IMG/VR virus record: IMGVR_UViG_3300021963_000022
Origin: a virus
Taxonomy: Duplodnaviria > Caudoviricetes
Length of the DNA: 64,000 bases
Reading direction: 5' to 3' (one strand)
Part shown: piece by piece, positions 1 to 64,000 of the stretch
How the letters are laid out: each line of letters opens with the position of its first letter
How positions within the stretch are numbered: position 1 is the first letter of the stretch
Notes under the pieces: model-generated
Told to the model about the DNA's origin: nothing
What the model saw: only the letters and a program-made list of their open reading frames with translations
The model's database searches: none
Program-made: the position numbers and the translations under genes

Positions 1-2471
1 ACAGGACTACTGCGAGTTACTACATCGTTTAGTCCTAACTGTCCGTAACTATTAGAGCCCCATGCCCACAATGTGCCATCTATTTTTTTAGCAAAAACAC
101 TACTACTAGCAACATCATCGCCACCTGTGCTAACATAATCCCAATTAGTATCAGTACCAATCTGGGTCGGACTTGATCGAGATACAGTAGAGATCAAACC
201 TAAAGGCGGTCCGCCATAGCCTGTAACCCATAGTGTACCATTTGTTTTAACAATGTACATGTTAACAATACCTGCTCTTAAATTTCTCCAGTCAGTATTA
301 CTACCAATTTGAGTTGGGCTACTACGATACACTTGATCGTTTAGTCCTAACTGTCCCCATGCATTGCTACCCCAGGTCCATAAACTACCATCTTTCTTGA
401 TTGCCGCGGCGTAGATGCCGGCCGACACAGTAATAGCTTCCCAATCAGAACCATTTCCTATTTGCACAGGGGCACTACGGTATATCGTATCACCCAAACC
501 CAGTTGACCTGAATCATTAGGACCCCAAGCCCATAATGTACCGTCAGTTAAAAGTCCTAATGACATAGCTTGTGTAGCATTTGGCCCGCCGCTTAATACA
601 GTTTTCCAACTTCTAAGCTGACCGACTTGTACCGGACTAGACCTGTTGATAGTGGAGTTTATACCTAGTTGCCCTTCTTGATTAGCACCTACTGAATATA
701 AATATAATTCAGGATTAGGAGTATCTACAGGTATAACACTATCACTTGCGCTACTTGGTGCACTAGTACCTATACTATTAGTTGCTGTTACTGTAAATGT
801 ATAACTTGTGCCTGGTATTAAGTTATTAACAATAATACCGCCACCACCTGACTTGTTAGATAGTGTACCTGTATATCCACCCGGTGTGCTTGTTGCAGTA
901 TATGTTACATAACTATATGTACCTGTAACAATTGGAGCCGCAAAGCTAACACGTACGCTAGTAGATGATACTGCTTCTACAGCTAATATAGTTGGTGCAC
1001 TTGGTGCAGTTTTACTACCATTAAGAGCCATGACATAATTTTCACCTGAACCAACACTATTAACCCAAGTTGTAGAACTACCCACTTGTACTGGACTACT
1101 ACGATATACTAAATCATTTTGTCCTAGTTCTCCTGTTTGATTTCCGCCCCAACTCCACAATGTGCCATCTGTTCTGTTTGCAATAGTAAATTGAGTAGAG
1201 GTAGTAGTTACTACTTTTCCGGCAGTAGTTATATTATTCCAGTTAGTATCTGTTCCTATTTGTACTGGACTACTTCTGTTAATAACAGTATTGTCACCCA
1301 CACTACCAAACTGATTATTACCCCAGCCCCATAGTGTACCATTAGTTTTTGTAGCAAATACACTAGTTTGTGTTGTAAAAAATCCACTAGACGATTTAAC
1401 AATCTTATACCAATTAGTTAGTCCTCCAATTTGTACTGGACTACTACGTAATATTACAGAATTAATACCTAACTCTCCGTTGCTGTTGTTACCCCAAGAC
1501 CAAAGTGTTCCGTTAGTACGAGTTGCCAATGCATTGTATGCCCCCCCACCTATATTAACCCAATCAGTATCATTTCCAACTTGTATAGGGCTATTGGCAC
1601 CAATTGGTGAATTTGTACCTAGTTGTCCATACGTATTATCACCCCATGCCCATAGAGAGTTATCTGTTTTTATGCCCAAACCAAAACTTTGAGTTTGAAA
1701 TATATCAACCCAATCAGTGTCTGATCCAATTAATACCGGACTAGATACTCCAAATAATAGTCCTATTGACGCTCCATTCAACGGTCCACTTCCAAATTGA
1801 CCCCATGACCAAAGAGTACCATCAGTTTTTATTGCAGTAGATGTATAGTAACCTACACCAACGTTATTCCATGTAGTTAATGCCCCAACTTGAATAGGGG
1901 AACTTACATAACTTACACCACTACCTAATCCAAATCCGCCATTATCAGCACGTCCACCCACAGCCCATAAAGTGCCATTATTTTTTGTTGCTAATGTATA
2001 TCTGTATCCTACAGCTAGCGTACTCCAATCTCCAGTTGATCCTATTTGTGTAGGACTACTTCTAGGTACGGTATCACTTAACGCTAATTGATAATATTGA
2101 TTTGTACCCCATGAATAAGGATTTATAGCAGGAGCACTTGTTGTAATGCTATTACTTGCACTACTTAAAGAACCACTACCTATACTGTTTGTTGCATATA
2201 CAGTAAATGTATAACTTGTGCTTGGTACTAATCCGTTTACTGTGATAGTACCAGAATCACTTTGTACTAATGTACCTGTGATATTGCCCGGTGTACTTAT
2301 TGCTGTATAGCTAATGATAGTACTATTACCGTTACTTGCAGGGGCAGTAAATGCTACCGTAGCACTATTTGCACCTGTTGCAGTTGCTGTACCTATAGTA
2401 GGTGCATCTGGCACATTAGTAGTAGGTAATGCGTTAAATCCGCCTGTAATCGTTATTCCGGTAAAATCCAT
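1..2471 (-). CDS. RCC1-repeat / fibronectin type III protein (partial, runs off the left edge; absent from ORF track)
   Basis: Manual translation from ATG at 2471 gives MDFTGITITGGFNALPTTNVPDAPTIGTAT. It has two FN3-like modules (e.g. SYTFTVTATNSIG) and many RCC1 repeats (DGTLWAWGxNxxGQLGLxDxxxRSSPxQIG). I saw no stop in the stretches I translated. An ATAAATA motif lies upstream. Confidence 0.85.
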   Translation of the reverse strand, partial: MDFTGITITGGFNALPTTNVPDAPTIGTATATGANSATVAFTAPASNGNSTIISYTAISTPGNITGTLVQSDSGTITVNGLVPSTSYTFTVYATNSIGSGSLSSASNSITTSAPAINPYSWGTNQYYQLALSDTVPRSSPTQIGSTGDWSTLAVGYRYTLATKNNGTLWAVGGRADNGGFGLGSGVSYVSSPIQVGALTTWNNVGVGYYTSTAIKTDGTLWSWGQFGSGPLNGASIGLLFGVSSPVLIGSDTDWVDIFQTQSFGLGIKTDNSLWAWGDNTYGQLGTNSPIGANSPIQVGNDTDWVNIGGGAYNALATRTNGTLWSWGNNSNGELGINSVILRSSPVQIGGLTNWYKIVKSSSGFFTTQTSVFATKTNGTLWGWGNNQFGSVGDNTVINRSSPVQIGTDTNWNNITTAGKVVTTTSTQFTIANRTDGTLWSWGGNQTGELGQNDLVYRSSPVQVGSSTTWVNSVGSGENYVMALNGSKTAPSAPTILAVEAVSSTSVRVSFAAPIVTGTYSYVTYTATSTPGGYTGTLSNKSGGGGIIVNNLIPGTSYTFTVTATNSIGTSAPSSASDSVIPVDTPNPELYLYSVGANQEGQLGINSTINRSSPVQVGQLRSWKTVLSGGPNATQAMSLGLLTDGTLWAWGPNDSGQLGLGDTIYRSAPVQIGNGSDWEAITVSAGIYAAAIKKDGSLWTWGSNAWGQLGLNDQVYRSSPTQIGSNTDWRNLRAGIVNMYIVKTNGTLWVTGYGGPPLGLISTVSRSSPTQIGTDTNWDYVSTGGDDVASSSVFAKKIDGTLWAWGSNSYGQLGLNDVVTRSSP

Positions 2472-2587
2472 ATGTGTTTATTCTATTAAAGAGTATTTAT
2501 CTCACTTAGGATTATATATTTGTATAGTAATCTTAGTTTAGCCTCATTATCTTGTATTTAGTTTAAGAAATAACGAGAGTTGAAATA

Positions 2588-3076
2588 TTATCTAAAAACA
2601 ATAGTTACTGTTGCTAACATCACAGGCACACCCATAGCCATACAACTTAGACCTATCAATACACGGTCAATCATATCAGCATGTGCCTTAGCAATTGTTT
2701 CTTTGCGTTTTTTCTCGGCTGCGGCACGTTCTTTATACATACGGACACGTTCAGCCATCATTTCATCCCATACATCTTTATTGCCAGACCATATTAATAA
2801 GTCTTTCAAATCTTTCTCTGCTTCTCTAAGTGCTTTACTATGCATAGCAATCTGCAAAGCGTGTGCTCGTATCTGACCATCAGTTAACATTGAATTATCA
2901 ATTTTTTCTTTTAAATCTGTACTAGCAGAATGCACTGTATCACAGTTTATAAAAAAACTACTAAATTGTTTATAAAGACTATTAACATCTTTACCCAAAG
3001 CTACAGCTTGTTTAATGTAGCCTACTGTTTTCTGTGCAGTTGCAAAAGCAATACCAATTGTGATAGGGTCAAGCAT
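2588..3076 (-). CDS. hypothetical protein with C-terminal transmembrane segment
   Basis: 162 aa ORF, coiled central part, hydrophobic C-terminus, tightly packed with neighbours. Confidence 0.75.
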   Translation of the reverse strand: MLDPITIGIAFATAQKTVGYIKQAVALGKDVNSLYKQFSSFFINCDTVHSASTDLKEKIDNSMLTDGQIRAHALQIAMHSKALREAEKDLKDLLIWSGNKDVWDEMMAERVRMYKERAAAEKKRKETIAKAHADMIDRVLIGLSCMAMGVPVMLATVTIVFR

Positions 3077-3230
3077 TTTTCTTAGGCTCCTTATTTTTTG
3101 GAGGAGGTTTATCCCATTCTAAACACACAACTCTACGGTTGTATACATCGCCAGTCCAAGTCCATCTTATACAACGAGGCTCTTTGGCTAGCATTCCTAC
3201 TAGCATCATTGAAGCAATAGCATTAACCAT
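3069..3230 (-). CDS. small hypothetical protein (53 aa)
   Basis: Manual translation MVNAIASMMLVGMLAKEPRCIRWTWTGDVYNRRVVCLEWDKPPPKNKEPKKNA; fills the gap with typical operon overlaps. Confidence 0.6.
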   Translation of the reverse strand: MVNAIASMMLVGMLAKEPRCIRWTWTGDVYNRRVVCLEWDKPPPKNKEPKKNA

Positions 3231-3231
3231 G

Positions 3232-4350
3232 TTATTGGCCCTGTGTTACTGTGATTTTAGCGCACCCACCTACTGTCGCACAGTTGAAATTGATTGAATA
3301 GAAGTTCTGAGTAGAACCACTCTGACTTAAACTTAAATCTGTAGTAGTACCTGATAATGTAACTTTAGCCATGTGACTAGCACTACCTTGTTGAAGTATG
3401 TCTACGTTTTTGCTTCCACCAAATAGACTAACATCAGCATAATGACTTCCGCTATCTTTCTGTTGAATTAACAATGTGTTATTATTGTTATTCACTGTAG
3501 CAAATATACCTTTGCCTCCACCGGTGCTTTGTTGTTGTAAATTTACATTGTTACTATTGCCAACGACTGAAGCATCTATATAATTTGCTTGTGTATTACT
3601 ATTACCTGATTGAGTAATTGTAATAGTATTACTACTACCATTACTGTAATATTTTGTATAGTTGTTTTTTGTACCTGTTTGATTGACAGTAATTGTATTT
3701 TGATTACCAAGTTGTTCTATATAAACCTGACTGTCTTGTGTTGTACGATTAATAAATGCTTGAACTTTTGCAGTATTATTAGGATCAGCACTAAATGCAG
3801 TAGAACTACCACCGCAACATAGACTCGGTGCAGCCGGTGCGGCTGTTTGTCCTGCGGCTAAAGGTTCAGTAGAATATGTTGCATTAGCATATGCATCTGC
3901 TTGTGCTATAGTAGGGTTCAATGTTCCAGTCCAAGATACACCACTAGTATTTGCCATTCCAGAACTACCACTAAACAATTGACCTGTATTGTTATCACTA
4001 CCTACAAAGAAAAAATAGTCAGGTCCCATGTTAACAATCTTACCGCTACCTAATGTAGCTTTTAGACTCCCTGCACTATTATATTGTTTTGCTGTATAGG
4101 GAAATGATGCATTGCCACTTAATTCAAACTTAACATAATCACCAGTAGCCCATTGCACTTGTCCACTAGTCCATGGTATCTTGTATGCGACACCGGGTTG
4201 TTTACTATATATTTGACAGGTAGTTGTATATAAACAAGCACTTACATTCCATTGACTATCAGCGATTTGGTATCTGCCAAATTTAACATCTGTTAAACTA
4301 GCAAAAGCATTACTACACAAAAATAATAGTAATAAGAATATCTTTTTCAT
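3232..4350 (-). CDS. secreted protein with C-terminal curlin-like repeats
   Basis: Signal peptide MKKIFLLLLFLCSNAFA; C-terminal IEQxGxxNxIxxxQxG-type repeats; lies in the csgFG operon. Confidence 0.7.
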   Translation of the reverse strand: MKKIFLLLLFLCSNAFASLTDVKFGRYQIADSQWNVSACLYTTTCQIYSKQPGVAYKIPWTSGQVQWATGDYVKFELSGNASFPYTAKQYNSAGSLKATLGSGKIVNMGPDYFFFVGSDNNTGQLFSGSSGMANTSGVSWTGTLNPTIAQADAYANATYSTEPLAAGQTAAPAAPSLCCGGSSTAFSADPNNTAKVQAFINRTTQDSQVYIEQLGNQNTITVNQTGTKNNYTKYYSNGSSNTITITQSGNSNTQANYIDASVVGNSNNVNLQQQSTGGGKGIFATVNNNNNTLLIQQKDSGSHYADVSLFGGSKNVDILQQGSASHMAKVTLSGTTTDLSLSQSGSTQNFYSINFNCATVGGCAKITVTQGQ

Positions 4351-4520
4351 TTGTTGTTTTTAACAAACCAATAATGTTTCTGTAACTCTCTAAGTACTTC
4401 GCTTTCCGGCTGCTTGAACTGTCTTGCCGCCATTTCAACAAAGTCTAACCATCTAAAATCATATTGTTCATTACCCTGGCACCATTGCTGATACATTAAT
4501 TGTAATTCTCTTCCCGTCAT
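4347..4520 (-). CDS. small hypothetical protein (57 aa)
   Basis: Manual translation MTGRELQLMYQQWCQGNEQYDFRWLDFVEMAARQFKQPESEVLRELQKHYWFVKNNK; ATGA overlaps on both sides. Confidence 0.6.
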   Translation of the reverse strand: MTGRELQLMYQQWCQGNEQYDFRWLDFVEMAARQFKQPESEVLRELQKHYWFVKNNK

Positions 4521-5611
4521 CTTTTTCTTATTCCTGAATTCTGTTTGATAAAGACCATATTACCTCCCGGTGATCCATCACCAATAAGTTCCGATGCTAA
4601 TGTATCGTTATGAATAATAGTAACTAATGTGTTTGAACTGTATCCCAGTGTTTTTACTTCAGCATAATGTTCATTCTCTGTATTACGATATGCCACACCC
4701 TTACCCCTACTTTGTATCTCTGATTCATTTTTTTCCCAGATGACGCAGACATTTGTAGCAGAATTACAATTCTTGTTTACAAACCCAGTAGTAAGATTTA
4801 ATATCCTTGCTTGTGTCTCATCACTATCTTTTTGTATAGCTTCATTTAACTTACGTGCTTGCTCTTGTTCTTCTTGTTCTTGTTCCATTTCTTTTTTGCT
4901 CTTACCATTTTGATTGTTAATAGCTTTAATAATTTCCAATGGCTTTGCAATAATCAAGTTGTTTGATATTTTTCTCTCAGTTATATTCATTACAACTGGT
5001 ATAGTAGGTGCTATATTATTACTTGTAACAAATGTACCATGAAATGCTTGATCCAATACAACTTTGCCAACCAATGTCTCTACTTCAATACTACCTACAC
5101 GGCATTTGTTTTCTTCTAATTCGTAATCTTTCACTTTTTCATCTTCTTTACAGCTAGGAACTAATACGATTAAGCTCTGTCCTGCTTCATCTACTGTCAT
5201 AGTGAAGTCAGTACCACGTACTGCAATACTTGCTGTTGGAGTTTTGATTGCTACTTGTTGACTATTTGTTTTAGCAATTTGTCCTGATGCATAGCGTACT
5301 GTACCCATACCAACTTTAAGTGCTAGTTTTCCTGCATCACTTTTATTGGGGTCAAACACAAAATCGTCTATAAGTAAACGACTATTCTCGGTTACTTTGA
5401 CTTTAGTATCATCTTTGAAAATTAATTGTACTGTGCCGTTTTTAGTAGAATAGATATCATTACTTTCGATACCAACACCTTTATTGCCTACAACTTTGTT
5501 TTTTCCACGAGTAATTTCACCAGGAGCACCTGTAAATTCCGATACGTTACCTATGTTAGCATTTGCTGTTATACATAATAGCAAAGACAACAATATGAAT
5601 AACTTACGCAT
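4517..5611 (-). CDS. FecR-domain secreted protein
   Basis: Signal peptide; FecR-like motifs VQLIFKDDTKVKVTENSRL and IKTPTASIAVRGTDF. Confidence 0.8.
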   Translation of the reverse strand: MRKLFILLSLLLCITANANIGNVSEFTGAPGEITRGKNKVVGNKGVGIESNDIYSTKNGTVQLIFKDDTKVKVTENSRLLIDDFVFDPNKSDAGKLALKVGMGTVRYASGQIAKTNSQQVAIKTPTASIAVRGTDFTMTVDEAGQSLIVLVPSCKEDEKVKDYELEENKCRVGSIEVETLVGKVVLDQAFHGTFVTSNNIAPTIPVVMNITERKISNNLIIAKPLEIIKAINNQNGKSKKEMEQEQEEQEQARKLNEAIQKDSDETQARILNLTTGFVNKNCNSATNVCVIWEKNESEIQSRGKGVAYRNTENEHYAEVKTLGYSSNTLVTIIHNDTLASELIGDGSPGGNMVFIKQNSGIRKR

Positions 5612-5613
5612 TA

Positions 5614-6411
5614 TTATCTCGGTACTGCTGTTCTTGGTGTTGATATTGTACTTGCGCTACTAGTTCTCACAGTAATAGTATTGTGATCACCCGTAGTTTT
5701 AATGTCAACAGTTGTATCATTTGTACCTTGTTGTTGAGTAATAATACTATTGTAGTTACCTGCAATAACTTGTTTCAAGTTATGGCCATTTGCACCACTA
5801 GCATCAAATTGTTCAATGTCAAGTTTGTTATTACTACCGGTGATACTGATATCACTTATACCAAAACTACTTTTTAAATCTTTAGTAATTTCATTAGTGC
5901 TACCTGTAATTAATAATGTGCTTTGAATATCACTACCAATTAAGTTTTGAATAACAGTATTATCGTTACCAGTAATTGTTTCAGTAATGATGTTACGTAA
6001 ATTACTTGCATTTTGTACATCACCAACTGTTAGTTTGGTCTTATTGTTGTTTCCAGTAACTGTACTAGTGTAGTCGTTGTTATTACCTTTAATGTTATAT
6101 TGACCTAAATTGTTGTCACCTTTTTGAATCATAGTAATAGTGTTGCTATTACCACTAATAGTGGCATAGTTAGTATTACTAGGTGTGGCATTATCTACCC
6201 CACCGATGTTGTTAGTTCCACCTGTTTGTTCAAGTGTGACTGTGTTGGTATTACCAACTTGTTCAATATAAACTTTATTAGGGCCTGTAGCGGCAGTTTG
6301 TACCTGCGCCATACTAGTTCCTGTTAGCAATGATAATGCTAATGCTGAAAGCACCGTCTTATAGTTTTTATAATGCTTCATTAAAATACAGTAATCAGTT
6401 GTCCTGATCAC
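5614..6411 (-). CDS. curlin-repeat (CsgA/CsgB-like) protein
   Basis: Signal peptide ending AQ; N/Q/G/T-rich repeats (IEQVGNTN, IQKGDNN, QQGTND); directly downstream of csgG. The true start may be at the internal Met (MKHYKNY). Confidence 0.7.
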   Translation of the reverse strand: MIRTTDYCILMKHYKNYKTVLSALALSLLTGTSMAQVQTAATGPNKVYIEQVGNTNTVTLEQTGGTNNIGGVDNATPSNTNYATISGNSNTITMIQKGDNNLGQYNIKGNNNDYTSTVTGNNNKTKLTVGDVQNASNLRNIITETITGNDNTVIQNLIGSDIQSTLLITGSTNEITKDLKSSFGISDISITGSNNKLDIEQFDASGANGHNLKQVIAGNYNSIITQQQGTNDTTVDIKTTGDHNTITVRTSSASTISTPRTAVPR

Positions 6412-6498
6412 GCTCCTTGGGTTTTACCCTTATTTTTATTACCTACTTCTTTTTAGATATTTGATAGACTGTAGGCTTTTTGGTCTACCAAACATTGT

Positions 6499-7497
6499 TT
6501 ATTCTTTTACTTCTTCTTTCTTTTTACTGAATTTGAATATGTTTGTGAATCCTTCTGAGACCTTATTCCAGAAACTTCTAATTTCGTTTCCTTTAATATC
6601 TTTTCCGTTGTCGGGCTTAGATGGTGCGGTTGTAATTTTGGGGGTGTCTTTAGGTGAGGCTTTCTCTTGAACCAACTCATTTTTTTTCTCCTCTTTTTTA
6701 AAATTCCAATGTCCCTTACGAGCACCTTCACGTATTGTATCTATGACGGCTGCTTGTATGGCCATACTTGTAGCCTTGTTAATGCTTTCATTAATACTAA
6801 CACCAACTTCAGCTTCAATACTACTTGTACCTTCACTAGCAAAACGTAATACGCCTGCTTTGTCCATATAACTTAATACGGTTTTAGTAACTGTTACACT
6901 AGTTAATACTTCGCCTGTGCTAACGCTTACTGTTCTTAAATTGATAGTTACTGTGTCTGACTGATATTGTGTGCTAGTCCCAATACCTAATACTCTGACA
7001 CCTGAACCACCTGTTAATGTGTTGCTATCATAACCAACAATACCACCTTCAACCAATACACCGGCAAACATCATTGGGGGTAATGGTTTAGCATCACGTC
7101 CTTGATATTGTTCACGCATCTGACGTATCATTTGACGTTCTTTGATTAAGTTATCTAATCCAACACGTTCTAATACAACAAACCACTTGCTCTCACCTAC
7201 ATCTTGTAATGCTTTAATCAAGTAGCTTTCTGCACCCTGTGTAACTGCTGAACTTAAGCTAGCAATATTCTGTGTACTTTTACGTTGTCCTGTTTTATCT
7301 GAAAACCCATAGACAGCAATAGTAATAGGACCATCATTTGGTGGCAGTAACTTATTGTTATCTTTTTTCATATAAACGTTTTGTTCTATAACAGGCTCAT
7401 CAAATTGTTTACCCGTGATTGCATTTCTAGTACTGCTACTGATGGCACAACCAGAAAGGATAAGCACGACCGATAATAATAGTAATAGTTTTTTCAT
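6499..7497 (-). CDS. csgG: curli production assembly/transport lipoprotein CsgG
   Basis: Lipobox LSGC; motifs VYGFSDKTGQRK, WFVVLERVGLDNLIKERQMIR, GGIVGYDSN. Confidence 0.92.
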   Translation of the reverse strand: MKKLLLLLSVVLILSGCAISSSTRNAITGKQFDEPVIEQNVYMKKDNNKLLPPNDGPITIAVYGFSDKTGQRKSTQNIASLSSAVTQGAESYLIKALQDVGESKWFVVLERVGLDNLIKERQMIRQMREQYQGRDAKPLPPMMFAGVLVEGGIVGYDSNTLTGGSGVRVLGIGTSTQYQSDTVTINLRTVSVSTGEVLTSVTVTKTVLSYMDKAGVLRFASEGTSSIEAEVGVSINESINKATSMAIQAAVIDTIREGARKGHWNFKKEEKKNELVQEKASPKDTPKITTAPSKPDNGKDIKGNEIRSFWNKVSEGFTNIFKFSKKKEEVKE

Positions 7498-7979
7498 TAG
7501 AAGTAAAATGTCCCCGCTGGTACCTTCATTGTTGTTGTTTGTGATGGGTTAGCATTGTTAACAATAGTGATAATGATTAAACCATTATCTGCTCCATCAC
7601 CTAATTTCCAACTGATAGTATTGCCACCTAAATCAGGAATAGTTCCACAAATTACACCTTTTGTAGTGCAAGTTGATCCTTCACCGAACATACTATCAGT
7701 CAACTGTTTGGCTAGTTGACTATAAATTCTTGACTCTAAATTAGCTAAAAATCTAGCTTGAGGTGTATTAAGGGCATCACTCTCTACCTTTGCTTTTAAT
7801 GCATCGGCTAATGCCTTATTCTTGTCTTTTTGTAGGTCTTCTAACTGTTTTAACGTTAGTACATGGCTACTATAACCCTGTCCGCTGAAACTAGGGCTAT
7901 TAAACTGATGCGTTAATTCAGCCGAATAGGCTAACACAGCGAGCATCATTAGGGTACTTACTGTTATACCTCTTATCAT
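7497..7979 (-). CDS. csgF: curli assembly protein CsgF-like
   Basis: Signal peptide followed by ELTHQFNSPSFSGQG and FLANLESRIYSQL; adjacent to csgG. Confidence 0.82.
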   Translation of the reverse strand: MIRGITVSTLMMLAVLAYSAELTHQFNSPSFSGQGYSSHVLTLKQLEDLQKDKNKALADALKAKVESDALNTPQARFLANLESRIYSQLAKQLTDSMFGEGSTCTTKGVICGTIPDLGGNTISWKLGDGADNGLIIITIVNNANPSQTTTMKVPAGTFYF

Positions 7980-8065
7980 TATCTGCTCCGATCCGATAAA
8001 TATTATATATATATATTTAGTTGATTTACATCAAAAGATATAGTGTAATACATAAAAGGATATTT

Positions 8066-8347
8066 ATGGGAGATATATTTAAGATTATAGGTGACTTAGG
8101 GTTTCCAATTGCGGTTGCCCTTGCCGGTGGTTACTTTGTTTATTTGACTATCAAACTACTATTACAGGGTGTTCTAGGGTCAATCAAAGGTATGGCCGGC
8201 ATCATTACTGCACTTGATAATCGTGTAAAAACTATGAACCATGATGTTATTCGCATTGATACCATTGTTAGTAATGCTCTAGGTTTACGTCCAGATGCGG
8301 AACGTATAGCCCGTGCTGATGGTAAAACTGATGCTCGGAGGGATTAA
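8066..8347 (+). CDS. small membrane protein, paralog of 9531-9851
   Basis: AGGA RBS then MGDIFKIIGDLGFPIAVALAGG; one TM helix plus coiled region. Confidence 0.75.
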   Translation: MGDIFKIIGDLGFPIAVALAGGYFVYLTIKLLLQGVLGSIKGMAGIITALDNRVKTMNHDVIRIDTIVSNALGLRPDAERIARADGKTDARRD

Positions 8348-8559
8348 TGATTCAATATTGCGTTTATACTAGAGATGACAAATTTTTAGAAGTTGCTAGT
8401 TGGATATCAACTAACAATATAAAGTTTGAACCTCACTTAAATCGTACAAGATTTTGGATTCCGGATGGTGTATTAATGACAGAATTTTTATTAAAGTATG
8501 GTGACATTTGTCCTAGAGTTATGGAGTCTTCGGAGGGATACACATATGCTACATTATGA
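8347..8559 (+). CDS. hypothetical protein
   Basis: 70 aa ORF with start/stop overlap. Confidence 0.6.
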   Translation: MIQYCVYTRDDKFLEVASWISTNNIKFEPHLNRTRFWIPDGVLMTEFLLKYGDICPRVMESSEGYTYATL

Positions 8560-8734
8560 TTACACATGGGATCTAAATCCGAATAGTTTAATTTTTGATA
8601 AAGAATTAGACGTAGATCGATTTGGATGGGAAGAAGGTGACTACTTTAAGCTAGTAGAAGATAGAGAACTAGGTATTAAAAAGTTAGTCAAAGTTGATGT
8701 ATTAGAAAAATTTATCCTACAGGGAAAAAAATGA
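8498..8734 (+). CDS. hypothetical protein
   Basis: ORF in tightly packed run; true start probably at MLHYDY. Confidence 0.55.
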   Translation: MVTFVLELWSLRRDTHMLHYDYTWDLNPNSLIFDKELDVDRFGWEEGDYFKLVEDRELGIKKLVKVDVLEKFILQGKK

Positions 8735-8979
8735 TTATCACTATAGACCTATCTTGGTTATTAAACATAGGACCAAGTTTATATGAATTACTACCGTATT
8801 TCTTATTAGGTCTAGGATTTGGTATGGCATTTTATTATATGTTCTATGATAAAAATTCAATGACCGATTTAGCTCGAAAAAAACACGACTTAGAAGTAAA
8901 AAAAGAATGGTTTCGTATGTTAGCCGAACAGCAAAAAGAGAAGGCTAAAAAAGAAAAATGGAAGAAAAGTTATTATTAA
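8731..8979 (+). CDS. small membrane protein
   Basis: Hydrophobic N-terminal half, basic tail. Confidence 0.6.
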   Translation: MIITIDLSWLLNIGPSLYELLPYFLLGLGFGMAFYYMFYDKNSMTDLARKKHDLEVKKEWFRMLAEQQKEKAKKEKWKKSYY

Positions 8980-8992
8980 AAGGAGAATAAAA

Positions 8993-9529
8993 ATGGCAGA
9001 AGTAAAAACATTATCACGTTCAGAACGTGAAGCACAGCTTAAAGATAGAGCAGGATGGGTCATTACCGTCATTGCACTACTATTAGCAATTACAACTTAC
9101 ATGGCTAGTGGATTTAGTAGCAAAATATTATCTAACACTATTAAAGCGAATGATACTTGGAATTTTTATCAGGCTAAGTCAATTAAGCAATCTATTGCTG
9201 AGGGTCAATTAGAAGCCACCGCAGATCCAAAACGTAGGGAACAACTACAAGCTAAGATTGACAGGTATGAATCCGAGCCTGATAAAGGTGAGGGTAAGAA
9301 AGAGTTGATGGCTAAAGCATTAAAGATTGAAGCAGAACGTGATGAAGCCAAAAAACATTCACCTTGGTTAACATTTGCGGCAATGGCATTTCAGTTAGCT
9401 ATTGTGCTATTATCAGCTAGTATTTTAGCTGTTGATAAACGTATGTTTTGGGGTAGTATTGGTGTTAGTATATTTGGTTCATTACTATTAGCCCAAGGAG
9501 TTTGGCTTTTAGTCCCGTTGGTGATATAA
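8993..9529 (+). CDS. DUF4337-like membrane protein
   Basis: AGGAG RBS; motif ANDTWNFYQAKSIKQ; three TM segments. Confidence 0.75.
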   Translation: MAEVKTLSRSEREAQLKDRAGWVITVIALLLAITTYMASGFSSKILSNTIKANDTWNFYQAKSIKQSIAEGQLEATADPKRREQLQAKIDRYESEPDKGEGKKELMAKALKIEAERDEAKKHSPWLTFAAMAFQLAIVLLSASILAVDKRMFWGSIGVSIFGSLLLAQGVWLLVPLVI

Positions 9530-9530
9530 T

Positions 9531-9851
9531 ATGGATGTAGTAGAACTAATTAATAAATATGGCTTCCCGATTGTTATGGCAGTTGGGATGGGCTTCATTA
9601 TCAAATATGTTTGGGAATGGGCCACAAAAGAAGTTAAGCCAGTTATTAGTGATGCTAACACTGTTCTTATTGCATTGATTGACCGTATCAGGATGTTAGA
9701 TAATGACTTGATACGTTTAAATCAAAAAGTTAATACTGTACTTCATTTACGTGGTAAAACAATTGAGTTTGAACGTGTAGAAGCAGAAAAGCAAATTAAC
9801 AATATTAAAAAAACTGAAGATGATAAGGCTGCAAGTAGCGGAGAAGGTTAA
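9531..9851 (+). CDS. small membrane protein, paralog of 8066-8347
   Basis: Shares GFPI(A/V) and AL(I)DxxRxxxxDxIR motifs with 8066-8347. Confidence 0.75.
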   Translation: MDVVELINKYGFPIVMAVGMGFIIKYVWEWATKEVKPVISDANTVLIALIDRIRMLDNDLIRLNQKVNTVLHLRGKTIEFERVEAEKQINNIKKTEDDKAASSGEG

Positions 9852-10414
9852 TGAAAATTATTGAAGACACAACTAAAAAAATTCCCCATCTATACCTAGA
9901 TATGGATGGAGTACAGGCTGACTTTTTTGGTGCTTGGGCAGATAAGCACGGTGTCTCTCATTGGAAAGCTATACAAGATAAAGAAGGCGAGATTGAAGAT
10001 TTAGCCAATAGTACAGCCGAACAAGTATATGATTTTTTCCGTAAACTCAAACCACTTAGTGGTGGTATGGAAGTTGTTCGTTGGGCACAGCAACACAATA
10101 TTCCATATACAGTCTTATCAGCTCCATTACGTGGACCATTTGCTGATGCAAGTAAACAAGCAAAAAAAGATTGGTTAGACACATATCATCCTGGTTCTAG
10201 TAGTAATGCAATCTTTACGTCAGCTAAGTTTAAATATGCAGTTAGTGATGGTGTAGCAAATGTATTAGTAGATGACTTTGGTCCATACATTCAGAAATGG
10301 ACTGATGCCGGTGGTATACCAGTTAAGCATGAAGATGAGTCAGAGGTATCAAGTGCGGCACAAGATACTATTAATAGACTAGAAAAAATCTACTCACCTT
10401 TTCTGACTAAATAG
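9851..10414 (+). CDS. HAD-family 5'(3')-deoxyribonucleotidase-like protein
   Basis: YLDMDGVQADFF motif I and LVDDFGPYI motif. Confidence 0.85.
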   Translation: MKIIEDTTKKIPHLYLDMDGVQADFFGAWADKHGVSHWKAIQDKEGEIEDLANSTAEQVYDFFRKLKPLSGGMEVVRWAQQHNIPYTVLSAPLRGPFADASKQAKKDWLDTYHPGSSSNAIFTSAKFKYAVSDGVANVLVDDFGPYIQKWTDAGGIPVKHEDESEVSSAAQDTINRLEKIYSPFLTK

Positions 10415-10479
10415 TATGTTGGTAAACTAATTTGCCCAATAAACTTTTAATAATACAAACTAACCTGCTATAATATTAC

Positions 10480-10662
10480 ATGGGCAAAAAATACGACAAT
10501 TCTAGGTATGAGGTCATTACTCAGGAAGATCCTGACTCGGGTGACTTAATGGTACCATTACCACCTGAGCTACTTAAACAGTTAGGTTGGATAGAAGGGG
10601 ATACTATCGATTTTTCAATTGATGATAAGGGTCGTTATGTTCTAAAGAAAATATCTAAATGA
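10480..10662 (+). CDS. AbrB/MazE-like DNA-binding protein
   Basis: LMVPLPPELLKQLGWIEGDTIDF pattern. Confidence 0.7.
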   Translation: MGKKYDNSRYEVITQEDPDSGDLMVPLPPELLKQLGWIEGDTIDFSIDDKGRYVLKKISK

Positions 10663-11102
10663 TAAATCCAAACGACTTATTCAACACAATGATGGGTAAT
10701 GTAACTGACACTACAACCATCACTTCCACTAGCCCAACATTTTCAATTACTGATAATACAGTCTCTAGTGGTCTATATTGGGGATTAAACGGGACGAGTG
10801 CTATCCCCGGACAAGTATTAACCACAGACAATACTTGGGGAAATATATCATTGGCTAATCCTAACTTAAACGGTGCAACACTTAGTGTTAAAGGTAATGC
10901 TGATTTTGAAGGTGAAGTAACTATTAAGGGAAAAAACCTATCTGATATGTTTCAAAAGATTGAAGAACGATTAGCTATTCTTCACCCAAACCCTGAACTA
11001 GAAGATAAATGGGATGAGTTAAAAGAATTGGGTAAACGCTATAAAGAACTTGAAGCCGAAATCATTGAAAAAGAGAAGATTTGGTCAATACTAAAGAAAT
11101 AA
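10659..11102 (+). CDS. hypothetical phage protein
   Basis: 147 aa ORF with C-terminal IEERLAILHPNPELE coiled region. Confidence 0.7.
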   Translation: MINPNDLFNTMMGNVTDTTTITSTSPTFSITDNTVSSGLYWGLNGTSAIPGQVLTTDNTWGNISLANPNLNGATLSVKGNADFEGEVTIKGKNLSDMFQKIEERLAILHPNPELEDKWDELKELGKRYKELEAEIIEKEKIWSILKK

Positions 11103-11105
11103 GAT

Positions 11106-11134
11106 TTGACAAATAATCCATATTACGCTATAAT
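11106..11134 (+). promoter_or_regulatory. sigma70-type early promoter
   Basis: TTGACA-17 nt-TATAAT. Confidence 0.9.
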
Positions 11135-11166
11135 AGAAACTGTTTACTAACTATGATCCTTACATT

Positions 11167-11562
11167 ATGACAATGCATCTAGCACATCCCGCACTAACTA
11201 TGGGCGGTAAACGCAAAGGCAAGATTAAATTCCGCAATAGTGCAGAAGCACAAAAAGCACGCCAACTTGATACTGAGTGGAAAGAACTACAGGCTAAGTG
11301 GGGTGTTGATGCAGAAGAAAAGAAACGCAAACGGGCATTAGCGGCAGAACCGTTATCATATACATTATCCGCACCTGCAGGTCGTGAGACCAAACGTATT
11401 GCTAGTTTAGATACTGGTCATTCGGGTGCTGTACGTACAAAAGATATCCCACAATATACCGGTACCAAGATTCTTGGTATTGGTACAATGCACAAAAGTA
11501 ACGCTGTCCCTATTTTCTCCGATGAGGAAGCTAAGGCAATCAGCACTATGCGTAGGAATTAA
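11167..11562 (+). CDS. hypothetical phage protein
   Basis: 131 aa ORF; C-terminal GIGTMHKSNAVPIF motif familiar from T4-like phages. Confidence 0.75.
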   Translation: MTMHLAHPALTMGGKRKGKIKFRNSAEAQKARQLDTEWKELQAKWGVDAEEKKRKRALAAEPLSYTLSAPAGRETKRIASLDTGHSGAVRTKDIPQYTGTKILGIGTMHKSNAVPIFSDEEAKAISTMRRN

Positions 11563-11583
11563 AAGGAGCTTAAAGCAAAACAC

Positions 11584-11799
11584 ATGGCAAAAGAAGAAGG
11601 TATTAAGATGGATGGTAGGGTAATCGATGTATTACCCAATGCCGTCTTTAGAGTCACTCTTACCAGTGGGCCCACTGTCACTGGTTACATATCAGGTAAA
11701 ATGCGTAAGCATGATATTAAAATTCTACTAGGTGATACAGTAGAGGTAGAATTCAGCCCATATGATTTGACAAAAGGTCGCATCACTCGCCGACGTTGA
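11584..11799 (+). CDS. infA: translation initiation factor IF-1
   Basis: [54 protein letters not shown]. Confidence 0.96.
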
Positions 11800-12365
11800 C
11801 TAAATACTCTACTATGTATGACGTTGTAGAGAAGATCACTGAATCCCAAAAAAGAAAAATAGAGATTGTATCACTCTCTTATTCCAGCACCGACCTCAAC
11901 CCTGTACTAAGCAAAAAGACAATGGACTATCACTACGGTGATTTAGCACATAAGTATGCTGAGAGATACAACAAGGGTGAGGGTGATAAAGACTTTAACT
12001 ATGCTGGTGCATTTTTACACAACATCTATTTCAGTCAATTCAGAAAGCCACAAGATAGTGGCACACCAAACGGTCCTGTACTTAATCTAATAAAACGTAA
12101 GTATGGCTGGTGGAAAGACTTCAAAGAACAATTCAAACTAGAAGCTATGAAGATACAAGGAAGTGGATGGATTTACATGTCCTTTTCCGGAGAAATAAAA
12201 ACTATACAAAATCATGAGGTACGTGATGATATATTGATATTAGTTGACTGGTGGGAACATGCCTGGGCACTTGACTACCAGGCTGACAAAAAGAAATATT
12301 TAGAGAACATTTGGAAAATAATGAATTGGAATGTCATTAATACCCGATGGGGTAAAAATTTATGA
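11796..12365 (+). CDS. Fe/Mn superoxide dismutase
   Basis: Metal-ligand motifs YHYG, FLHNIYF and DWWEHAW; QGSGW motif. Confidence 0.88.
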
Positions 12366-12380
12366 GAATAAGGAAACAAT

Positions 12381-12764
12381 ATGGCATACTCACAACAAGT
12401 TATAGATCACTATGAAAATCCCAGGAATGTTGGATCTTTTGACAAGACTGATACTGATATTGGTACTGGTATGGTTGGCGCGCCTGCATGCGGCGATGTT
12501 ATGAAATTACAAATAAAGGTTGACAATGTTACAGGTATTATTACAGATGCGAAATTTAAAACGTATGGCTGCGGATCGGCTATTGCGAGTTCAAGCCTCA
12601 TTACAGAATGGGTCAAAGGAAAAACACTTGACGAAGCCGGATCAATCAAAAACTCCGAAATCGCCGAAGAACTAGCATTGCCTCCGGTAAAGATACATTG
12701 TAGCATATTAGCTGAAGATGCCATCAAAGCCGCTGTAGAAGACTATAGAAAAAAAATAAAATGA
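12381..12764 (+). CDS. iscU: Fe-S cluster scaffold IscU
   Basis: VIDHYENPRNVG, GAPACGDVMKLQ, FKTYGCGSAIASSS, LPPVKIHCS. Confidence 0.98.
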   Translation: MAYSQQVIDHYENPRNVGSFDKTDTDIGTGMVGAPACGDVMKLQIKVDNVTGIITDAKFKTYGCGSAIASSSLITEWVKGKTLDEAGSIKNSEIAEELALPPVKIHCSILAEDAIKAAVEDYRKKIK

Positions 12765-13087
12765 TAACTCTTACTGAAAAAGCATATGATAAAGTAAAAA
12801 ATCAACTTAAAAAACGAGGTAAAGGAGTTGGGATTAGACTAGGTGTAAGGACTACTGGTTGCAGTGGGTTAGCATATACAATGGAATATGTTGATAATTA
12901 TGAAGCAGAAGTAGGAGTAATTAACTATTCACAAAAAGATTTTGTGATATTAGTGGATTTGAAAAGTGATGTGTACCTTAGGGGTCTCACAATGGATTGG
13001 GTTCGTAATGGACTTAATGAGGGATTTGATTTCAAAAACCCTAATGAAAAAGACCGCTGTGGTTGCGGGGAAAGTTTTAGAGTATGA
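12761..13087 (+). CDS. iscA: A-type Fe-S carrier IscA
   Basis: [12 protein letters not shown] and CGCGESF. Confidence 0.95.
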
Positions 13088-13407
13088 TAACAATAACAGA
13101 ATCAGCAAAAATAAAAATATTGGATCTTCTAGCTGAAGAAGGTAATCCCGATTTAAAATTACGTACATTCGTACAAGGTGGCGGGTGTTCAGGGTTTAGT
13201 TATGGTTTTACATTTGATGAGATAATGAATGAAGATGATTTTGAAATGCCGTTAGGTGACTCCAAAGTTCTAATCGATGCCATGAGTATGCAATATTTAC
13301 AAGGTGCAAGCATAGATTATAAAGAAGACCTACAAGGATCAGAATTTAAAATAACTAATCCAAATGCACAATCCACATGTGGATGCGGTAGCTCTTTTTC
13401 TGTTTAG
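13084..13407 (+). CDS. erpA: A-type Fe-S insertion protein ErpA
   Basis: [20 protein letters not shown] and [14 protein letters not shown]. Confidence 0.9.
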
Positions 13408-13422
13408 ATGAGGTAATAGTGT

Positions 13423-13831
13423 ATGAAGTCTAGAGAATTCATTACAGAAAAAATAAACCCAGACATACTTACTCTTAATTTTTACCATGAGCAAGAGATA
13501 GATGGCAAAGTATATAGTGCAAAGACAGTAAAAGAAGGTTGGAATAAACGCAACAAAGAGTTATATCTAAGCATAGAATGCAAAGATAATAACAAGATTA
13601 TTGCAGGTGCGCTTTTTCCTAATATTAAATATTAGGTCTAATCAGTGGTTAGAAAGTGTGGATACGTGGGTTAATGATGCATATAAACAATCCGGAATCG
13701 CTAGAACAATGTATGCTTATGCTAAAATGCTAGGAAATGATGTCCGTCCCAGTACTGTACAGACTCCTGACGGACAGGCTATGTGGAAGGCATGGAAAAA
13801 GTCCGGAGAAGCTAAACACCTTATAAGGTAG
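13423..13831 (+). pseudogene. GNAT-like gene frameshifted by a 7-bp tandem duplication
   Basis: AATATTA-AATATTA at 13621-13634; deleting one copy joins ORFs 13423 and 13601 in frame (..ALFPNIRSNQWLES..YKQSGIARTMY). Confidence 0.7.
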
Positions 13832-13869
13832 GACACTTTGCGATAAATACAAGATAAGGAAGATTAATC

Positions 13870-15339
13870 ATGGCAATCTCAGGACAAGAGACATTACAAA
13901 TAGGCGCACAAAATAGCCCCACTAATAGCGATTCATTGTGGGTAGCGTTTAATAAAACACAGAATAACTTTAGCACACTTTTTAGTCAGGCTAGTCCATA
14001 TGACATTTTTACTAGTCAAGCAGGTATATCAGTAACGTCTAACGCATCGACTGGTACAGTCACTATTACAAATACAGGTGTTCTTAATTTAATACAAGGT
14101 ACCGGCATCACATTATCGGGTGCAAATGGTAATATCGTTGTATCAGCTACAGGTGGAAACGGGACAAGTGGAGTAACGAGCGTAGGTATTAGTTCAAATT
14201 CACTATCAATAACAAATACTCCAATAGTAAGTTCCGGTGTCATTAGTGTTGATCTACCGGTTCAAACTAATATATTAGCAGGTAATTATATTGCGCCAAC
14301 TGTAACAATTGACCAATATGGTAGAATTACTAATATTGCAAATGCATCTTCATTCGGTACTGTAACAAGTGTAGCAGTTTCCGGTAGTGATGGTATTAGC
14401 GTAAGTGGTGGTCCTATAACTAGTAATGGAACTATTACTCTTACTAATACTGGTGTCACACGACTTACAGCTGGATCGGGTATTGTTTTAACTAGCAACA
14501 CAGGTAATATTACTATTACTTCTACCGCGGCAGGCGGAAGTGTGAATGCCGCGGGTAACACAAGTGAAATTCAATTTAACTTAACAGGAACATTTAGTTC
14601 TAGTGCTAATTTGACATATGATTCAAGTAATAACATATTACGTGTAGGTAATTTAGAATCTACCGGCGATTTATTACCTTCAGCTAATATTACATATGAT
14701 TTAGGTAGCCCAACAAAACGTTGGAAGGATCTATACCTAAGCAATAATTCTATTCTATTAGGTGAAAGTACAATAAGCGTTGATGATGGTGCATTGAAAG
14801 TTAATGGTAACCCACCTGATGCTGTATTTGAGTCATTACCGTTCGGAGAAGGTTCAGGTGTTAGTTGGGTTGCATGGGAAGGCGCCAATTTAACTGTACG
14901 TGGACCAAATGCTAGTATATTATCTACATTACAAAAAGTTGGTGTAGGTATGAAAATTAAACTACTAACACCACCAGCAGTAGCAGGTAACACTTTAACT
15001 ACTACAAGTAGATTAGAATTAACCAGTAATGCTACTCCTGGCTTTTATGAATATACATTTAATGTAGCAGAATCATCAGCTAATTTAGTATATATATACA
15101 GTGCCGAGATTGCATATACTAATACAGTATCTGTTGCATCAGATGGTAACATTGTGTTACCTGGATCAGATTCATCTATTACTTACATCGATGGGTCATT
15201 GGCTGCGCCACAAATTATCGGTGTACCTGCTAATGCTACGGCAAACGGAGTGCCCGGACAGACAGCGTTTGATTCTAATTACATATATATTTGTACTGCC
15301 GCAAATACATGGAAACGAGCGGCAATCGCTACGTGGTAA
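13870..15339 (+). CDS. tail fibre-like structural protein
   Basis: G/S/T/N-rich repeats (GVTxLxAGxGI), TVTIDQYGRIT, PxANITYDLGSPTKRWKDLYL; ATAAATA motif upstream. Confidence 0.75.
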   Translation: MAISGQETLQIGAQNSPTNSDSLWVAFNKTQNNFSTLFSQASPYDIFTSQAGISVTSNASTGTVTITNTGVLNLIQGTGITLSGANGNIVVSATGGNGTSGVTSVGISSNSLSITNTPIVSSGVISVDLPVQTNILAGNYIAPTVTIDQYGRITNIANASSFGTVTSVAVSGSDGISVSGGPITSNGTITLTNTGVTRLTAGSGIVLTSNTGNITITSTAAGGSVNAAGNTSEIQFNLTGTFSSSANLTYDSSNNILRVGNLESTGDLLPSANITYDLGSPTKRWKDLYLSNNSILLGESTISVDDGALKVNGNPPDAVFESLPFGEGSGVSWVAWEGANLTVRGPNASILSTLQKVGVGMKIKLLTPPAVAGNTLTTTSRLELTSNATPGFYEYTFNVAESSANLVYIYSAEIAYTNTVSVASDGNIVLPGSDSSITYIDGSLAAPQIIGVPANATANGVPGQTAFDSNYIYICTAANTWKRAAIATW

Positions 15340-15362
15340 AAAAAGCCCCTAGGGGCTTTTTT
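15339..15362. terminator. bidirectional intrinsic terminator
   Basis: Perfect palindrome AAAAAAGCCCCTAGGGGCTTTTTT between convergent genes. Confidence 0.85.
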
Positions 15363-15369
15363 ATTTAAA

Positions 15370-15591
15370 TTAACTTTTTCGAGTTTTTATTGTACGTTCA
15401 AGCATGAAGTCAGTAAACTTACTAGCGCACATTGCAGGAACATCAATGAACGGATCCTCAAGATAGAATGGGCAACCACTTTTCCATTTACCTTTATCCT
15501 TAAAATATTTCAATTCTATCAAATCCTCATTTCTAGCTGGATTGAATTCTCTACGTGGAGAAAACGTTCTTCGAAAAGTATTAAGTAACAT
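15370..15591 (-). CDS. hypothetical protein
   Basis: 73 aa ORF in packed early run. Confidence 0.65.
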   Translation of the reverse strand: MLLNTFRRTFSPRREFNPARNEDLIELKYFKDKGKWKSGCPFYLEDPFIDVPAMCASKFTDFMLERTIKTRKS

Positions 15592-15592
15592 A

Positions 15593-15781
15593 TTAGGTTC
15601 GTGGCATTTTAGAGGCTTCTGAGATAACTACAAATACATCATCTAATGTATTGCACATTACCTTGGCTGTTTTCCAGTCATCATTTGAGTCATTACCGGA
15701 CACTTCAACCATGAAGCCATTGTCGTAAAAATTAACAGTCAAGCTGTCATTACATTTTGATAGTTTATCTGATAGTTGCAT
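15593..15781 (-). CDS. hypothetical protein
   Basis: 62 aa ORF in packed early run. Confidence 0.6.
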   Translation of the reverse strand: MQLSDKLSKCNDSLTVNFYDNGFMVEVSGNDSNDDWKTAKVMCNTLDDVFVVISEASKMPRT

Positions 15782-15809
15782 ATATTGTATAGGGCCGTAG
15801 CCCTATTAA

Positions 15810-16193
15810 TTAGTTAGTGCTATTAACTGCTTCGAGCACTTGCTCGGCAGTAACTTCTTTTTTCTTGCCACGTGCTTTGATAGATTCCAAGCTTGGCTTA
15901 GCACTTTTAGAAGTCTTAACTTTGACTTCTCCCTTATTGGACTCTTTAGTGCGGTCCTCAATTGCATCACCAATCAATGATTGATCGGATGCTGACTGGA
16001 AATCTGCGTGAGTTTCCAAATACTTGAGTGCTTCAAGTTTAGTCATTTCTGTAGGCAACTCTACCAAGTCAATACGACTTGCGCCACCTTTAGAGAATTG
16101 TTTGATACGGCGTACCATGTCATCAGTAAAACGCACTTTAGCGTTACCGTTGTGAATAGTAATACCGGCGACTTTGAAAGTTTGATTAGCCAT
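15810..16193 (-). CDS. hypothetical early protein
   Basis: 127 aa ORF behind promoter at 16258-16286; basic C-terminus. Confidence 0.75.
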   Translation of the reverse strand: MANQTFKVAGITIHNGNAKVRFTDDMVRRIKQFSKGGASRIDLVELPTEMTKLEALKYLETHADFQSASDQSLIGDAIEDRTKESNKGEVKVKTSKSAKPSLESIKARGKKKEVTAEQVLEAVNSTN

Positions 16194-16452
16194 TTGAGTT
16201 TCCTTTGAAGTTTAAGCTAAGTTTAAAAATGTACTGATATTGCTCAGTACTGTTATAATGATAACACAAATGGAGTTTATTGTCAACCATGTGTGTTACC
16301 AAAATTAGTATGACTCACCCAATAATTGAGCACGTCCGATCGGGCTCATACCACGACCTAGGTTTTCCGCATCCCAGCAGGTATAGCCGGGAAGTTCAAT
16401 ATCATTCCAACGACTCTCTGATAAGAAAAGGCGCACACGAAACATTTTCATT

Positions 16453-16869
16453 TTATTTCTCCAAGATATAAGGTTTATCCCATTTGCCGATGTTAACATC
16501 AACATAGTAGGCAGTGTTGAAATAATCGGTCATTGCATCCGATTCGTCATACCAATCGGCAGCTTTTAATGCCTTGAATGCTTCGGTCAAGAATGCCTTA
16601 GCCTTGCCATCATAGTGATCTTGGAACCAGTAAGGGTTAACTTGATCATAGCCATTAGTATTGGGCTTGAATCCACGAGCTACTTGATAGTGGTCATTGC
16701 CACAAACACGATTGCTGTTACCGATAAAGTCAATAGCACCGGATTTGAGGGTTAAAACAATAGTCATGTGACTACGGACACTCAAGGATCCTTTAACTTT
16801 ATACTTAGCCAAGATTGGCTTGAGTGCTTGTGCAATCTTTGCTTTGCGTTCTTGATTCATGTAAGCCAT
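16453..16869 (-). CDS. hypothetical early phage protein
   Basis: 138 aa ORF behind promoter; C-terminal DYFNTAYYVDVNIGKWDKPY. Confidence 0.8.
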   Translation of the reverse strand: MAYMNQERKAKIAQALKPILAKYKVKGSLSVRSHMTIVLTLKSGAIDFIGNSNRVCGNDHYQVARGFKPNTNGYDQVNPYWFQDHYDGKAKAFLTEAFKALKAADWYDESDAMTDYFNTAYYVDVNIGKWDKPYILEK

Positions 16870-17422
16870 TTCGTATTCCTTTGTTTAACTGTTTAAGATT
16901 CTATTGTAGCACAATGCCCATTTATTGTCAAATTATTGTTCCATCGGATCACCAAGAAAATACTCGGTTACATAGGTGACAACAATGTCTTTGCCGGAAT
17001 GAATACGCAAGTACTCACCTAGAGCTTCTACATTGCGGAACAAATAACCATTTGCTTTGTACATTTCTTAGTCCTCTTTATCAGTTTCAATACAAGTATT
17101 GTAGCACAGGATCCATTTATTGTCAAATTTCACTAAATTCGCTAGAACTGTATCAGTATAGATTCCTGAGAATCCTAGCGATTTTGAAGCACCGGGACGG
17201 TGAAAATGAGTACTTTTGTATGCAAAAAAGTACTACGAAAGTACTAAAATTAGGGTCAACTATTGACGGTATTGTACGGGGTATAATCTTCTTCTAGGTC
17301 ATAAACCGCAGCCTGATACACCCAAGAAACCGGGATTTCTAGCATCCTAGCAATTGTTACAGGGTTAGTACCCACTAACAATAGGTTGCGGATTTCAATA
17401 TCCAAGTCTGCCATTTTACTCA

Positions 17423-17698
17423 TTACAAAACCTCCAACATGTTAGCGGGCACTTTCCAACTACGGAAGTTAGCCGGCTCATCTACAATAATAAATTTACG
17501 ATTGATTTTCTTTACAACACCGGAGATTGCACCGCGCTTTGAACTAGAGAATTTAACATTAGATCCAACTGTCAATGCCGATTTGTTACGCACCACTAAT
17601 TGGGCACGGGCAAAACGCATTGCATCACCGATGCTATTCAATTCTTCGTTAGTGAAGTCACCCTGCATGATAGCAGTATTAATTTGCTTGATGTTCAT
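17423..17698 (-). CDS. hypothetical early protein (SH3-like C-terminus)
   Basis: 91 aa ORF behind consensus promoter. Confidence 0.7.
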   Translation of the reverse strand: MNIKQINTAIMQGDFTNEELNSIGDAMRFARAQLVVRNKSALTVGSNVKFSSSKRGAISGVVKKINRKFIIVDEPANFRSWKVPANMLEVL

Positions 17699-17760
17699 TT
17701 GAACTCCTTTTGACTGAATAAGACTCTATTATATACCCAAACCGATTTATTGTCAACCTT

Positions 17761-18000
17761 TTATTGTTTGATGTTTTTCATTGCATTTTCCATGTCTTCC
17801 AGATGCTTGCGATACTGGATACGGCCAAGATTGATATTGTACATCACATAGACTAGTATTGCAATACAAAATGAGATTCCGATATATGGAATCGCTGTTG
17901 CGGGAATGAGGGTAAGCAAATAAACTGTAGCACACCCTGCTATTGCGGCGAGTGCAATTTCTTTTGCAGTTTGTGCGACTGCTTGTGTTTTATCTGACAT
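17761..18000 (-). CDS. small membrane protein
   Basis: Two hydrophobic segments; promoter and AGGA RBS upstream. Confidence 0.7.
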   Translation of the reverse strand: MSDKTQAVAQTAKEIALAAIAGCATVYLLTLIPATAIPYIGISFCIAILVYVMYNINLGRIQYRKHLEDMENAMKNIKQ

Positions 18001-18057
18001 GTTGAATTTCCTTTCTAAATTTCAATGCAAATATTATAGCACCAAAAGGATTTAATG

Positions 18058-18267
18058 TCAACCTTTTAGTTTATGAATTAGTTCATTGTAATAAGATCCG
18101 GGTAATTCTTGTAGTGCATCTAGGAGCAATGCTTCAATCCTTCCGGTAACATACAATGCCGCATCTATTCTATTGCCTGGACGGCGATCCAAACAAGACT
18201 TAAACTGCCTAGATATAAATTCATCTACCAGTTGTTTGTGTAGTTCTTTTTTGGTAACGTCTTTCAT
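18058..18267 (-). CDS. hypothetical protein
   Basis: 69 aa ORF overlapping the upstream ORF by ATGA. Confidence 0.65.
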   Translation of the reverse strand: MKDVTKKELHKQLVDEFISRQFKSCLDRRPGNRIDAALYVTGRIEALLLDALQELPGSYYNELIHKLKG

Positions 18268-18422
18268 ACAAGTACCTCTCGGTTTGGATGTTTGTCTTTA
18301 CGACGGTATTGTACTTTGGATTGTACAACCTTAGGTTTGAACGGAGTGTTGCTACAAAACAACACTTTGTGGGCCCGATGTTTGGGCTGTTCAATAGTGA
18401 ATGATATAGTTCTTCGTTTCAT
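18264..18422 (-). CDS. ArfA-like small basic protein (52 aa, not in ORF track)
   Basis: MKRRTISFTIEQPKHRAHKVLFCSNTPFKPKVVQSKVQYRRKDKHPNREVLV; perfect TTGACA-17-TATAAT promoter directly upstream. The ORF is well supported; the function is inferred. Confidence 0.55.
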   Translation of the reverse strand: MKRRTISFTIEQPKHRAHKVLFCSNTPFKPKVVQSKVQYRRKDKHPNREVLV

Positions 18423-18454
18423 AATGCGTATTATAGCATAGAAACATATTTATG

Positions 18455-19552
18455 TCAACTTTCGGAAATACCTTGGTAGTTCTGTAGTAGTTTTTGTATT
18501 GCTGAATTTGCATCAGTACCATTACGTAGAGCCTCTGCTACATCATCAATGAATTCTGTTTGGAAGTCTTGTTTTGTTTCTGGACTTAAGCTACGATATT
18601 TTGCGGCTACTGCACTATTTGCTGTCATATGTTTGTTCCACAATTCTTGTGCATGACCACTACTTTGTGACATTTGACTTTGTTGTTGCTGTTGTTGAGC
18701 CTGTTGTTCCTTATCCTGTTTTACTTTGTTTGCACGTTGAATATACTTAAAGCGATTAGGATCCTTCTTCTTCAAGTCAGTGCGGCTAGCATGGTACTTA
18801 TCTGTTACAGGTCTAAACTGCCCACCATATGGATTGAACAATAAGAACTCTGCATCCTCATCACTTAGATTGCCTATCCCCTTTTGTACATCACTTTGTA
18901 GTTGCTTGATGCCTTTATTATATGCATCATAGTCTGCACCTGTTAATGTATTTGCAGGGAAATCATTATCCATATCAATTTGTGGATAGTTGGCTGAATC
19001 TTTGCTATGTAAGTAGTTCATACCTTTAGCAGTAAATTGGTCTAGTATAAAAGCTCCCTTACCCGGACGTAAAAAGTATAATACCTTTGTAAAGAAACTT
19101 ACACCTAACCCAGGAAGTAATTGTAGTTTACGCAATCTTTGAATCAGGTCAAATGCTTGTGCATTTGTTAGATCACCAAAACGTATTTCGTTTAATGCAT
19201 TGTTGACTTGTCGTCTTGCTTCTTTGTCGTTCTTTAATTTCTTGTACAGTAGTTTGGGGTTGTTAGCACGATTGACCATACCGCCCCAGGCCATAATATA
19301 GAATAACAATTTTAAACTACTATTAGCTTTATCGGCAACCATTGCTTTAACTTCAGGCTTACTGTTTGTAGTAGTTGGATAGTTTTGTGGATTGTTCATT
19401 CCAGAAACAGATGCTAAACGACTAGGGTTATACTTTGCAGGTCCCCTGGCATCCATATATTTGTTACCTTGTGGATCGCTTTGTTGAAGCATTTTCCACT
19501 CGGCTTTTAATAATTTTAAATCTTGTTTGTCAAGCACTTCATTAATACGCAT
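18455..19552 (-). CDS. protein with 8-oxoguanine glycosylase (OGG)-like HhH region
   Basis: IMAWGG and LPGLGVSFFTKVLYF followed by ILDQ; Gln-rich C-terminal part. Confidence 0.6.
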   Translation of the reverse strand: MRINEVLDKQDLKLLKAEWKMLQQSDPQGNKYMDARGPAKYNPSRLASVSGMNNPQNYPTTTNSKPEVKAMVADKANSSLKLLFYIMAWGGMVNRANNPKLLYKKLKNDKEARRQVNNALNEIRFGDLTNAQAFDLIQRLRKLQLLPGLGVSFFTKVLYFLRPGKGAFILDQFTAKGMNYLHSKDSANYPQIDMDNDFPANTLTGADYDAYNKGIKQLQSDVQKGIGNLSDEDAEFLLFNPYGGQFRPVTDKYHASRTDLKKKDPNRFKYIQRANKVKQDKEQQAQQQQQQSQMSQSSGHAQELWNKHMTANSAVAAKYRSLSPETKQDFQTEFIDDVAEALRNGTDANSAIQKLLQNYQGISES

Positions 19553-19580
19553 ATAGTATTTATTCTACTATGTATTAATC

Positions 19581-19865
19581 CTATAGTAGTCTGAATAGGG
19601 CAACACTGTCTATGGTTGTAAGTAACAAATAATTTGCCAACATACCAAAACTGTTACGTGACCAAGCCGCCCAAGCATACATACCACAACTAGCAATAGT
19701 TAGTGTAAGATACCATATAAAAGGAACAGCAGGTACAGAACTTGCAAACCAAATTGCTGCACCTATGCTCATGGACCAAGCTAAGGTTTCTATTACAAAT
19801 CTAATTGGATTACTTTTCCAATCCTCTTTGATCCAATTAACTGTACCAGATAATATATTGGTCAT
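19581..19865 (-). CDS. membrane protein
   Basis: Three hydrophobic segments. Confidence 0.7.
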   Translation of the reverse strand: MTNILSGTVNWIKEDWKSNPIRFVIETLAWSMSIGAAIWFASSVPAVPFIWYLTLTIASCGMYAWAAWSRNSFGMLANYLLLTTIDSVALFRLL

Positions 19866-20161
19866 TGACTACAGGTTCGTTCTCTGTATAAACGACCATC
19901 TGCTGTTTGAATCTCTTTCCACTCAGTACAAATTAATGGCTGAGGTGATTGTTGAATGACAACAGGTTGTTGGACAACTATTGGTTGTTGACGTCCTAAT
20001 TCATAACTTATGGCACCAATTACTATAGGTGCTACCCACCAACCCATGCCCGGTCCACGATGATAGCCACCATGGTGACCGTGATGACGGAATCCATGAT
20101 GTTGTGCTACTGCTGAACCTGCTAATACTAATAGTGATATTGCTACTATAATTTTTTTCAT
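19862..20161 (-). CDS. secreted His/Gly-rich hypothetical protein
   Basis: Signal peptide, HHGFRHHGHHGG, terminal Cys pair. Confidence 0.7.
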   Translation of the reverse strand: MKKIIVAISLLVLAGSAVAQHHGFRHHGHHGGYHRGPGMGWWVAPIVIGAISYELGRQQPIVVQQPVVIQQSPQPLICTEWKEIQTADGRLYRERTCSQ

Positions 20162-20188
20162 AGTATTCTCCTATATATGTATAACGTA

Positions 20189-20389
20189 TTACTCAAGTGT
20201 TCCGTTGACTTTGTGTAAGTCAATTGCTTCTTGTAATACAAGTTCTACCATTTTATTTAGCGTAATGTCACGCTTGTGTGCTTCCATAGCTAACTGATAG
20301 ATGTCATGTTCATCTAAATTCAATTCGATTTCGACTCTATTATCTTCTTTTACTGGTTCTGTCATTTTTCTTCCTTGATTTTTTTGCAA
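20189..20389 (-). CDS. small ribbon-helix-helix/HicB-like hypothetical protein
   Basis: LAMEAHKRDITLNKMVE pattern. Confidence 0.55.
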   Translation of the reverse strand: MQKNQGRKMTEPVKEDNRVEIELNLDEHDIYQLAMEAHKRDITLNKMVELVLQEAIDLHKVNGTLE

Positions 20390-20582
20390 CCTCTACTAAA
20401 GGAGCAATGTTGTTGTCATAAATTTGAGCCATAGTTCTATATAACCCTGTGCGTTCTTGGGGCGTCATTCCAGCACACCAAGGTGGGTCATTCGGATCCC
20501 TGTCTAATCCATAATCATGTCTATATGTTAGACACATATCATGGATAATTTTCTCACGGTTATTGGAATCTATATTAATCAC
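20340..20582 (-). CDS. hypothetical protein
   Basis: 80 aa ORF. Confidence 0.6.
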   Translation of the reverse strand: MINIDSNNREKIIHDMCLTYRHDYGLDRDPNDPPWCAGMTPQERTGLYRTMAQIYDNNIAPLVEVAKKSRKKNDRTSKRR

Positions 20583-20711
20583 AATTTATGTAAAGCTAAG
20601 ATAACAAGTAGTGCCACCGTACAAATTATACTTTCAGGAACATACACACTTTTAATTATCATTTTCTTCTTTCATTTAAATTATTATACACATAAACTAA
20701 TATATTGTCAA

Positions 20712-20957
20712 CTAGTTTAACAATCTTTTGGGCATATTAGGATTTTCATCTTCTTCCAAAGCTTGGGCTAAAGTTTCCAAATCCTCATCTCCCAACTCAT
20801 CCAAATCAATTTCTAATGCTTCATCCATGAGTTCACCGGACTCAACTAGTCTAGTAAGTTCAGAAACAAGGTCGTCTAGTTCTTCCTGTGTTCCATCAAA
20901 GTTATCAAAGCACCCGGGTGCAAATTCAATCTTAAGAGGTTTCTTTTCTTCTGTCAT
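20712..20957 (-). CDS. acidic hypothetical protein
   Basis: FAPGCFDNFDGTQEELD; very D/E-rich. Confidence 0.7.
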   Translation of the reverse strand: MTEEKKPLKIEFAPGCFDNFDGTQEELDDLVSELTRLVESGELMDEALEIDLDELGDEDLETLAQALEEDENPNMPKRLLN

Positions 20958-20964
20958 AATCTAA

Positions 20965-21192
20965 TTATCTCCATGCGTTAAATAAACCTAATAAACAAGT
21001 GACAATAGCCACAATATTTACTACTAATTGTGGACGATTCTTTACACGTATAGTCCATATCATAAACATAATTGTACCTAATGTAAATGCTACAATGTTG
21101 TAGGGATAAACACTAGGTCCAATTGAATTACATACATGCCCAGCAATAATGAATACTGCACCTATCCATTGCAGGGTATCGTTTAATTTCAT
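20965..21192 (-). CDS. small membrane protein
   Basis: Three short TM segments. Confidence 0.7.
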   Translation of the reverse strand: MKLNDTLQWIGAVFIIAGHVCNSIGPSVYPYNIVAFTLGTIMFMIWTIRVKNRPQLVVNIVAIVTCLLGLFNAWR

Positions 21193-21407
21193 TCTTCAAT
21201 GCCTAAAATTTCTATAACTTCATCAATCTCTAACAGTTCAATATCATAATATTCAGTGGTAAAATTTGACTCCACGTCTGAATATAATTTCTTAGTCATT
21301 TCATTGCGGTACATTTCTAATGCATCTCTAATAATATTGCGGTTAGATACTGACAAGGTTATGTTTTTATAATCTTGTAATTCAAAAGAATATTGTGCTA
21401 TGTTCAT
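21189..21407 (-). CDS. hypothetical protein
   Basis: 72 aa ORF with overlaps. Confidence 0.6.
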   Translation of the reverse strand: MNIAQYSFELQDYKNITLSVSNRNIIRDALEMYRNEMTKKLYSDVESNFTTEYYDIELLEIDEVIEILGIEE

Positions 21408-21745
21408 TATTTTACTCCAAAAGTGTTTAATGCAGGTTGCATTGTGTTAATTAATTCTGTCTCACGGCTATGTGCTGGCTTCTTACCACGCACAACCTCG
21501 ATGACTCCAAATATAAAACTCTCGGCACCACGTTCACATAGGGCACGTGACAAACCCCAGTTTTTGTTCTCAGTCAAGGCACGTTGCATATGTTTTTGCA
21601 TACGACGGCGTAGTGTCAAAAACACATTGCCTTTATATGACAATGCAGTTAAGCCGATATAATACTCAAATGTTACAACATCTTGGATGTAGTAAATCAC
21701 TTGGTTACGATCGGTCCTACGTTTGCGGGTGCTTTTTGAGTTCAT
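21407..21745 (-). CDS. small GIY-YIG-like nuclease domain protein
   Basis: VIYYIQ..YYIGLT, R..KH, E..LI..MQPALN. Confidence 0.75.
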   Translation of the reverse strand: MNSKSTRKRRTDRNQVIYYIQDVVTFEYYIGLTALSYKGNVFLTLRRRMQKHMQRALTENKNWGLSRALCERGAESFIFGVIEVVRGKKPAHSRETELINTMQPALNTFGVK

Positions 21746-21781
21746 GTATGTATTGTAGCACCATTACGAATTATTGTCAAG

Positions 21782-22219
21782 TTAGTGGTGGCCAACTAAT
21801 TCCAATGCTTCTTTGAAGATTTTTTGTTGTCTATTTACAACATCTAATTCCCATGGTAGATTCTGATATTCCTCATAACTCATTTCTTCCGGAAGTTTCT
21901 TAGTATAGGGAATACCATGCCAATAACACATACCATTTTGTGCTATTCTCAATTTACCAGTATGTTTCTGATTAATATGTATTAACTCATGGGTTAATAC
22001 TTTAGGTAATGATTCATAACTAATATTATAGTTAATACCCAATCTATTATCTTTAAACTTATCTATTCCACCATATACATTATGTTCTAATGGATATAAA
22101 CAAACTTCTAATGATTCAGGTAATTCTATTATCTTTGATATTGCAGTAGCAAACGAGGTTATAATAACTTCGTGTTTATAGCTTTGCTGATTGTTTTTGT
22201 AAAAGAATCTAATATACAC
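21782..22219 (-). CDS. putative zinc metallopeptidase
   Basis: HELIH (HExxH) and downstream PWE motif. Confidence 0.7.
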   Translation of the reverse strand: MYIRFFYKNNQQSYKHEVIITSFATAISKIIELPESLEVCLYPLEHNVYGGIDKFKDNRLGINYNISYESLPKVLTHELIHINQKHTGKLRIAQNGMCYWHGIPYTKKLPEEMSYEEYQNLPWELDVVNRQQKIFKEALELVGHH

Positions 22220-22222
22220 AGA

Positions 22223-22690
22223 TTAGTTAGTATCTTCTGTTACTTTAAATCGGTTTGAATATTCATAGTTAACTGTATCTAGATTCTCACGGAAAACAAT
22301 AGCCCCATTACGTAAGTGAAATCTTCTAGCCATTTCAGTTTTAGGACTTAATGTAACAAATCTAGTAACACTAGGATATTCACGTTGAATGCCTTTTACT
22401 GCTTCAATTAATAACTCTTGACCTTTACCTGCTTTATAACTCCATATTGTGTAGAATACTGCAGTGGTCGGGACTGTTGCAGTAGTCTGCAAATCTGTAG
22501 TGTCTTGTGGTACAAAATCATGGAAACTAACACAAACCATCGCTTCTGGATTGTCTGCATTATCGTCGGTTAGTGCGGCAACCATTCTGCCGTTGCTGAC
22601 TCTAAAGTCAGTTGGTATTTCAGGCCGAACGGGATCGTCCTTAATGAAATCAAGTAGTTTATTAGTGAGGTCTTTGATGAAGTGGAGCAT
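22223..22690 (-). CDS. hypothetical protein (acyltransferase-like fold possible)
   Basis: 155 aa ORF; FYTIWSYKAGKGQELL. Confidence 0.65.
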   Translation of the reverse strand: MLHFIKDLTNKLLDFIKDDPVRPEIPTDFRVSNGRMVAALTDDNADNPEAMVCVSFHDFVPQDTTDLQTTATVPTTAVFYTIWSYKAGKGQELLIEAVKGIQREYPSVTRFVTLSPKTEMARRFHLRNGAIVFRENLDTVNYEYSNRFKVTEDTN

Positions 22691-22728
22691 AGTAAATGTA
22701 TTTAGTCATAGCGCATAAAATACATATA

Positions 22729-23493
22729 TTATGCACTATAAATTGTGTTTAAGAATTTTTCAACGATAATTTGTCGTTCTTTTTTAGTTTTAGCACCAAG
22801 CACAGTTATGTTATAAAGTTGGTTGTTTGATGTGACTAACAAAGTGATGCAGAATCCCGCTGCCTTAGTAAAGCCAGTTTTGATGGTGACAATACCCTCA
22901 CGTCCAGAGAATGTGCTAGTAGAATTGCTAGTAATCTTTAGTTGTTTCTTTCCCTTTGTAGTGTAAGCTGTAACTGATTTAACTTTTGCGGCATCTTTGA
23001 CTATATCGAACTCATATACTGCTTTGGTCAACAATACAATATCATTGATAGAACTATAGTTCATAGGACTTAACCCTGTAGGTTCAACAAATCTAGTATT
23101 GACCATGTTTAACTCTACTGTATGCTGATTCATTCTATTTATAAAATAGCTATATCCATACACAAAGTTTTCTGCTAGTGTTTGTGCCGCTAAGTTATCA
23201 CTTCCCACAAGTGCTAGATTAATCAAATCTAGTCTGGATAACGCTATTCCCTTGACTAATTTAGTATTGGGTGTAGTTTTACCAGTTACTGTAAGCTTTT
23301 CATGTAGGTCTTGATTCTCTTTAAGAACAGTATAAACCGTCATTAACTTGCTAATACTAGCAATACTCAGTTCATCATGGTCTAATGACCCTTCCACAAC
23401 ACGGTTGTTTGTTACGTCATACATCACCTTTGTAGTTGCGGAAAACGCAAATACGGGCAATAGTAAGAATAATGCTAGAATGATTTTGTTCAT
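22729..23493 (-). CDS. peptidase S11 D-Ala-D-Ala carboxy/endopeptidase (PBP5/PBP7-like)
   Basis: Signal peptide MNKIILALFLLLPVFAFSA; SISK (SxxK), SDN (SxN) and KTG motifs; start reassigned to 23493 behind a promoter. Confidence 0.9.
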   Translation of the reverse strand: MNKIILALFLLLPVFAFSATTKVMYDVTNNRVVEGSLDHDELSIASISKLMTVYTVLKENQDLHEKLTVTGKTTPNTKLVKGIALSRLDLINLALVGSDNLAAQTLAENFVYGYSYFINRMNQHTVELNMVNTRFVEPTGLSPMNYSSINDIVLLTKAVYEFDIVKDAAKVKSVTAYTTKGKKQLKITSNSTSTFSGREGIVTIKTGFTKAAGFCITLLVTSNNQLYNITVLGAKTKKERQIIVEKFLNTIYSA

Positions 23494-23558
23494 AATATAT
23501 TTAGTGTATCTTATTAAGTGCGAATTGTCAATAGATAAGGTTAAGAATAAATACATAT

Positions 23559-24458
23559 ATGAACAATTATGAGCATTTTTCAAAGCTATGTGAGAGCATA
23601 GTAACAGAGGTTAGTACTGCTATGGCTGAGTTTAAAGGGCCCGGGGCACAGGAAGTACTAAAGTATCTACATCAAAGTCAAGCTTTTGGGCATGATGTTG
23701 ATATCAGACCATTAGCTAGACCAAAGTGGGCAGACCTTAGAAGTCCAGACTATGCTGATTCATGGTTTTTAATTTCAGGTACTAAAGGGTTTGTAGCGGC
23801 AAAATTTGCAAAAGGATCTTATCGTAATACTGGGACATTTATGATATTTGCTAGTAATGGTACACCTGATCCTGAAGAGGGTAACATAGTATATTCTACT
23901 ACAATAGATTCAGCGGTAGAGGCTAACAATTATGTCAAGTCTTTTATCGGTGATGCTAAAAAATATTATATAGCCCGATCAGAATATTCAACAACTTTGC
24001 GTAATACACGAAAAGCAAATAAACCCACAGAGATAAGCGATATGCATGTGGTCAGTAACAAGCTAGTGCAAAGATTCAAGCCGTTGTTTAACAAAATATT
24101 AGTTGCATCTAGGGCTGATGTTAACGGTGTCATTAGTTCTATGGTAAAGAATGATGCACATCATCGTGCAGAAAAGAAGATTGAGCATTTAAATCTAATA
24201 GATAGAAGTATTGATGAATTACAAGACGGGCAAATATCAGATTTTCTTAAAGATGCTGTAGGTAATAGTTTAATGATGACAGCAAGATACTACTACCCCG
24301 ATAAAACAGGTAACATTAGTAGCTCATATGGATATCGCAATTATGCATACTCATCTGAAAGTTCCGAAGGTGTTAAACAAGTATTAAAAGACATTCAATC
24401 TGGTGATAGACAAAAACTAAGTGCCGTACTTGCCTATCTAAAGAGGAGTTTAATATAA
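23559..24458 (+). CDS. hypothetical protein, candidate virion internal protein
   Basis: 299 aa; ATAAATA upstream; N-terminus ends in LCES. Confidence 0.75.
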   Translation: MNNYEHFSKLCESIVTEVSTAMAEFKGPGAQEVLKYLHQSQAFGHDVDIRPLARPKWADLRSPDYADSWFLISGTKGFVAAKFAKGSYRNTGTFMIFASNGTPDPEEGNIVYSTTIDSAVEANNYVKSFIGDAKKYYIARSEYSTTLRNTRKANKPTEISDMHVVSNKLVQRFKPLFNKILVASRADVNGVISSMVKNDAHHRAEKKIEHLNLIDRSIDELQDGQISDFLKDAVGNSLMMTARYYYPDKTGNISSSYGYRNYAYSSESSEGVKQVLKDIQSGDRQKLSAVLAYLKRSLI

Positions 24459-25678
24459 TGAGAGCATTAGACTTTCTAAAAGAATCTATTGATGGGACTA
24501 CTATATTAAAGGATCCCAAAGTAGCAAAAATGTTAGCTATTGCTATCAGGCACGATAAATCATTCCCTAGGAATGATGTAGCAGATATGGGTCCTAGACC
24601 AACTGTTGGTGATTATGTTGGTGCATGGACTAGGTTAGTTAATAACACACTAGCTTCAAACAAGTACGGTGATCTAAGTAAAGACGGTAAGTTTGATAAT
24701 TGGTTATTAAGACTATATATGAATCATAGTTTAGACTATGAGGATTTAAACGGTGAGGGCGGTGATGCACTAGGTGCTTGGAAGGCATTAAGCACTAGAG
24801 GATTATTACAACCTAAGGATCAAGATTTTAACAAATTCTCTACATTACGTTCATTACAGCAGGCAATGCAGAAAAGAGAATATCGTAATACATTACAACG
24901 AATCAAAGATGCCGAAGAACTAGAAAAACACAAACGAACTAGAAAAGAAATTGTATTGATTGACAACAATAGATTTTATGTTATTATACCTTTAAACTAT
25001 GGTGCTTGTTATACATTTAATAATCAAACAGGACATATGAGTCAGTTCTGTACCGGTGGCTCTGGCGGATACAATTGGTTTAACAATTATGCACCACGTG
25101 GTCCTATCATTAGTATTGTTGACAAAAAGAATATGGATGACAAGGATGGTAAGTGGCAAATGCATGCCCCTACCAATCAGCTAGTAAACAGCACACAAGA
25201 CCAGCGTTATGCTAGAGGTGCAGGTGATCAAGATTTTGCGAAATTATTCCCTGGCTTAATGAAAGAAATTGTTAAGGGTATGCTATTAAAAGCAGACGAA
25301 ATAAGAACAGGAAGTAAAGAAATTGATCCTCCCAATGGATATGATGTTAGAGAAGCGGCTAAAGATATTGTAAGAACTTTCCCCATAAGCTATAAATCTC
25401 AACCCAGCGATAAAGTTATTGACATGCCAAGTAACACAACACCTGATAATGTATTTGTAAATCAACCACCACCAGAGCCTGTAGGTCCACCTCAACCAGC
25501 TGGTCCGTTAATAGATAACTGGTATATGTATGTTGCAGGTAGAAACTTGGGTATTGTACAAAATAAAACTAAAGATCAAGCACAACAATACTTGCAAAGT
25601 TATATACAAAAGAATAGAATTCCTCGAGGTCGTGCTTATATGAAGTCCGAGGGCAATGACACAATAGTTAGATTGTAA
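24458..25678 (+). CDS. hypothetical protein, candidate virion internal protein
   Basis: 406 aa; N-terminus MRALDFLKES. Confidence 0.75.
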   Translation: MRALDFLKESIDGTTILKDPKVAKMLAIAIRHDKSFPRNDVADMGPRPTVGDYVGAWTRLVNNTLASNKYGDLSKDGKFDNWLLRLYMNHSLDYEDLNGEGGDALGAWKALSTRGLLQPKDQDFNKFSTLRSLQQAMQKREYRNTLQRIKDAEELEKHKRTRKEIVLIDNNRFYVIIPLNYGACYTFNNQTGHMSQFCTGGSGGYNWFNNYAPRGPIISIVDKKNMDDKDGKWQMHAPTNQLVNSTQDQRYARGAGDQDFAKLFPGLMKEIVKGMLLKADEIRTGSKEIDPPNGYDVREAAKDIVRTFPISYKSQPSDKVIDMPSNTTPDNVFVNQPPPEPVGPPQPAGPLIDNWYMYVAGRNLGIVQNKTKDQAQQYLQSYIQKNRIPRGRAYMKSEGNDTIVRL

Positions 25679-25681
25679 TAG

Positions 25682-25705
25682 AAATAGACCCCGAAGGGTC
25701 TATTT
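25682..25705. terminator. bidirectional intrinsic terminator
   Basis: AAATAGACCC-CGAA-GGGTCTATTT between convergent genes. Confidence 0.85.
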
Positions 25706-26314
25706 TTACATTGCGGGTCCGTTCCCGTTTTTGAATCCTACTTCTCCACCTTCATCTTTGATTCGTTTAATAACATCTTCAAACAATATAGGTTTATAAT
25801 CAGTATGCTCAACACATACACAATGATAGCGAGGATCAATTACATGATCACCCCATACTTCAGTCATTACTCTATTAGCATGTAGGTGACCATGAATGTT
25901 AACACCAAATCTACCCAATGATTCAGTATGAATAGGTATATGACTTAATATCATACCATTCATCACGTGATAGGCACGTAGTTCACGGAAGTGTTCTCTA
26001 TACTCATTATCACGGAAGATATCATGGTTGCCACGAATCAATACTTTGTCACCGTTTAACCGACTCATAATCTTTAATGCTTTACGGTTGATAACAACAT
26101 CACCTAAGTGATATACTTTATCGTTTGGTCGTACTGTTTCGTTCCAACGCTTAACCATTTCTTCATCCATCTCATCGGCATTATCCCATGGGCGAAGTTT
26201 AGTCACTCCATCATTACGAGTGAATCTACATACTCCGGTATGTCCGAAGTGTGTGTCCGAAACTAAAAATACTGCTGGCATATTATACTCCGTTTTTTCT
26301 TGATATCCAACCAT
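25706..26314 (-). CDS. calcineurin-like metallophosphoesterase
   Basis: SDTHFGH, HLGDV, RGNHD, SHIP and HGHLH motifs; true start probably at MPAVF. Confidence 0.9.
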   Translation of the reverse strand: MVGYQEKTEYNMPAVFLVSDTHFGHTGVCRFTRNDGVTKLRPWDNADEMDEEMVKRWNETVRPNDKVYHLGDVVINRKALKIMSRLNGDKVLIRGNHDIFRDNEYREHFRELRAYHVMNGMILSHIPIHTESLGRFGVNIHGHLHANRVMTEVWGDHVIDPRYHCVCVEHTDYKPILFEDVIKRIKDEGGEVGFKNGNGPAM

Positions 26315-26480
26315 TGTAGTTAGGGTCTGTTACTTCATCAACCCCGAATCTACCCACAATCTCTGTTGTTCCATCTGTTATAGAGACAAACTCATTAACA
26401 AGTTTTGCCATTTCCATAGCAATAATCAGGTCTTTATTTTCACCCCTGACATGACCATTACTATCTTTTACTAACCACAT
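26283..26480 (-). CDS. hypothetical protein
   Basis: 65 aa ORF. Confidence 0.55.
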   Translation of the reverse strand: MWLVKDSNGHVRGENKDLIIAMEMAKLVNEFVSITDGTTEIVGRFGVDEVTDPNYNGWISRKNGV

Positions 26481-26489
26481 AATAATCCT

Positions 26490-26801
26490 TCAAGCTGTTA
26501 GCCAACCTATTTCATCTTTTGTTTCAACAGATTCGGCTCCGTCATACTCATTGATTTTAAACTCAGTGCCTTCAGGTACCCAAGCAACTTCTAAGTCCAT
26601 CATACCACCATCATATATTGCAGGGTACTTCAATGCCACATATGTTTGTAGTTCGTCAAATTTTTCGTCCAATACAAATTGTGCGATAGCAGGTTCAAAA
26701 ATAAGTTCAGGCATAGTAGGGTTCCAAGTGAACCATCCTGCACCAAAGCCAGGACTATATAATACAGCTACTTTCCCATTTCTAATTAGTTTGTTCATCA
26801 T
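26490..26801 (-). CDS. hypothetical phage protein
   Basis: VAVLYSPGFGAGWFTWN..INEYDGAESV; promoter upstream. Confidence 0.8.
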   Translation of the reverse strand: MMNKLIRNGKVAVLYSPGFGAGWFTWNPTMPELIFEPAIAQFVLDEKFDELQTYVALKYPAIYDGGMMDLEVAWVPEGTEFKINEYDGAESVETKDEIGWLTA

Positions 26802-26903
26802 ATTTTACCTCTGTGTGTATTATACATCTTTTGGGAATTATTGTCAAGCGCAGTAAAACACACCCTAGATGCGCTAAATGTATATTATAGTATTAAGATA
26901 AAG

Positions 26904-27173
26904 GAACGAGTCATTATGACTGTATGCGGTTGTTTGGCTAGGGGTGCAAGACTATTTAGCTTATAAATTTAGTGTGTCAGCTACTAGCACTACCAAGCCC
27001 TGACATGGGTTTAAGGTTCCGTCCTACATATCTACATTTAGACAGTTATGCTCTGCCTTAGTGATTTCTCAAATTGCCCCTAAATTGAAGCCTTGCAGTA
27101 GATCCTAAGCACTGTGCAGTTATCGTTACCGCAATTACGCCTTCGTTAACGGAGAAGAGTAACCCGAGTGTTC
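26904..27173. ncRNA. candidate structured non-coding RNA (~270 nt), family unknown
   Basis: ORF-free and more GC-rich than its flanks; nested long-range helices seen by eye (see findings). Confidence 0.55.
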
Positions 27174-27176
27174 TTA

Positions 27177-27968
27177 TTATAGTATAAATTGTCTTTGTTG
27201 TCTACTGTTTTTGGGCAAACTGTTATCTATATCTATATCAAAAATCCAACAGTCCATGACTTCATTTCGCATGTATTCAAAGGGCATGTAGCAGTATCCG
27301 TTAAGTCCCCAGTATTTTCCAAAACTATTTCTAACTAAAAATAATTTTTTGTTCAGGTCATAACCGACAAACGTCATAGCATGTGCTCCTAATAGAGCTT
27401 CATTTTTTTCTGGCATTTTTATAGTATTACCAGAATCATATAGGTCATCAAATGAGTTGTATACATGCATACTAAAAACTACAGGGTATTCTTTATTTAG
27501 TGCGTCTAATGTATCTTCTAGGGTAGAGATACGATAGTAATTTTTAATGGTTCTATTTTTAGCATCTTCATAGCATCTAACACTAGGAGGAACTGAAAAA
27601 TCTTCTATTAAGTATGGCCACAAATCTTCTTTGCATACACCATATTGTTGTACAGCTTTGATGGCATCACGCACGTATGCACCTACATCTTCACTAACAA
27701 CATCTTCAATCATTCGTGCATTGTAATACACAAACAATCTACTTAGGTCGACAAACTTACTAGGGTCTTGTTTGTTCATCATTAACTCATATGCACCCAC
27801 AACTGCTTGACCAGTACAACTTCCCAAATGACCTTGACTTTCAATAGGACTAGCCCATTTACGTAAGTCAACTACATCACGTAATGGTTCCCTTTTAAAG
27901 GTGTAAGGCAAGTCACGCCAATCGCTTGGGTCTTGCCTTACACGGTACTTAGATTTAAGTACTAGCAT
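27177..27968 (-). CDS. papain-family (C1A) cysteine protease
   Basis: QGHLGSCTG, GAHAM and RNSFGKYWGLNGY catalytic motifs. Confidence 0.92.
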   Translation of the reverse strand: MLVLKSKYRVRQDPSDWRDLPYTFKREPLRDVVDLRKWASPIESQGHLGSCTGQAVVGAYELMMNKQDPSKFVDLSRLFVYYNARMIEDVVSEDVGAYVRDAIKAVQQYGVCKEDLWPYLIEDFSVPPSVRCYEDAKNRTIKNYYRISTLEDTLDALNKEYPVVFSMHVYNSFDDLYDSGNTIKMPEKNEALLGAHAMTFVGYDLNKKLFLVRNSFGKYWGLNGYCYMPFEYMRNEVMDCWIFDIDIDNSLPKNSRQQRQFIL

Positions 27969-27974
27969 GTTTAA

Positions 27975-28319
27975 TTAAATTATACGCCATTGTCCTGCAC
28001 GGAAGACCACTGTTAAACTTGCGTTAGCAGTCAACTGCTTGAAAGGGCTACCATCAATAGTTTCAGCACCAGTACCTTGCACGTTTACTTTACCAGTACC
28101 GTTGCCACGTTCTTCTTTAATGATATACTGTCTGCCTGTTATACCTATGGGCAATGTAACAGTTACTAAACTAGTGCTATTTACTCCGATATATTCGTCT
28201 GTGGCTGTAGCAGTATAATTACTATACATCATGCAAGAATTACAGCAGCCTGTATCCTCACAAAACTCAGCATCATATCTTAATACTAACTCTCTACTTT
28301 TACTTATTGACTGATTCAC
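27975..28319 (-). CDS. hypothetical protein (tail/adhesin-like beta domain)
   Basis: DEYIGVNST..VTLP..GRQYIIKEE..ETIDG pattern. Confidence 0.6.
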   Translation of the reverse strand: MNQSISKSRELVLRYDAEFCEDTGCCNSCMMYSNYTATATDEYIGVNSTSLVTVTLPIGITGRQYIIKEERGNGTGKVNVQGTGAETIDGSPFKQLTANASLTVVFRAGQWRII

Positions 28320-28460
28320 AATATTTTCCCATTAATTAGTAGTACTAGTACTACCGTATATACTTACAAAATTGATAATTAAATTATCGCACAATTGTCT
28401 TTTTACATAAAGATATTAGGTTAAGAACTTACAACATATATTACCACAGTGGATATGGAA

Positions 28461-28490
28461 AAAGGTTAGAGTTTTTACACTCTAACCTTT
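28461..28490 (-). terminator. probable intrinsic terminator after rpoZ
   Basis: 11-bp stem AAAGGTTAGAG/CTCTAACCTTT followed by U residues on the minus strand. Confidence 0.65.
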
Positions 28491-28505
28491 ATTAAAACTT
28501 ATAAG

Positions 28506-28739
28506 TTATTTGTTTGGACGTAGATTTTCTCTAACTCTTTTTAAGTATTCACGACCAACTAATCCTGCTTCAATTTCTTGTAATGCAGTTACAGTTGGAC
28601 CTGCTTTAGTGTTAAGTGTAGAACGATGTCCACGTTTCAATTCTCTTACCCTTTGTGAGGCAATGAGAACTAAATCGAATCGATTGCCGATCATACTGGC
28701 GGCTTCTTCACTTGAATATCTTGCTCTAGATTCTGACAT
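28506..28739 (-). CDS. rpoZ: RNA polymerase omega subunit
   Basis: IGNRFDLVLIASQRVREL..ALQEIEAG signature. Confidence 0.9.
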   Translation of the reverse strand: MSESRARYSSEEAASMIGNRFDLVLIASQRVRELKRGHRSTLNTKAGPTVTALQEIEAGLVGREYLKRVRENLRPNK

Positions 28740-28741
28740 AT

Positions 28742-29278
28742 TTACCTTTTAATTCCATAAAAATACAAATCACAATGAGGTGAACCCACTTCAAATGTGT
28801 GCGAACTAAACATCTTATCAATGTCTAGGTTATCCCTGAAATCTTTTTCAGTTAGATTCTTGTAGTAGTCCCAACCTTTGTCTATAGTCAATGGACTATC
28901 GCTAGGTGATGTACGTGTAGTACCATGCTCGGGTCTACCTGTTGTAGCACATGTCATAAATATCAATCCACCTGGCTTTGTCATACGATGCATGTTTACA
29001 AATGTTTCTACCCAATAAGGATTGTGTTCAAAACATTCACAGCTACCCACTGTATCATATGTATTATCAGGATGATCTAAGGTTTGACCTTCACATACTA
29101 AATCAACATCTCTACCCTGTCCAACGTCAATACCTAAGTATTGGCAATGACTAAAAAACATTCGTATTGAGCCATTGATATTGAGACTACCTACTTCAAG
29201 TACATTGACATTAAAAAAATGTGTAGGGTACAGAAGTTTTAGTTTTTGTATATAGTTAAATTGTTGTTGATGTGCCAT
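28742..29278 (-). CDS. class I SAM-dependent methyltransferase
   Basis: VLEVGS motif I, LGID, CECFEH. Confidence 0.85.
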   Translation of the reverse strand: MAHQQQFNYIQKLKLLYPTHFFNVNVLEVGSLNINGSIRMFFSHCQYLGIDVGQGRDVDLVCEGQTLDHPDNTYDTVGSCECFEHNPYWVETFVNMHRMTKPGGLIFMTCATTGRPEHGTTRTSPSDSPLTIDKGWDYYKNLTEKDFRDNLDIDKMFSSHTFEVGSPHCDLYFYGIKR

Positions 29279-29288
29279 TAAAATTCCT

Positions 29289-29364
29289 TGGAGCGGGCGA
29301 AGAGGCTCGAACTCTCGACATTTACCTTGGCAAGGTAATGCTCTACCAACTGAGCTACGCCCGC
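29289..29364 (-). tRNA. tRNA-Gly(GCC)
   Basis: Cloverleaf, loop TT-GCC-AA, encoded CCA. Confidence 0.95.
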
Positions 29365-29365
29365 A

Positions 29366-29515
29366 TTAACTTGGAATAACATGTGGTATATATGGTACAT
29401 TACGTGGTCCATGTCGTTGTTCAAAAAGCTTTTTAGCTTCTTGTACGGTCGGTGCATACACACGATCTTTAGTATCACCTTGTGGTGTTCTAACTGTTGT
29501 TTCATACATTGGCAT
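29366..29515 (-). CDS. small hypothetical protein (49 aa)
   Basis: MPMYETTVRTPQGDTKDRVYAPTVQEAKKLFEQRHGPRNVPYIPHVIPS with AGGA RBS. Confidence 0.65.
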   Translation of the reverse strand: MPMYETTVRTPQGDTKDRVYAPTVQEAKKLFEQRHGPRNVPYIPHVIPS

Positions 29516-29529
29516 ATATTATTCCTATT

Positions 29530-29604
29530 TGGTACATCGACACGGTTTCGAACCGCGGACCCTCTCCGTGTAAAGGAGACGCTCTACCCCTGAGCTATCG
29601 ATGC
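29530..29604 (-). tRNA. tRNA-Val(TAC)
   Basis: Cloverleaf, loop TT-TAC-AC, CCA. Confidence 0.95.
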
Positions 29605-29614
29605 CTTATTCTAT

Positions 29615-29794
29615 TTAACCACCCTGTGTGCTATCTTTAACTTTTGTTTCACTAACAATACGTTCAAATTCATCATCTTCGTTTTTGTGATCCTCAACAA
29701 TTCTTGGATCAGGCTTACGAAAGATTAAGTCAAAGTTACTATCAAATGTCTTTAATGGGACACTAAATGGTCTTGGACTAGAACCCTTACTCAT
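29615..29794 (-). CDS. small hypothetical protein (59 aa)
   Basis: MSKGSSPRPFSVPLKTFDSNFDLIF.. Confidence 0.6.
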   Translation of the reverse strand: MSKGSSPRPFSVPLKTFDSNFDLIFRKPDPRIVEDHKNEDDEFERIVSETKVKDSTQGG

Positions 29795-29955
29795 TTGTTA
29801 TTAGTCTTTCCAGAACCACGTGAATTACTTTGTTCAATCACAGCAAAACTGCGAATGAATGCACCACGTTCATGTGCGTCACGAATTTTTGCCGCGGCAC
29901 GTTTAACTGTCTTTGAAACTTTCACTGCTTTCGCATCATATCCTCTGCATGTCAT
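29791..29955 (-). CDS. small basic hypothetical protein (54 aa)
   Basis: AAGGA RBS; MTCRGYDAKAVKVSKTVKRAAA.. Confidence 0.6.
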   Translation of the reverse strand: MTCRGYDAKAVKVSKTVKRAAAKIRDAHERGAFIRSFAVIEQSNSRGSGKTNNK

Positions 29956-29977
29956 AATATTTCCTTTTTAATTAAAT

Positions 29978-30055
29978 TGGTCGGAATGGTGGGATTCGAA
30001 CTCACGACCCTCTGCTCCCAAAGCAGATGCGCTAACCAGACTGCGCTACACTCCG
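29978..30055 (-). tRNA. tRNA-Pro(TGG)
   Basis: Cloverleaf, loop TT-TGG-GA, CCA. Confidence 0.95.
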
Positions 30056-30062
30056 AATATTC

Positions 30063-30383
30063 TTACCAGTAGTACCAGTGTGGCTTACGGCTCACACTAG
30101 GGTAATCAATGATATCCAAATCATTGATATCTACATTCAATACAATTTTCTCCCACTGACGACCTTTTGCTCGTTGTGGTTGATTCATCATTTCACGAAC
30201 CCACCACATGGGAGTGCTCATCCAGTGATACTCTGTATCAACTTTTTTTTTCTTTTTTGTTAAAACCCCGGGGTATTGTAAATAGTCAATATACTTACGA
30301 TTACCAATGAGGTAATATTTGTAATCCCAATCTTCTTCAGGGAATCTGAGTTTACTGGGACGATCTTTGTACGTTCTAGACAT
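30063..30383 (-). CDS. hypothetical protein
   Basis: AGGAG RBS, 106 aa. Confidence 0.75.
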   Translation of the reverse strand: MSRTYKDRPSKLRFPEEDWDYKYYLIGNRKYIDYLQYPGVLTKKKKKVDTEYHWMSTPMWWVREMMNQPQRAKGRQWEKIVLNVDINDLDIIDYPSVSRKPHWYYW

Positions 30384-30432
30384 AAAGTTCTCCTTATCTA
30401 AAATCGCATATTGACCTCGCTTTCTTAATGGT

Positions 30433-30507
30433 TGGTTGCGGGGGACGGATTCGCACCGCCGATCTTCAGCTTATGAGACTGATGAGTTACTACTTCTCCA
30501 CCCCACG
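30433..30507 (-). tRNA. tRNA-fMet-like (CAT)
   Basis: C1:A72 mismatch, loop CT-CAT-AA, CCA. Confidence 0.85.
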
Positions 30508-30530
30508 GTATATATTGTTATGATGTGAAT

Positions 30531-30722
30531 TTATGCTACAATAGGACGAAACTCAACCTTGAGTCCGTCTTCAACGTTGAAGTCTGATAGCAAACCGTTT
30601 GCTTTGGCAATATTTATTTCTTGCCAATAGTCTTTGGGTTGATAGCTATCACCCGTAACAGTTATTGTTTTATAAATTTTATCATTTATTAAAATTTTTA
30701 CTCGCATAATACTATTTATCAT
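30531..30722 (-). CDS. small hypothetical protein
   Basis: 63 aa ORF between tRNAs; ATAAATA upstream of internal Met. Confidence 0.55.
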   Translation of the reverse strand: MINSIMRVKILINDKIYKTITVTGDSYQPKDYWQEINIAKANGLLSDFNVEDGLKVEFRPIVA

Positions 30723-30725
30723 ATC

Positions 30726-30801
30726 TGGTGGAGGATACAGGGATCGAACCTGCGACCTATTGCTTGCAAAGCAACCGCTCTCCCAACTGAGCTAATCCCC
30801 C
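30726..30801 (-). tRNA. tRNA-Ala(TGC)
   Basis: Cloverleaf, loop TT-TGC-AA, CCA. Confidence 0.95.
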
Positions 30802-30806
30802 TAATT

Positions 30807-30891
30807 TGGTACGAGTGGCCGGAATCGAACCGGCACACCTTTCGGCGAGAGATTTTAAGTCTCTTGTGTCTACCTATTTCACCACACTCGC
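30807..30891 (-). tRNA. tRNA-Leu(TAA)
   Basis: Long variable arm, loop CT-TAA-AA, CCA. Confidence 0.95.
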
Positions 30892-31062
30892 ATTATCTCA
30901 CAAATGCCTGAAAGTAATATGTAGTTGGGTTTAATGCATACCAACTACGAACCACACTGACACCACCTTGCGGTTGCCAGCCTTCAGACAATAATTCTGC
31001 TACTAGTTTATGAAATTCATCATAACTAGCATTTATAACCTTATACTCTGTTATCATAACTT

Positions 31063-31147
31063 TGGTGCTCCAGGTCGGACTCGAACCGACACGCCTTTCG
31101 GCACTGGCTTCTAAGACCAGCGTGGCTACCAATTACACCACCAGAGC
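31063..31147 (-). tRNA. tRNA-Leu(TAG)
   Basis: Long variable arm, loop CT-TAG-AA, CCA. Confidence 0.95.
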
Positions 31148-31279
31148 AATTAAACTTTTTAAAGAACATACATAGTATATAACAATAATCATATACTGTC
31201 AAACATTTTGGGTTAGAAGAACTCAGACGTATAATAATCATTTACCGGTTAGTTATCACAGAGGTCCAAGCCTTGTTAT

Positions 31280-31355
31280 TGGAGCGGGAGGCGAGAGTCG
31301 AACTCGTCTATTTCTGCTTGGAAGGCAGACGTGTAACCAAAAACACTTCACCCGC
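31280..31355 (-). tRNA. tRNA-Gly(TCC)
   Basis: Loop CT-TCC-AA, CCA; 5' end overlaps the stop of the GIY-YIG gene. Confidence 0.9.
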
Positions 31356-31890
31356 GTTGATCCTTTTCTTGCCATTTTTTCTTAATAGCATCTGATATCT
31401 TTCTTTTATGTTCTTCTGACTTTGGTGGTCTTGATTTATATTTTGTACCTAATTTAGATTCTGAAATATTCATACGAACTTCATCGGTCATTTTAGGTGC
31501 TGTACCATTCTTACGTCTTGCAATCAAGACTTCTGACAACCTATCTCTGGTTTCTTGACTATGGTGTTTACCTAACATCTTAGGCATACCCGACTTGTTT
31601 ATATAATCGAAGCCACCAAAACCACCTCTACGAATATTGTAAACATCTTCCCTTAATAGGAATTCATCATTTACAAGTTCTTTTTCCCTAGCAAACATTT
31701 CTTCTGCTGTATCAAAATATTCTAAAATATCTTTTTTAAAATTTTCAATTCCATATTTGTCTTTTGCATAATTTAAGATTTTACCGGATCCCATGTAACC
31801 ATCATTTAAATTCTTAGTTTTATGAGTGCCTATATAAATTTTGTTGTCTAACAAATTAGTAATTTGGTATATGTAATAATAGTATTTCAT
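31348..31890 (-). mobile_element. free-standing GIY-YIG homing endonuclease with NUMOD3-like motif
   Basis: YIYQITNLLDNKIYIG; NUMOD3-like GKHHSQETRDRLS; ATAAATA upstream. Confidence 0.9.
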
Positions 31891-31913
31891 ACATTTATTT
31901 ATCAATAATGTGT

Positions 31914-31944
31914 AATCTGCTGTTTTACCACTATACGAACCCCG
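31914..31944 (-). pseudogene. 5' fragment of a tRNA-Gly-like gene
   Basis: GCGGGTTCGTATAGTGGTAAAACAGCAG; acceptor 5' strand plus D-arm-like sequence only. Confidence 0.55.
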
Positions 31945-32125
31945 CTCATAAATACTTTATGCATACATATGACGCTATCACAGCTACGGGATTATTGATA
32001 CACTTATCAATGACCGACGATGCTGTGTGTTACATCCTTGTACACAATTTACAATCCAATACAACTGTAATAAAATTTTTTACCAATATTGAACCGGCAT
32101 TAGATTTTATTCATTCATTGTAATT

Positions 32126-32202
32126 TGGTGCGCCCACCTGGATTTGAACCAGGGACCAACGGCTTATGAGGCCGCTGCTACTAACCACTGAGCTATAAGC
32201 GC
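32126..32202 (-). tRNA. tRNA with CAT anticodon, Ile2-like body
   Basis: Loop CT-CAT-AA; D- and T-arm sequence resembles E. coli tRNA-Ile2; isotype not certain. Confidence 0.85.
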
Positions 32203-32245
32203 ATGTTCTTATTATATATCAATTAAGATATGTTGTCAATTTATT

Positions 32246-32338
32246 TGGTACCCCCGCCGAGAGTCGAACTCGGATGAACCAATTATCTGTTGCTTACGGG
32301 ATATAAATCCGCCGTTTTAACCATTAAACTACAGGGGC
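32246..32338 (-). tRNA. tRNA-Ile(TAT)-like with long variable region (93 nt)
   Basis: Acceptor GCCCCTG/CGGGGGT, loop TT-TAT-AT, ~22-nt variable region, canonical T arm, CCA. Confidence 0.75.
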
Positions 32339-32343
32339 AATTA

Positions 32344-32826
32344 TTACTTCATAGATTGTACAAATTCAGTAGAACCTATCGTATACCATGCACCATCTAC
32401 TTGCCATCTTACGTTTGGTATCTTTCCTTGCAGGTATTGCATTATAATATAAGACAATAGTTTTGAATCCATCTTTTGACCCATTTCTATAAGATTGAGA
32501 AAATAGTGTCCATGCTGTTCACTAACATTCATCAATACTTTAGATTGACTAGGTTTCATCCATTCAGGAAATATTTCTGGATGCATTAACCATGCACATT
32601 TATAAGATACGCAAGGATTTTCAGGTCTATCATTGTATATTGTACAGCCATTACTACCTTTGTAATGGCAAGGCATTCCGTTAAAAAAATGGTGACCGTA
32701 TGCTTCACCGCTTAACCAACCTTCACAACATGCGGTACAACCATCACATTTTCTATCTATAACAGGTTTAGTTTTCTCTAAAGTGTTAGCATCAACTATG
32801 GGAATTGTTTTCTTTTTTTTAGACAT
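32344..32826 (-). CDS. YkgJ-like Cys-cluster (Zn/Fe-S) protein
   Basis: CDGCTACC and CTIYNDRPENPC..C motifs. Confidence 0.75.
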   Translation of the reverse strand: MSKKKKTIPIVDANTLEKTKPVIDRKCDGCTACCEGWLSGEAYGHHFFNGMPCHYKGSNGCTIYNDRPENPCVSYKCAWLMHPEIFPEWMKPSQSKVLMNVSEQHGHYFLNLIEMGQKMDSKLLSYIIMQYLQGKIPNVRWQVDGAWYTIGSTEFVQSMK

Positions 32827-32862
32827 GCATTATTTATATAGTGCAAGCATGCCTGATAATTT

Positions 32863-32936
32863 TGGCATCCCCCCAAGGACTCGAACCTTGACTAACGGTT
32901 TTGGAGACCGGTATGCTGCCATTACATTAGGGAGAT
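32863..32936 (-). tRNA. tRNA-Trp(CCA)
   Basis: Loop CT-CCA-AA, G73, CCA. Confidence 0.9.
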
Positions 32937-32940
32937 AAGT

Positions 32941-33129
32941 TTATGATTTTGTATCTATGTTTTGACCTTTACTATGAGTAGGTTCTATTTCACCTACTAT
33001 ATTGTACAGATATTGTACAACTTCAATAATTTGTTTATTAGTTACAGGATCATTTATATCTTTATATACAGTAAGTCTCTGTTGGTTATTAACCATGTCC
33101 CAAGCTGTAGATATACTTTGTACTATCAT
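32941..33129 (-). CDS. small hypothetical protein
   Basis: 62 aa ORF between tRNAs. Confidence 0.5.
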   Translation of the reverse strand: MIVQSISTAWDMVNNQQRLTVYKDINDPVTNKQIIEVVQYLYNIVGEIEPTHSKGQNIDTKS

Positions 33130-33147
33130 ACAACTATTTATATAATT

Positions 33148-33225
33148 TGGAGCATCGGGTCAGATTTGAACTGACGATTTTACGGATTTGCAATCCGTTG
33201 CATTTGACCACTCTGCCACCGATGC
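33148..33225 (-). tRNA. tRNA-Cys(GCA)
   Basis: Loop TT-GCA-AA, U73, CCA. Confidence 0.93.
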
Positions 33226-33230
33226 ATATT

Positions 33231-33428
33231 GCTCTGCATCCCCCGGCGGTAATTATAGAGTATCAAGATATGACGCTATCATACCCATCACACACTCCTT
33301 CCACCCGCTTCCCGACAGGGACCGTTCTCGCACTGCCAGCGGCCTTTCGGTTTAAAGACTACCACCCGTAGTTGTCACACTACTTCTCATCGTGTGGGTC
33401 ACACTATCCGGAGACACCCGGAACGTTC
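33231..33428 (-). ncRNA. candidate structured RNA between tRNA-Ser(GCT) and tRNA-Cys
   Basis: GC-rich; at least six helices visible, including a long-range one. Confidence 0.65.
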
Positions 33429-33516
33429 TGGTGGAGAGTGTGGGATTCGAACCCACGCACCCATTTCTGGATGACAGATTAGCAATCTGCTGGTTTAACC
33501 ACTCACCCAACTCTCC
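33429..33516 (-). tRNA. tRNA-Ser(GCT)
   Basis: Long variable arm, loop TT-GCT-AA, CCA. Confidence 0.95.
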
Positions 33517-33523
33517 TAATACT

Positions 33524-33600
33524 TGGCGCACCGTAGGGGACTCGAACCCCTGACCCCCGCCGTGACAGGGCGGTGCGCTAACCAACTGCGCTAACGGTGC
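33524..33600 (-). tRNA. tRNA-Asp(GTC)
   Basis: Loop CT-GTC-AC, G73, CCA. Confidence 0.95.
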
Positions 33601-33673
33601 ATAAGTAGAATAGGACACCCCTTTGGCCTAGGTCGATTAAGAGTACGCCTGCCCAGCGACTCTCCTATATTCT

Positions 33674-33758
33674 TGGTGGAGATTACTGGGATCGAACCAG
33701 TCGTGCCATAAGGCGGCGGATTTACAGTCCACTGCATCACCATTGATGCTTCATCTCC
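33674..33758 (-). tRNA. tRNA-Tyr(GTA)
   Basis: Long variable arm, loop CT-GTA-AA, CCA. Confidence 0.95.
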
Positions 33759-33889
33759 AAGATGAGTTACGGTTGCAAGACCTAGTGTCTCATTACTGAG
33801 AGAAGTGTCAGGGCGATGTAACTCAAAAATTAGTATAACATAGATGTGTATAATATTAGGGTTGTTGTATACATCTATGTTATGTATTA

Positions 33890-34078
33890 GTATAAGCTAC
33901 TGGTTTCCATGCCAGCCCTTAATTGAGCGGTTACTCTGTCCATCTCTTTTATTCTAACGTCTGTGTGCAGAGAGATACTGCCTATCAGATTCAGAGTAAT
34001 TAACTCGCTAACGGTCTTCTGCCACCGGATCTCTATCATTAATCAAACGCTATTTTAACGAAAATAGTAACGGGATTC
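33890..34078 (-). ncRNA. candidate structured RNA downstream of tRNA-Glu
   Basis: Multiple helices (TTACTCTG/CAGAGTAA, CTATTTT/AAAATAG, ATCTCT/AGAGAT); no ORF in track. Confidence 0.55.
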
Positions 34079-34080
34079 TT

Positions 34081-34155
34081 TGGAAGAGCATAGGAGAATC
34101 GAACTCCTCTTCTTAGGATGAAAACCTAATGTCCTAACCGATAGACGAATGCTCC
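34081..34155 (-). tRNA. tRNA-Glu(TTC)
   Basis: Loop TT-TTC-AT, CCA. Confidence 0.93.
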
Positions 34156-34157
34156 AT

Positions 34158-34283
34158 GTTATTAGTTTTGCTGACGCACTATTTGCTATGCTCAACGGAA
34201 TTGCCAGCTGGACGTACCGTTTATATACATAGTTACTTAGAGTTGACGTTTACTCAATGGCTTACATCAGCAAAACTAATAAC
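34158..34283 (-). ncRNA. candidate RNA closed by a perfect 17-bp stem
   Basis: GTTATTAGTTTTGCTGA (34158-34174) / TCAGCAAAACTAATAAC (34267-34283). Confidence 0.55.
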
Positions 34284-34294
34284 ACACTATATGA

Positions 34295-34535
34295 AAACAC
34301 ACTATGGGAACTATTAAACAAATAATCAGTACCGTCTACTGATGCAATGTCATTCGTCATTACTGCCTAACTGCCCGTCACGTTAAACAATATTGCTATT
34401 GTCGGTACGCTTCTTGTACTCTATGCGAAGCCAGTCCGTCAACTGGTTATGCTTCCATAGAGTACCTAACGGATCAGGTAACCCTTAATATGTTTACATA
34501 TAGTCCCTGTAACTTAAACAGGGCTATATGAAAAA
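34295..34535 (-). ncRNA. candidate multi-hairpin RNA at the start of a promoter-driven unit
   Basis: 10-bp GTACTCTATG/CATAGAGTAC helix, ACAATA-GCAA-TATTGT GNRA hairpin, 5' 13-bp hairpin. Confidence 0.55.
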
Positions 34536-34738
34536 TTAAATTTTAAAGAACTTTGTTGATTAGTGCGATGACTTTTTCAACTCATGCTATGATTGTATCA
34601 TAACTACCATTTATTGTCAAATTCTTTTTTGTGTCTCTGTTTCCAAGAACTTGTTCAATCAATCTATACATAGAGTATAGCAGATTGAGGATTTATTGTC
34701 AAATTTACGATTTTAGTACTTAATACTACATAAAATAC

Positions 34739-35356
34739 TTGATGATAAATATTCTTATGGAACAACCTACCTTATATGATGAACTAAAATTACCCAAAAA
34801 TTGTACGTCTGAAGAAATCAAACAAAAATACAAAATTTTAGCACAATTACATCATCCTGATAAAGGAGGAGATGTGGAAAAGTTCAAACAAATTAAATTC
34901 GCATATGAAGTGTTGAGTGATCCAATTAAACGTAAACACTATGATTCAACCGGCGATCATTACAATAATATTAACATCGACAGTGAAGTTATGGGCAGAT
35001 TATCTGTTATGGTTTCACATTTTATTCAACATATTAATCCAGAGTTTGATGATTTAATATTAAAAATGAAAATTGAGATCCGTGCATTACATCAACTGAC
35101 AACAGATGCTATTGTAGAATGTAATGAATTAATCGCCAAATATAATATTATTTCTAACAAGATTAGATTAAAAAAAGAAGGCGAGAACTTACTAAAGTTG
35201 GTTGTTGATAAACAAGTATTAGGACTTCATAATGAAGTAATTAACCACAAAAGAGGTTTAATAGTTTTTTCTAGAATGTTAGAAGTATTAGACGATTACC
35301 ACTACAGTAGTGATGAATGGCGATTACTACTAGAAAATGTTGATGGTCCGGCGTAG
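34739..35356 (+). CDS. DnaJ-domain protein
   Basis: J-domain with HPD (LHHPDKGGD..FKQIKFAYEVLSDP); antisense to the tRNA array; ATAAATA upstream. Confidence 0.88.
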   Translation: MMINILMEQPTLYDELKLPKNCTSEEIKQKYKILAQLHHPDKGGDVEKFKQIKFAYEVLSDPIKRKHYDSTGDHYNNINIDSEVMGRLSVMVSHFIQHINPEFDDLILKMKIEIRALHQLTTDAIVECNELIAKYNIISNKIRLKKEGENLLKLVVDKQVLGLHNEVINHKRGLIVFSRMLEVLDDYHYSSDEWRLLLENVDGPA

Positions 35357-35418
35357 AGGAATCGAACCTCTATTGATAGCTTAGAAGGCTACTGTATGAT
35401 CCATTATACTAACGCCAG
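35344..35418 (-). tRNA. tRNA-Arg(TCT)
   Basis: Loop CT-TCT-AA, CCA; 3' end overlaps the DnaJ stop on the opposite strand. Confidence 0.92.
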
Positions 35419-35428
35419 AGTATTTGAT

Positions 35429-35504
35429 TGGCTCCCCTACGTGGGCTCGAACCACGGACATTTTGATTAACAGTCAAACGCTCTACCGACTGAGCTATAG
35501 GAGA
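35429..35504 (-). tRNA. tRNA-Asn(GTT)
   Basis: Loop CT-GTT-AA, G73, CCA. Confidence 0.95.
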
Positions 35505-35511
35505 ATAATTT

Positions 35512-35586
35512 TGGTGCCGACTATCGGATTCGAACTGATGACCTATCGCTTACAAGGCGATTGCACTACCACTGTGCTAAGTCGGC
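35512..35586 (-). tRNA. tRNA-Thr(TGT)
   Basis: Loop CT-TGT-AA, CCA. Confidence 0.95.
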
Positions 35587-35633
35587 ATATTTTATTTAAG
35601 CGTATTGTATCATAGGAAAACTTTTATGTCAAC

Positions 35634-36221
35634 CTAATTCTGCCAAATCCTAGAATGTTTGGGTACTCCTGCTAACAAATATTCCATTTGGTCAGCAAGT
35701 ATTGTTCTATGTTGTAATATCATATTTTCATAATGTGAAGGTACGTACGGAGAATAAAGCAATTCCATACGTACTTCTTTTAAACTTTTATGACCTTTTT
35801 TGCTGTTACAATCTTTACAAGCAGTAACAACATTCATCCAAGTGTTTTCACCACCTTTGCTTTTTGGAACAATATGGTCTCTACTTAACATATGATAGTT
35901 AGGAAAGTGTTCACCGCAGTATGCACATACATGACGGTCACGACCGAACAATGTTTTATTGCTTAATGCTACACATGCATGTTTGTATGGATTAAATCCG
36001 TGACCTTTGATAGCGATGATACTAGATGCTTCTAAGTAGCTTAATGTACCGTCGTTTTGTATACCACCGCGATATTTAGCCACAATATTACCCATTGACC
36101 ATGCTATGGCATCTTTTGCTTTATAGGTAATTGCGTCATCATTTGATATCCATTGCCGGGGAACTCCCGAGATATCTAGTGCTAGAACAGCCATGTAGTA
36201 CTCCTTTTCTGTTATTATCAC
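35634..36221 (-). CDS. HNH endonuclease
   Basis: RDRHVCAYCG, DHIVPKSKGG, NVVTACKDCNSKK; true start probably 36194 (MAVLALD). Confidence 0.9.
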   Translation of the reverse strand: MIITEKEYYMAVLALDISGVPRQWISNDDAITYKAKDAIAWSMGNIVAKYRGGIQNDGTLSYLEASSIIAIKGHGFNPYKHACVALSNKTLFGRDRHVCAYCGEHFPNYHMLSRDHIVPKSKGGENTWMNVVTACKDCNSKKGHKSLKEVRMELLYSPYVPSHYENMILQHRTILADQMEYLLAGVPKHSRIWQN

Positions 36222-36241
36222 TAATTGTATTTAATGCCATA

Positions 36242-36316
36242 TGGCGGGTCCTGCAGGAATTGAACCTACATCCCGAAGTTCGAAGCATCGTATTCTATCC
36301 ATTGAACTAAGGACCC
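36242..36316 (-). tRNA. tRNA-Arg(TCG)
   Basis: Loop CT-TCG-AA, one mismatch in anticodon stem, CCA. Confidence 0.88.
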
Positions 36317-36321
36317 TATAA

Positions 36322-36473
36322 AGGTGGGAGCCTAACTATCTTATTGTTAATAAGCCTCGTTAGATTGTCTCGTATAGGCAAGTTTACACACCCGTCAATC
36401 ATACTATAGTGTCATCACAGTTAACCCCACTGTGACTAGATTGACAGGGACTCAAACCTATCGTCTATCCCAT
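36322..36473 (-). ncRNA. candidate multibranch RNA between tRNA-Gln and tRNA-Arg(TCG)
   Basis: Closing TGGGA/TCCCA; 10-bp helix with a U-G wobble that pairs only on the minus strand; further hairpins. Confidence 0.6.
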
Positions 36474-36476
36474 AAC

Positions 36477-36550
36477 TGGCAGAGGGTACAAGAATCGAAC
36501 TTGTGATCTCGGAATCAAAATCCGATGTTATGCCATTTAACTAACCCCCA
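36477..36550 (-). tRNA. tRNA-Gln(TTG)
   Basis: Loop TT-TTG-AT, G73, CCA. Confidence 0.93.
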
Positions 36551-36557
36551 ATAAATC

Positions 36558-36634
36558 TGGTAGCCTCACTGTGACTCGAACACAGGACCCCCGCCTTATC
36601 AAGACGGTGCTCTAACCAACTGAGCTATGAGGCT
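36558..36634 (-). tRNA. tRNA-Ile(GAT)
   Basis: Loop TT-GAT-AA, CCA. Confidence 0.95.
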
Positions 36635-36638
36635 ATAA

Positions 36639-36713
36639 TGGTGGATGTAAGTAGATTTGAACTACTGACCTATTCCGTATGAAGGAATTGCACTACCGCT
36701 GTGCTATACATCC
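36639..36713 (-). tRNA. tRNA with CAT anticodon (probable elongator Met)
   Basis: Loop TT-CAT-AC, fully paired cloverleaf, CCA. Confidence 0.85.
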
Positions 36714-36792
36714 TGGTACCCCTGATCGGGTTTGAACCGACAACTGGCGCTCTCTCTTGAAGAACCGACTTTTCCTATTTGTCTACAGGGGC
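36714..36792 (-). tRNA. atypical tRNA, Leu-like D-arm, ambiguous anticodon (CAA or AAG register)
   Basis: Acceptor GCCCCTG/CAGGGGT, T arm and CCA intact; anticodon arm GGTTCTTCAAGAGAGAGC is non-canonical. Confidence 0.6.
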
Positions 36793-36798
36793 ATTACT

Positions 36799-36875
36799 TG
36801 GGGTGCTTGATGGGATTCGAACCCACGTATATCGGAATCACAATCCGAGGTCTTAACCGCTTGACGACAAGCACC
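36799..36875 (-). tRNA. tRNA-His(GTG)
   Basis: G-1:C73, loop TT-GTG-AT, CCA. Confidence 0.95.
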
Positions 36876-36876
36876 A

Positions 36877-36888
36877 TGGTGGAAACGG
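36877..36888 (-). pseudogene. orphan tRNA 3' end (CCGTTTCCACCA)
   Basis: Acceptor strand CGTTTCC is exactly complementary to GGAAACG at 37497-37503. Confidence 0.7.
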
Positions 36889-36978
36889 TGGAGGAAGATA
36901 ACAGAATCGAACTGTCACCTATTCATCATAAGTGGGACGGTTTTCAAGACCGTGTCCGCGCCATGCAGCCTATCTTCC
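36889..36978 (-). tRNA. tRNA-Ser(TGA)
   Basis: Loop CT-TGA-AA, long variable arm, atypical D-arm, CCA; 5' end overlaps the HNH stop. Confidence 0.88.
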
Positions 36979-37422
36979 ATTGTTTCTATTTTTAGACTTA
37001 TATGTAGGGAGTTGCGAATCGCAATTACTACACACAAATCTTAAATTTTCTAAACGATTGTCATTATTAATCCCGTTAATATGGTCAAGTATTAACGGCA
37101 TTGGTTTATCTTGCCATTCAGGTCCTATATTACAGCAAGCACATTTGTACTCTATTAAGTTTTTTGATTTTATTCTTGCTTTAATACTATGCCGTGCATA
37201 TGTAGAATTTTCACAAAACACCTCTGCATCGGGATATAATATATCCCATTTAGCATGACGCCCTAATTTTTTACCTGTATTCCAAGCAATATGTCCTTTT
37301 TGTGCTCCTGCTTTAGCTGAATGCTTGTGTTTAATTTTATTTGGATTACTATGACATGACATTTCATGTGCTTTTAGCGATCCTTTGTTATTTATTTCTC
37401 TGTTACAATGTGGGCAGTTCAT
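36970..37422 (-). mobile_element. free-standing HNH homing endonuclease
   Basis: CPHC zinc knuckle; LILDHINGINNDNRLENLRFVCSNCDSQ HNH motif; ATAAATA and AGGA upstream. Confidence 0.9.
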
Positions 37423-37473
37423 AATAGTTTCCTTACTCTTATTTATGCTTTATAGCAATAATTTGACATTTTG

Positions 37474-37503
37474 ATGCTATAAACCTGACTCTGCCACGTT
37501 TCC
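37474..37503 (-). pseudogene. 5' fragment of a tRNA-Ser-like gene
   Basis: GGAAACGTGGCAGAGTCAGGTTTATAGCA: acceptor strand plus Ser-type D-arm, then sequence breaks off. Confidence 0.7.
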
Positions 37504-37509
37504 ATAATA

Positions 37510-37586
37510 TGGTAGAAGCAGTGGGATTCGAACCCACGACTCTCGGATTAAAAGTCCGATACTCTAGCCAACTGAGTTATGCTTCC
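37510..37586 (-). tRNA. tRNA-Lys(TTT)
   Basis: Loop CT-TTT-AA, CCA. Confidence 0.95.
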
Positions 37587-37592
37587 ATATAT

Positions 37593-37669
37593 TGGTGCGA
37601 CCGGAAGGACTTGAACCTCCGACTCCCTGTTTCGTAGACAGGTACTCTAATCCACTGAGTTACGGTCGC
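37593..37669 (-). tRNA. tRNA-Arg(ACG)
   Basis: Loop CT-ACG-AA, CCA. Confidence 0.95.
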
Positions 37670-37734
37670 ATTCTAAAACATACTTTGGGGATTTCACTTA
37701 ACGCCTCCCTAACTCAAAGTATGTTTTAGAATGC
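37668..37734. repeat. perfect 20-bp inverted repeat abutting the first tRNA of the array
   Basis: GCATTCTAAAACATACTTTG (37668-37687) / CAAAGTATGTTTTAGAATGC (37715-37734). Confidence 0.9.
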
Positions 37735-38088
37735 CGTGTATCTCTACACGACACGATAGGGTTATACCCTACCCAGTAGTCTTACTCTTTGTGTTATCGC
37801 CACAAATTTCATATATACTGTCCGCCCATTCTATACATTTTGCGCTGTATCACGGCTCTCGTTGCCTGTTCACGCTGTCTATCAAGTGATACCAGTCTGC
37901 TCGTTAGCTTTCTTAGTAGCCATATGATAGATCCTAGCACGGTCGATTTTATTCTGTATCAACTGTGCTAAATCTTCCTTTGTCAAAACATGATTGCTAA
38001 ACCAATCTCGTTTGTCTTCAGAAGTTTTGTATTGTATCTCTTTGTCCATTTATTGTCAAATTTCCTTTTGTTGTATTTTTACAACGCT

Positions 38089-38124
38089 AACAAAAAACCC
38101 TGAGAGTCTTTCGATTCCCAGGGT
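38089..38124 (-). terminator. intrinsic terminator upstream of the tRNA array (attenuator terminator)
   Basis: ACCCUGGGAAUC-GAAA-GACUCUCAGGGU followed by UUUUUGUU. Confidence 0.85.
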
Positions 38125-38153
38125 CTTGATAATGTCGTTATGATGTTAACTTG

Positions 38154-38288
38154 TTACCTAGGCCCCGGGCTATACTCTAGTGTATCATTGCCGCGAATAC
38201 TTGTTGGATATACTGGTGCAAAGGATACTGTGGCGATTGACTGCCATTGTCCCATATGCTTCAGCGATTTACAAGTTTTATTCATCAT
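38154..38288 (-). CDS. candidate leader peptide (44 aa) containing all 20 amino acids
   Basis: MMNKTCKSLKHMGQWQSIATVSFAPVYPTSIRGNDTLEYSPGPR; stop codon lies inside a predicted antiterminator arm. Confidence 0.6.
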   Translation of the reverse strand: MMNKTCKSLKHMGQWQSIATVSFAPVYPTSIRGNDTLEYSPGPR

Positions 38289-38343
38289 AGTCTTTTATTT
38301 AGTCCTGGTTGTAAATTAGTGCTAAATTGCACTTTTTCAATTC

Positions 38344-39984
38344 ATGCTGAAGTATAACAGACTATTGATTAAACGTCAACCTTTAGTTTACCCAAATAGT
38401 TATACAGCTACAACAACAGTCACTAAATATTTCATGCTATTCATACCTACTAACTACGAAACCGTCTTCCTTAGCTATGACGAACCAAATTGCGAAAGTA
38501 ATTACAAACGTCTATTAGAACTATGTCCAACTGCTAAAAGAGTACACGGAGTCAAGGGATCTGATACTGCACACAAAAAAGTAGCTGAACTATGTACAGG
38601 TGATCGTGTTAACATCATCGACGGTGATAACTATGTGCGGTCTGACTTCTTTACAAACGAGTATAACATAGATGACTTTAATTGTAAAGTTGTTAGCTTT
38701 AGTACTAGAAATCATATCAACGGACTACAATATGGAAACGGTAGTATCAAATCATGGCCCGTTACTCTACTAAAAGAAATGCGTACCCATGAAAATACAA
38801 ATAGTAATACTACATTAGTAGACTTTGACTTTGGTAACTATCTGCAGGTTAACACTCTAGGTAGCTGTGTTATTAACAACGGTAGCCCATTACAAGCGTG
38901 GCGTGCTGGATTCCGTGAAGGTGTTAAACTATGTATGAGGAATGGATTAGTTGTATCTAGTCTAGAGGAAATCGACTGGCGTAACTTTGATAGACTATGG
39001 AACTGGATGCACATAGGCAGTGATGTAGTCAACGGACTATGGGCTATACACGGGGCACGTTTTGGATGCTGGCAAGCATTACTTAACTTCGACTTGAAAA
39101 ATCTACATGACTTTAACTATATAGATAATATGTTCTATGACCTTACGTTTAGCGATTCAAAATTTAGAGATAGATTAGAAACAGAATGTAACAGAATTGG
39201 TCAACTAATTCGTGTAAAAACAAACGACCGTAGAATAAAAAACGTATACAGCAATGGAGATAGCAAACTGTACAAGGAACAAGTAAAACCTATATTACGC
39301 TGTCCTGACAACAAACCATATGACATTGTATTCATTAGCTATAATGAACTCAATTGTGACAAAAACTACAAACTTTTGTTAACAAGATTCCCTAGAGCTA
39401 AACGCATACATGGAGTCAAGGGAATACACAATGCACACATAGAAGCGGCAAAACTGTGTGATACTGATTACTTTTGGGTAGTTGATGGTGATGCTGAAAT
39501 TGTAGATGACTTTAAGTTTGACTATGTTGTACCTTTCTATGATAACTTATGTACACGTGTTTGGAGAGCAAAGAATCCAGTCAATGACTTGGTATATGGA
39601 TATGGTGGAGTAAAACTATTACCCAGAACAGCAACGGTACGAATGAATACAGACAGACCTGATATGACTACAAGCATATGTAAGAACTATGAACCCATAA
39701 TGGTTGTTAGTAACATAGCACAATTTAATACTGACCCATTCAATACATGGAGATCGGCATTCAGAGAATGTACTAAACTAAGTAGTCAGGTCATACCCGG
39801 ACAAATTGATGACGAAACAAAGAAACGATTAGACATATGGTGTACAACGGGTACTGACAGTTATGCAATCGATGGTGCTATCAAAGGACGTGAGTACGGT
39901 GAACAGCATAGACATAATATGAATATGCTACAAAAGATAAATGACTTTGTGTGGATGAAGGAACAGTATGACAGATTTCACTGA
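38344..39984 (+). CDS. tandem two-domain glycosyltransferase-like protein
   Basis: Two internally homologous halves (VFxSYxExN..NYKxLL..PxAKRxHGVKG, DGD, AWRxxFRE); true start probably 38434. Confidence 0.65.
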   Translation: MLKYNRLLIKRQPLVYPNSYTATTTVTKYFMLFIPTNYETVFLSYDEPNCESNYKRLLELCPTAKRVHGVKGSDTAHKKVAELCTGDRVNIIDGDNYVRSDFFTNEYNIDDFNCKVVSFSTRNHINGLQYGNGSIKSWPVTLLKEMRTHENTNSNTTLVDFDFGNYLQVNTLGSCVINNGSPLQAWRAGFREGVKLCMRNGLVVSSLEEIDWRNFDRLWNWMHIGSDVVNGLWAIHGARFGCWQALLNFDLKNLHDFNYIDNMFYDLTFSDSKFRDRLETECNRIGQLIRVKTNDRRIKNVYSNGDSKLYKEQVKPILRCPDNKPYDIVFISYNELNCDKNYKLLLTRFPRAKRIHGVKGIHNAHIEAAKLCDTDYFWVVDGDAEIVDDFKFDYVVPFYDNLCTRVWRAKNPVNDLVYGYGGVKLLPRTATVRMNTDRPDMTTSICKNYEPIMVVSNIAQFNTDPFNTWRSAFRECTKLSSQVIPGQIDDETKKRLDIWCTTGTDSYAIDGAIKGREYGEQHRHNMNMLQKINDFVWMKEQYDRFH

Positions 39985-40945
39985 TATACCATTTGAACGA
40001 ATAGTTAAGTTTGGTCAGGCTACAATGCTTGATTCTAACCTATTCAGTATCAGTTGGATATTAGGTAGATTCTGTAACTATAGTTGTAGCTATTGCTGGC
40101 CCTATGCTAACAGTCAAACACCAGACTATAAAGAGTTTGAAGTCTATACTAGAGCTATTGATAGTATCAAAAAACAAGCAAGACATAACGGATTCACTAA
40201 GTTTCATTGGAGCTTAAGTGGCGGTGAACCTACCGCTTATAAGCAATTGAATGAACTTGTAGCACACTTGGGCGTTGAAGATTATCAAAGTATTCACATG
40301 ACTACTAACTTAAGTCCCGGTATCAAATGGTGGGAACGATGGTTAGAGAATACAAAATACATGCAACGCCGTAGTATTACTGCTAGCTTTCACCATGAGT
40401 TTGCAGATGAAGTAGAGTTTGGTGATAAGATATTATTCTTAATGAATAACCAGGTGTTCGTAACAATTAATCAAGTTATGGTTCCTGAACAGTTTGAACA
40501 ACTATATGATAGATGCAAACGATTTAATGATAGGGGTATCAACGTTACACTAAAGCCTCAAAGTGACCCTACAGCTAGCAGAGTAGTTGATGGATATACT
40601 GATGACATGCTATATCGTATGCGTACAGGGTTCCCACAACAACTAAATCAACAAGACCTATATCAAGTTAAGTTAATAGATGATACTAACAAAGTATGGT
40701 ATCTGGATCAAGCTGAACGCTTTAATAGTTTTGGATTCAACAACTTTAAAGGATGGATGTGCAATAGTGGTTATCAGGGTATAGTAATTAGAGAGAATGA
40801 AGTTAAACGTAGCTATAGTTGTATGGATCAACCAATTGGTACACTAGATAACTTTACAATATTCACTGAACCAAAAGTCTGTATATCAACCGCATGTGTC
40901 AGTTCAGCCGATAGTAAATTACCAAAAGTAAAATGTATAAACTAA
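39968..40945 (+). CDS. radical SAM protein with SPASM/twitch-like tail
   Basis: CNYSCSYC, SGGEPT, C-terminal Cys cluster. Confidence 0.92.
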   Translation: MTDFTDIPFERIVKFGQATMLDSNLFSISWILGRFCNYSCSYCWPYANSQTPDYKEFEVYTRAIDSIKKQARHNGFTKFHWSLSGGEPTAYKQLNELVAHLGVEDYQSIHMTTNLSPGIKWWERWLENTKYMQRRSITASFHHEFADEVEFGDKILFLMNNQVFVTINQVMVPEQFEQLYDRCKRFNDRGINVTLKPQSDPTASRVVDGYTDDMLYRMRTGFPQQLNQQDLYQVKLIDDTNKVWYLDQAERFNSFGFNNFKGWMCNSGYQGIVIRENEVKRSYSCMDQPIGTLDNFTIFTEPKVCISTACVSSADSKLPKVKCIN

Positions 40946-41916
40946 ACAATATCAAAGAGATTCATTTAGAAATAACAAGCAAATGTCAAGCACGTTGCCC
41001 AATGTGCCCTAGACGACCTCATGGTGGACCACTCAACCCATATATTGAACTCAATGAAATTACATTAGAAACATTTAAAGAATGGTTCAATGTTGACTTT
41101 GTGAAACAACTATCACGGTTGTTTATGTGTGGTAACTTAGGCGACCCTATTGTTGCTAAAGATACACTAGAAATCTATCAATACCTACGTGAATCCAATC
41201 CCAATATTACGCTATCAATGAACACAAACGGTAGTGCTAAAGATACAGAATGGTGGAAGAAACTAGCTAAACTAAATGTCAGAGTTATATTTGGAATCGA
41301 CGGACTAGCTGACACTCATCAATTATATCGTGTATCTACTGATTACCATAAGATTATAGATAATGCAAAAGCTTTTATTAGTGCGGGTGGCAGTGCTGAG
41401 TGGCATATGCTAGCATTTAAACATAATGAACATCAAATAGAAAGTTGTGAACAACTTAGTAAAACACTAGGCTTTAACAAGTTTGAAGTTAAACACACTT
41501 CACGCTTTCAAAAAGATAATCTACCAGTAATAGATAATGACGGTAAGACTGTTCATATCATTGAACCCACACAACGTAGTAAAGAACTACGTGACAGTGT
41601 ATTGTCAGCTATCACAATAGACAGACCACAAATACTATGCAAAGCACAGAAGTATAGTCAGTTGTATATAGGTAGTGACGGAACTGTTAGCCCATGCTGT
41701 TGGTTAGATGTTAACTGGTTCGCACCCATGAACGAATCACGAATAGATTACATGGATCAGATCGGTGAGTTCCCTAATCTAAACAACAATACCCTAGAAG
41801 AAATCTTTGAATCACAATATTTCAATAAGATAGAAAACACATGGAATAACAATTCATTAAAAGAATGTAGCAAACAATGCGGTGTGTTTGATAAGTTTGG
41901 AGAACAGTTTAAATGA
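40933..41916 (+). CDS. radical SAM protein with twitch domain
   Basis: CQARCPMC, CGNLGDP, DGTVSPCC, C..CG. Confidence 0.92.
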   Translation: MYKLNNIKEIHLEITSKCQARCPMCPRRPHGGPLNPYIELNEITLETFKEWFNVDFVKQLSRLFMCGNLGDPIVAKDTLEIYQYLRESNPNITLSMNTNGSAKDTEWWKKLAKLNVRVIFGIDGLADTHQLYRVSTDYHKIIDNAKAFISAGGSAEWHMLAFKHNEHQIESCEQLSKTLGFNKFEVKHTSRFQKDNLPVIDNDGKTVHIIEPTQRSKELRDSVLSAITIDRPQILCKAQKYSQLYIGSDGTVSPCCWLDVNWFAPMNESRIDYMDQIGEFPNLNNNTLEEIFESQYFNKIENTWNNNSLKECSKQCGVFDKFGEQFK

Positions 41917-42518
41917 AAATTGATTTAGAACATTTACACTACTGGATGCAAGCTATTAGAAATAGCGAGAACCAAATGCGAACCATGGATGCATTTTGGA
42001 GTGGACAACTTAAAAGTAAAGAATGGTTAATAGATAGCTTAGAGTTTGTTGTCCGTCCATATATTAACAAAACAAAACTAGCAGTAGACATTCACGGTGG
42101 ATGGGTAGGGGTATTGGCTAGTATGTTATTTCAAAGTAATTTACATATATCATCTATACGTAGTGTTGATATAGACCATACTTGCGAATCAATTGCTAAT
42201 ATGATGAACCGTAAAGAAGAATTAGAGAATAGATTTAGAGCAGTAACATATGATATGTGTGACATTAGATCCGATGCTGATATCATTATTAATACAAGCT
42301 GTGAACATATTACACAGGATCAATATGATTTGTGGTTAAGTGGGCTACCACACAATAGTTTAATCGTGTTACAAAGCAATAACTATGACATACCAGAACA
42401 TGTTAGAATCTGTAATGATTTACAGGACTTTAAGAGTCAAAGCAGCTTAAAAGTCCTGTTTCAAGGAGAGTTACAATTACCGTTGTACTCTCGTTATATG
42501 CTAATTGGTAAGTTATAA
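41913..42518 (+). CDS. SAM-dependent methyltransferase-like protein
   Basis: IHGGWVGVL Gly-rich motif, SVDID, INTSCEH. Confidence 0.7.
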   Translation: MKIDLEHLHYWMQAIRNSENQMRTMDAFWSGQLKSKEWLIDSLEFVVRPYINKTKLAVDIHGGWVGVLASMLFQSNLHISSIRSVDIDHTCESIANMMNRKEELENRFRAVTYDMCDIRSDADIIINTSCEHITQDQYDLWLSGLPHNSLIVLQSNNYDIPEHVRICNDLQDFKSQSSLKVLFQGELQLPLYSRYMLIGKL

Positions 42519-43238
42519 GTTTCTAACTAGTTTACCTGCTTGGGCATCAGCAATTGTAGCATCACTTGCGGCATTTTTAGGTATAGTAACTAATTGACCT
42601 TCAAGTGTAAGATATTGGTAGTTATCATCAACTAATGTTAATGAATCAAAAACATTGTTGCTCACAAAGAAATTAATAGTAACATAACGTGTAGCTGTTG
42701 AATTATACTTTGCCCACGTAACATTTGATGTAGGGCAATACATGCTAGCTGTATTATACTGATTAGTAACCGTTGCATTCTCAGACTCTGGGTCATTGGA
42801 TTTATATAGCACGGTTTCTATATTAATGTTTGGTGTCATAAACGAAACAATGTTACATACTTTGTCAATTGCACTATCATTAATATACGGAAATATATGA
42901 TTGGGTGCTATTACACTAAATGAAGGTACACACATAACACTAGAATAATTTCTATGATTTGGATACTTGGTAAAAATATTACTAAGATTATCTAGTATAG
43001 ACTCATTTGCTTCTGAAATAAGGTCAAACGCTTCTTGGCCAATAGCATCTTTGGCATCATATATAGATATATTAGTCAAACCATCATACGTTTCGGTAGG
43101 ATTTAAAGTGGCTAATAGCCCTTGAATTCCTTCGGTAATTTTGGTGTGTGCATCAGTTTCAAAAAAACCAGAAACGCTTTGGTGAGACCATGGAGTCGTC
43201 TGAATTGGGGAGTTGAGTAGGTTATTAATGTTAAACAT
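42513..43238 (-). CDS. hypothetical protein, degenerate 2OG-Fe(II) oxygenase-like
   Basis: PWSH start motif and DSBH-like C-terminus; canonical HxD..H ligands not evident. Confidence 0.5.
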   Translation of the reverse strand: MFNINNLLNSPIQTTPWSHQSVSGFFETDAHTKITEGIQGLLATLNPTETYDGLTNISIYDAKDAIGQEAFDLISEANESILDNLSNIFTKYPNHRNYSSVMCVPSFSVIAPNHIFPYINDSAIDKVCNIVSFMTPNINIETVLYKSNDPESENATVTNQYNTASMYCPTSNVTWAKYNSTATRYVTINFFVSNNVFDSLTLVDDNYQYLTLEGQLVTIPKNAASDATIADAQAGKLVRNL

Positions 43239-43305
43239 AGTATTGTATTTATCACTGGAAATAAGGTTTATTAAAAGGACATGCTATAACTCAATAAATA
43301 TTCTT

Positions 43306-44484
43306 ATGAAAATAATTCAAAATCAGCAAGAAATCAACATTACATCTCATGTTAAACTGGCTGAAACACAATTAAAGGATAGTAAAATATACGTAGTTAA
43401 TACGCAAAATTATATTGAACACATTGCGGCTTACATAGCTTGGACTAAAGTGGGTGGCAACATCTTTGTTAAATCTACTCTATTACCCGAGAAGCAATCA
43501 GAAATACTAGACGAAAAGATTAGTAACTACAGTTACGAAAACTCTATATGCTTTCATACTAGCGGAACTACGGGTGTACCTAAATTAGTAGTACACACCA
43601 AAGAACAAATGGACAGTATCGCACTTATGGCAACTAAGCATATGCGTTGGGAAGAGAACACTAGATTTTTGAATTTTTTTCCCGCGTCAACATCTGGGTT
43701 CTGGCATATTGTACTTGCCCCTGCATTATATAACAATTCAACAATTGTATTAGGGTCACGTGAAACATTGATAGAAAACCTCAATGAGGATGTTAATTAC
43801 ACTATATTAGTACCATCATTAATTGATATGATTCGTATGAACAACATGCCAGTTGATTTATCTAGGGTTAAACGAGTGGGTACAGGAGCTTCTGCTGTAT
43901 CTAAAAGACATGCTGAAATATTGTTCAGTCTGGGTGCTACTGAAGTTAATCAGTTGTACGGTGCCACTGAGATAGGTTCTCCTTCATTGTACAAGAGTAG
44001 CACTTCAATAGATGACTATCCAGACTATTTAGAATTAAAGAATACAGATATTAGTGAGTTTAAATTAGTCAATAATGAACTATATGTCAAGAGTAAAACA
44101 TTATGTGTGAACTATAAAGATTTTTCGTCAGACGGAGAATGGTTTAAGACAAATGATTTATGGGAACAGAAAGGAAACTTAGTCAAATTTGCTGGACGAT
44201 CTAATGACATTGTGAAACTAAACGGATATCAATGCAGTTTATTATTAATTGAATCTACTATTGAGAATAATACAAACCTGGGTGAAGTCTTAGCTATCCC
44301 TAGAAATAAAATGGGCACTGATTACATTGAAGTAGCTTACACTAATAACACTATTATTAATAAACAAACACTAAATTCTATGCTAGAAACACATGTTCCT
44401 GTTTATAGCATACCAAGAAAATATACATATGTCGAATCTTTACCCAAGACTTCACTAGGAAAAAAGATTAGAAATGTACTTTAA
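43306..44484 (+). CDS. AMP-dependent synthetase/ligase (ANL superfamily)
   Basis: HTSGTTGVPK, YGATE, GRSND, LPKTSLGK; start placed after ATAAATA. Confidence 0.9.
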   Translation: MKIIQNQQEINITSHVKLAETQLKDSKIYVVNTQNYIEHIAAYIAWTKVGGNIFVKSTLLPEKQSEILDEKISNYSYENSICFHTSGTTGVPKLVVHTKEQMDSIALMATKHMRWEENTRFLNFFPASTSGFWHIVLAPALYNNSTIVLGSRETLIENLNEDVNYTILVPSLIDMIRMNNMPVDLSRVKRVGTGASAVSKRHAEILFSLGATEVNQLYGATEIGSPSLYKSSTSIDDYPDYLELKNTDISEFKLVNNELYVKSKTLCVNYKDFSSDGEWFKTNDLWEQKGNLVKFAGRSNDIVKLNGYQCSLLLIESTIENNTNLGEVLAIPRNKMGTDYIEVAYTNNTIINKQTLNSMLETHVPVYSIPRKYTYVESLPKTSLGKKIRNVL

Positions 44485-45055
44485 ACAAATATACAAAGAT
44501 GACCCACTATTACCCGACTTCATTGTACGGTGTTCAACATATGGATATAACAATAACTCTACACTAGATAAGATTAAGTTTGATTACTTTGAACATTCTG
44601 CATTCTTTGCAGGGATAGAAGATGACAAAATTAAAGTATTCAGCGGGGTACATAACTTTGAATATGATAACAAACAATATTGGCGTGTAGGATTTAGAGC
44701 CGTAACTCTCTATGATGACAAGTTTAAACCAAAACCATCTAATAACTTTAGAAAAATATCATACAGCGCCGGTGTGCTTTTCACATTAGAAATGAAATGG
44801 GTAGAACATAACTACGGTACGGGTACGTTTATTATAACCAGCAACGACAATCAAAATAAAGTTGATACCGCAGGACGTAGTCGTATGTTTGATACTATCG
44901 CTAAACGTAATAGAGTAAGTGGATGTACATTATTATACGATAAAATTACATACTTAAACACTGTTCAGAACGTTTGGTTGCTTGACAGAGATTTATGGTT
45001 TAGTGACTATCAAAAGTATTACGAGGGTAACATAGATGTTAGACTATCTTTCTAA
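44474..45055 (+). CDS. hypothetical protein (GNAT-like fold possible)
   Basis: 193 aa ORF in operon. Confidence 0.6.
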   Translation: MYFKQIYKDDPLLPDFIVRCSTYGYNNNSTLDKIKFDYFEHSAFFAGIEDDKIKVFSGVHNFEYDNKQYWRVGFRAVTLYDDKFKPKPSNNFRKISYSAGVLFTLEMKWVEHNYGTGTFIITSNDNQNKVDTAGRSRMFDTIAKRNRVSGCTLLYDKITYLNTVQNVWLLDRDLWFSDYQKYYEGNIDVRLSF

Positions 45056-45728
45056 TCTGATAGAGAATTACAAGTATGAGAATGTGAAACAATTTCACAA
45101 TATACCACTACCATATAGTTATGATAGCAAATATACATGGAGTCATAATGATACAGGATATACCGTTAATAACGAATATACCAGTTGCTATATAGATAAA
45201 GCAACAGGCTTTGTATATAAACTAAGCTGTTTGTACCGTAATGACGACTTTGATAAGCACAAACTGTTATATAGATTAACAGAGAAATACAACTATAGGA
45301 TAGAAATACCACGACATTCTGAGACTGTTATAATCAATGACAAACAATACTTATACACCGTAGTTCAACGCCCAAACAATCAGATAGGAATTGATTACCA
45401 TTTAGATATAGTAAACAATAGGGTGAATAATGATTACTTCATAGAGTTTATTGACTCAACTGTACCATTGTTTAAAGCACTGTTTGAGGTTGATAGTGTG
45501 TTTAAAACAGGATTACCCAGCGTCTTTATACTACCAACAAAACGATTGCGTGATGATATAGGCTATTTCTACTTTGATTTTAAAAAGTGGCATCACCCTA
45601 AAAATAAATACATGTTAGATAATAGCAATAACTTATTGTATCAGATTAATTACTGCAACAATAACGGTATCAAACTTGATACAGAGTATTTAAAACAACA
45701 TATTGAAAACACATGGACGATAGAATAG
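45036..45728 (+). CDS. hypothetical protein
   Basis: 230 aa ORF in operon. Confidence 0.65.
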   Translation: MLDYLSNLIENYKYENVKQFHNIPLPYSYDSKYTWSHNDTGYTVNNEYTSCYIDKATGFVYKLSCLYRNDDFDKHKLLYRLTEKYNYRIEIPRHSETVIINDKQYLYTVVQRPNNQIGIDYHLDIVNNRVNNDYFIEFIDSTVPLFKALFEVDSVFKTGLPSVFILPTKRLRDDIGYFYFDFKKWHHPKNKYMLDNSNNLLYQINYCNNNGIKLDTEYLKQHIENTWTIE

Positions 45729-45895
45729 CTACAGTACACGTGTACAAAGATACTGAGTTACTATTAACTACTCAAATATTCGGACAATGGTTAAATCTAA
45801 TAACTGATGTGTACTTAGATTGGGAAGACAGTCCCTACAATCTAGTTATTGAATACGACAGTAAAACACTTAAGGTAAACAATGCAGGTAGTTGA
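45713..45895 (+). CDS. small hypothetical protein
   Basis: 60 aa ORF with overlaps. Confidence 0.45.
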   Translation: MDDRIATVHVYKDTELLLTTQIFGQWLNLITDVYLDWEDSPYNLVIEYDSKTLKVNNAGS

Positions 45896-46319
45896 TATTA
45901 TATACGATAAATCTAACTTGAATTTAGGGTTAGACCATATACAACATAACACTACCCCTGTATCATATAGCAACGGTGATCTATTAGAATATAATGTTAG
46001 TAAAAATCGTTTTGAAACTAACATTGACTATAAGTATTCCTGCTATGGTGTTACACAAAGTGACACACTACCTATGCATACAGACGAAGGACGCAATAGT
46101 ACAATCATTTTACCTATAGATACGGACAATACAACACTATTATATGGTAACAATTCGGTAATTATTGACAAACCATTTGTATTAGATACGTCAATATTGC
46201 ATGGGATCAATGGAATAAAGGGCTTTAGTTTTCTAGCATTAGACTTTGAATTAGTGTATAATGATGTAGTAGAGTACCTAAAAGATAAAACAAACTTATA
46301 TATTAAATATGTCGGATAA
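45882..46319 (+). CDS. 2OG-Fe(II) oxygenase-like protein
   Basis: LPMHTD..LHG (HxD..H triad). Confidence 0.65.
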   Translation: MQVVDIIYDKSNLNLGLDHIQHNTTPVSYSNGDLLEYNVSKNRFETNIDYKYSCYGVTQSDTLPMHTDEGRNSTIILPIDTDNTTLLYGNNSVIIDKPFVLDTSILHGINGIKGFSFLALDFELVYNDVVEYLKDKTNLYIKYVG

Positions 46320-47577
46320 AAGTAAAACATTCTGTATGCACCCATTTACAGGTTTAGCTACAAGAGAAGACGGGGCAATTAAGATATGCTGTCGCAGTCT
46401 GCCTATCGGATGGATTCAAAACGAATCATTAGAATCCGCATGGAACAATGATAAGATGCTTAGTGTACGTAAGCAAATACTAAATGACGAACGCCCTGAC
46501 GTATGTACACCCTGCTTTGACTTAGAAGATCAGGGTGTTGAAAGCTTGCGACAACGACATATACAACCCAGACTCCCTGAGAGCAGAATTGTATTGTATC
46601 CAAATCAATTAAATCAATTAAATGATGACTATTCAATGCCCTTTGAATTCCCTACAATGGAGATTAAACTAAACAATCTGTGCAATTTACGCTGTAGAAT
46701 GTGTAACCCACTAGATAGTACAAGCTGGCAAGACTGGAATAGTATCGTTGAATTCTATAAGAAAGAAAACAATTACTTAGTTCCTACGGTAGAGAAGTTA
46801 GTGGATAAGCCCGGACAATATATAGGTCCGTTTGATGATAGTGACAATTGGTGGAATAGCTTTGAGAAACTAATCCCACACTTTAAACGTGTAGAGTTTG
46901 CTGGTGGTGAACCCTTAATGGATCCTCAACACTATAAGATACTAGATATGCTTAAGCCCTACGCTAAGAATATTGAAATCAAATATGCTACAAACGGTAC
47001 AACATTGGGTATTAGTAAGAATAGAACAATCTTTGACTACTGGCCTCACTTCCGTAGTGTTGCGGTTAACGTATCTATAGACGGAATACATGATGTATAT
47101 GAACATATTAGAGGTAACGGTGACTTTAGTGAAGTTGTTAGAAATGTACAAGAGATTAAAAAATTACCTAATATCAGTAGAATCGTGGGGGCATTTACTG
47201 CACAAGCGGGCAATATGTTACAAATGGCTGATTGTATCAGATATTTCTTAGATGACTTAGGTATATACTTCTACAGTCATCGTGTTAGCTATCCTAAACT
47301 ACTATCTGCACAAGTATTACCCCAACCATTAAAAGACTTATGTATTGAACGATTAACTAATTTGTATAATAATATTGATACAATTAAGAACATTGACTTT
47401 AGTGCATACAGTCGTGGCATTACATTACAGCAAATCAATGACAATATCAACTACTTAAAAGCTGTTGACCAAAACAATTTGTGGAGTGATTACATAGAGT
47501 TTAATCGTAGATTAGATGACAGTAGAAAGTGCAAAACACTATTAGAAGTTGTACCGGAGTTTAAACCATATGTATAA
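46309..47577 (+). CDS. radical SAM protein with N-terminal twitch domain
   Basis: FCMHPF..GAIKICC..C..C; CNLRCRMC; AGGEPL. Confidence 0.92.
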   Translation: MSDKSKTFCMHPFTGLATREDGAIKICCRSLPIGWIQNESLESAWNNDKMLSVRKQILNDERPDVCTPCFDLEDQGVESLRQRHIQPRLPESRIVLYPNQLNQLNDDYSMPFEFPTMEIKLNNLCNLRCRMCNPLDSTSWQDWNSIVEFYKKENNYLVPTVEKLVDKPGQYIGPFDDSDNWWNSFEKLIPHFKRVEFAGGEPLMDPQHYKILDMLKPYAKNIEIKYATNGTTLGISKNRTIFDYWPHFRSVAVNVSIDGIHDVYEHIRGNGDFSEVVRNVQEIKKLPNISRIVGAFTAQAGNMLQMADCIRYFLDDLGIYFYSHRVSYPKLLSAQVLPQPLKDLCIERLTNLYNNIDTIKNIDFSAYSRGITLQQINDNINYLKAVDQNNLWSDYIEFNRRLDDSRKCKTLLEVVPEFKPYV

Positions 47578-48478
47578 GGTACAGGGTATTTGGGGACACG
47601 AAAATAGCGTTAAGATTGAATGGAATTTAGGTAAACGCTGTAACTACGATTGTAGCTATTGCCCAAGCATTATACACGATAACACCAGCCCACACACTGA
47701 TATTGAACTATTAAAGAGTACGGTAGATAAACTGTTGTCTATCAATAAGCCATTACGTATTAGCTTTACTGGTGGTGAACCTACTGTACATCCTAAGTTT
47801 GAAGAATTAATAGAGTACTGTAATAGTAAAGATGTAAAGTTTATTAGTGTTACTACTAATGCTACACGGAAACCTTTGTACTATAAGCAATTAAAACTTA
47901 ACCAATTAGTGTTTAGTTTGCACTTTGAATATGAATGGGAACGTTGTTTAGACACTATTATCAAAACAATAGCCAGTGACAGTGATGAGAAAGACTATCA
48001 GAAACACTGTTTAGTACATGTCATGGCGCACCATAACTATATGGCTCAAGTTAAAGAAACCGTAGAAAGATTAGATTTCTACCATATTCCATATAATATA
48101 CGTAGAGTTCGTTGGAGTGATAATATAGACCATGATATCTTTGACGATTTACGCTATGACCAAAAAGACTTAGATTGGATATTAAAAAAAGCTAGCACAG
48201 TTATGCCCAATGTAAGAATAGATAATAGCAAGACCTATCATGCTAATGATGTGATTAAATTGCATCTAAACAAGTATAAGGGTTGGACTTGCAATGCGGG
48301 ACTTGAGAGTTTAATGATTAATTGGGACGGTGAGGTACATCGTGCTACATGCCGTGTTGGTGGAAGCTTGGGTAATATCTACTCTAGTGATTTTACTCTT
48401 CCCGTAGAGCCAATTGTATGTGATAGAAACTTCTGTACTTGCGCCGCAGATATACCATTAACGAAAGAATTATTATGA
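47549..48478 (+). CDS. radical SAM protein with SPASM/twitch-like tail
   Basis: CNYDCSYC, TGGEPT, CNAG..C..C.C. Confidence 0.92.
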   Translation: MYRSLNHMYKVQGIWGHENSVKIEWNLGKRCNYDCSYCPSIIHDNTSPHTDIELLKSTVDKLLSINKPLRISFTGGEPTVHPKFEELIEYCNSKDVKFISVTTNATRKPLYYKQLKLNQLVFSLHFEYEWERCLDTIIKTIASDSDEKDYQKHCLVHVMAHHNYMAQVKETVERLDFYHIPYNIRRVRWSDNIDHDIFDDLRYDQKDLDWILKKASTVMPNVRIDNSKTYHANDVIKLHLNKYKGWTCNAGLESLMINWDGEVHRATCRVGGSLGNIYSSDFTLPVEPIVCDRNFCTCAADIPLTKELL

Positions 48479-49056
48479 GATTAGTAACATTTGGATGTAG
48501 CTTAACATATGGTGACAGCTTACCTGACAATAAATCAGCATGGCCCTATTTAACTAGTAAACATCTTAATATTCCCTGTGATAATCAAGGACAACGTGGC
48601 GTTAGCAATCATAAAATATTGTACAATATTCTGAACTATAAGTTTAACCCAGACGATATTGTAGTAATCATGTGGACGTATGTTACTAGAGAGATGCGTT
48701 TACAAATTGATGGTACTAGCGAATTGTTTGGACCATGGGATAAGGGTGGCATTGAAAGACCGTGGGTTGAATTCGCAGAACCCTATGATTATAGCGTTAA
48801 AACACTAATCAATATACATCATGCTAAACTACACCTAAACTCACTAAACATGAAACATATACACTTTAAAGCTGATAACAGCACAGAGTTACCTTTAGCA
48901 ATGGATAAGTGTACGTTTATCAACAATGTTTTTGACTTCGATGTGAGTAAGGTTGACCCAGTAGACTATGGATTAGATAATAGTCATCCGGGCCCCAAAA
49001 CGCATGAACTGTTTTCTCTTACAGTAAGTGACTTAATTCGGGAAAAGTTTCTTTAA
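48439..49056 (+). CDS. SGNH/GDSL hydrolase-like protein
   Basis: TFGCSLTYG, G..N block II, DNSHPG. Confidence 0.75.
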   Translation: MRRRYTINERIIMRLVTFGCSLTYGDSLPDNKSAWPYLTSKHLNIPCDNQGQRGVSNHKILYNILNYKFNPDDIVVIMWTYVTREMRLQIDGTSELFGPWDKGGIERPWVEFAEPYDYSVKTLINIHHAKLHLNSLNMKHIHFKADNSTELPLAMDKCTFINNVFDFDVSKVDPVDYGLDNSHPGPKTHELFSLTVSDLIREKFL

Positions 49057-50425
49057 GGTTAAGCTTACGCTGACTATCAATGTGACTTATATATTCACTG
49101 AACGCGGGCAATAGATGGGTATCATCACTGCCGTCCATAAACTTTAATACAGCTTCATATCGTTTCCAACCATATGGATTCTTATGCCAGAACTCATCTG
49201 ATTGTGTATAATTATTCCATAGCCAGTCTTTCAACTCACTAAACAATTGATGTACTTCTTGCTTATCTACTTCAGGTAACACACGTAAGCTAAGATATGT
49301 AGGAATATACAGTAGATGAAAGTTAATTAATCCGCCACCGTACTGAGTATTTCCTGGACCATATCCTAAATTAACCTTTCTAAACTTACTATTGACTTTC
49401 CATTTAATAAATTCAGGTAAATGTTTAATGTTTAATACTTGTATAGCGGTAGCAATACTTACTTCAATGTTGTCCGGTGTATTGTCTAACTTATGTAAGT
49501 TCTTTTCAACTGTAGCCCAGTCACTAGGATAACGTATATAGTAGTTACGTTGGTCAGTACCATCTAAACTAAAGCCAAACTTTACTTTCTTAAAGTGTTT
49601 CCATAAGTCTATAATATCATCATCTACTAATAGTCCATTGCTATTGTATCTTAATAGTATACGATCCTGGTATCCCTGTCTAATGATTTCTTCAATAAAC
49701 ATCTTATGTTCTTTAATCATTAATGGCTCGCCACCGGCAAAATATACTTGTTTTAAGTTAGGTATTTGCTTGTACATTTCAGCCCAAAAATCTGGGTTCT
49801 CATGCCAATAATTATTAAATGATTGCTCATCCCAACCCATTTGCCGTTTTAATTCATCATTCTTATATAGATTGATAACCTTCTTATACTCTGTAACCCA
49901 CTTACTACTATCATGTGGGCTACACATAACGCATTTTAATTGACAAGTATGTCCTAATCGTAAGTCTAAGTACACTAATTCTTCGGGGATGGTTCCGTCT
50001 TCTTGTGTTTGTTTAATTAGTTCTTCTACATCTATATCTTCTTGCATCCACGTGTATGTTTCCCATAACCTTTTACTACTAACACCTTGTGATTCTTCAT
50101 TAAAGCATTTAGTACAGCTTTTAGGTATCTTACCATCAAGCATCGTAGTTCTAACACTACGCATGTATTCATTATTCCAAGCACTCATGGGTGTTTCACG
50201 ACCGAAGTTAGCTGGCTGTCCACTCTCATTCTTAACTAATCCTATAGTATGGTCACCACCTGCGCCACTAGCATTACTACTACAGCATAGACGCATATCA
50301 CCGTTAGGACGTGTAGCAAAGTGTATCCAGGGTAATACACAGAATGTATCTACTTTTGCTTGATTTTTAATCTGTTGTTGAAAGTTTCCAACTGGGGAAT
50401 CTTCTGGTTGAATCCAATATGTCAT
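49019..50425 (-). CDS. radical SAM protein with N-terminal twitch domain
   Basis: FCVLPW..GDMRLCC..C..C; CQLKCVMC; AGGEPL. Confidence 0.92.
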   Translation of the reverse strand: MTYWIQPEDSPVGNFQQQIKNQAKVDTFCVLPWIHFATRPNGDMRLCCSSNASGAGGDHTIGLVKNESGQPANFGRETPMSAWNNEYMRSVRTTMLDGKIPKSCTKCFNEESQGVSSKRLWETYTWMQEDIDVEELIKQTQEDGTIPEELVYLDLRLGHTCQLKCVMCSPHDSSKWVTEYKKVINLYKNDELKRQMGWDEQSFNNYWHENPDFWAEMYKQIPNLKQVYFAGGEPLMIKEHKMFIEEIIRQGYQDRILLRYNSNGLLVDDDIIDLWKHFKKVKFGFSLDGTDQRNYYIRYPSDWATVEKNLHKLDNTPDNIEVSIATAIQVLNIKHLPEFIKWKVNSKFRKVNLGYGPGNTQYGGGLINFHLLYIPTYLSLRVLPEVDKQEVHQLFSELKDWLWNNYTQSDEFWHKNPYGWKRYEAVLKFMDGSDDTHLLPAFSEYISHIDSQRKLNLKETFPELSHLL

Positions 50426-51021
50426 TAATATAGTCCTGGTAATATTGTGCCGATACCATCATTGATTCTATGATTACCCGGCTGTTTGTATTGTACACTA
50501 AGTTCTTTAATATAAGGTTTGTCAATCATAAACTTAACATTCTTTATAACATCATCTAATGCTAATGTATTTAAGTGTTCGTAATGCTTATGTATATCAA
50601 CGCTAATCTCTTGTAAATGCCCTAAATTAATCATATAACTGTCTAGGTAATTGTTATGGAACATACGTGCAAACGCTATTTTTCTATGTGTAAACTTTAA
50701 ACTAGCTTTCTCTACATCATAACTACTGTAGGGATTGTTCAATAATAACGTATTAACATAGCTTCCTATATTAATAACCTTGTGCTGTATCTTATTATGA
50801 TAGCAATGTTTATCTAAATTAGCTAACAGTTTCACTTGTCCAAACTGCATGGCCCTAGTGAAGTTAATTGTATAATCATAGTTTGGTGTATCTAGTAAGA
50901 AATTAGTTATATCGCCGTGTAGGTCAAACCCATTGCGTCTACTGTAATAAGTTAAATCAAATAGTGTACTAAATCGTTGTCCTAACGGATGTGATTCGTC
51001 ACACGTTATTCTAGCTTTCAT
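50425..51021 (-). CDS. short-chain dehydrogenase-like protein
   Basis: VINIGS and Y..K (YDVEK) motifs; degenerate N-terminal nucleotide-binding loop. Confidence 0.55.
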   Translation of the reverse strand: MKARITCDESHPLGQRFSTLFDLTYYSRRNGFDLHGDITNFLLDTPNYDYTINFTRAMQFGQVKLLANLDKHCYHNKIQHKVINIGSYVNTLLLNNPYSSYDVEKASLKFTHRKIAFARMFHNNYLDSYMINLGHLQEISVDIHKHYEHLNTLALDDVIKNVKFMIDKPYIKELSVQYKQPGNHRINDGIGTILPGLY

Positions 51022-51931
51022 AATATATCCTTGTGTATGGTAATAGTGTTATGTTCTTTGTTATACATAGTTCATCTATTAATATGTAGCGTTCTTTACT
51101 GTAATCATTTAATGATGTGATATAATGATATACATTGCTGATCCAGAGTGTTGAGCCGTTTGGAATAACATCTAATAAACGTTTTATATCTTTTGTATTC
51201 CGCATATCAATTAGCTCGAATCCAACATTAATTGTTCTAAGATAATCATAGTACGTGTTTAGTTTAATAAAGTCAATACCATTAATATCGTCTATTGTAG
51301 CAGGATTAAACCCTGTTGTCAATAGTCCTAGATACTTGACATATGTGTCATATCGGTTGTTTGAATGTAATAACTCTTGTTGGAAGCTTAAGCTATCATT
51401 ACTGTAGTCATAATAGATAACACTTTCCAGCATGTTTTCATATGCTAATTGTGCTAAATGTGACCCACTACTAAGTCCTGCAAGTGCCACAGTATCGGTA
51501 ATGATGGGCAATGGTTCTGTGTTTATAGCGTACACTTTCCTATCATTCTCGTATGTGTTAATGATATCCGTAATAATATTACGGTCTGTTGTATTATAGA
51601 GGTCGTATACGTTATCAGTGAATGTTGTTATAACTGTATTATCGGTTGATTTTTTTAATACAAGTTTACCATTCTTATATACTTCCACGTTGGGTAGTTT
51701 ACGTATCTTATTGTTTAAGTCTGGGTGACAAATTATACCCTCATCTATCAGATAATAGGGTTTAGTATATGTCCCAATATTGGGCTTAACTGTGTTAATT
51801 TTGTCGTTCTGTAACAATATACCATAATGCACTAGGCTTTGGGCAGTGTATATGTTTTGTTTATTGTTTAAATATAGATGGTAATCTAGCATGAGATAAA
51901 TATTTAGTTCATAAATAAGCACCCAATGCAA
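51011..51931 (-). CDS. hypothetical protein
   Basis: ~290-306 aa ORF; true start probably at MLDYHL after ATAAATA. Confidence 0.65.
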   Translation of the reverse strand: MHWVLIYELNIYLMLDYHLYLNNKQNIYTAQSLVHYGILLQNDKINTVKPNIGTYTKPYYLIDEGIICHPDLNNKIRKLPNVEVYKNGKLVLKKSTDNTVITTFTDNVYDLYNTTDRNIITDIINTYENDRKVYAINTEPLPIITDTVALAGLSSGSHLAQLAYENMLESVIYYDYSNDSLSFQQELLHSNNRYDTYVKYLGLLTTGFNPATIDDINGIDFIKLNTYYDYLRTINVGFELIDMRNTKDIKRLLDVIPNGSTLWISNVYHYITSLNDYSKERYILIDELCITKNITLLPYTRIYYES

Positions 51932-52780
51932 AAGTATACACCAACTGAGAATGCATTAGTCCCATACGTATTCCCCGAAATATCTGAGTTATTTAAAAAT
52001 AACATAGAGTTACCTCATTGGGATACCCGCCATGACATATTAAACAACTACCGTACTGAATGTCTTAATTGGTTGCAAAATGGTAATAGTACTATAATCC
52101 GTGGCTTAGAACGTTTCAAGTATGTTTATGTATTATATGGTGGCAGTCAGTATATTGATGATTTAGTTAAGTTTGAAGACCGTCACATAGAATTACATAA
52201 GCATGAATATGTAGCATATAGAACACTATTAGACTTACATAATATGAAATTTACCCAGCATGATTCATTTGATACTATGGGTAAGGATTCAGATAAGTTA
52301 GTGATAGTTAGTTATCCGTTCAGTTTAAACGGGAACAGGGATGTTGATATAGAGAAACTATTAACTGAATCTACTAGTAAAATCACACTGGACAGCGTAT
52401 TCTTAGGTACTAATATGTTCCCTATTACATTAGACTTTAATAAATTATCTAACGTTGAAAGTTTTGTATTCAGTTTTAGTAAAGGGTTTGGATTAAGATA
52501 TTCTAGGATTGGGATTATGTTTACAGATAAATTCATTCCGGAGTATGACATATATCATAAGTATGCTTATTTAAATCTATATTCTTGCCAGATTGCACGT
52601 GAGTTAATGAGTAAATACAATATAGATTACTTTACAGAGAAGTATAAATCTGTGCAGGAAGAAGCCTGCAAATTATTAAACGTGGCTACATCAGATTGTT
52701 TACATTTGGGTATTGATACTAATACAGACTATCCTGATAAGAAAGTTAGAATCACACATTTATTTGACAAATTATGCTAA
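51926..52780 (+). CDS. PLP-dependent aminotransferase-like protein
   Basis: LDSVF, FSFSKGFGLRYSRIG (SxSK..G.R.G). Confidence 0.75.
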   Translation: MQKYTPTENALVPYVFPEISELFKNNIELPHWDTRHDILNNYRTECLNWLQNGNSTIIRGLERFKYVYVLYGGSQYIDDLVKFEDRHIELHKHEYVAYRTLLDLHNMKFTQHDSFDTMGKDSDKLVIVSYPFSLNGNRDVDIEKLLTESTSKITLDSVFLGTNMFPITLDFNKLSNVESFVFSFSKGFGLRYSRIGIMFTDKFIPEYDIYHKYAYLNLYSCQIARELMSKYNIDYFTEKYKSVQEEACKLLNVATSDCLHLGIDTNTDYPDKKVRITHLFDKLC

Positions 52781-53262
52781 TAGAAAAGACAGATATCAGA
52801 ATAGACCTAGAGGGTTTACGCAAACATTATTTAAATAATGTACAGAACTGGCCCCAACATAAGAGTAGAATATGTTTGAATAACCATGATGACTCAGAGG
52901 ATTACGTACTAAATGCAGGGCAACGATTGATTTATACTGAGTTCAAGTATATGAATAGTATATTCAAAGATACTATATGGGAAGACACATTAAAGATTAT
53001 TCCAGGGAAGATTGGACGTGCTAGAATAATGAATATGGGCCCAGCTAAGTTATTAACAATGCATAGAGATACTGAAGCACGGTGGCATATTGCGTTATTT
53101 ACTGATCCTAGCTGTGTTGCATATGATTTAGAAACTAATCAAGCATTCCATATACCAAGTGACGGATACTTATATAAATTGAATGCAAGAAGATTACATA
53201 CTGTGTTTAACAGTAGTAACAATGTAACCCGTACTCATTTAGTAGTGTGTGAATATGTATAA
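52774..53262 (+). CDS. aspartyl/asparaginyl beta-hydroxylase-like 2OG-Fe(II) oxygenase
   Basis: MHRD..WHIAL..HTVFN..RTHLV. Confidence 0.75.
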   Translation: MLIEKTDIRIDLEGLRKHYLNNVQNWPQHKSRICLNNHDDSEDYVLNAGQRLIYTEFKYMNSIFKDTIWEDTLKIIPGKIGRARIMNMGPAKLLTMHRDTEARWHIALFTDPSCVAYDLETNQAFHIPSDGYLYKLNARRLHTVFNSSNNVTRTHLVVCEYV

Positions 53263-53539
53263 GAACTATTTTAAAATACATATTGGGGACAAAGAATTAT
53301 TCAAAGATATATTGCCCAATACATCTTGGCAAGAGAAAGACATATTAGGTAAACTAATGGCTGACTATATCCCGTTAAGATTACATGAAATGATACCCGT
53401 TAGTGAGTATTATGAATGTAGATGGGATAGTATTGATAGTTACAATGAAGTTATCAATACTATTGAGTATAGTCAGATAATAAACAAGCTATTAGAGTAT
53501 TCAGCTAACGTTGAGTGGTTTGAGTTTCTGCCAAGCTAA
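53249..53539 (+). CDS. hypothetical protein
   Basis: 96 aa ORF. Confidence 0.55.
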   Translation: MNMYKNYFKIHIGDKELFKDILPNTSWQEKDILGKLMADYIPLRLHEMIPVSEYYECRWDSIDSYNEVINTIEYSQIINKLLEYSANVEWFEFLPS

Positions 53540-54025
53540 GTTTTCTACACTATTATCTCTTATTTCATAGTTTTCTAATGTGGGGTAGAGCCAAATATTA
53601 TCTACTAGATTGTTCTTATCAAATGTATTGATAATATCTGCTACTTTAACAGGATCTATTTGTTTATGCATATACAGATAGATTGTAGTATAAACCTTTA
53701 AGCTATCAGTAAATCCGCTTTCAATCATTTTAGATAGTCCTATACCAGTATTAGTAGTATATCCCTCTAGACTCTCAATGGGCATTAACATGATAACTTT
53801 ATTGCCTATAATGTCTTTAGTGTAGTCATCACCGATGTTACTGACAATTGTATAATCTATTTCATTTAGATTATTGCGTACAATGTTATTGTACTCACAG
53901 TTGTTGCCGATAAAGTTCATATTCCTTGTTCCATATTGAGTTGTATTCAGTATTTTTATAGTTCGTAAACCATGGACCACCGTCAGTATAATGTAAAGCT
54001 TTAGGTGTTCCGGTACAATACCCAA
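53501..54025 (-). CDS. hypothetical protein
   Basis: ORF in track; true start probably 53920 (MNFIG). Confidence 0.5.
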   Translation of the reverse strand: MGIVPEHLKLYIILTVVHGLRTIKILNTTQYGTRNMNFIGNNCEYNNIVRNNLNEIDYTIVSNIGDDYTKDIIGNKVIMLMPIESLEGYTTNTGIGLSKMIESGFTDSLKVYTTIYLYMHKQIDPVKVADIINTFDKNNLVDNIWLYPTLENYEIRDNSVENLAWQKLKPLNVS

Positions 54026-54554
54026 CTAAGTGATTCCAAGCAGTGTCTATTGATCCTATATGTTTATCGTCTAACCATTTAAATTGATGTAGATAATTTG
54101 GTTCCATATTGTTTACGTCTATATTTCTATTTAATATGTGTTCACAGTTGAATAGAATAAGACTAGACCAATTCTTTCTAGGATAAGAATATTGTGTTTT
54201 GTTATCCATTTTAATTGATGTTTTTGGTGTGTAGGCGTGTTTGACTACCATAACAGCATAGTCGTTATTAACTGTGTTGAATAGTTCATTTACATCAGTT
54301 AAGAACAAGAAATCGCAGTCGCAGAACAATGCCCAGCCAGTATATTTATTAAGTAATGGCACCGTGAATCTAGTTAATGTAAATTCTGTACTAGCCTTAT
54401 CGTCTATGGGCCTGGTGTAGATATGTTTGTCTCGTAGTTCCTGTTGAACTATGGGTAATACATTTACATTGCTATGTCGTAAGATGCTGTGTTTACATAC
54501 TTCATAAACGTTATTAAGCCTAGAATCATATCCAACATATACGTTATTTGTCAT
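53895..54554 (-). CDS. GT-A glycosyltransferase (GT8-like)
   Basis: YVGYD, STEFTLTRF, DCDFLF (DxD), RKNWSS, HYTDGGPW. Confidence 0.85.
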   Translation of the reverse strand: MTNNVYVGYDSRLNNVYEVCKHSILRHSNVNVLPIVQQELRDKHIYTRPIDDKASTEFTLTRFTVPLLNKYTGWALFCDCDFLFLTDVNELFNTVNNDYAVMVVKHAYTPKTSIKMDNKTQYSYPRKNWSSLILFNCEHILNRNIDVNNMEPNYLHQFKWLDDKHIGSIDTAWNHLVGYCTGTPKALHYTDGGPWFTNYKNTEYNSIWNKEYELYRQQL

Positions 54555-55104
54555 CTACCACTATCCAGCCTAGTTTTAGTAAGTCTTCTCTAATTTCGTC
54601 TGTTACCGCACTTTCGGGAACAAAATTCTTACCTTGTATATAGTATTCTTGTTGTTCTTTAGTTAAGCTATTGAATTCATCGTCATCTAATATTTTACTA
54701 TCTCTAATCCCAGAACAATACCAATCAATGTAATCACCCTTCTCTTGCATGTCGGCAATAATACCGCCGGCATGTCTCCAACTGCAACTCCATTTCTTTT
54801 CAGTCAGTATGGGCCATACATCATTCTTAGTAAAGTCATTGTTACACATAGAAGCATAAAGATGTTGTGCGTACACATTGTCTTTTTTGACTTTATCAAC
54901 AATCCATTGAGTACTACGCAAGTCGTACTCCATGTTGTCTATTTTCCATTCATATGTTTCTTCAAGGTCAAGCTGCCGTTGATGAGAACTTTTATAAAAG
55001 TCAATCATTTCTTCTGCTGATTCCACAGTTTTCTCACCCAGTTTAACTTTCTCAACTAGATTTTTTATTTGAAATGTCCCACGTTCTTTGCTTCTTACTA
55101 TCAT
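54544..55104 (-). CDS. hypothetical phage protein
   Basis: 186 aa; YASMCNN, CSWRHAGG, YIDWYCSG. Confidence 0.75.
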   Translation of the reverse strand: MIVRSKERGTFQIKNLVEKVKLGEKTVESAEEMIDFYKSSHQRQLDLEETYEWKIDNMEYDLRSTQWIVDKVKKDNVYAQHLYASMCNNDFTKNDVWPILTEKKWSCSWRHAGGIIADMQEKGDYIDWYCSGIRDSKILDDDEFNSLTKEQQEYYIQGKNFVPESAVTDEIREDLLKLGWIVVDDK

Positions 55105-55649
55105 TTTTTATAAATCTTACTATAGAATATATGGTTACCGATCTCTGCTACTTTACGATATGGCCAATTAGGTTGTACAGTGGTGTTATGAAAGAACAAG
55201 GTACTACGAGGTACAACATCTTTATACATACCCAGTACCATTACTTCATATGCTGTTTGTAACGATTTAATGTATCGTGCATCACGTTTATTGGGTGGTG
55301 CTTTGTTCTCACATACCCAACTAAACTGACAGATTTTCTTATTGTCTATATTTGTAACTTGATTGATTACTTTACATGGGTTAGCACCAAAGCCATGACG
55401 CACTCTGTTTAATACTACATGTGCTACGGCTGCTTGTCCTTTAAGTGGTTCACTGCCTGCTTCAAAGAATATGTTATTAGCCATGCATATTAGTTGTTTC
55501 ATATCTACCATTTTGTTAGACAGAGAATTTTGCATGACGGGGACTACTGTTGTTTTGGGAAGTAATGTTCCAAGTAAAAGAATGGACATTACGATTAAAA
55601 ACTTAAAGTTCTCTAATAGAGAAGTTTTCATATTATTCCTTTCGTTCAT
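55101..55649 (-). CDS. cell wall hydrolase (SleB/Hydrolase_2)
   Basis: CMANNIFFEAGSE, VVLNRV, CQFSW, IGNHIFY. Confidence 0.92.
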   Translation of the reverse strand: MNERNNMKTSLLENFKFLIVMSILLLGTLLPKTTVVPVMQNSLSNKMVDMKQLICMANNIFFEAGSEPLKGQAAVAHVVLNRVRHGFGANPCKVINQVTNIDNKKICQFSWVCENKAPPNKRDARYIKSLQTAYEVMVLGMYKDVVPRSTLFFHNTTVQPNWPYRKVAEIGNHIFYSKIYKK

Positions 55650-55697
55650 ATAGTATACACTATATGTGATAAGTACACAACCTTAGTTTAACCGAAT

Positions 55698-57686
55698 TTA
55701 TAGGTTATCCCAGCAGTCGCAGTTACATCTAATAACATCATCGATTGCTTCTAAAGGTGTATAGATTGATGGTATCACAGTAGTTGGAGCATATGTATAC
55801 ACATCAAGATTTTCGGGTATTAAGTTAGTTTCAGGGCTACCAGCTAAACTTCCCGGTATAGCTACCCCTGTCAATTTTGGTATACCCAAATTGTTTACAA
55901 ACGTAATCGATAGCTTATTGTCAATATCATTATCTAATATGCCGCCGGCTAACATAATACGTTGTGCGTTGCGAATTTCTCGCATTAATCCTATGATACT
56001 TCTACCACCAACGGTAGTAATGTCAGAGATTTTTTCCAATACATCAACACTCATTTCTGCTTGAGTTTCTGTTGCATATTGGTTAATCATATCTACAAAA
56101 CTGTAGATATCAGCTAATGCGCCCACTGTATCCACTGATATAGTGTCGCTTCTAAGATCAATTTCTTTTTGAAGTTGTGTTCCTAGATCGTTCCATAATG
56201 TATTCAAGTATGCGGCATCAGTTGGGTTATTAGTCATGATAGCGGCTACTTCTGTATTTGCATCATTTATTAAACCTTGTAATGCTGTATATGGACCTGC
56301 AGTTAATAATAAACTATTAATGTTAGCATATATTGTTGTTAGGTTAGATGATTGTAGTTTAAGAATATATGTTTGTATCTCATCTAATTTGTATGCATTA
56401 CCCACTAATGCACCAAAGAAGTCATACATAGTATACGTACCACTATCACCTGATCCATTTGCTATTTGTGCTAATGCAGGTGCTACAAGTGTTTGATTTG
56501 TTGGTACATCAGTATTATTAAGATTCAAGTCTTTCAATGTTTCCATATTAGCTACAACTTGTGCTAATTTTTGTACGTCCATTGAAGCAATATTTTTAAT
56601 CTGTTGTATCGTTGTACTAAACGCATCACAGGCGGCTGCTATATCACTAGGAATAACATTGTTTAATCTTGTGCCATATGATAGTAATTGACTGTTTACT
56701 CCAGTGCCTTCATATATCAAATAGTATGTTTTACTATTAGTAGGTAAATCTATTGAGTTGTATTTAGGTACGGTCAATGTTGAGTAACTGTTGGGGAATA
56801 TCTTAATAGGGTTTAACAAATCTGCAAGAGTGTTTAATCCTTTTGTTTGACAGTTTAAAGGTATCAATACATTTTCTAAGTCAGTACCCATTATAATCTT
56901 ATATGCTGTATAGATTTTCTTTTGTTGTTCTATAGTAGCGGGTGTAGTAGCTGTTAGAATACTTAATATTTCAGGAGAGGTTAGTCCTGTAGCTAGTAAA
57001 GCCAATGATACAGCTTTAGTGAATGCGTTATTAGCTTGTAGAGTTAGTAGCAAGTCAGCCGGGTTACCAAACGTTGCTATTTTCTTTAAGTCTAAAGCAC
57101 GACCTAAGTTAATTAGATCCTGTCCCCAATATATTGTAGATAGACTGACACCGGTAACGTCTCCGGTTACCAGATCATCCATGTTACTATATGCGCCTTT
57201 TAAGAAGTCTGCGCTATTGACCATGCTACTAATAACATCATTGTTGCTGTTTACATAGTTATGACATACCATATAGCTATTAACAAAGTCAGCATATGTT
57301 CCACCATTTGGGTGTAGTTCGTTATATGCTTGAATAGCTAATTGTGCAATAAATCCAAACTTATTATGAGTAGTAGATATTGATGTAGTGTAAGTAGTTG
57401 GTGGGGTATTACCTAATGCACGTATAGATCCTGCACCTATACTGATTAGATTATCATATGTACCTTGAGTTATACCTGATCCAATTTTGCCCTGTGCATA
57501 TATTGCTGAGAGCATAAGATTTAGCAAGCAAGTTGCACCAACTATACTTCCATAACTATATGTAGTAGGTGGTGTATAACCACCGGCATAGTCAGAGCTA
57601 TACTGACCCTGCTTGAATCCTATGCTTTGCATTAATGAGCTTAAAACATTAAGACTCAGTGGAGTTTGTTTACCTGCTAGACTCAT
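55698..57686 (-). CDS. hypothetical 662 aa protein, probably tail/baseplate associated
   Basis: Long ORF directly downstream of the PAAR gene. Confidence 0.65.
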   Translation of the reverse strand: MSLAGKQTPLSLNVLSSLMQSIGFKQGQYSSDYAGGYTPPTTYSYGSIVGATCLLNLMLSAIYAQGKIGSGITQGTYDNLISIGAGSIRALGNTPPTTYTTSISTTHNKFGFIAQLAIQAYNELHPNGGTYADFVNSYMVCHNYVNSNNDVISSMVNSADFLKGAYSNMDDLVTGDVTGVSLSTIYWGQDLINLGRALDLKKIATFGNPADLLLTLQANNAFTKAVSLALLATGLTSPEILSILTATTPATIEQQKKIYTAYKIIMGTDLENVLIPLNCQTKGLNTLADLLNPIKIFPNSYSTLTVPKYNSIDLPTNSKTYYLIYEGTGVNSQLLSYGTRLNNVIPSDIAAACDAFSTTIQQIKNIASMDVQKLAQVVANMETLKDLNLNNTDVPTNQTLVAPALAQIANGSGDSGTYTMYDFFGALVGNAYKLDEIQTYILKLQSSNLTTIYANINSLLLTAGPYTALQGLINDANTEVAAIMTNNPTDAAYLNTLWNDLGTQLQKEIDLRSDTISVDTVGALADIYSFVDMINQYATETQAEMSVDVLEKISDITTVGGRSIIGLMREIRNAQRIMLAGGILDNDIDNKLSITFVNNLGIPKLTGVAIPGSLAGSPETNLIPENLDVYTYAPTTVIPSIYTPLEAIDDVIRCNCDCWDNL

Positions 57687-57964
57687 GGGACGAATACATC
57701 AGGACTACCTTTTACGATACTATGACCGCAACTATTTCCTGACCCCACTCTGAGTACAGGTGAGCCTTCACAGAATACTGTTGGGCTACCTGATGTAGTA
57801 GTTGCGGCTCTATGAGGAGGGTGTGATCGACCCCATGGTGAGTGGGGTGTCATAGTACTAACGTGTAGTCCTACTTTGATACCATTAGCAAATACAGTAG
57901 AAGCACCTCTGACGATACCTCCACCTGCTTGATTCTGATCACCTACCCTACTCAATTTTGCCAT
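57683..57964 (-). CDS. PAAR-like spike tip protein
   Basis: LSRVGD..GASTVFANG..GSPTVFCEG..RVG..CGH..GSPDVF. Confidence 0.88.
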   Translation of the reverse strand: MAKLSRVGDQNQAGGGIVRGASTVFANGIKVGLHVSTMTPHSPWGRSHPPHRAATTTSGSPTVFCEGSPVLRVGSGNSCGHSIVKGSPDVFVP

Positions 57965-57965
57965 A

Positions 57966-58271
57966 TTAACCTAATATTAGTTTTTTATCAGGAATCTTAA
58001 TTCCTGTTGTTGCTTCAATGTATTTCATCTTAATGCTATCTTCAGTCTCAGCATACATTGTAACGTTATTAGTATTTAGTCTGAATTCACCCTTCGGTTC
58101 TGCAGTAAATACGCTAGGAATCATTTGCATACCCTGTTGCATAGGTGCAATAGAGACTGGTTCTTCAATTTCAATAAAGTCTCCACCGGATTGGATAACT
58201 TTAGCGATAAGTTCTTCTCCTGAGTTAAGTTTAAATGTATATACTTGATTTTGTTTTAGTGTTATTTGCAT
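57966..58271 (-). CDS. hypothetical phage protein (Sm-like)
   Basis: FKLNSGEELIAK motif. Confidence 0.75.
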   Translation of the reverse strand: MQITLKQNQVYTFKLNSGEELIAKVIQSGGDFIEIEEPVSIAPMQQGMQMIPSVFTAEPKGEFRLNTNNVTMYAETEDSIKMKYIEATTGIKIPDKKLILG

Positions 58272-58501
58272 TAATTGCTTTCTATTAGTTTTTGTTTAAG
58301 TTCGGTGAATCCACCGATCAATTCTCCATCTAAGAAGATTTGTGGTACTGTACGAGCAGTTGGCACTGCTTCTAATAATTCTTCTTTAGTGTATCCGTCA
58401 CCGATCTTCTTTTCTTCAAATTCGATGCCTTTTTGTTTTAATAATGCCTTTGCTTGATCGCAATAAGGGCAGTGGTATTTACTCCATACGATTGCTTTCA
58501 T
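58271..58501 (-). CDS. glutaredoxin
   Basis: CPYC active site, RTVPQIF, IGGF; start reassigned to MKAIV. Confidence 0.93.
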   Translation of the reverse strand: MKAIVWSKYHCPYCDQAKALLKQKGIEFEEKKIGDGYTKEELLEAVPTARTVPQIFLDGELIGGFTELKQKLIESN

Positions 58502-58509
58502 ATTACCTC

Positions 58510-58653
58510 TTATTTCCAAAAGAATAATATTGCTTTTAGTTTATCAATATACTTTTGTAAGTATTTTGTTTGAATGTCTTTTGCGTATTGTGGTTGAGAG
58601 AAGTTCCAACCTATAAATGCACCTACTACTATATAAAATAATGTTTCTAACAT
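58510..58653 (-). CDS. small membrane protein (47 aa)
   Basis: AGG RBS; MLETLFYIVVGAFIGWNFSQPQYAKDIQ.. Confidence 0.65.
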   Translation of the reverse strand: MLETLFYIVVGAFIGWNFSQPQYAKDIQTKYLQKYIDKLKAILFFWK

Positions 58654-58665
58654 ACCTTTTCTCCT

Positions 58666-59103
58666 TTATTGTTGTCCTAATAGTTTTTTCATTGTTCTTA
58701 CGTGTACCCTATCTTTTTCTTTTTCTTCTTCAGGAAGTTGTTCATAAGGTACATGTTGTGCGGCATTGTAATCTTGTTTGGGATTACGTCTCATCCATTG
58801 AATATGTATATATTCGCTAGCTTGTTCTTCATCATTAGGAAACTGTTTAACTGCTTCTAATGCGGCTTGACCGGCAGCTAAGTTTTCTTTCTGCCAATCA
58901 GGATGAATTTTGTTAAACGATTGATTGATATCACCTTCAGTACCATCACTATTCTTTTTAATTCTAGGCTTTGTACCGGTAGGATCATAATTCTTACGCC
59001 ATTCTTCATGCGCTAAACTAGCAAATTTTGTGACTGGATCTTCATTAATTTGCATAGATTCATTAATCATGTTTAATTGTTTTCTAATATCTTTTTCTAT
59101 CAC
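58666..59103 (-). CDS. hypothetical protein with RyR-repeat-like motif
   Basis: HEEW..; VPYEQLPEEEKEKDR. Confidence 0.6.
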   Translation of the reverse strand: MIEKDIRKQLNMINESMQINEDPVTKFASLAHEEWRKNYDPTGTKPRIKKNSDGTEGDINQSFNKIHPDWQKENLAAGQAALEAVKQFPNDEEQASEYIHIQWMRRNPKQDYNAAQHVPYEQLPEEEKEKDRVHVRTMKKLLGQQ

Positions 59104-60200
59104 AGTACTGGTAACTCCTCATAGTTAACTACATCTGACATAACGCCAATAACGTAGTTAGTAGATTCGTTTTCTTGTAACGCTGTTTGTTTCTTGTTAA
59201 TGTTTACGTGCTTGTTGAACCATGGAATAGGACTAGACCTAGGATGATTCTCCGCATACTTAATACCTATTTCTTTTAGTTTAATAAATGCAGTATGGTC
59301 TACAAAGTCTTGTAAGATTTCTGCATTCAACCCAATTACTACACCTTTACTGAATAAGTATGTTGCCCATTCTTTTTCTTCTCTGATGACTTCCATATAT
59401 AAACTATATACTTCTTTTTGCATTTCATTTGAAATTTGTACAAACTCGTTATCGTCTTTTGTAACATTATTAATTAACCATGCTGTCCATTCTGAGTGAA
59501 GCAACTCATCTTGCAGGATCAAAGAGATAATGTTTCCGTTACCAATGTAAATCTTGTTCTCTACCATAGCAAGACTTGTTGCAAAACTAACCATAAAGCG
59601 TAATGCTTCTAATGCATAACTTGCATGTAGAGCCATCCAAATAGCTTTTTTATGTTCGTGTAGGTCTACTTCTATCCCTAATTCTTTCTTACAGTTAAGT
59701 TGATGTAGTGCTTCATAGTGACGACCTATGTTAGCTGCCATTCCCACAATCTCTGTAGTATCATGTATCTTATTAAATTCTTCTTTAGGCACTCCGTATA
59801 CATTACGAATGATGTGGCTATAACTCTTACTATGAATGCTTGTTTCAAAGAATCCCCAAGTAAGAGTTAACGCTTCGAGTTCCGGGATACTACACACAGG
59901 ACCGAATACTTGGCTTGGGGCTCTACCTTGAATGCTATCAAGTGCCGTTTGACGTAACAGATTTGAAGTAAAAATATGTTTAATGGCATCACTTGATTCC
60001 TTATGGTCAATTTTATCTTTTGTCAGACTAATCTCTTCCGGTACCCAAAAGAAACCACGTGCTGTTTCTTCATACTTTTGTAATTTAGGATACTTTACTT
60101 CTTCGAATCTCTGTACTGTAACTGGGCCGGCTGGGTCCAAAAACATCTTACGTGACAGATAGTCTGTCTTTGTTGTTAAATTATATTGACTGGTGCTCAT
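59100..60200 (-). CDS. nrdB: class Ia ribonucleotide reductase beta subunit
   Basis: FFWVPEEISL, LDSIQG, E..HSKSY (Tyr radical), EALRF, DELLH. Confidence 0.96.
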   Translation of the reverse strand: MSTSQYNLTTKTDYLSRKMFLDPAGPVTVQRFEEVKYPKLQKYEETARGFFWVPEEISLTKDKIDHKESSDAIKHIFTSNLLRQTALDSIQGRAPSQVFGPVCSIPELEALTLTWGFFETSIHSKSYSHIIRNVYGVPKEEFNKIHDTTEIVGMAANIGRHYEALHQLNCKKELGIEVDLHEHKKAIWMALHASYALEALRFMVSFATSLAMVENKIYIGNGNIISLILQDELLHSEWTAWLINNVTKDDNEFVQISNEMQKEVYSLYMEVIREEKEWATYLFSKGVVIGLNAEILQDFVDHTAFIKLKEIGIKYAENHPRSSPIPWFNKHVNINKKQTALQENESTNYVIGVMSDVVNYEELPVL

Positions 60201-60781
60201 TTTTTACCTTTTGTTTGTATTTTATTTTCAAAAACATTAGGTGCTGCTACGGGGTGTTTCGCACATGCTTTTGGATCTCCCTGTCCTGCTTCAGTTAAGA
60301 AATCAACTCCTTTTTGAATTTGATTGATTGGGCATTTGCAACTAGCTGTTTGTGTTCCATTGATAGTTTTATCATATGTACATACCATACTCCAGCAATT
60401 TGTGCTACCGGCTGCTAACTCTCCAGGACATGATTGAACAGTGGCTCTAGTTGCACTCTTTGGCTTTTGTACAAAGTTACTTGCTTCTTGTGGATAGAAT
60501 ACTTTAGGTGCAAACAAACTCCATACGCTGTTAGCATCAGGGGCGGCACAACTACCCTTCATATTTCCACCTGTCAAATCAGCAATAGCCAAACCTTCAA
60601 GTACAGGACATGTACAACTTACTTCAGGCCATACTTGTCCGTCATTGGTTGTAATAGTTTTTCCAGTAGTTTTACAAGTAGAGGCTGCACATAGTGCATA
60701 CTTACCGTTACACAATGCAATTTCTTGTGCTTGTGCATTACCGAATATAAAAAGTGATAAGATTAATAATAGTTTTTTCAT
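60197..60781 (-). CDS. secreted Cys-rich hypothetical protein
   Basis: Signal peptide and about 11 Cys. Confidence 0.7.
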   Translation of the reverse strand: MKKLLLILSLFIFGNAQAQEIALCNGKYALCAASTCKTTGKTITTNDGQVWPEVSCTCPVLEGLAIADLTGGNMKGSCAAPDANSVWSLFAPKVFYPQEASNFVQKPKSATRATVQSCPGELAAGSTNCWSMVCTYDKTINGTQTASCKCPINQIQKGVDFLTEAGQGDPKACAKHPVAAPNVFENKIQTKGKK

Positions 60782-60790
60782 GTTTTTCCT

Positions 60791-63118
60791 TTATAGAACG
60801 CAACTTTCGCAATATTCTTCATCTTCAATTGCATCTAATTTAATGAAGGGTATTACATTATTTTCTTCAGATAGAGCAGCCTTTGAACCCATTTTGTTAA
60901 TCAAGCTGTAGTATACCGTTTTAATACCCCACTTATAAGCAAGCATTAAGTTCTTGCTAATCAATGTACCGGGTACTTTACCTTTATCAAAGAATGCAGG
61001 GTTATAGAATGTGTTAGTACTAATCGATTGGTCGATGTATGCTGCCAGTACTGCCGCAGTTTTTAAATATTCTACACAATCTTTTTGATCCCACATCAAC
61101 TGATAGCGGTTCTTTAATCTTTTGTATTCTGGAACAACTTGTACAAAACTACCTGCTTTAGATTCTTTTACACTAATCATTTCCATTGGCATCTCAATGC
61201 CATTTGTTGAGTTTAATACTACTGAGCTAGATTCAACAGGTGCTATAGCCATTAGTGTAGCATTACGGATACCATGTTTCAGTAGTTTTTGACGAAGTAG
61301 TTCCCAATCCATACTAGGTGTAAAGTCTGTTAGTTCATCTACACCTTTGTTTCTACGTTCCCAGGGAAATATACCTTTGCCATAATATGTTTGTGCAGAC
61401 TTCTCACAAGCACCTTTTTCTTCTGCTAACTCTACTGATGTTTCAGTTAGATAGAATGCCTGATGTTCCATCCAACGTTTAACTTCTGCTAGTGCTTCTT
61501 TCTCACCGTATTTGTAATTACGTTTTGCATGCCAGTAAGCTAAATTAGTAATACCAACTCCTAAAGGCTCAAAGTCTAGATTAGCTAGTTTACTTTGAAC
61601 GCTCAAGAAGTCTTGGTAACTTAGGAGATTGCTTAGTGAACGTACTAATACTCTACAAGCCTTACGCATCTCTTGTGGTGTTCTAAATGCACCCCAGTTA
61701 ATGCTACCCAATGTACATAGGGCTATGCGTCCTGTCTCGTCTTCAATTCGCTGAAAAGGCTTAGTAGGTAATAGTATCTCTTGGCACAAGTTACTTTGAT
61801 AAATCGGATCAACGGTTGTATCAAACGGTCCTTGATTGATAACGTTATCAATGTTAACCATATAGATACGACCAGTATCTGTTCTTTCTTTAAGAATACC
61901 ATTCTTAAAAATCTCTACTGCCGATATCGTTTTCTTTTTGATACCACGCTTGTGTTCGTACATAGTGTATAGTTTTTCAAACTCAGCACTATCTCTGTAA
62001 TATGCTTCATATAGATCAGGTACTTCATGTGGATCAAACAATGTCATATTCTCATTGTTACGATAACGATTCCAGAACATCTTATTGACTACAACACTAT
62101 AGTCCATTTGACGTACACGTGTTTCTTCTGTACCTTGATTGTTCTTCAATACAATTAAATCTTCAAACTGATAGTGCCATACTGGGAATGTAACTGTGCA
62201 ACTTGCATTACGTACACCACCTTGACTGCAACTACGTAGATCACCAAACCATTTCTTCAAGAAAGGAATCATGCCTGTATGTTTGATTTCTCCGTTACGA
62301 ATAGGTGAGCCTAGTGGGCGAATGCGCCCAATCTCTAATCCTATGCCAGCACGTTTGCTAGCATACTTTGCCATCATTTCACCAGCCGCAAAAATACTAT
62401 CGAGAGTATCATCACTAGAAATAAGAACACAGGAACTAAACTGCTTGGTAGTAGTACCGAGACCAGCAAGAACTGGAGTAGCGAGGGTAAAATGACCATC
62501 GCTCGCACATTCATAATATTCTTTAACATATTTTAGTCTCTTTTCTATTGGTTCATTGTGGAATGCCGTTGCGGCTGCTATTGCATAACGAATCTGAGGA
62601 GTCTCATAAATTTGACCAGTAGCACGGTTCTGTACTAAGTACTTTTCTGCTAGTTGAGCGATAGCCGCATAGGTGTAATTTTCGTCCTTACTATGGTCTA
62701 TAAACAAATCAATGATATCCCATTCCTCTTTAGTATACCATTTTAATAGTTCATCAGTGTACATACCTAATTCTATATTCTTTTTAACAATTTCATATAG
62801 CGCTGGAGGTGTGTAATTACCGTATACTTCTTTACGTAGCATAGAGACCTTTTGTCTACCTGCTACATATTGATAGTTAACGTTGTTAATGTCTGGGTTT
62901 TCTGTTTCATCAATCAAGTTTACCATTGCTTTAAGCAATAGTTCATCGATTGTTTTTGTGCTCATTCCATCATGTAATTCTATTTGAGCTTTGATTTCTA
63001 TCATGCTAGGGCTTACGTTATCTATGCCTTTGCATCCAAAACTTACTTGTCTTTGTATTTTACTAATATCTAGTGGTACTATTTTGCCGTTACGTTTAAC
63101 TACATTTATGTTGTTCAT
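60791..63118 (-). CDS. nrdA: class Ia ribonucleotide reductase alpha subunit with ATP cone
   Basis: VVKRNG cone, QFSSC, SNLCQE, APVESSS, C-terminal CESC; no intron or intein. Confidence 0.97.
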   Translation of the reverse strand: MNNINVVKRNGKIVPLDISKIQRQVSFGCKGIDNVSPSMIEIKAQIELHDGMSTKTIDELLLKAMVNLIDETENPDINNVNYQYVAGRQKVSMLRKEVYGNYTPPALYEIVKKNIELGMYTDELLKWYTKEEWDIIDLFIDHSKDENYTYAAIAQLAEKYLVQNRATGQIYETPQIRYAIAAATAFHNEPIEKRLKYVKEYYECASDGHFTLATPVLAGLGTTTKQFSSCVLISSDDTLDSIFAAGEMMAKYASKRAGIGLEIGRIRPLGSPIRNGEIKHTGMIPFLKKWFGDLRSCSQGGVRNASCTVTFPVWHYQFEDLIVLKNNQGTEETRVRQMDYSVVVNKMFWNRYRNNENMTLFDPHEVPDLYEAYYRDSAEFEKLYTMYEHKRGIKKKTISAVEIFKNGILKERTDTGRIYMVNIDNVINQGPFDTTVDPIYQSNLCQEILLPTKPFQRIEDETGRIALCTLGSINWGAFRTPQEMRKACRVLVRSLSNLLSYQDFLSVQSKLANLDFEPLGVGITNLAYWHAKRNYKYGEKEALAEVKRWMEHQAFYLTETSVELAEEKGACEKSAQTYYGKGIFPWERRNKGVDELTDFTPSMDWELLRQKLLKHGIRNATLMAIAPVESSSVVLNSTNGIEMPMEMISVKESKAGSFVQVVPEYKRLKNRYQLMWDQKDCVEYLKTAAVLAAYIDQSISTNTFYNPAFFDKGKVPGTLISKNLMLAYKWGIKTVYYSLINKMGSKAALSEENNVIPFIKLDAIEDEEYCESCVL

Positions 63119-63128
63119 TTTTTACCTG

Positions 63129-63563
63129 TTATAATTTTTTATGCAATTCAGCAACGCTAATTCGGCGTTTGATTGTAAAATCTGTTGAATTTATATTTAC
63201 TACCATATCGGGCCAGTAATTAAGTACATATTTTGCACTATCAACCAAGACTAATACTACATCTTCTCCACTTAAATCTGTTGCTTCTGCTATTTCAATG
63301 TCGGAAATTCCTATCAATAACAGAGTATAACACATTCCTAGTGCTCTTGCAACAGTACAATAGGTGTTTTCTACCAAAAGATCCCATGGTCCGGGCCACC
63401 GATCACTATCAAATAAATGCAAATGGTGATTGACTAATGGGGCATTTTGCCACCATTTGTCCACTTCTATACATTTAGTCTTAACATCACTATCTTCTAG
63501 TTTTTCTCTTAATTTGTACCAGTCGCTGAGCCTGGTATCATAATTCAATTGGAATACATTCAT
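63129..63563 (-). CDS. hypothetical phage protein
   Basis: 144 aa; WPGPWDLL..YC..ALG. Confidence 0.75.
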   Translation of the reverse strand: MNVFQLNYDTRLSDWYKLREKLEDSDVKTKCIEVDKWWQNAPLVNHHLHLFDSDRWPGPWDLLVENTYCTVARALGMCYTLLLIGISDIEIAEATDLSGEDVVLVLVDSAKYVLNYWPDMVVNINSTDFTIKRRISVAELHKKL

Positions 63564-63590
63564 TAGATAACTACTTATCTAAATTAAAAA

Positions 63591-64000
63591 TTAGTTGATG
63601 TTTTCTTGTTTCATATAACTATGTACCGTATCTAATGAGGAGCTAATAGCCATATGCATATCAATGTATACGTACATTCCACAACGTCCAATAAACGTAT
63701 TCTTTGGATTCTCTATCTCTCTATACTTCTTATATAAATCTCTATACGTGTCAATCGGGTAATAACGTTCATTGTTGTTATCTTTGTAATCACATGGTTC
63801 TTCAAACGTCAAAGTAGTATTACCGGTCTTAATATTATTGGGTAACTTATTCCATTCAGTCATTCTAGTAAACGACCCATTATCAGTAAAGTTAACTACA
63901 GTAGTGGGCAACAAATTTGGTAACGGGAATGTTATAGAATGAAACTTGATAGACCTATATGGTAATTCTCCATGCACAAAATCATAATAAACATCAATGG
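63591..64000 (-). CDS. glf: UDP-galactopyranose mutase, C-terminal part (runs off the right edge)
   Basis: In-frame extension (P)IDVYYDFVHGELPYRS, RMTEW, YYP, FIGRCGMYVYIDMHMAI. Confidence 0.85.
   Translation of the reverse strand, partial: IDVYYDFVHGELPYRSIKFHSITFPLPNLLPTTVVNFTDNGSFTRMTEWNKLPNNIKTGNTTLTFEEPCDYKDNNNERYYPIDTYRDLYKKYREIENPKNTFIGRCGMYVYIDMHMAISSSLDTVHSYMKQENIN

Follow-up and report, generated by a model that had tools for sequence, protein, structure and literature searches.

A conserved leader ORF containing all 20 amino acids and a candidate transcription attenuator upstream of tRNA arrays in uncultured lake phages

The leaders of amino acid biosynthetic operons (trpL, hisL, leuL, thrL, the ilv leaders, and pheL) combine a promoter, a short translated leader, a terminator, and an alternative hairpin that shares a strand with the terminator. 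The other strand of this alternative hairpin coincides with the last part of the leader ORF; completion of the leader by the ribosome thus promotes termination, whereas a ribosome that lags behind promotes read-through. These leaders carry runs of codons for one or a few amino acids and control biosynthetic enzymes. In pyrBI-type attenuation the outcome is set by how closely the lead ribosome trails the polymerase when the latter reaches the terminator: if the gap is small, the ribosome keeps the terminator hairpin from forming. What is sensed there is polymerase pausing that depends on UTP. T-box riboswitches, which are not translated, bind one specific uncharged tRNA directly and couple tRNA charging to the terminator/antiterminator choice upstream of translation-related genes. 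In E. coli toiL-topAI (PMC12121999) and the B. subtilis vmlR leader (PMC9226507), a short upstream ORF turns slowed or stalled ribosomes into more downstream transcription. Both sense antibiotics that target the ribosome, through stalling at specific sites (toiL acts via Rho), both serve host genes, and no composition rule has been reported for either.

Why phages carry tRNA genes is debated, the two views being codon compensation and the replacement of tRNAs destroyed by host defences, and to our knowledge the control of phage tRNA genes is essentially undescribed. Phage tRNA sets have been discussed as a counter-defence against tRNA-cleaving host systems (PMC10264068, PMC11555353, PMC11464382), with the common rationale that phage tRNAs replace depleted or cleaved host tRNAs; in their accessible text these reports concern the tRNAs themselves and not a regulatory leader of the kind described below. 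A literature search for a leader element with all 20 amino acids at phage tRNA arrays found no published description.

Here, we analyzed a 64,000-nt stretch of a Caudoviricetes genome (IMG/VR record IMGVR_UViG_3300021963_000022, hereafter the window) in which such an element precedes a tRNA array. It has the general layout of the amino acid operon leaders, with a leader ORF that is probably translated behind an upstream promoter, a terminator ahead of the downstream genes, and a competing helix near the ORF end. However, the leader has no run or enrichment of codons for an operon-related amino acid and no tandem codon runs at all; instead, every amino acid is present, mostly as 1-3 scattered codons, and this coverage is under selection. 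It is also long (44-59 codons among relatives), no conserved 1:2 pause/anti-antiterminator helix was found, and the genes downstream are a small ORF (ORF2) and a phage tRNA array. In contrast to pyrBI, it is the antiterminator that a close ribosome would block here, and the speed of decoding is presumed to be the signal; in contrast to T-boxes, all tRNAs would be sampled indirectly through the ribosome. As proposed here, and as in toiL and vmlR, slowed ribosomes of whatever cause would lead to downstream transcription, here of phage genes. No sequence likeness was seen to either leader or to the erm and cat leaders, antibiotic sensors that have a defined drug-dependent stall site and a resistance or toxin gene downstream. 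On the basis of a computational analysis of the anatomy of the element, its conservation, its amino acid composition, and its mutually exclusive helices, we conclude that it is probably a ribosome-mediated transcription attenuator that gauges overall decoding, gates ORF2, and adds to transcription of the tRNAs.

Anatomy of the element and its relatives

All features described here lie on the minus strand. The leader ORF comprises 44 codons plus TAA (38154..38288) and contains all 20 amino acids, just as the initial annotation had reported. Upstream of it we detected a near-consensus sigma70 promoter absent from that annotation (P1, 38351..38379, TTGACG-17-TATACT with a TG-extended -10), from which the leader transcript is predicted to start near 38344. 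P1 is found in nearly all relatives, matching 10-12 of the 12 sigma70 positions and standing at a near-fixed ~84 nt (36-76 nt in some) upstream of a conserved 16-nt motif, AACCAGGACTAAATAA (38295..38310). The fold of the window leader has a 5'-UTR hairpin between the two (38318..38333, AGTGC-N6-GCACT), which becomes AGTGT/ACACT in the relative L004; at its place the leaders of several cluster representatives form another hairpin, unlike it in sequence and with an A-rich loop, and in others any hairpin is weak or absent.

The 16-nt motif, which doubled as search key, is near-invariant across family members, has one full match in the window, and stops 6 nt short of the leader ATG. It includes a TAAATA late-promoter-like box and an AGGA 14 nt from the ATG. 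The absence of a good Shine-Dalgarno (SD) sequence had been raised as a doubt about the leader. On the one hand, this doubt stands, as the distant AGGA is the sole SD-like sequence available to the ORF. On the other hand, it is softened by the observation that about half of the long genes of this phage lack an SD, several of which share the context TAAATA-N5-9-ATG with the leader. The CCAGGACTAAATA motif was rejected as a repeated promoter of the window, with one full match and weaker matches at chance level, and its TAAATA part alone recurs ahead of genes.

Past the terminator lies a second sigma70 match (P2, 38031..38059, TTGACA-17-TACAAT), found where the initial annotation had placed a promoter between terminator and array. 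Its predicted start, near 38025, falls inside ORF2 (37882..38049), which encodes a predicted small helical protein of 55 aa that is conserved, with two helices in its AlphaFold model and no match in Pfam, PHROGs, or the ESM Atlas. Since the SD (38067-38063) and ATG of ORF2 lie upstream of the P2 start, P2 transcripts cannot encode it, and ORF2, which was not considered initially, is the first gene predicted to depend on read-through. The tRNA array (29289-37669) has 27 genes, the first being tRNA-Arg(ACG) (37593..37669); it lacks tRNA-Phe and tRNA-Tyr, and the leader keeps both Phe and Tyr.

Among the matches listed in a viral scan keyed on the 16-nt motif, the module was present in at least 78 loci of uncultured lake phages, with at least 53 distinct peptides of 35-59 aa that form at least 17 clusters at 60% identity. 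Its order is P1, 16-nt motif, ORF, intrinsic terminator, usually P2, and then the tRNA array. The tRNAs are always downstream, the first one 276-600 nt past the terminator (~1000-1400 nt in a few relatives), and the element was present at all 18 loci found via ORF2 alone. P2 is kept with its 17-nt spacing in about three quarters of relatives, some of them without ORF2, and about one quarter have no sigma70-like promoter between terminator and first tRNA. The initial annotation had held that read-through would merely add to basal expression. This holds for the tRNAs wherever P2 exists, the window included, but not for the quarter of relatives without P2, nor for ORF2. In the INPHARED phage collection, megablast and blastn recovered no cultured relatives, whether the query was the window element or either of two divergent family members. 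Rfam models matched nothing in 38090-38345, even with an E-value limit of 10, and only tRNAs and chance hits appeared over 37000-39000. An attempt to use synteny via the neighbouring 546-aa glycosyltransferase-like gene failed, because relatives of that gene at 67-76% identity have other neighbours.

Coding and composition of the leader

The leader frame is open in 54 of 54 distinct sequences, whereas the +1 and +2 frames are open in none and hold ~4.3 stops each; indels among relatives are in frame, and synonymous changes in the LKHxGQW stretch together with a pN/pS of ~0.5 likewise speak for coding. The start of the ORF, and its stop relative to the helix described below, are kept in all relatives. 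The peptide motifs KH.G.W and (T)PSIRG and the nucleotides AGT-ATT-CGC-GG are strongly conserved; the latter include CGC, which this phage seldom uses for Arg (8%). Codon sampling explains neither KH.G.W nor AGT-ATT-CGC-GG. The peptides diverge to ~25-40% identity, a range over which all 20 amino acids are kept and rare residues relocate.

The chance of finding all 20 residues in a 44-aa ORF is ~0.013-0.017, and within the window 2 of 88 ATG-initiated ORFs with a length of 40-60 aa have them; the second of the two (21782-21931, minus strand) is irrelevant, as it is a fragment from within a 145-aa gene. Taken by itself the window therefore shows nothing beyond chance, but across relatives the property is far beyond it. 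All 20 amino acids occur in 48 of 53 distinct leader peptides, against a null expectation of 1.3-8% per peptide. Of the 17 cluster representatives 16 have them, whereas permuting columns left 3.8 +/- 1.5. In a tree-aware simulation that started from an all-20 root, 18.9 +/- 6.8 tips retained the property (maximum 41 in 1000 runs), compared with 48 of 52 observed. By comparison, none of 30 members of the ORF2 family, which is of similar length and from the same genomes, has all 20. Cys, His, and Trp occur about once each per peptide, and a residue missing from its usual column is regained at another position (Cys in 4/5, His in 3/3, and Trp in 1/1 cluster representatives); for Phe, Asp, Glu, Val, and Tyr this holds without exception. 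At the codon level, 17/17 representatives have more distinct codons than under synonymous resampling (mean z +2.2; +1.5 once the helix codons are excluded), and Ser, Arg, and Leu draw on both of their codon boxes in 46 of 51 cases versus 36.6 expected. Selection thus keeps the full set of 20 amino acids in the leader ORF, which suggests a readout of decoding capacity as a whole and not of how well any one amino acid is supplied.

These data also bear on a rival explanation, in which the ORF would be a conventional gene for a small protein. The peptide would be its product, the 3' hairpin would stabilize the mRNA or couple translation, and the overlap with the terminator would be incidental. 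The ORF is indeed conserved and annotated by gene callers, it has a promoter and a terminator of its own, it keeps the peptide motifs KH.G.W and (T)PSIRG, and its pN/pS is below 1. However, the pN/pS values (0.45-0.52) are high for a structural protein, and a functional fold does not predict that all 20 amino acids are retained while rare residues relocate. The C-terminal 'PG' is kept as nucleotides across reading frames rather than as amino acids, and the peptide has no Pfam match and three near relatives alone (78-98% identical) in a library of 5.8 billion proteins. As this explanation also leaves the fixed place at the head of tRNA arrays unexplained, we consider it unlikely.

Terminator and competing antiterminator

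The intrinsic terminator of the window (38092..38124) has a 12-pair stem with one A.C mismatch, a GAAA loop, and a U6 tract (-14.5 kcal/mol). A simple terminator scan missed it because the mismatch lies two pairs below the loop, but the GNRA-capped hairpin proposed initially (38124-38097) is present in the minimum free energy (MFE) fold of the whole 255-nt transcript, which folds better than shuffles (z -2.6). The competing helix has a 5' strand that spans the last 5 codons and stop of the leader (38154..38169, a CCCGGGG core plus GGUAA) and a 3' strand, UUAUC...CCCUGGG (38117..38132), that overlaps the terminator 5' arm; a small apical hairpin (38137..38150, GUUA-N6-UAAC) sits inside its loop. 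The pairing of CCCGGGGCCUAGGUAA (38169-38154) with UUAUCAAGACCCUGGG (38132-38117) at 14 of 16 positions was reproduced, G-U pairs included, and it is the MFE fold of the 91-nt 3' segment (-27.9 kcal/mol, z -3.5). The two hairpins are mutually exclusive, as had been claimed, and both are kept in relatives. In the window UUCG-C-GGC can also pair with GCC-CGGG, but this trp-like 1:2 helix was rejected as a family feature since the pairing is not kept in relatives.

Among relatives the terminator varies in its upper stem and loop, and in some it has only a 3-U tract. When the terminator 3' arm was left out, some bases of the 5' arm paired upstream in 44/44 relatives folded, with the partner within the last 41 nt of the ORF in 42 of them. 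The antiterminator 5' strand is at -13..-7 from the stop in a short-ORF class and at -41..-22 in a long-ORF class, and RNAalifold recovered the same helix in both. Its CCCGGGG core is read in three frames (S-P-G, T-R-G, and G-P-G, with CCGGG in F-R), which points to a constraint at the RNA level. Cognate strands pair at -21.5 kcal/mol compared with -17.8 +/- 0.47 for permuted partners. Plain MAFFT with RNAalifold placed half of the CCCGGGG cores of the short-ORF class one column off and gave no structure, and a covariance-model alignment was used instead; in this alignment, which leans towards the structure supplied to it, 94% of cells were paired and 4 of 18 pairs had compensatory changes. 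The covariation score was 0.123 in the structure-aware alignment versus 0.078 when shuffled and at most 0.066 when slid. In 25 relatives the apical hairpin kept all four pairs (100%), and two of these pairs had compensatory changes. Formal compensation is infrequent, and a large part of the antiterminator is plain conserved sequence; its inner helix changes sequence yet stays paired. Loss of the ORF or antiterminator with retention of the terminator was not seen in ~45 relatives with complete sequence. The comparative tests named with the attenuator interpretation at the outset thus all came out in its favour.

The terminator might instead be a constitutive leaky terminator or insulator between an early P1 and a P2-driven array, with translation of the ORF setting a fixed read-through without sensing. 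This would agree with the P2 promoter after the terminator in most relatives, with the weakened U-tracts of several of them, and with metatranscriptome contigs that span the terminator. Such contigs are sparse over the element: the terminator is spanned by a 151-nt piece that matches the window exactly, two pieces from two studies end at 38010/38011, and among relatives one 96%-identical contig (ORF-terminator-P2) and a more divergent one also span the terminator. One contig continues upstream beyond both the -10 box and the -35 hexamer of P1 and may therefore stem from DNA carry-over. A fixed leak leaves unexplained the selection for all 20 amino acids, the raised codon diversity, and a conserved competing helix exactly at the ORF end, and we give it little credence.

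Proposed attenuation by overall decoding and its implications

In the attenuator that we propose, host RNA polymerase would start at P1 (~38344) and transcribe the 44-codon ORF. An undelayed ribosome would reach or pass the last codons while the polymerase makes the terminator, and would occupy or melt the CCCGGGG...GGUAA strand; the CCCUGGG strand would then be free to form the terminator and transcription would end at the U-tract (~38092-38097). If instead the ribosome lagged or stalled at any codon, for lack of a charged tRNA, through tRNA cleavage, or by a general slowing of translation, the antiterminator (38169-38117) would form first and the polymerase would read through. Only read-through transcripts would encode ORF2, and they would also add to P2-driven transcription of the tRNA array; in the quarter of relatives without P2 they would be the only sigma70-type entry. 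We infer each of these steps (leader translation, termination, the direction of the switch, its physiological trigger, and stall-induced read-through) from sequence. Two features qualify the model. In the long-ORF class the stop lies ~20 nt past the antiterminator 5' strand, so a terminating ribosome would not sit directly on it, and with scattered codons a stall more than 100 nt upstream must act via ribosome lag rather than local unmasking.

A nascent-peptide arrest sensor of the TnaC/SecM type, in which KH.G.W ... PSIRG stalls the ribosome on one ligand or factor and all-20 coverage is secondary, would account for the strong conservation of SIRG and of its spacing to W, which extends to synonymous positions. 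SIRG is superficially similar to the SecM arrest motif GIRAGP, but a SecM-like arrest was set aside because no Pro follows IRG. In addition, 10-25 codons separate the motif from the stop, its distance to the antiterminator varies, and relocation of rare residues is unaccounted for, which makes such a sensor improbable. Finally, a non-coding small RNA of ~250 nt from P1 to the terminator with a fortuitous ORF, suggested by the discrete promoter-to-terminator unit, the better-than-shuffled fold, and the 5'-UTR hairpin of several relatives, is highly implausible given a single open frame despite many indels and the lack of an Rfam match.

Attenuator modelling has tied sensitivity to the number and position of regulatory codons (PMC1183508). 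With its 1-3 scattered codons per amino acid, the attenuator described here may thus respond only weakly to mild starvation. A tentative possibility is that the leader serves as a one-codon-per-tRNA checkpoint for the catastrophic loss of any single tRNA, for example by a host anticodon nuclease, rather than for mild starvation, with read-through switching on an effector, ORF2, and boosting replacement tRNAs. The link to anticodon nucleases is our own inference.

The element is a compact, portable part (promoter, ORF of ~135 nt, and switch) that should suit E. coli-type polymerase and ribosomes, which makes the idea directly testable, and it could serve as a reporter of translation stress. If the attenuator interpretation is true, this would be the first attenuator found in nature to gauge total decoding capacity and not one amino acid, and it would mean that what selection acts on in a peptide can be its composition rather than its sequence. 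In addition, it singles out ORF2 as a gene that may be under the control of the decoding signal. If, in addition, the leader acts as a checkpoint for tRNA loss, these lake phages would encode a sensor of a whole class of host defences.

Organization of the element and its occurrence in relatives

The element is encoded on the minus strand and is flanked by a plus-strand glycosyltransferase-like gene and an array of 27 tRNA genes (29289-37669). It begins with P1, a sigma70-type promoter that the initial annotation had missed (TTGACG-17-TATACT with a TG extension, 38379-38351), followed by a small 5' hairpin (38333-38318), the motif AACCAGGACTAAATAA (38310-38295), a leader ORF of 44 codons (38288-38154) and an intrinsic terminator with a GAAA loop and a U6 tract (38124-38097). 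Downstream of the terminator are a second promoter, P2 (38059-38031, an 11/12 match), an overlapping ORF of 55 codons (ORF2, 38049-37882) and about 210 nt of non-coding sequence preceding the first tRNA of the array, tRNA-Arg(ACG), at 37669. The coordinates first reported, the peptide with its 20 residue types and the pairing of the leader's 3' end with the terminator 5' arm at 14 of 16 positions were all correct. Folding of the 3' segment gave the antiterminator proposed from this pairing as its minimum-energy structure, and the minimum-energy fold of the complete 255-nt transcript includes the terminator; the two structures are of comparable stability. The glycosyltransferase-like ORF (546 aa, 38344-39984, plus strand) probably starts at Met31 (38434), since homologues of 513-520 aa cover 95% of it and the opposite-strand P1 falls within its first 12 'codons'; its sole match in the phage collection was from the Ralstonia jumbo phage RsoM2USA (39% identity).

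No cultured relatives of this phage were found in the phage collection. A first set of 18 loci was retrieved from IMG/VR contigs of up to 525 kb by anchoring on ORF2 alone, and is therefore independent of the leader finding. In all 18 loci the motif, the leader ORF and the terminator hairpin were located upstream of ORF2, and tRNA genes were located downstream and never upstream. An HNH gene separated the terminator from P2 in two of the 18; in these loci (L015 and L017) the HNH-type ORF is at approximately 3545-4000, between the leader terminator and P2/ORF2, and there is a U3 tract only. Scanning for a 14-nt motif added at least about 50 further loci, for a total of at least 78. Among the matches listed there were 53 distinct peptides and 54 distinct ORF sequences, the peptides being 35-59 aa long (44-59 without one truncated copy) and forming 17 clusters at 60% identity. 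The DNA runs that hold the window's own stretch were labeled mainly as freshwater or lake, and in some cases as marine or 'fungus' metagenomes. One contig, IMGVR_UViG_3300027749_002876 (524,565 bp), carries two differing leader and tRNA-array modules (L014 and L023) about 290 kb apart, and is either a two-array genome or a chimeric assembly. Over 470 aligned nt, the window differs from the otherwise identical IMG/VR contigs L002 and L003 at only two positions, 38162 and 38183, both among the final 10 leader codons (Pro43Thr and Thr36Ser, respectively); 38162 is A in nearly all relatives and is unpaired in the antiterminator.

P2 was detected in about three quarters of the relatives (TTGACA, a 17-nt spacer, and TA(C/G)AAT or TATACT) and is kept where ORF2 is absent, which argues that it is a promoter in its own right. 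The ORF2 start codon (ATG, 38049) lies 4 nt after the P2 -35 box and codons 5-7 form the -10 box, so that transcripts from P2 would start about 23 nt inside ORF2 and could not encode it. Since both this ATG and the ORF2 Shine-Dalgarno (38067-38063, minus strand), itself upstream of the P2 -35 box, precede the predicted P2 start, only read-through of the terminator would yield transcripts able to encode ORF2. Its family has invariant W16, L30 and K34, and the AlphaFold model consists of two helices; ORF2 is probably a conserved two-helix protein. In about one quarter of the relatives the interval from the terminator to the first tRNA contains no sigma70-like promoter, and there read-through from P1 would be the only sigma70-like entry to the array. 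The non-coding stretch between ORF2 and the first tRNA (37670-37880, minus strand; GGCAACGAGAGCCG ... AAUGGGCGGACAG) is conserved, and similar sequence is found directly 3' of the terminator in relatives lacking P2 and ORF2 (L059, L095, L112, L143 and L148). An Rfam search with this stretch gave no matches; it may represent a structured RNA at the head of the array.

Public metatranscriptome contigs covered the region sparsely. A 151-nt RNA piece identical to the window extends across the terminator (38140-37990), and a 250-nt contig from a 96%-identical relative runs from the leader ORF over the terminator into P2. Two other studies contributed pieces with ends at 38010 and 38011, near the predicted P2 start. 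Another contig reaches upstream beyond both the -10 and the -35 element of P1 and may reflect DNA carry-over or transcription from farther upstream.

Coding character and amino acid content of the leader ORF

The pattern of variation among relatives argues that the leader ORF is coding. Among the matches listed, its frame is open in all 54 distinct sequences while the other two are never open (on average 4.3 stops in each). Differences in length preserve the frame, and conserved stretches vary synonymously (CTG/CTA, AAG/AAA, GGA/GGT, CAA/CAG). Within clusters pN/pS was 0.45-0.52, which indicates selection, yet far looser than on a folded protein. The missing well-spaced Shine-Dalgarno, noted as a caveat in the initial annotation, is not unusual here, as about half of this phage's long genes have none. 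The box (A/T)TAAATA stands 5-10 nt 5' of the ATG at the leader and in at least six long genes, among them genes without a Shine-Dalgarno at 18455-19552, 22223-22690, 32344-32826 and 42513-43238 (minus strand) and at 23559-24458 and 51926-52780 (plus strand). By a rough estimate this is far above chance for genes lacking a Shine-Dalgarno, and the box could be a late-promoter-like signal for near-leaderless mRNAs or a translation-initiation signal. The arrangement GACTAAATA-N8-ATG is also found at 22690-22711.

The frequency of all 20 amino acids in a 44-aa peptide, a calculation proposed at the outset, is 1.3-1.7% given the composition of this phage's proteins or of the family. Within the window, two of 88 ATG-initiated ORFs of 40-60 aa contain all 20, the second being an internal fragment of a longer gene; by itself, then, the window is not beyond chance and the case rests on the relatives. 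Among the matches listed, 48 of 53 distinct peptides contain all 20 residues; the exceptions are a truncated copy and peptides that lack a single type (D, V, V, C). Complete sets occurred in 16 of 17 cluster representatives, versus 3.8 ± 1.5 by within-column permutation (maximum of 10 in 20,000). A tree-aware simulation with per-column empirical frequencies, parsimony rates and an all-20 root yielded 18.9 ± 6.8 of 52 (maximum of 41 in 1000) versus the 48 observed, and is conservative because simulated sequences diverged less than real ones. Copy numbers of Cys, His and Trp are very close to one per peptide, and where the usual site of Cys, His, Trp or Phe is gone the residue reappears elsewhere: His moves from K-H to N-H-Q, P-H-Q or W-H, Cys from position 6 to E-C-S, S-C-P or T-C-A, Trp to S-W-A, and Phe from S-F to G-S-F-D. 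As a control, the ORF2 family, of similar length and from the same genomes, has 16-18 residue types in 30 of 30 distinct members. These comparisons argue that the all-20 content of the leader is a selected property. The 27 tRNAs of the window serve 18 amino acids, tRNA-Phe and tRNA-Tyr being absent, and the leader retains both residues; its coverage is thus no mirror of the phage's own tRNA set. Several relatives encode tRNA-Phe and one encodes tRNA-Tyr.

Distinct codons are also more numerous in the leaders than predicted by synonymous resampling under the codon usage of this phage (mean z of +2.2, positive in 17 of 17 representatives; mean of +1.5 without helix codons), and Ser, Arg and Leu draw on both of their codon boxes in 46 of 51 cases versus 36.6 expected. 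This is only suggestive of codon-level diversity beyond residue coverage; RNA-level constraints, or a relaxation of codon bias in so short an ORF, could produce the same pattern.

Pairing between the leader and the terminator

The RNA of 44 relatives was folded up to the terminator 3' arm, with the arm itself left out. The terminator 5' arm (CCCUGGG) had at least some of its bases paired with upstream sequence in all 44, and in 42 the partner fell in the final 41 nt of the ORF. The partner lies at -13 to -7 from the stop in leaders of 44-48 codons, whose stop codon is itself inside the helix, and at -41 to -22 in those of 52-59 codons; RNAalifold found the helix in both length classes. The partner core CCCGGGG is decoded as Ser-Pro-Gly, Thr-Arg-Gly or Gly-Pro-Gly depending on the relative, and the shorter core CCGGG as Phe-Arg; the core is conserved as nucleotides and not as amino acids. 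The inner helix varies in sequence by cluster with complementarity kept (GGUAA/UUAUC, GAAUAA/UUAUUC, GGAAUAA/UUAUUUU, AGGUAAACA/UGUUUAUUU, GUUUCAUAGA/UUUAUGAAAC and GGGGCUUC/GAAGCCCC), and cognate strands paired more stably than permuted ones, by 3.7 kcal/mol (about 8 sd). When 25 short-class sequences were aligned with a covariance model, 94% of cells were paired, four of 18 pairs had compensatory changes (e.g., G-C 14, A-U 8, G-U 2) and the covariation score was 0.123, compared with 0.078 ± 0.008 after shuffling and a maximum of 0.066 after sliding. This support is real but modest because the alignment leans to the structure of the model and most pairs do not vary.

A candidate attenuator of tRNA gene expression

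All available comparative tests favor the attenuator interpretation put forward from the sequence, and we consider it fairly probable that the element is a leader-peptide transcription attenuator. A ribosome in step with the polymerase would cover or melt the antiterminator 5' strand during terminator synthesis, and transcription would stop; with a lagging ribosome, the antiterminator would form first and transcription would continue into ORF2 and the tRNAs. Delay at any amino acid would register, because all of them are sampled, with above-chance codon variety. The design, with mostly single codons, seems to suit the severe loss of one tRNA species, or a general slowdown, better than mild starvation, as we infer with reference to modelling work on attenuators (PMC1183508). 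The attenuator reading leaves unexplained the near-invariant AGU-AUU-CGC-GG (Ser-Ile-Arg-Gly, with an Arg codon rare in this phage), the K-H-x-G-x-W stretch and the 16-nt motif 5' of the ATG.

Attenuators of amino acid operons share their geometry with this leader, but differ in codon logic and target. Together with these attenuators, the nearest known systems are leader ORFs that sense general translation stress, such as those of toiL and vmlR (PMC12121999, PMC9226507). Full-text literature searches found no all-20-amino-acid leader peptide, attenuation of phage tRNA genes or attenuator element in jumbo phages. The available part of the literature on phage tRNAs versus tRNA-cleaving defences mentions no such regulatory element, and it offers a rationale for one.
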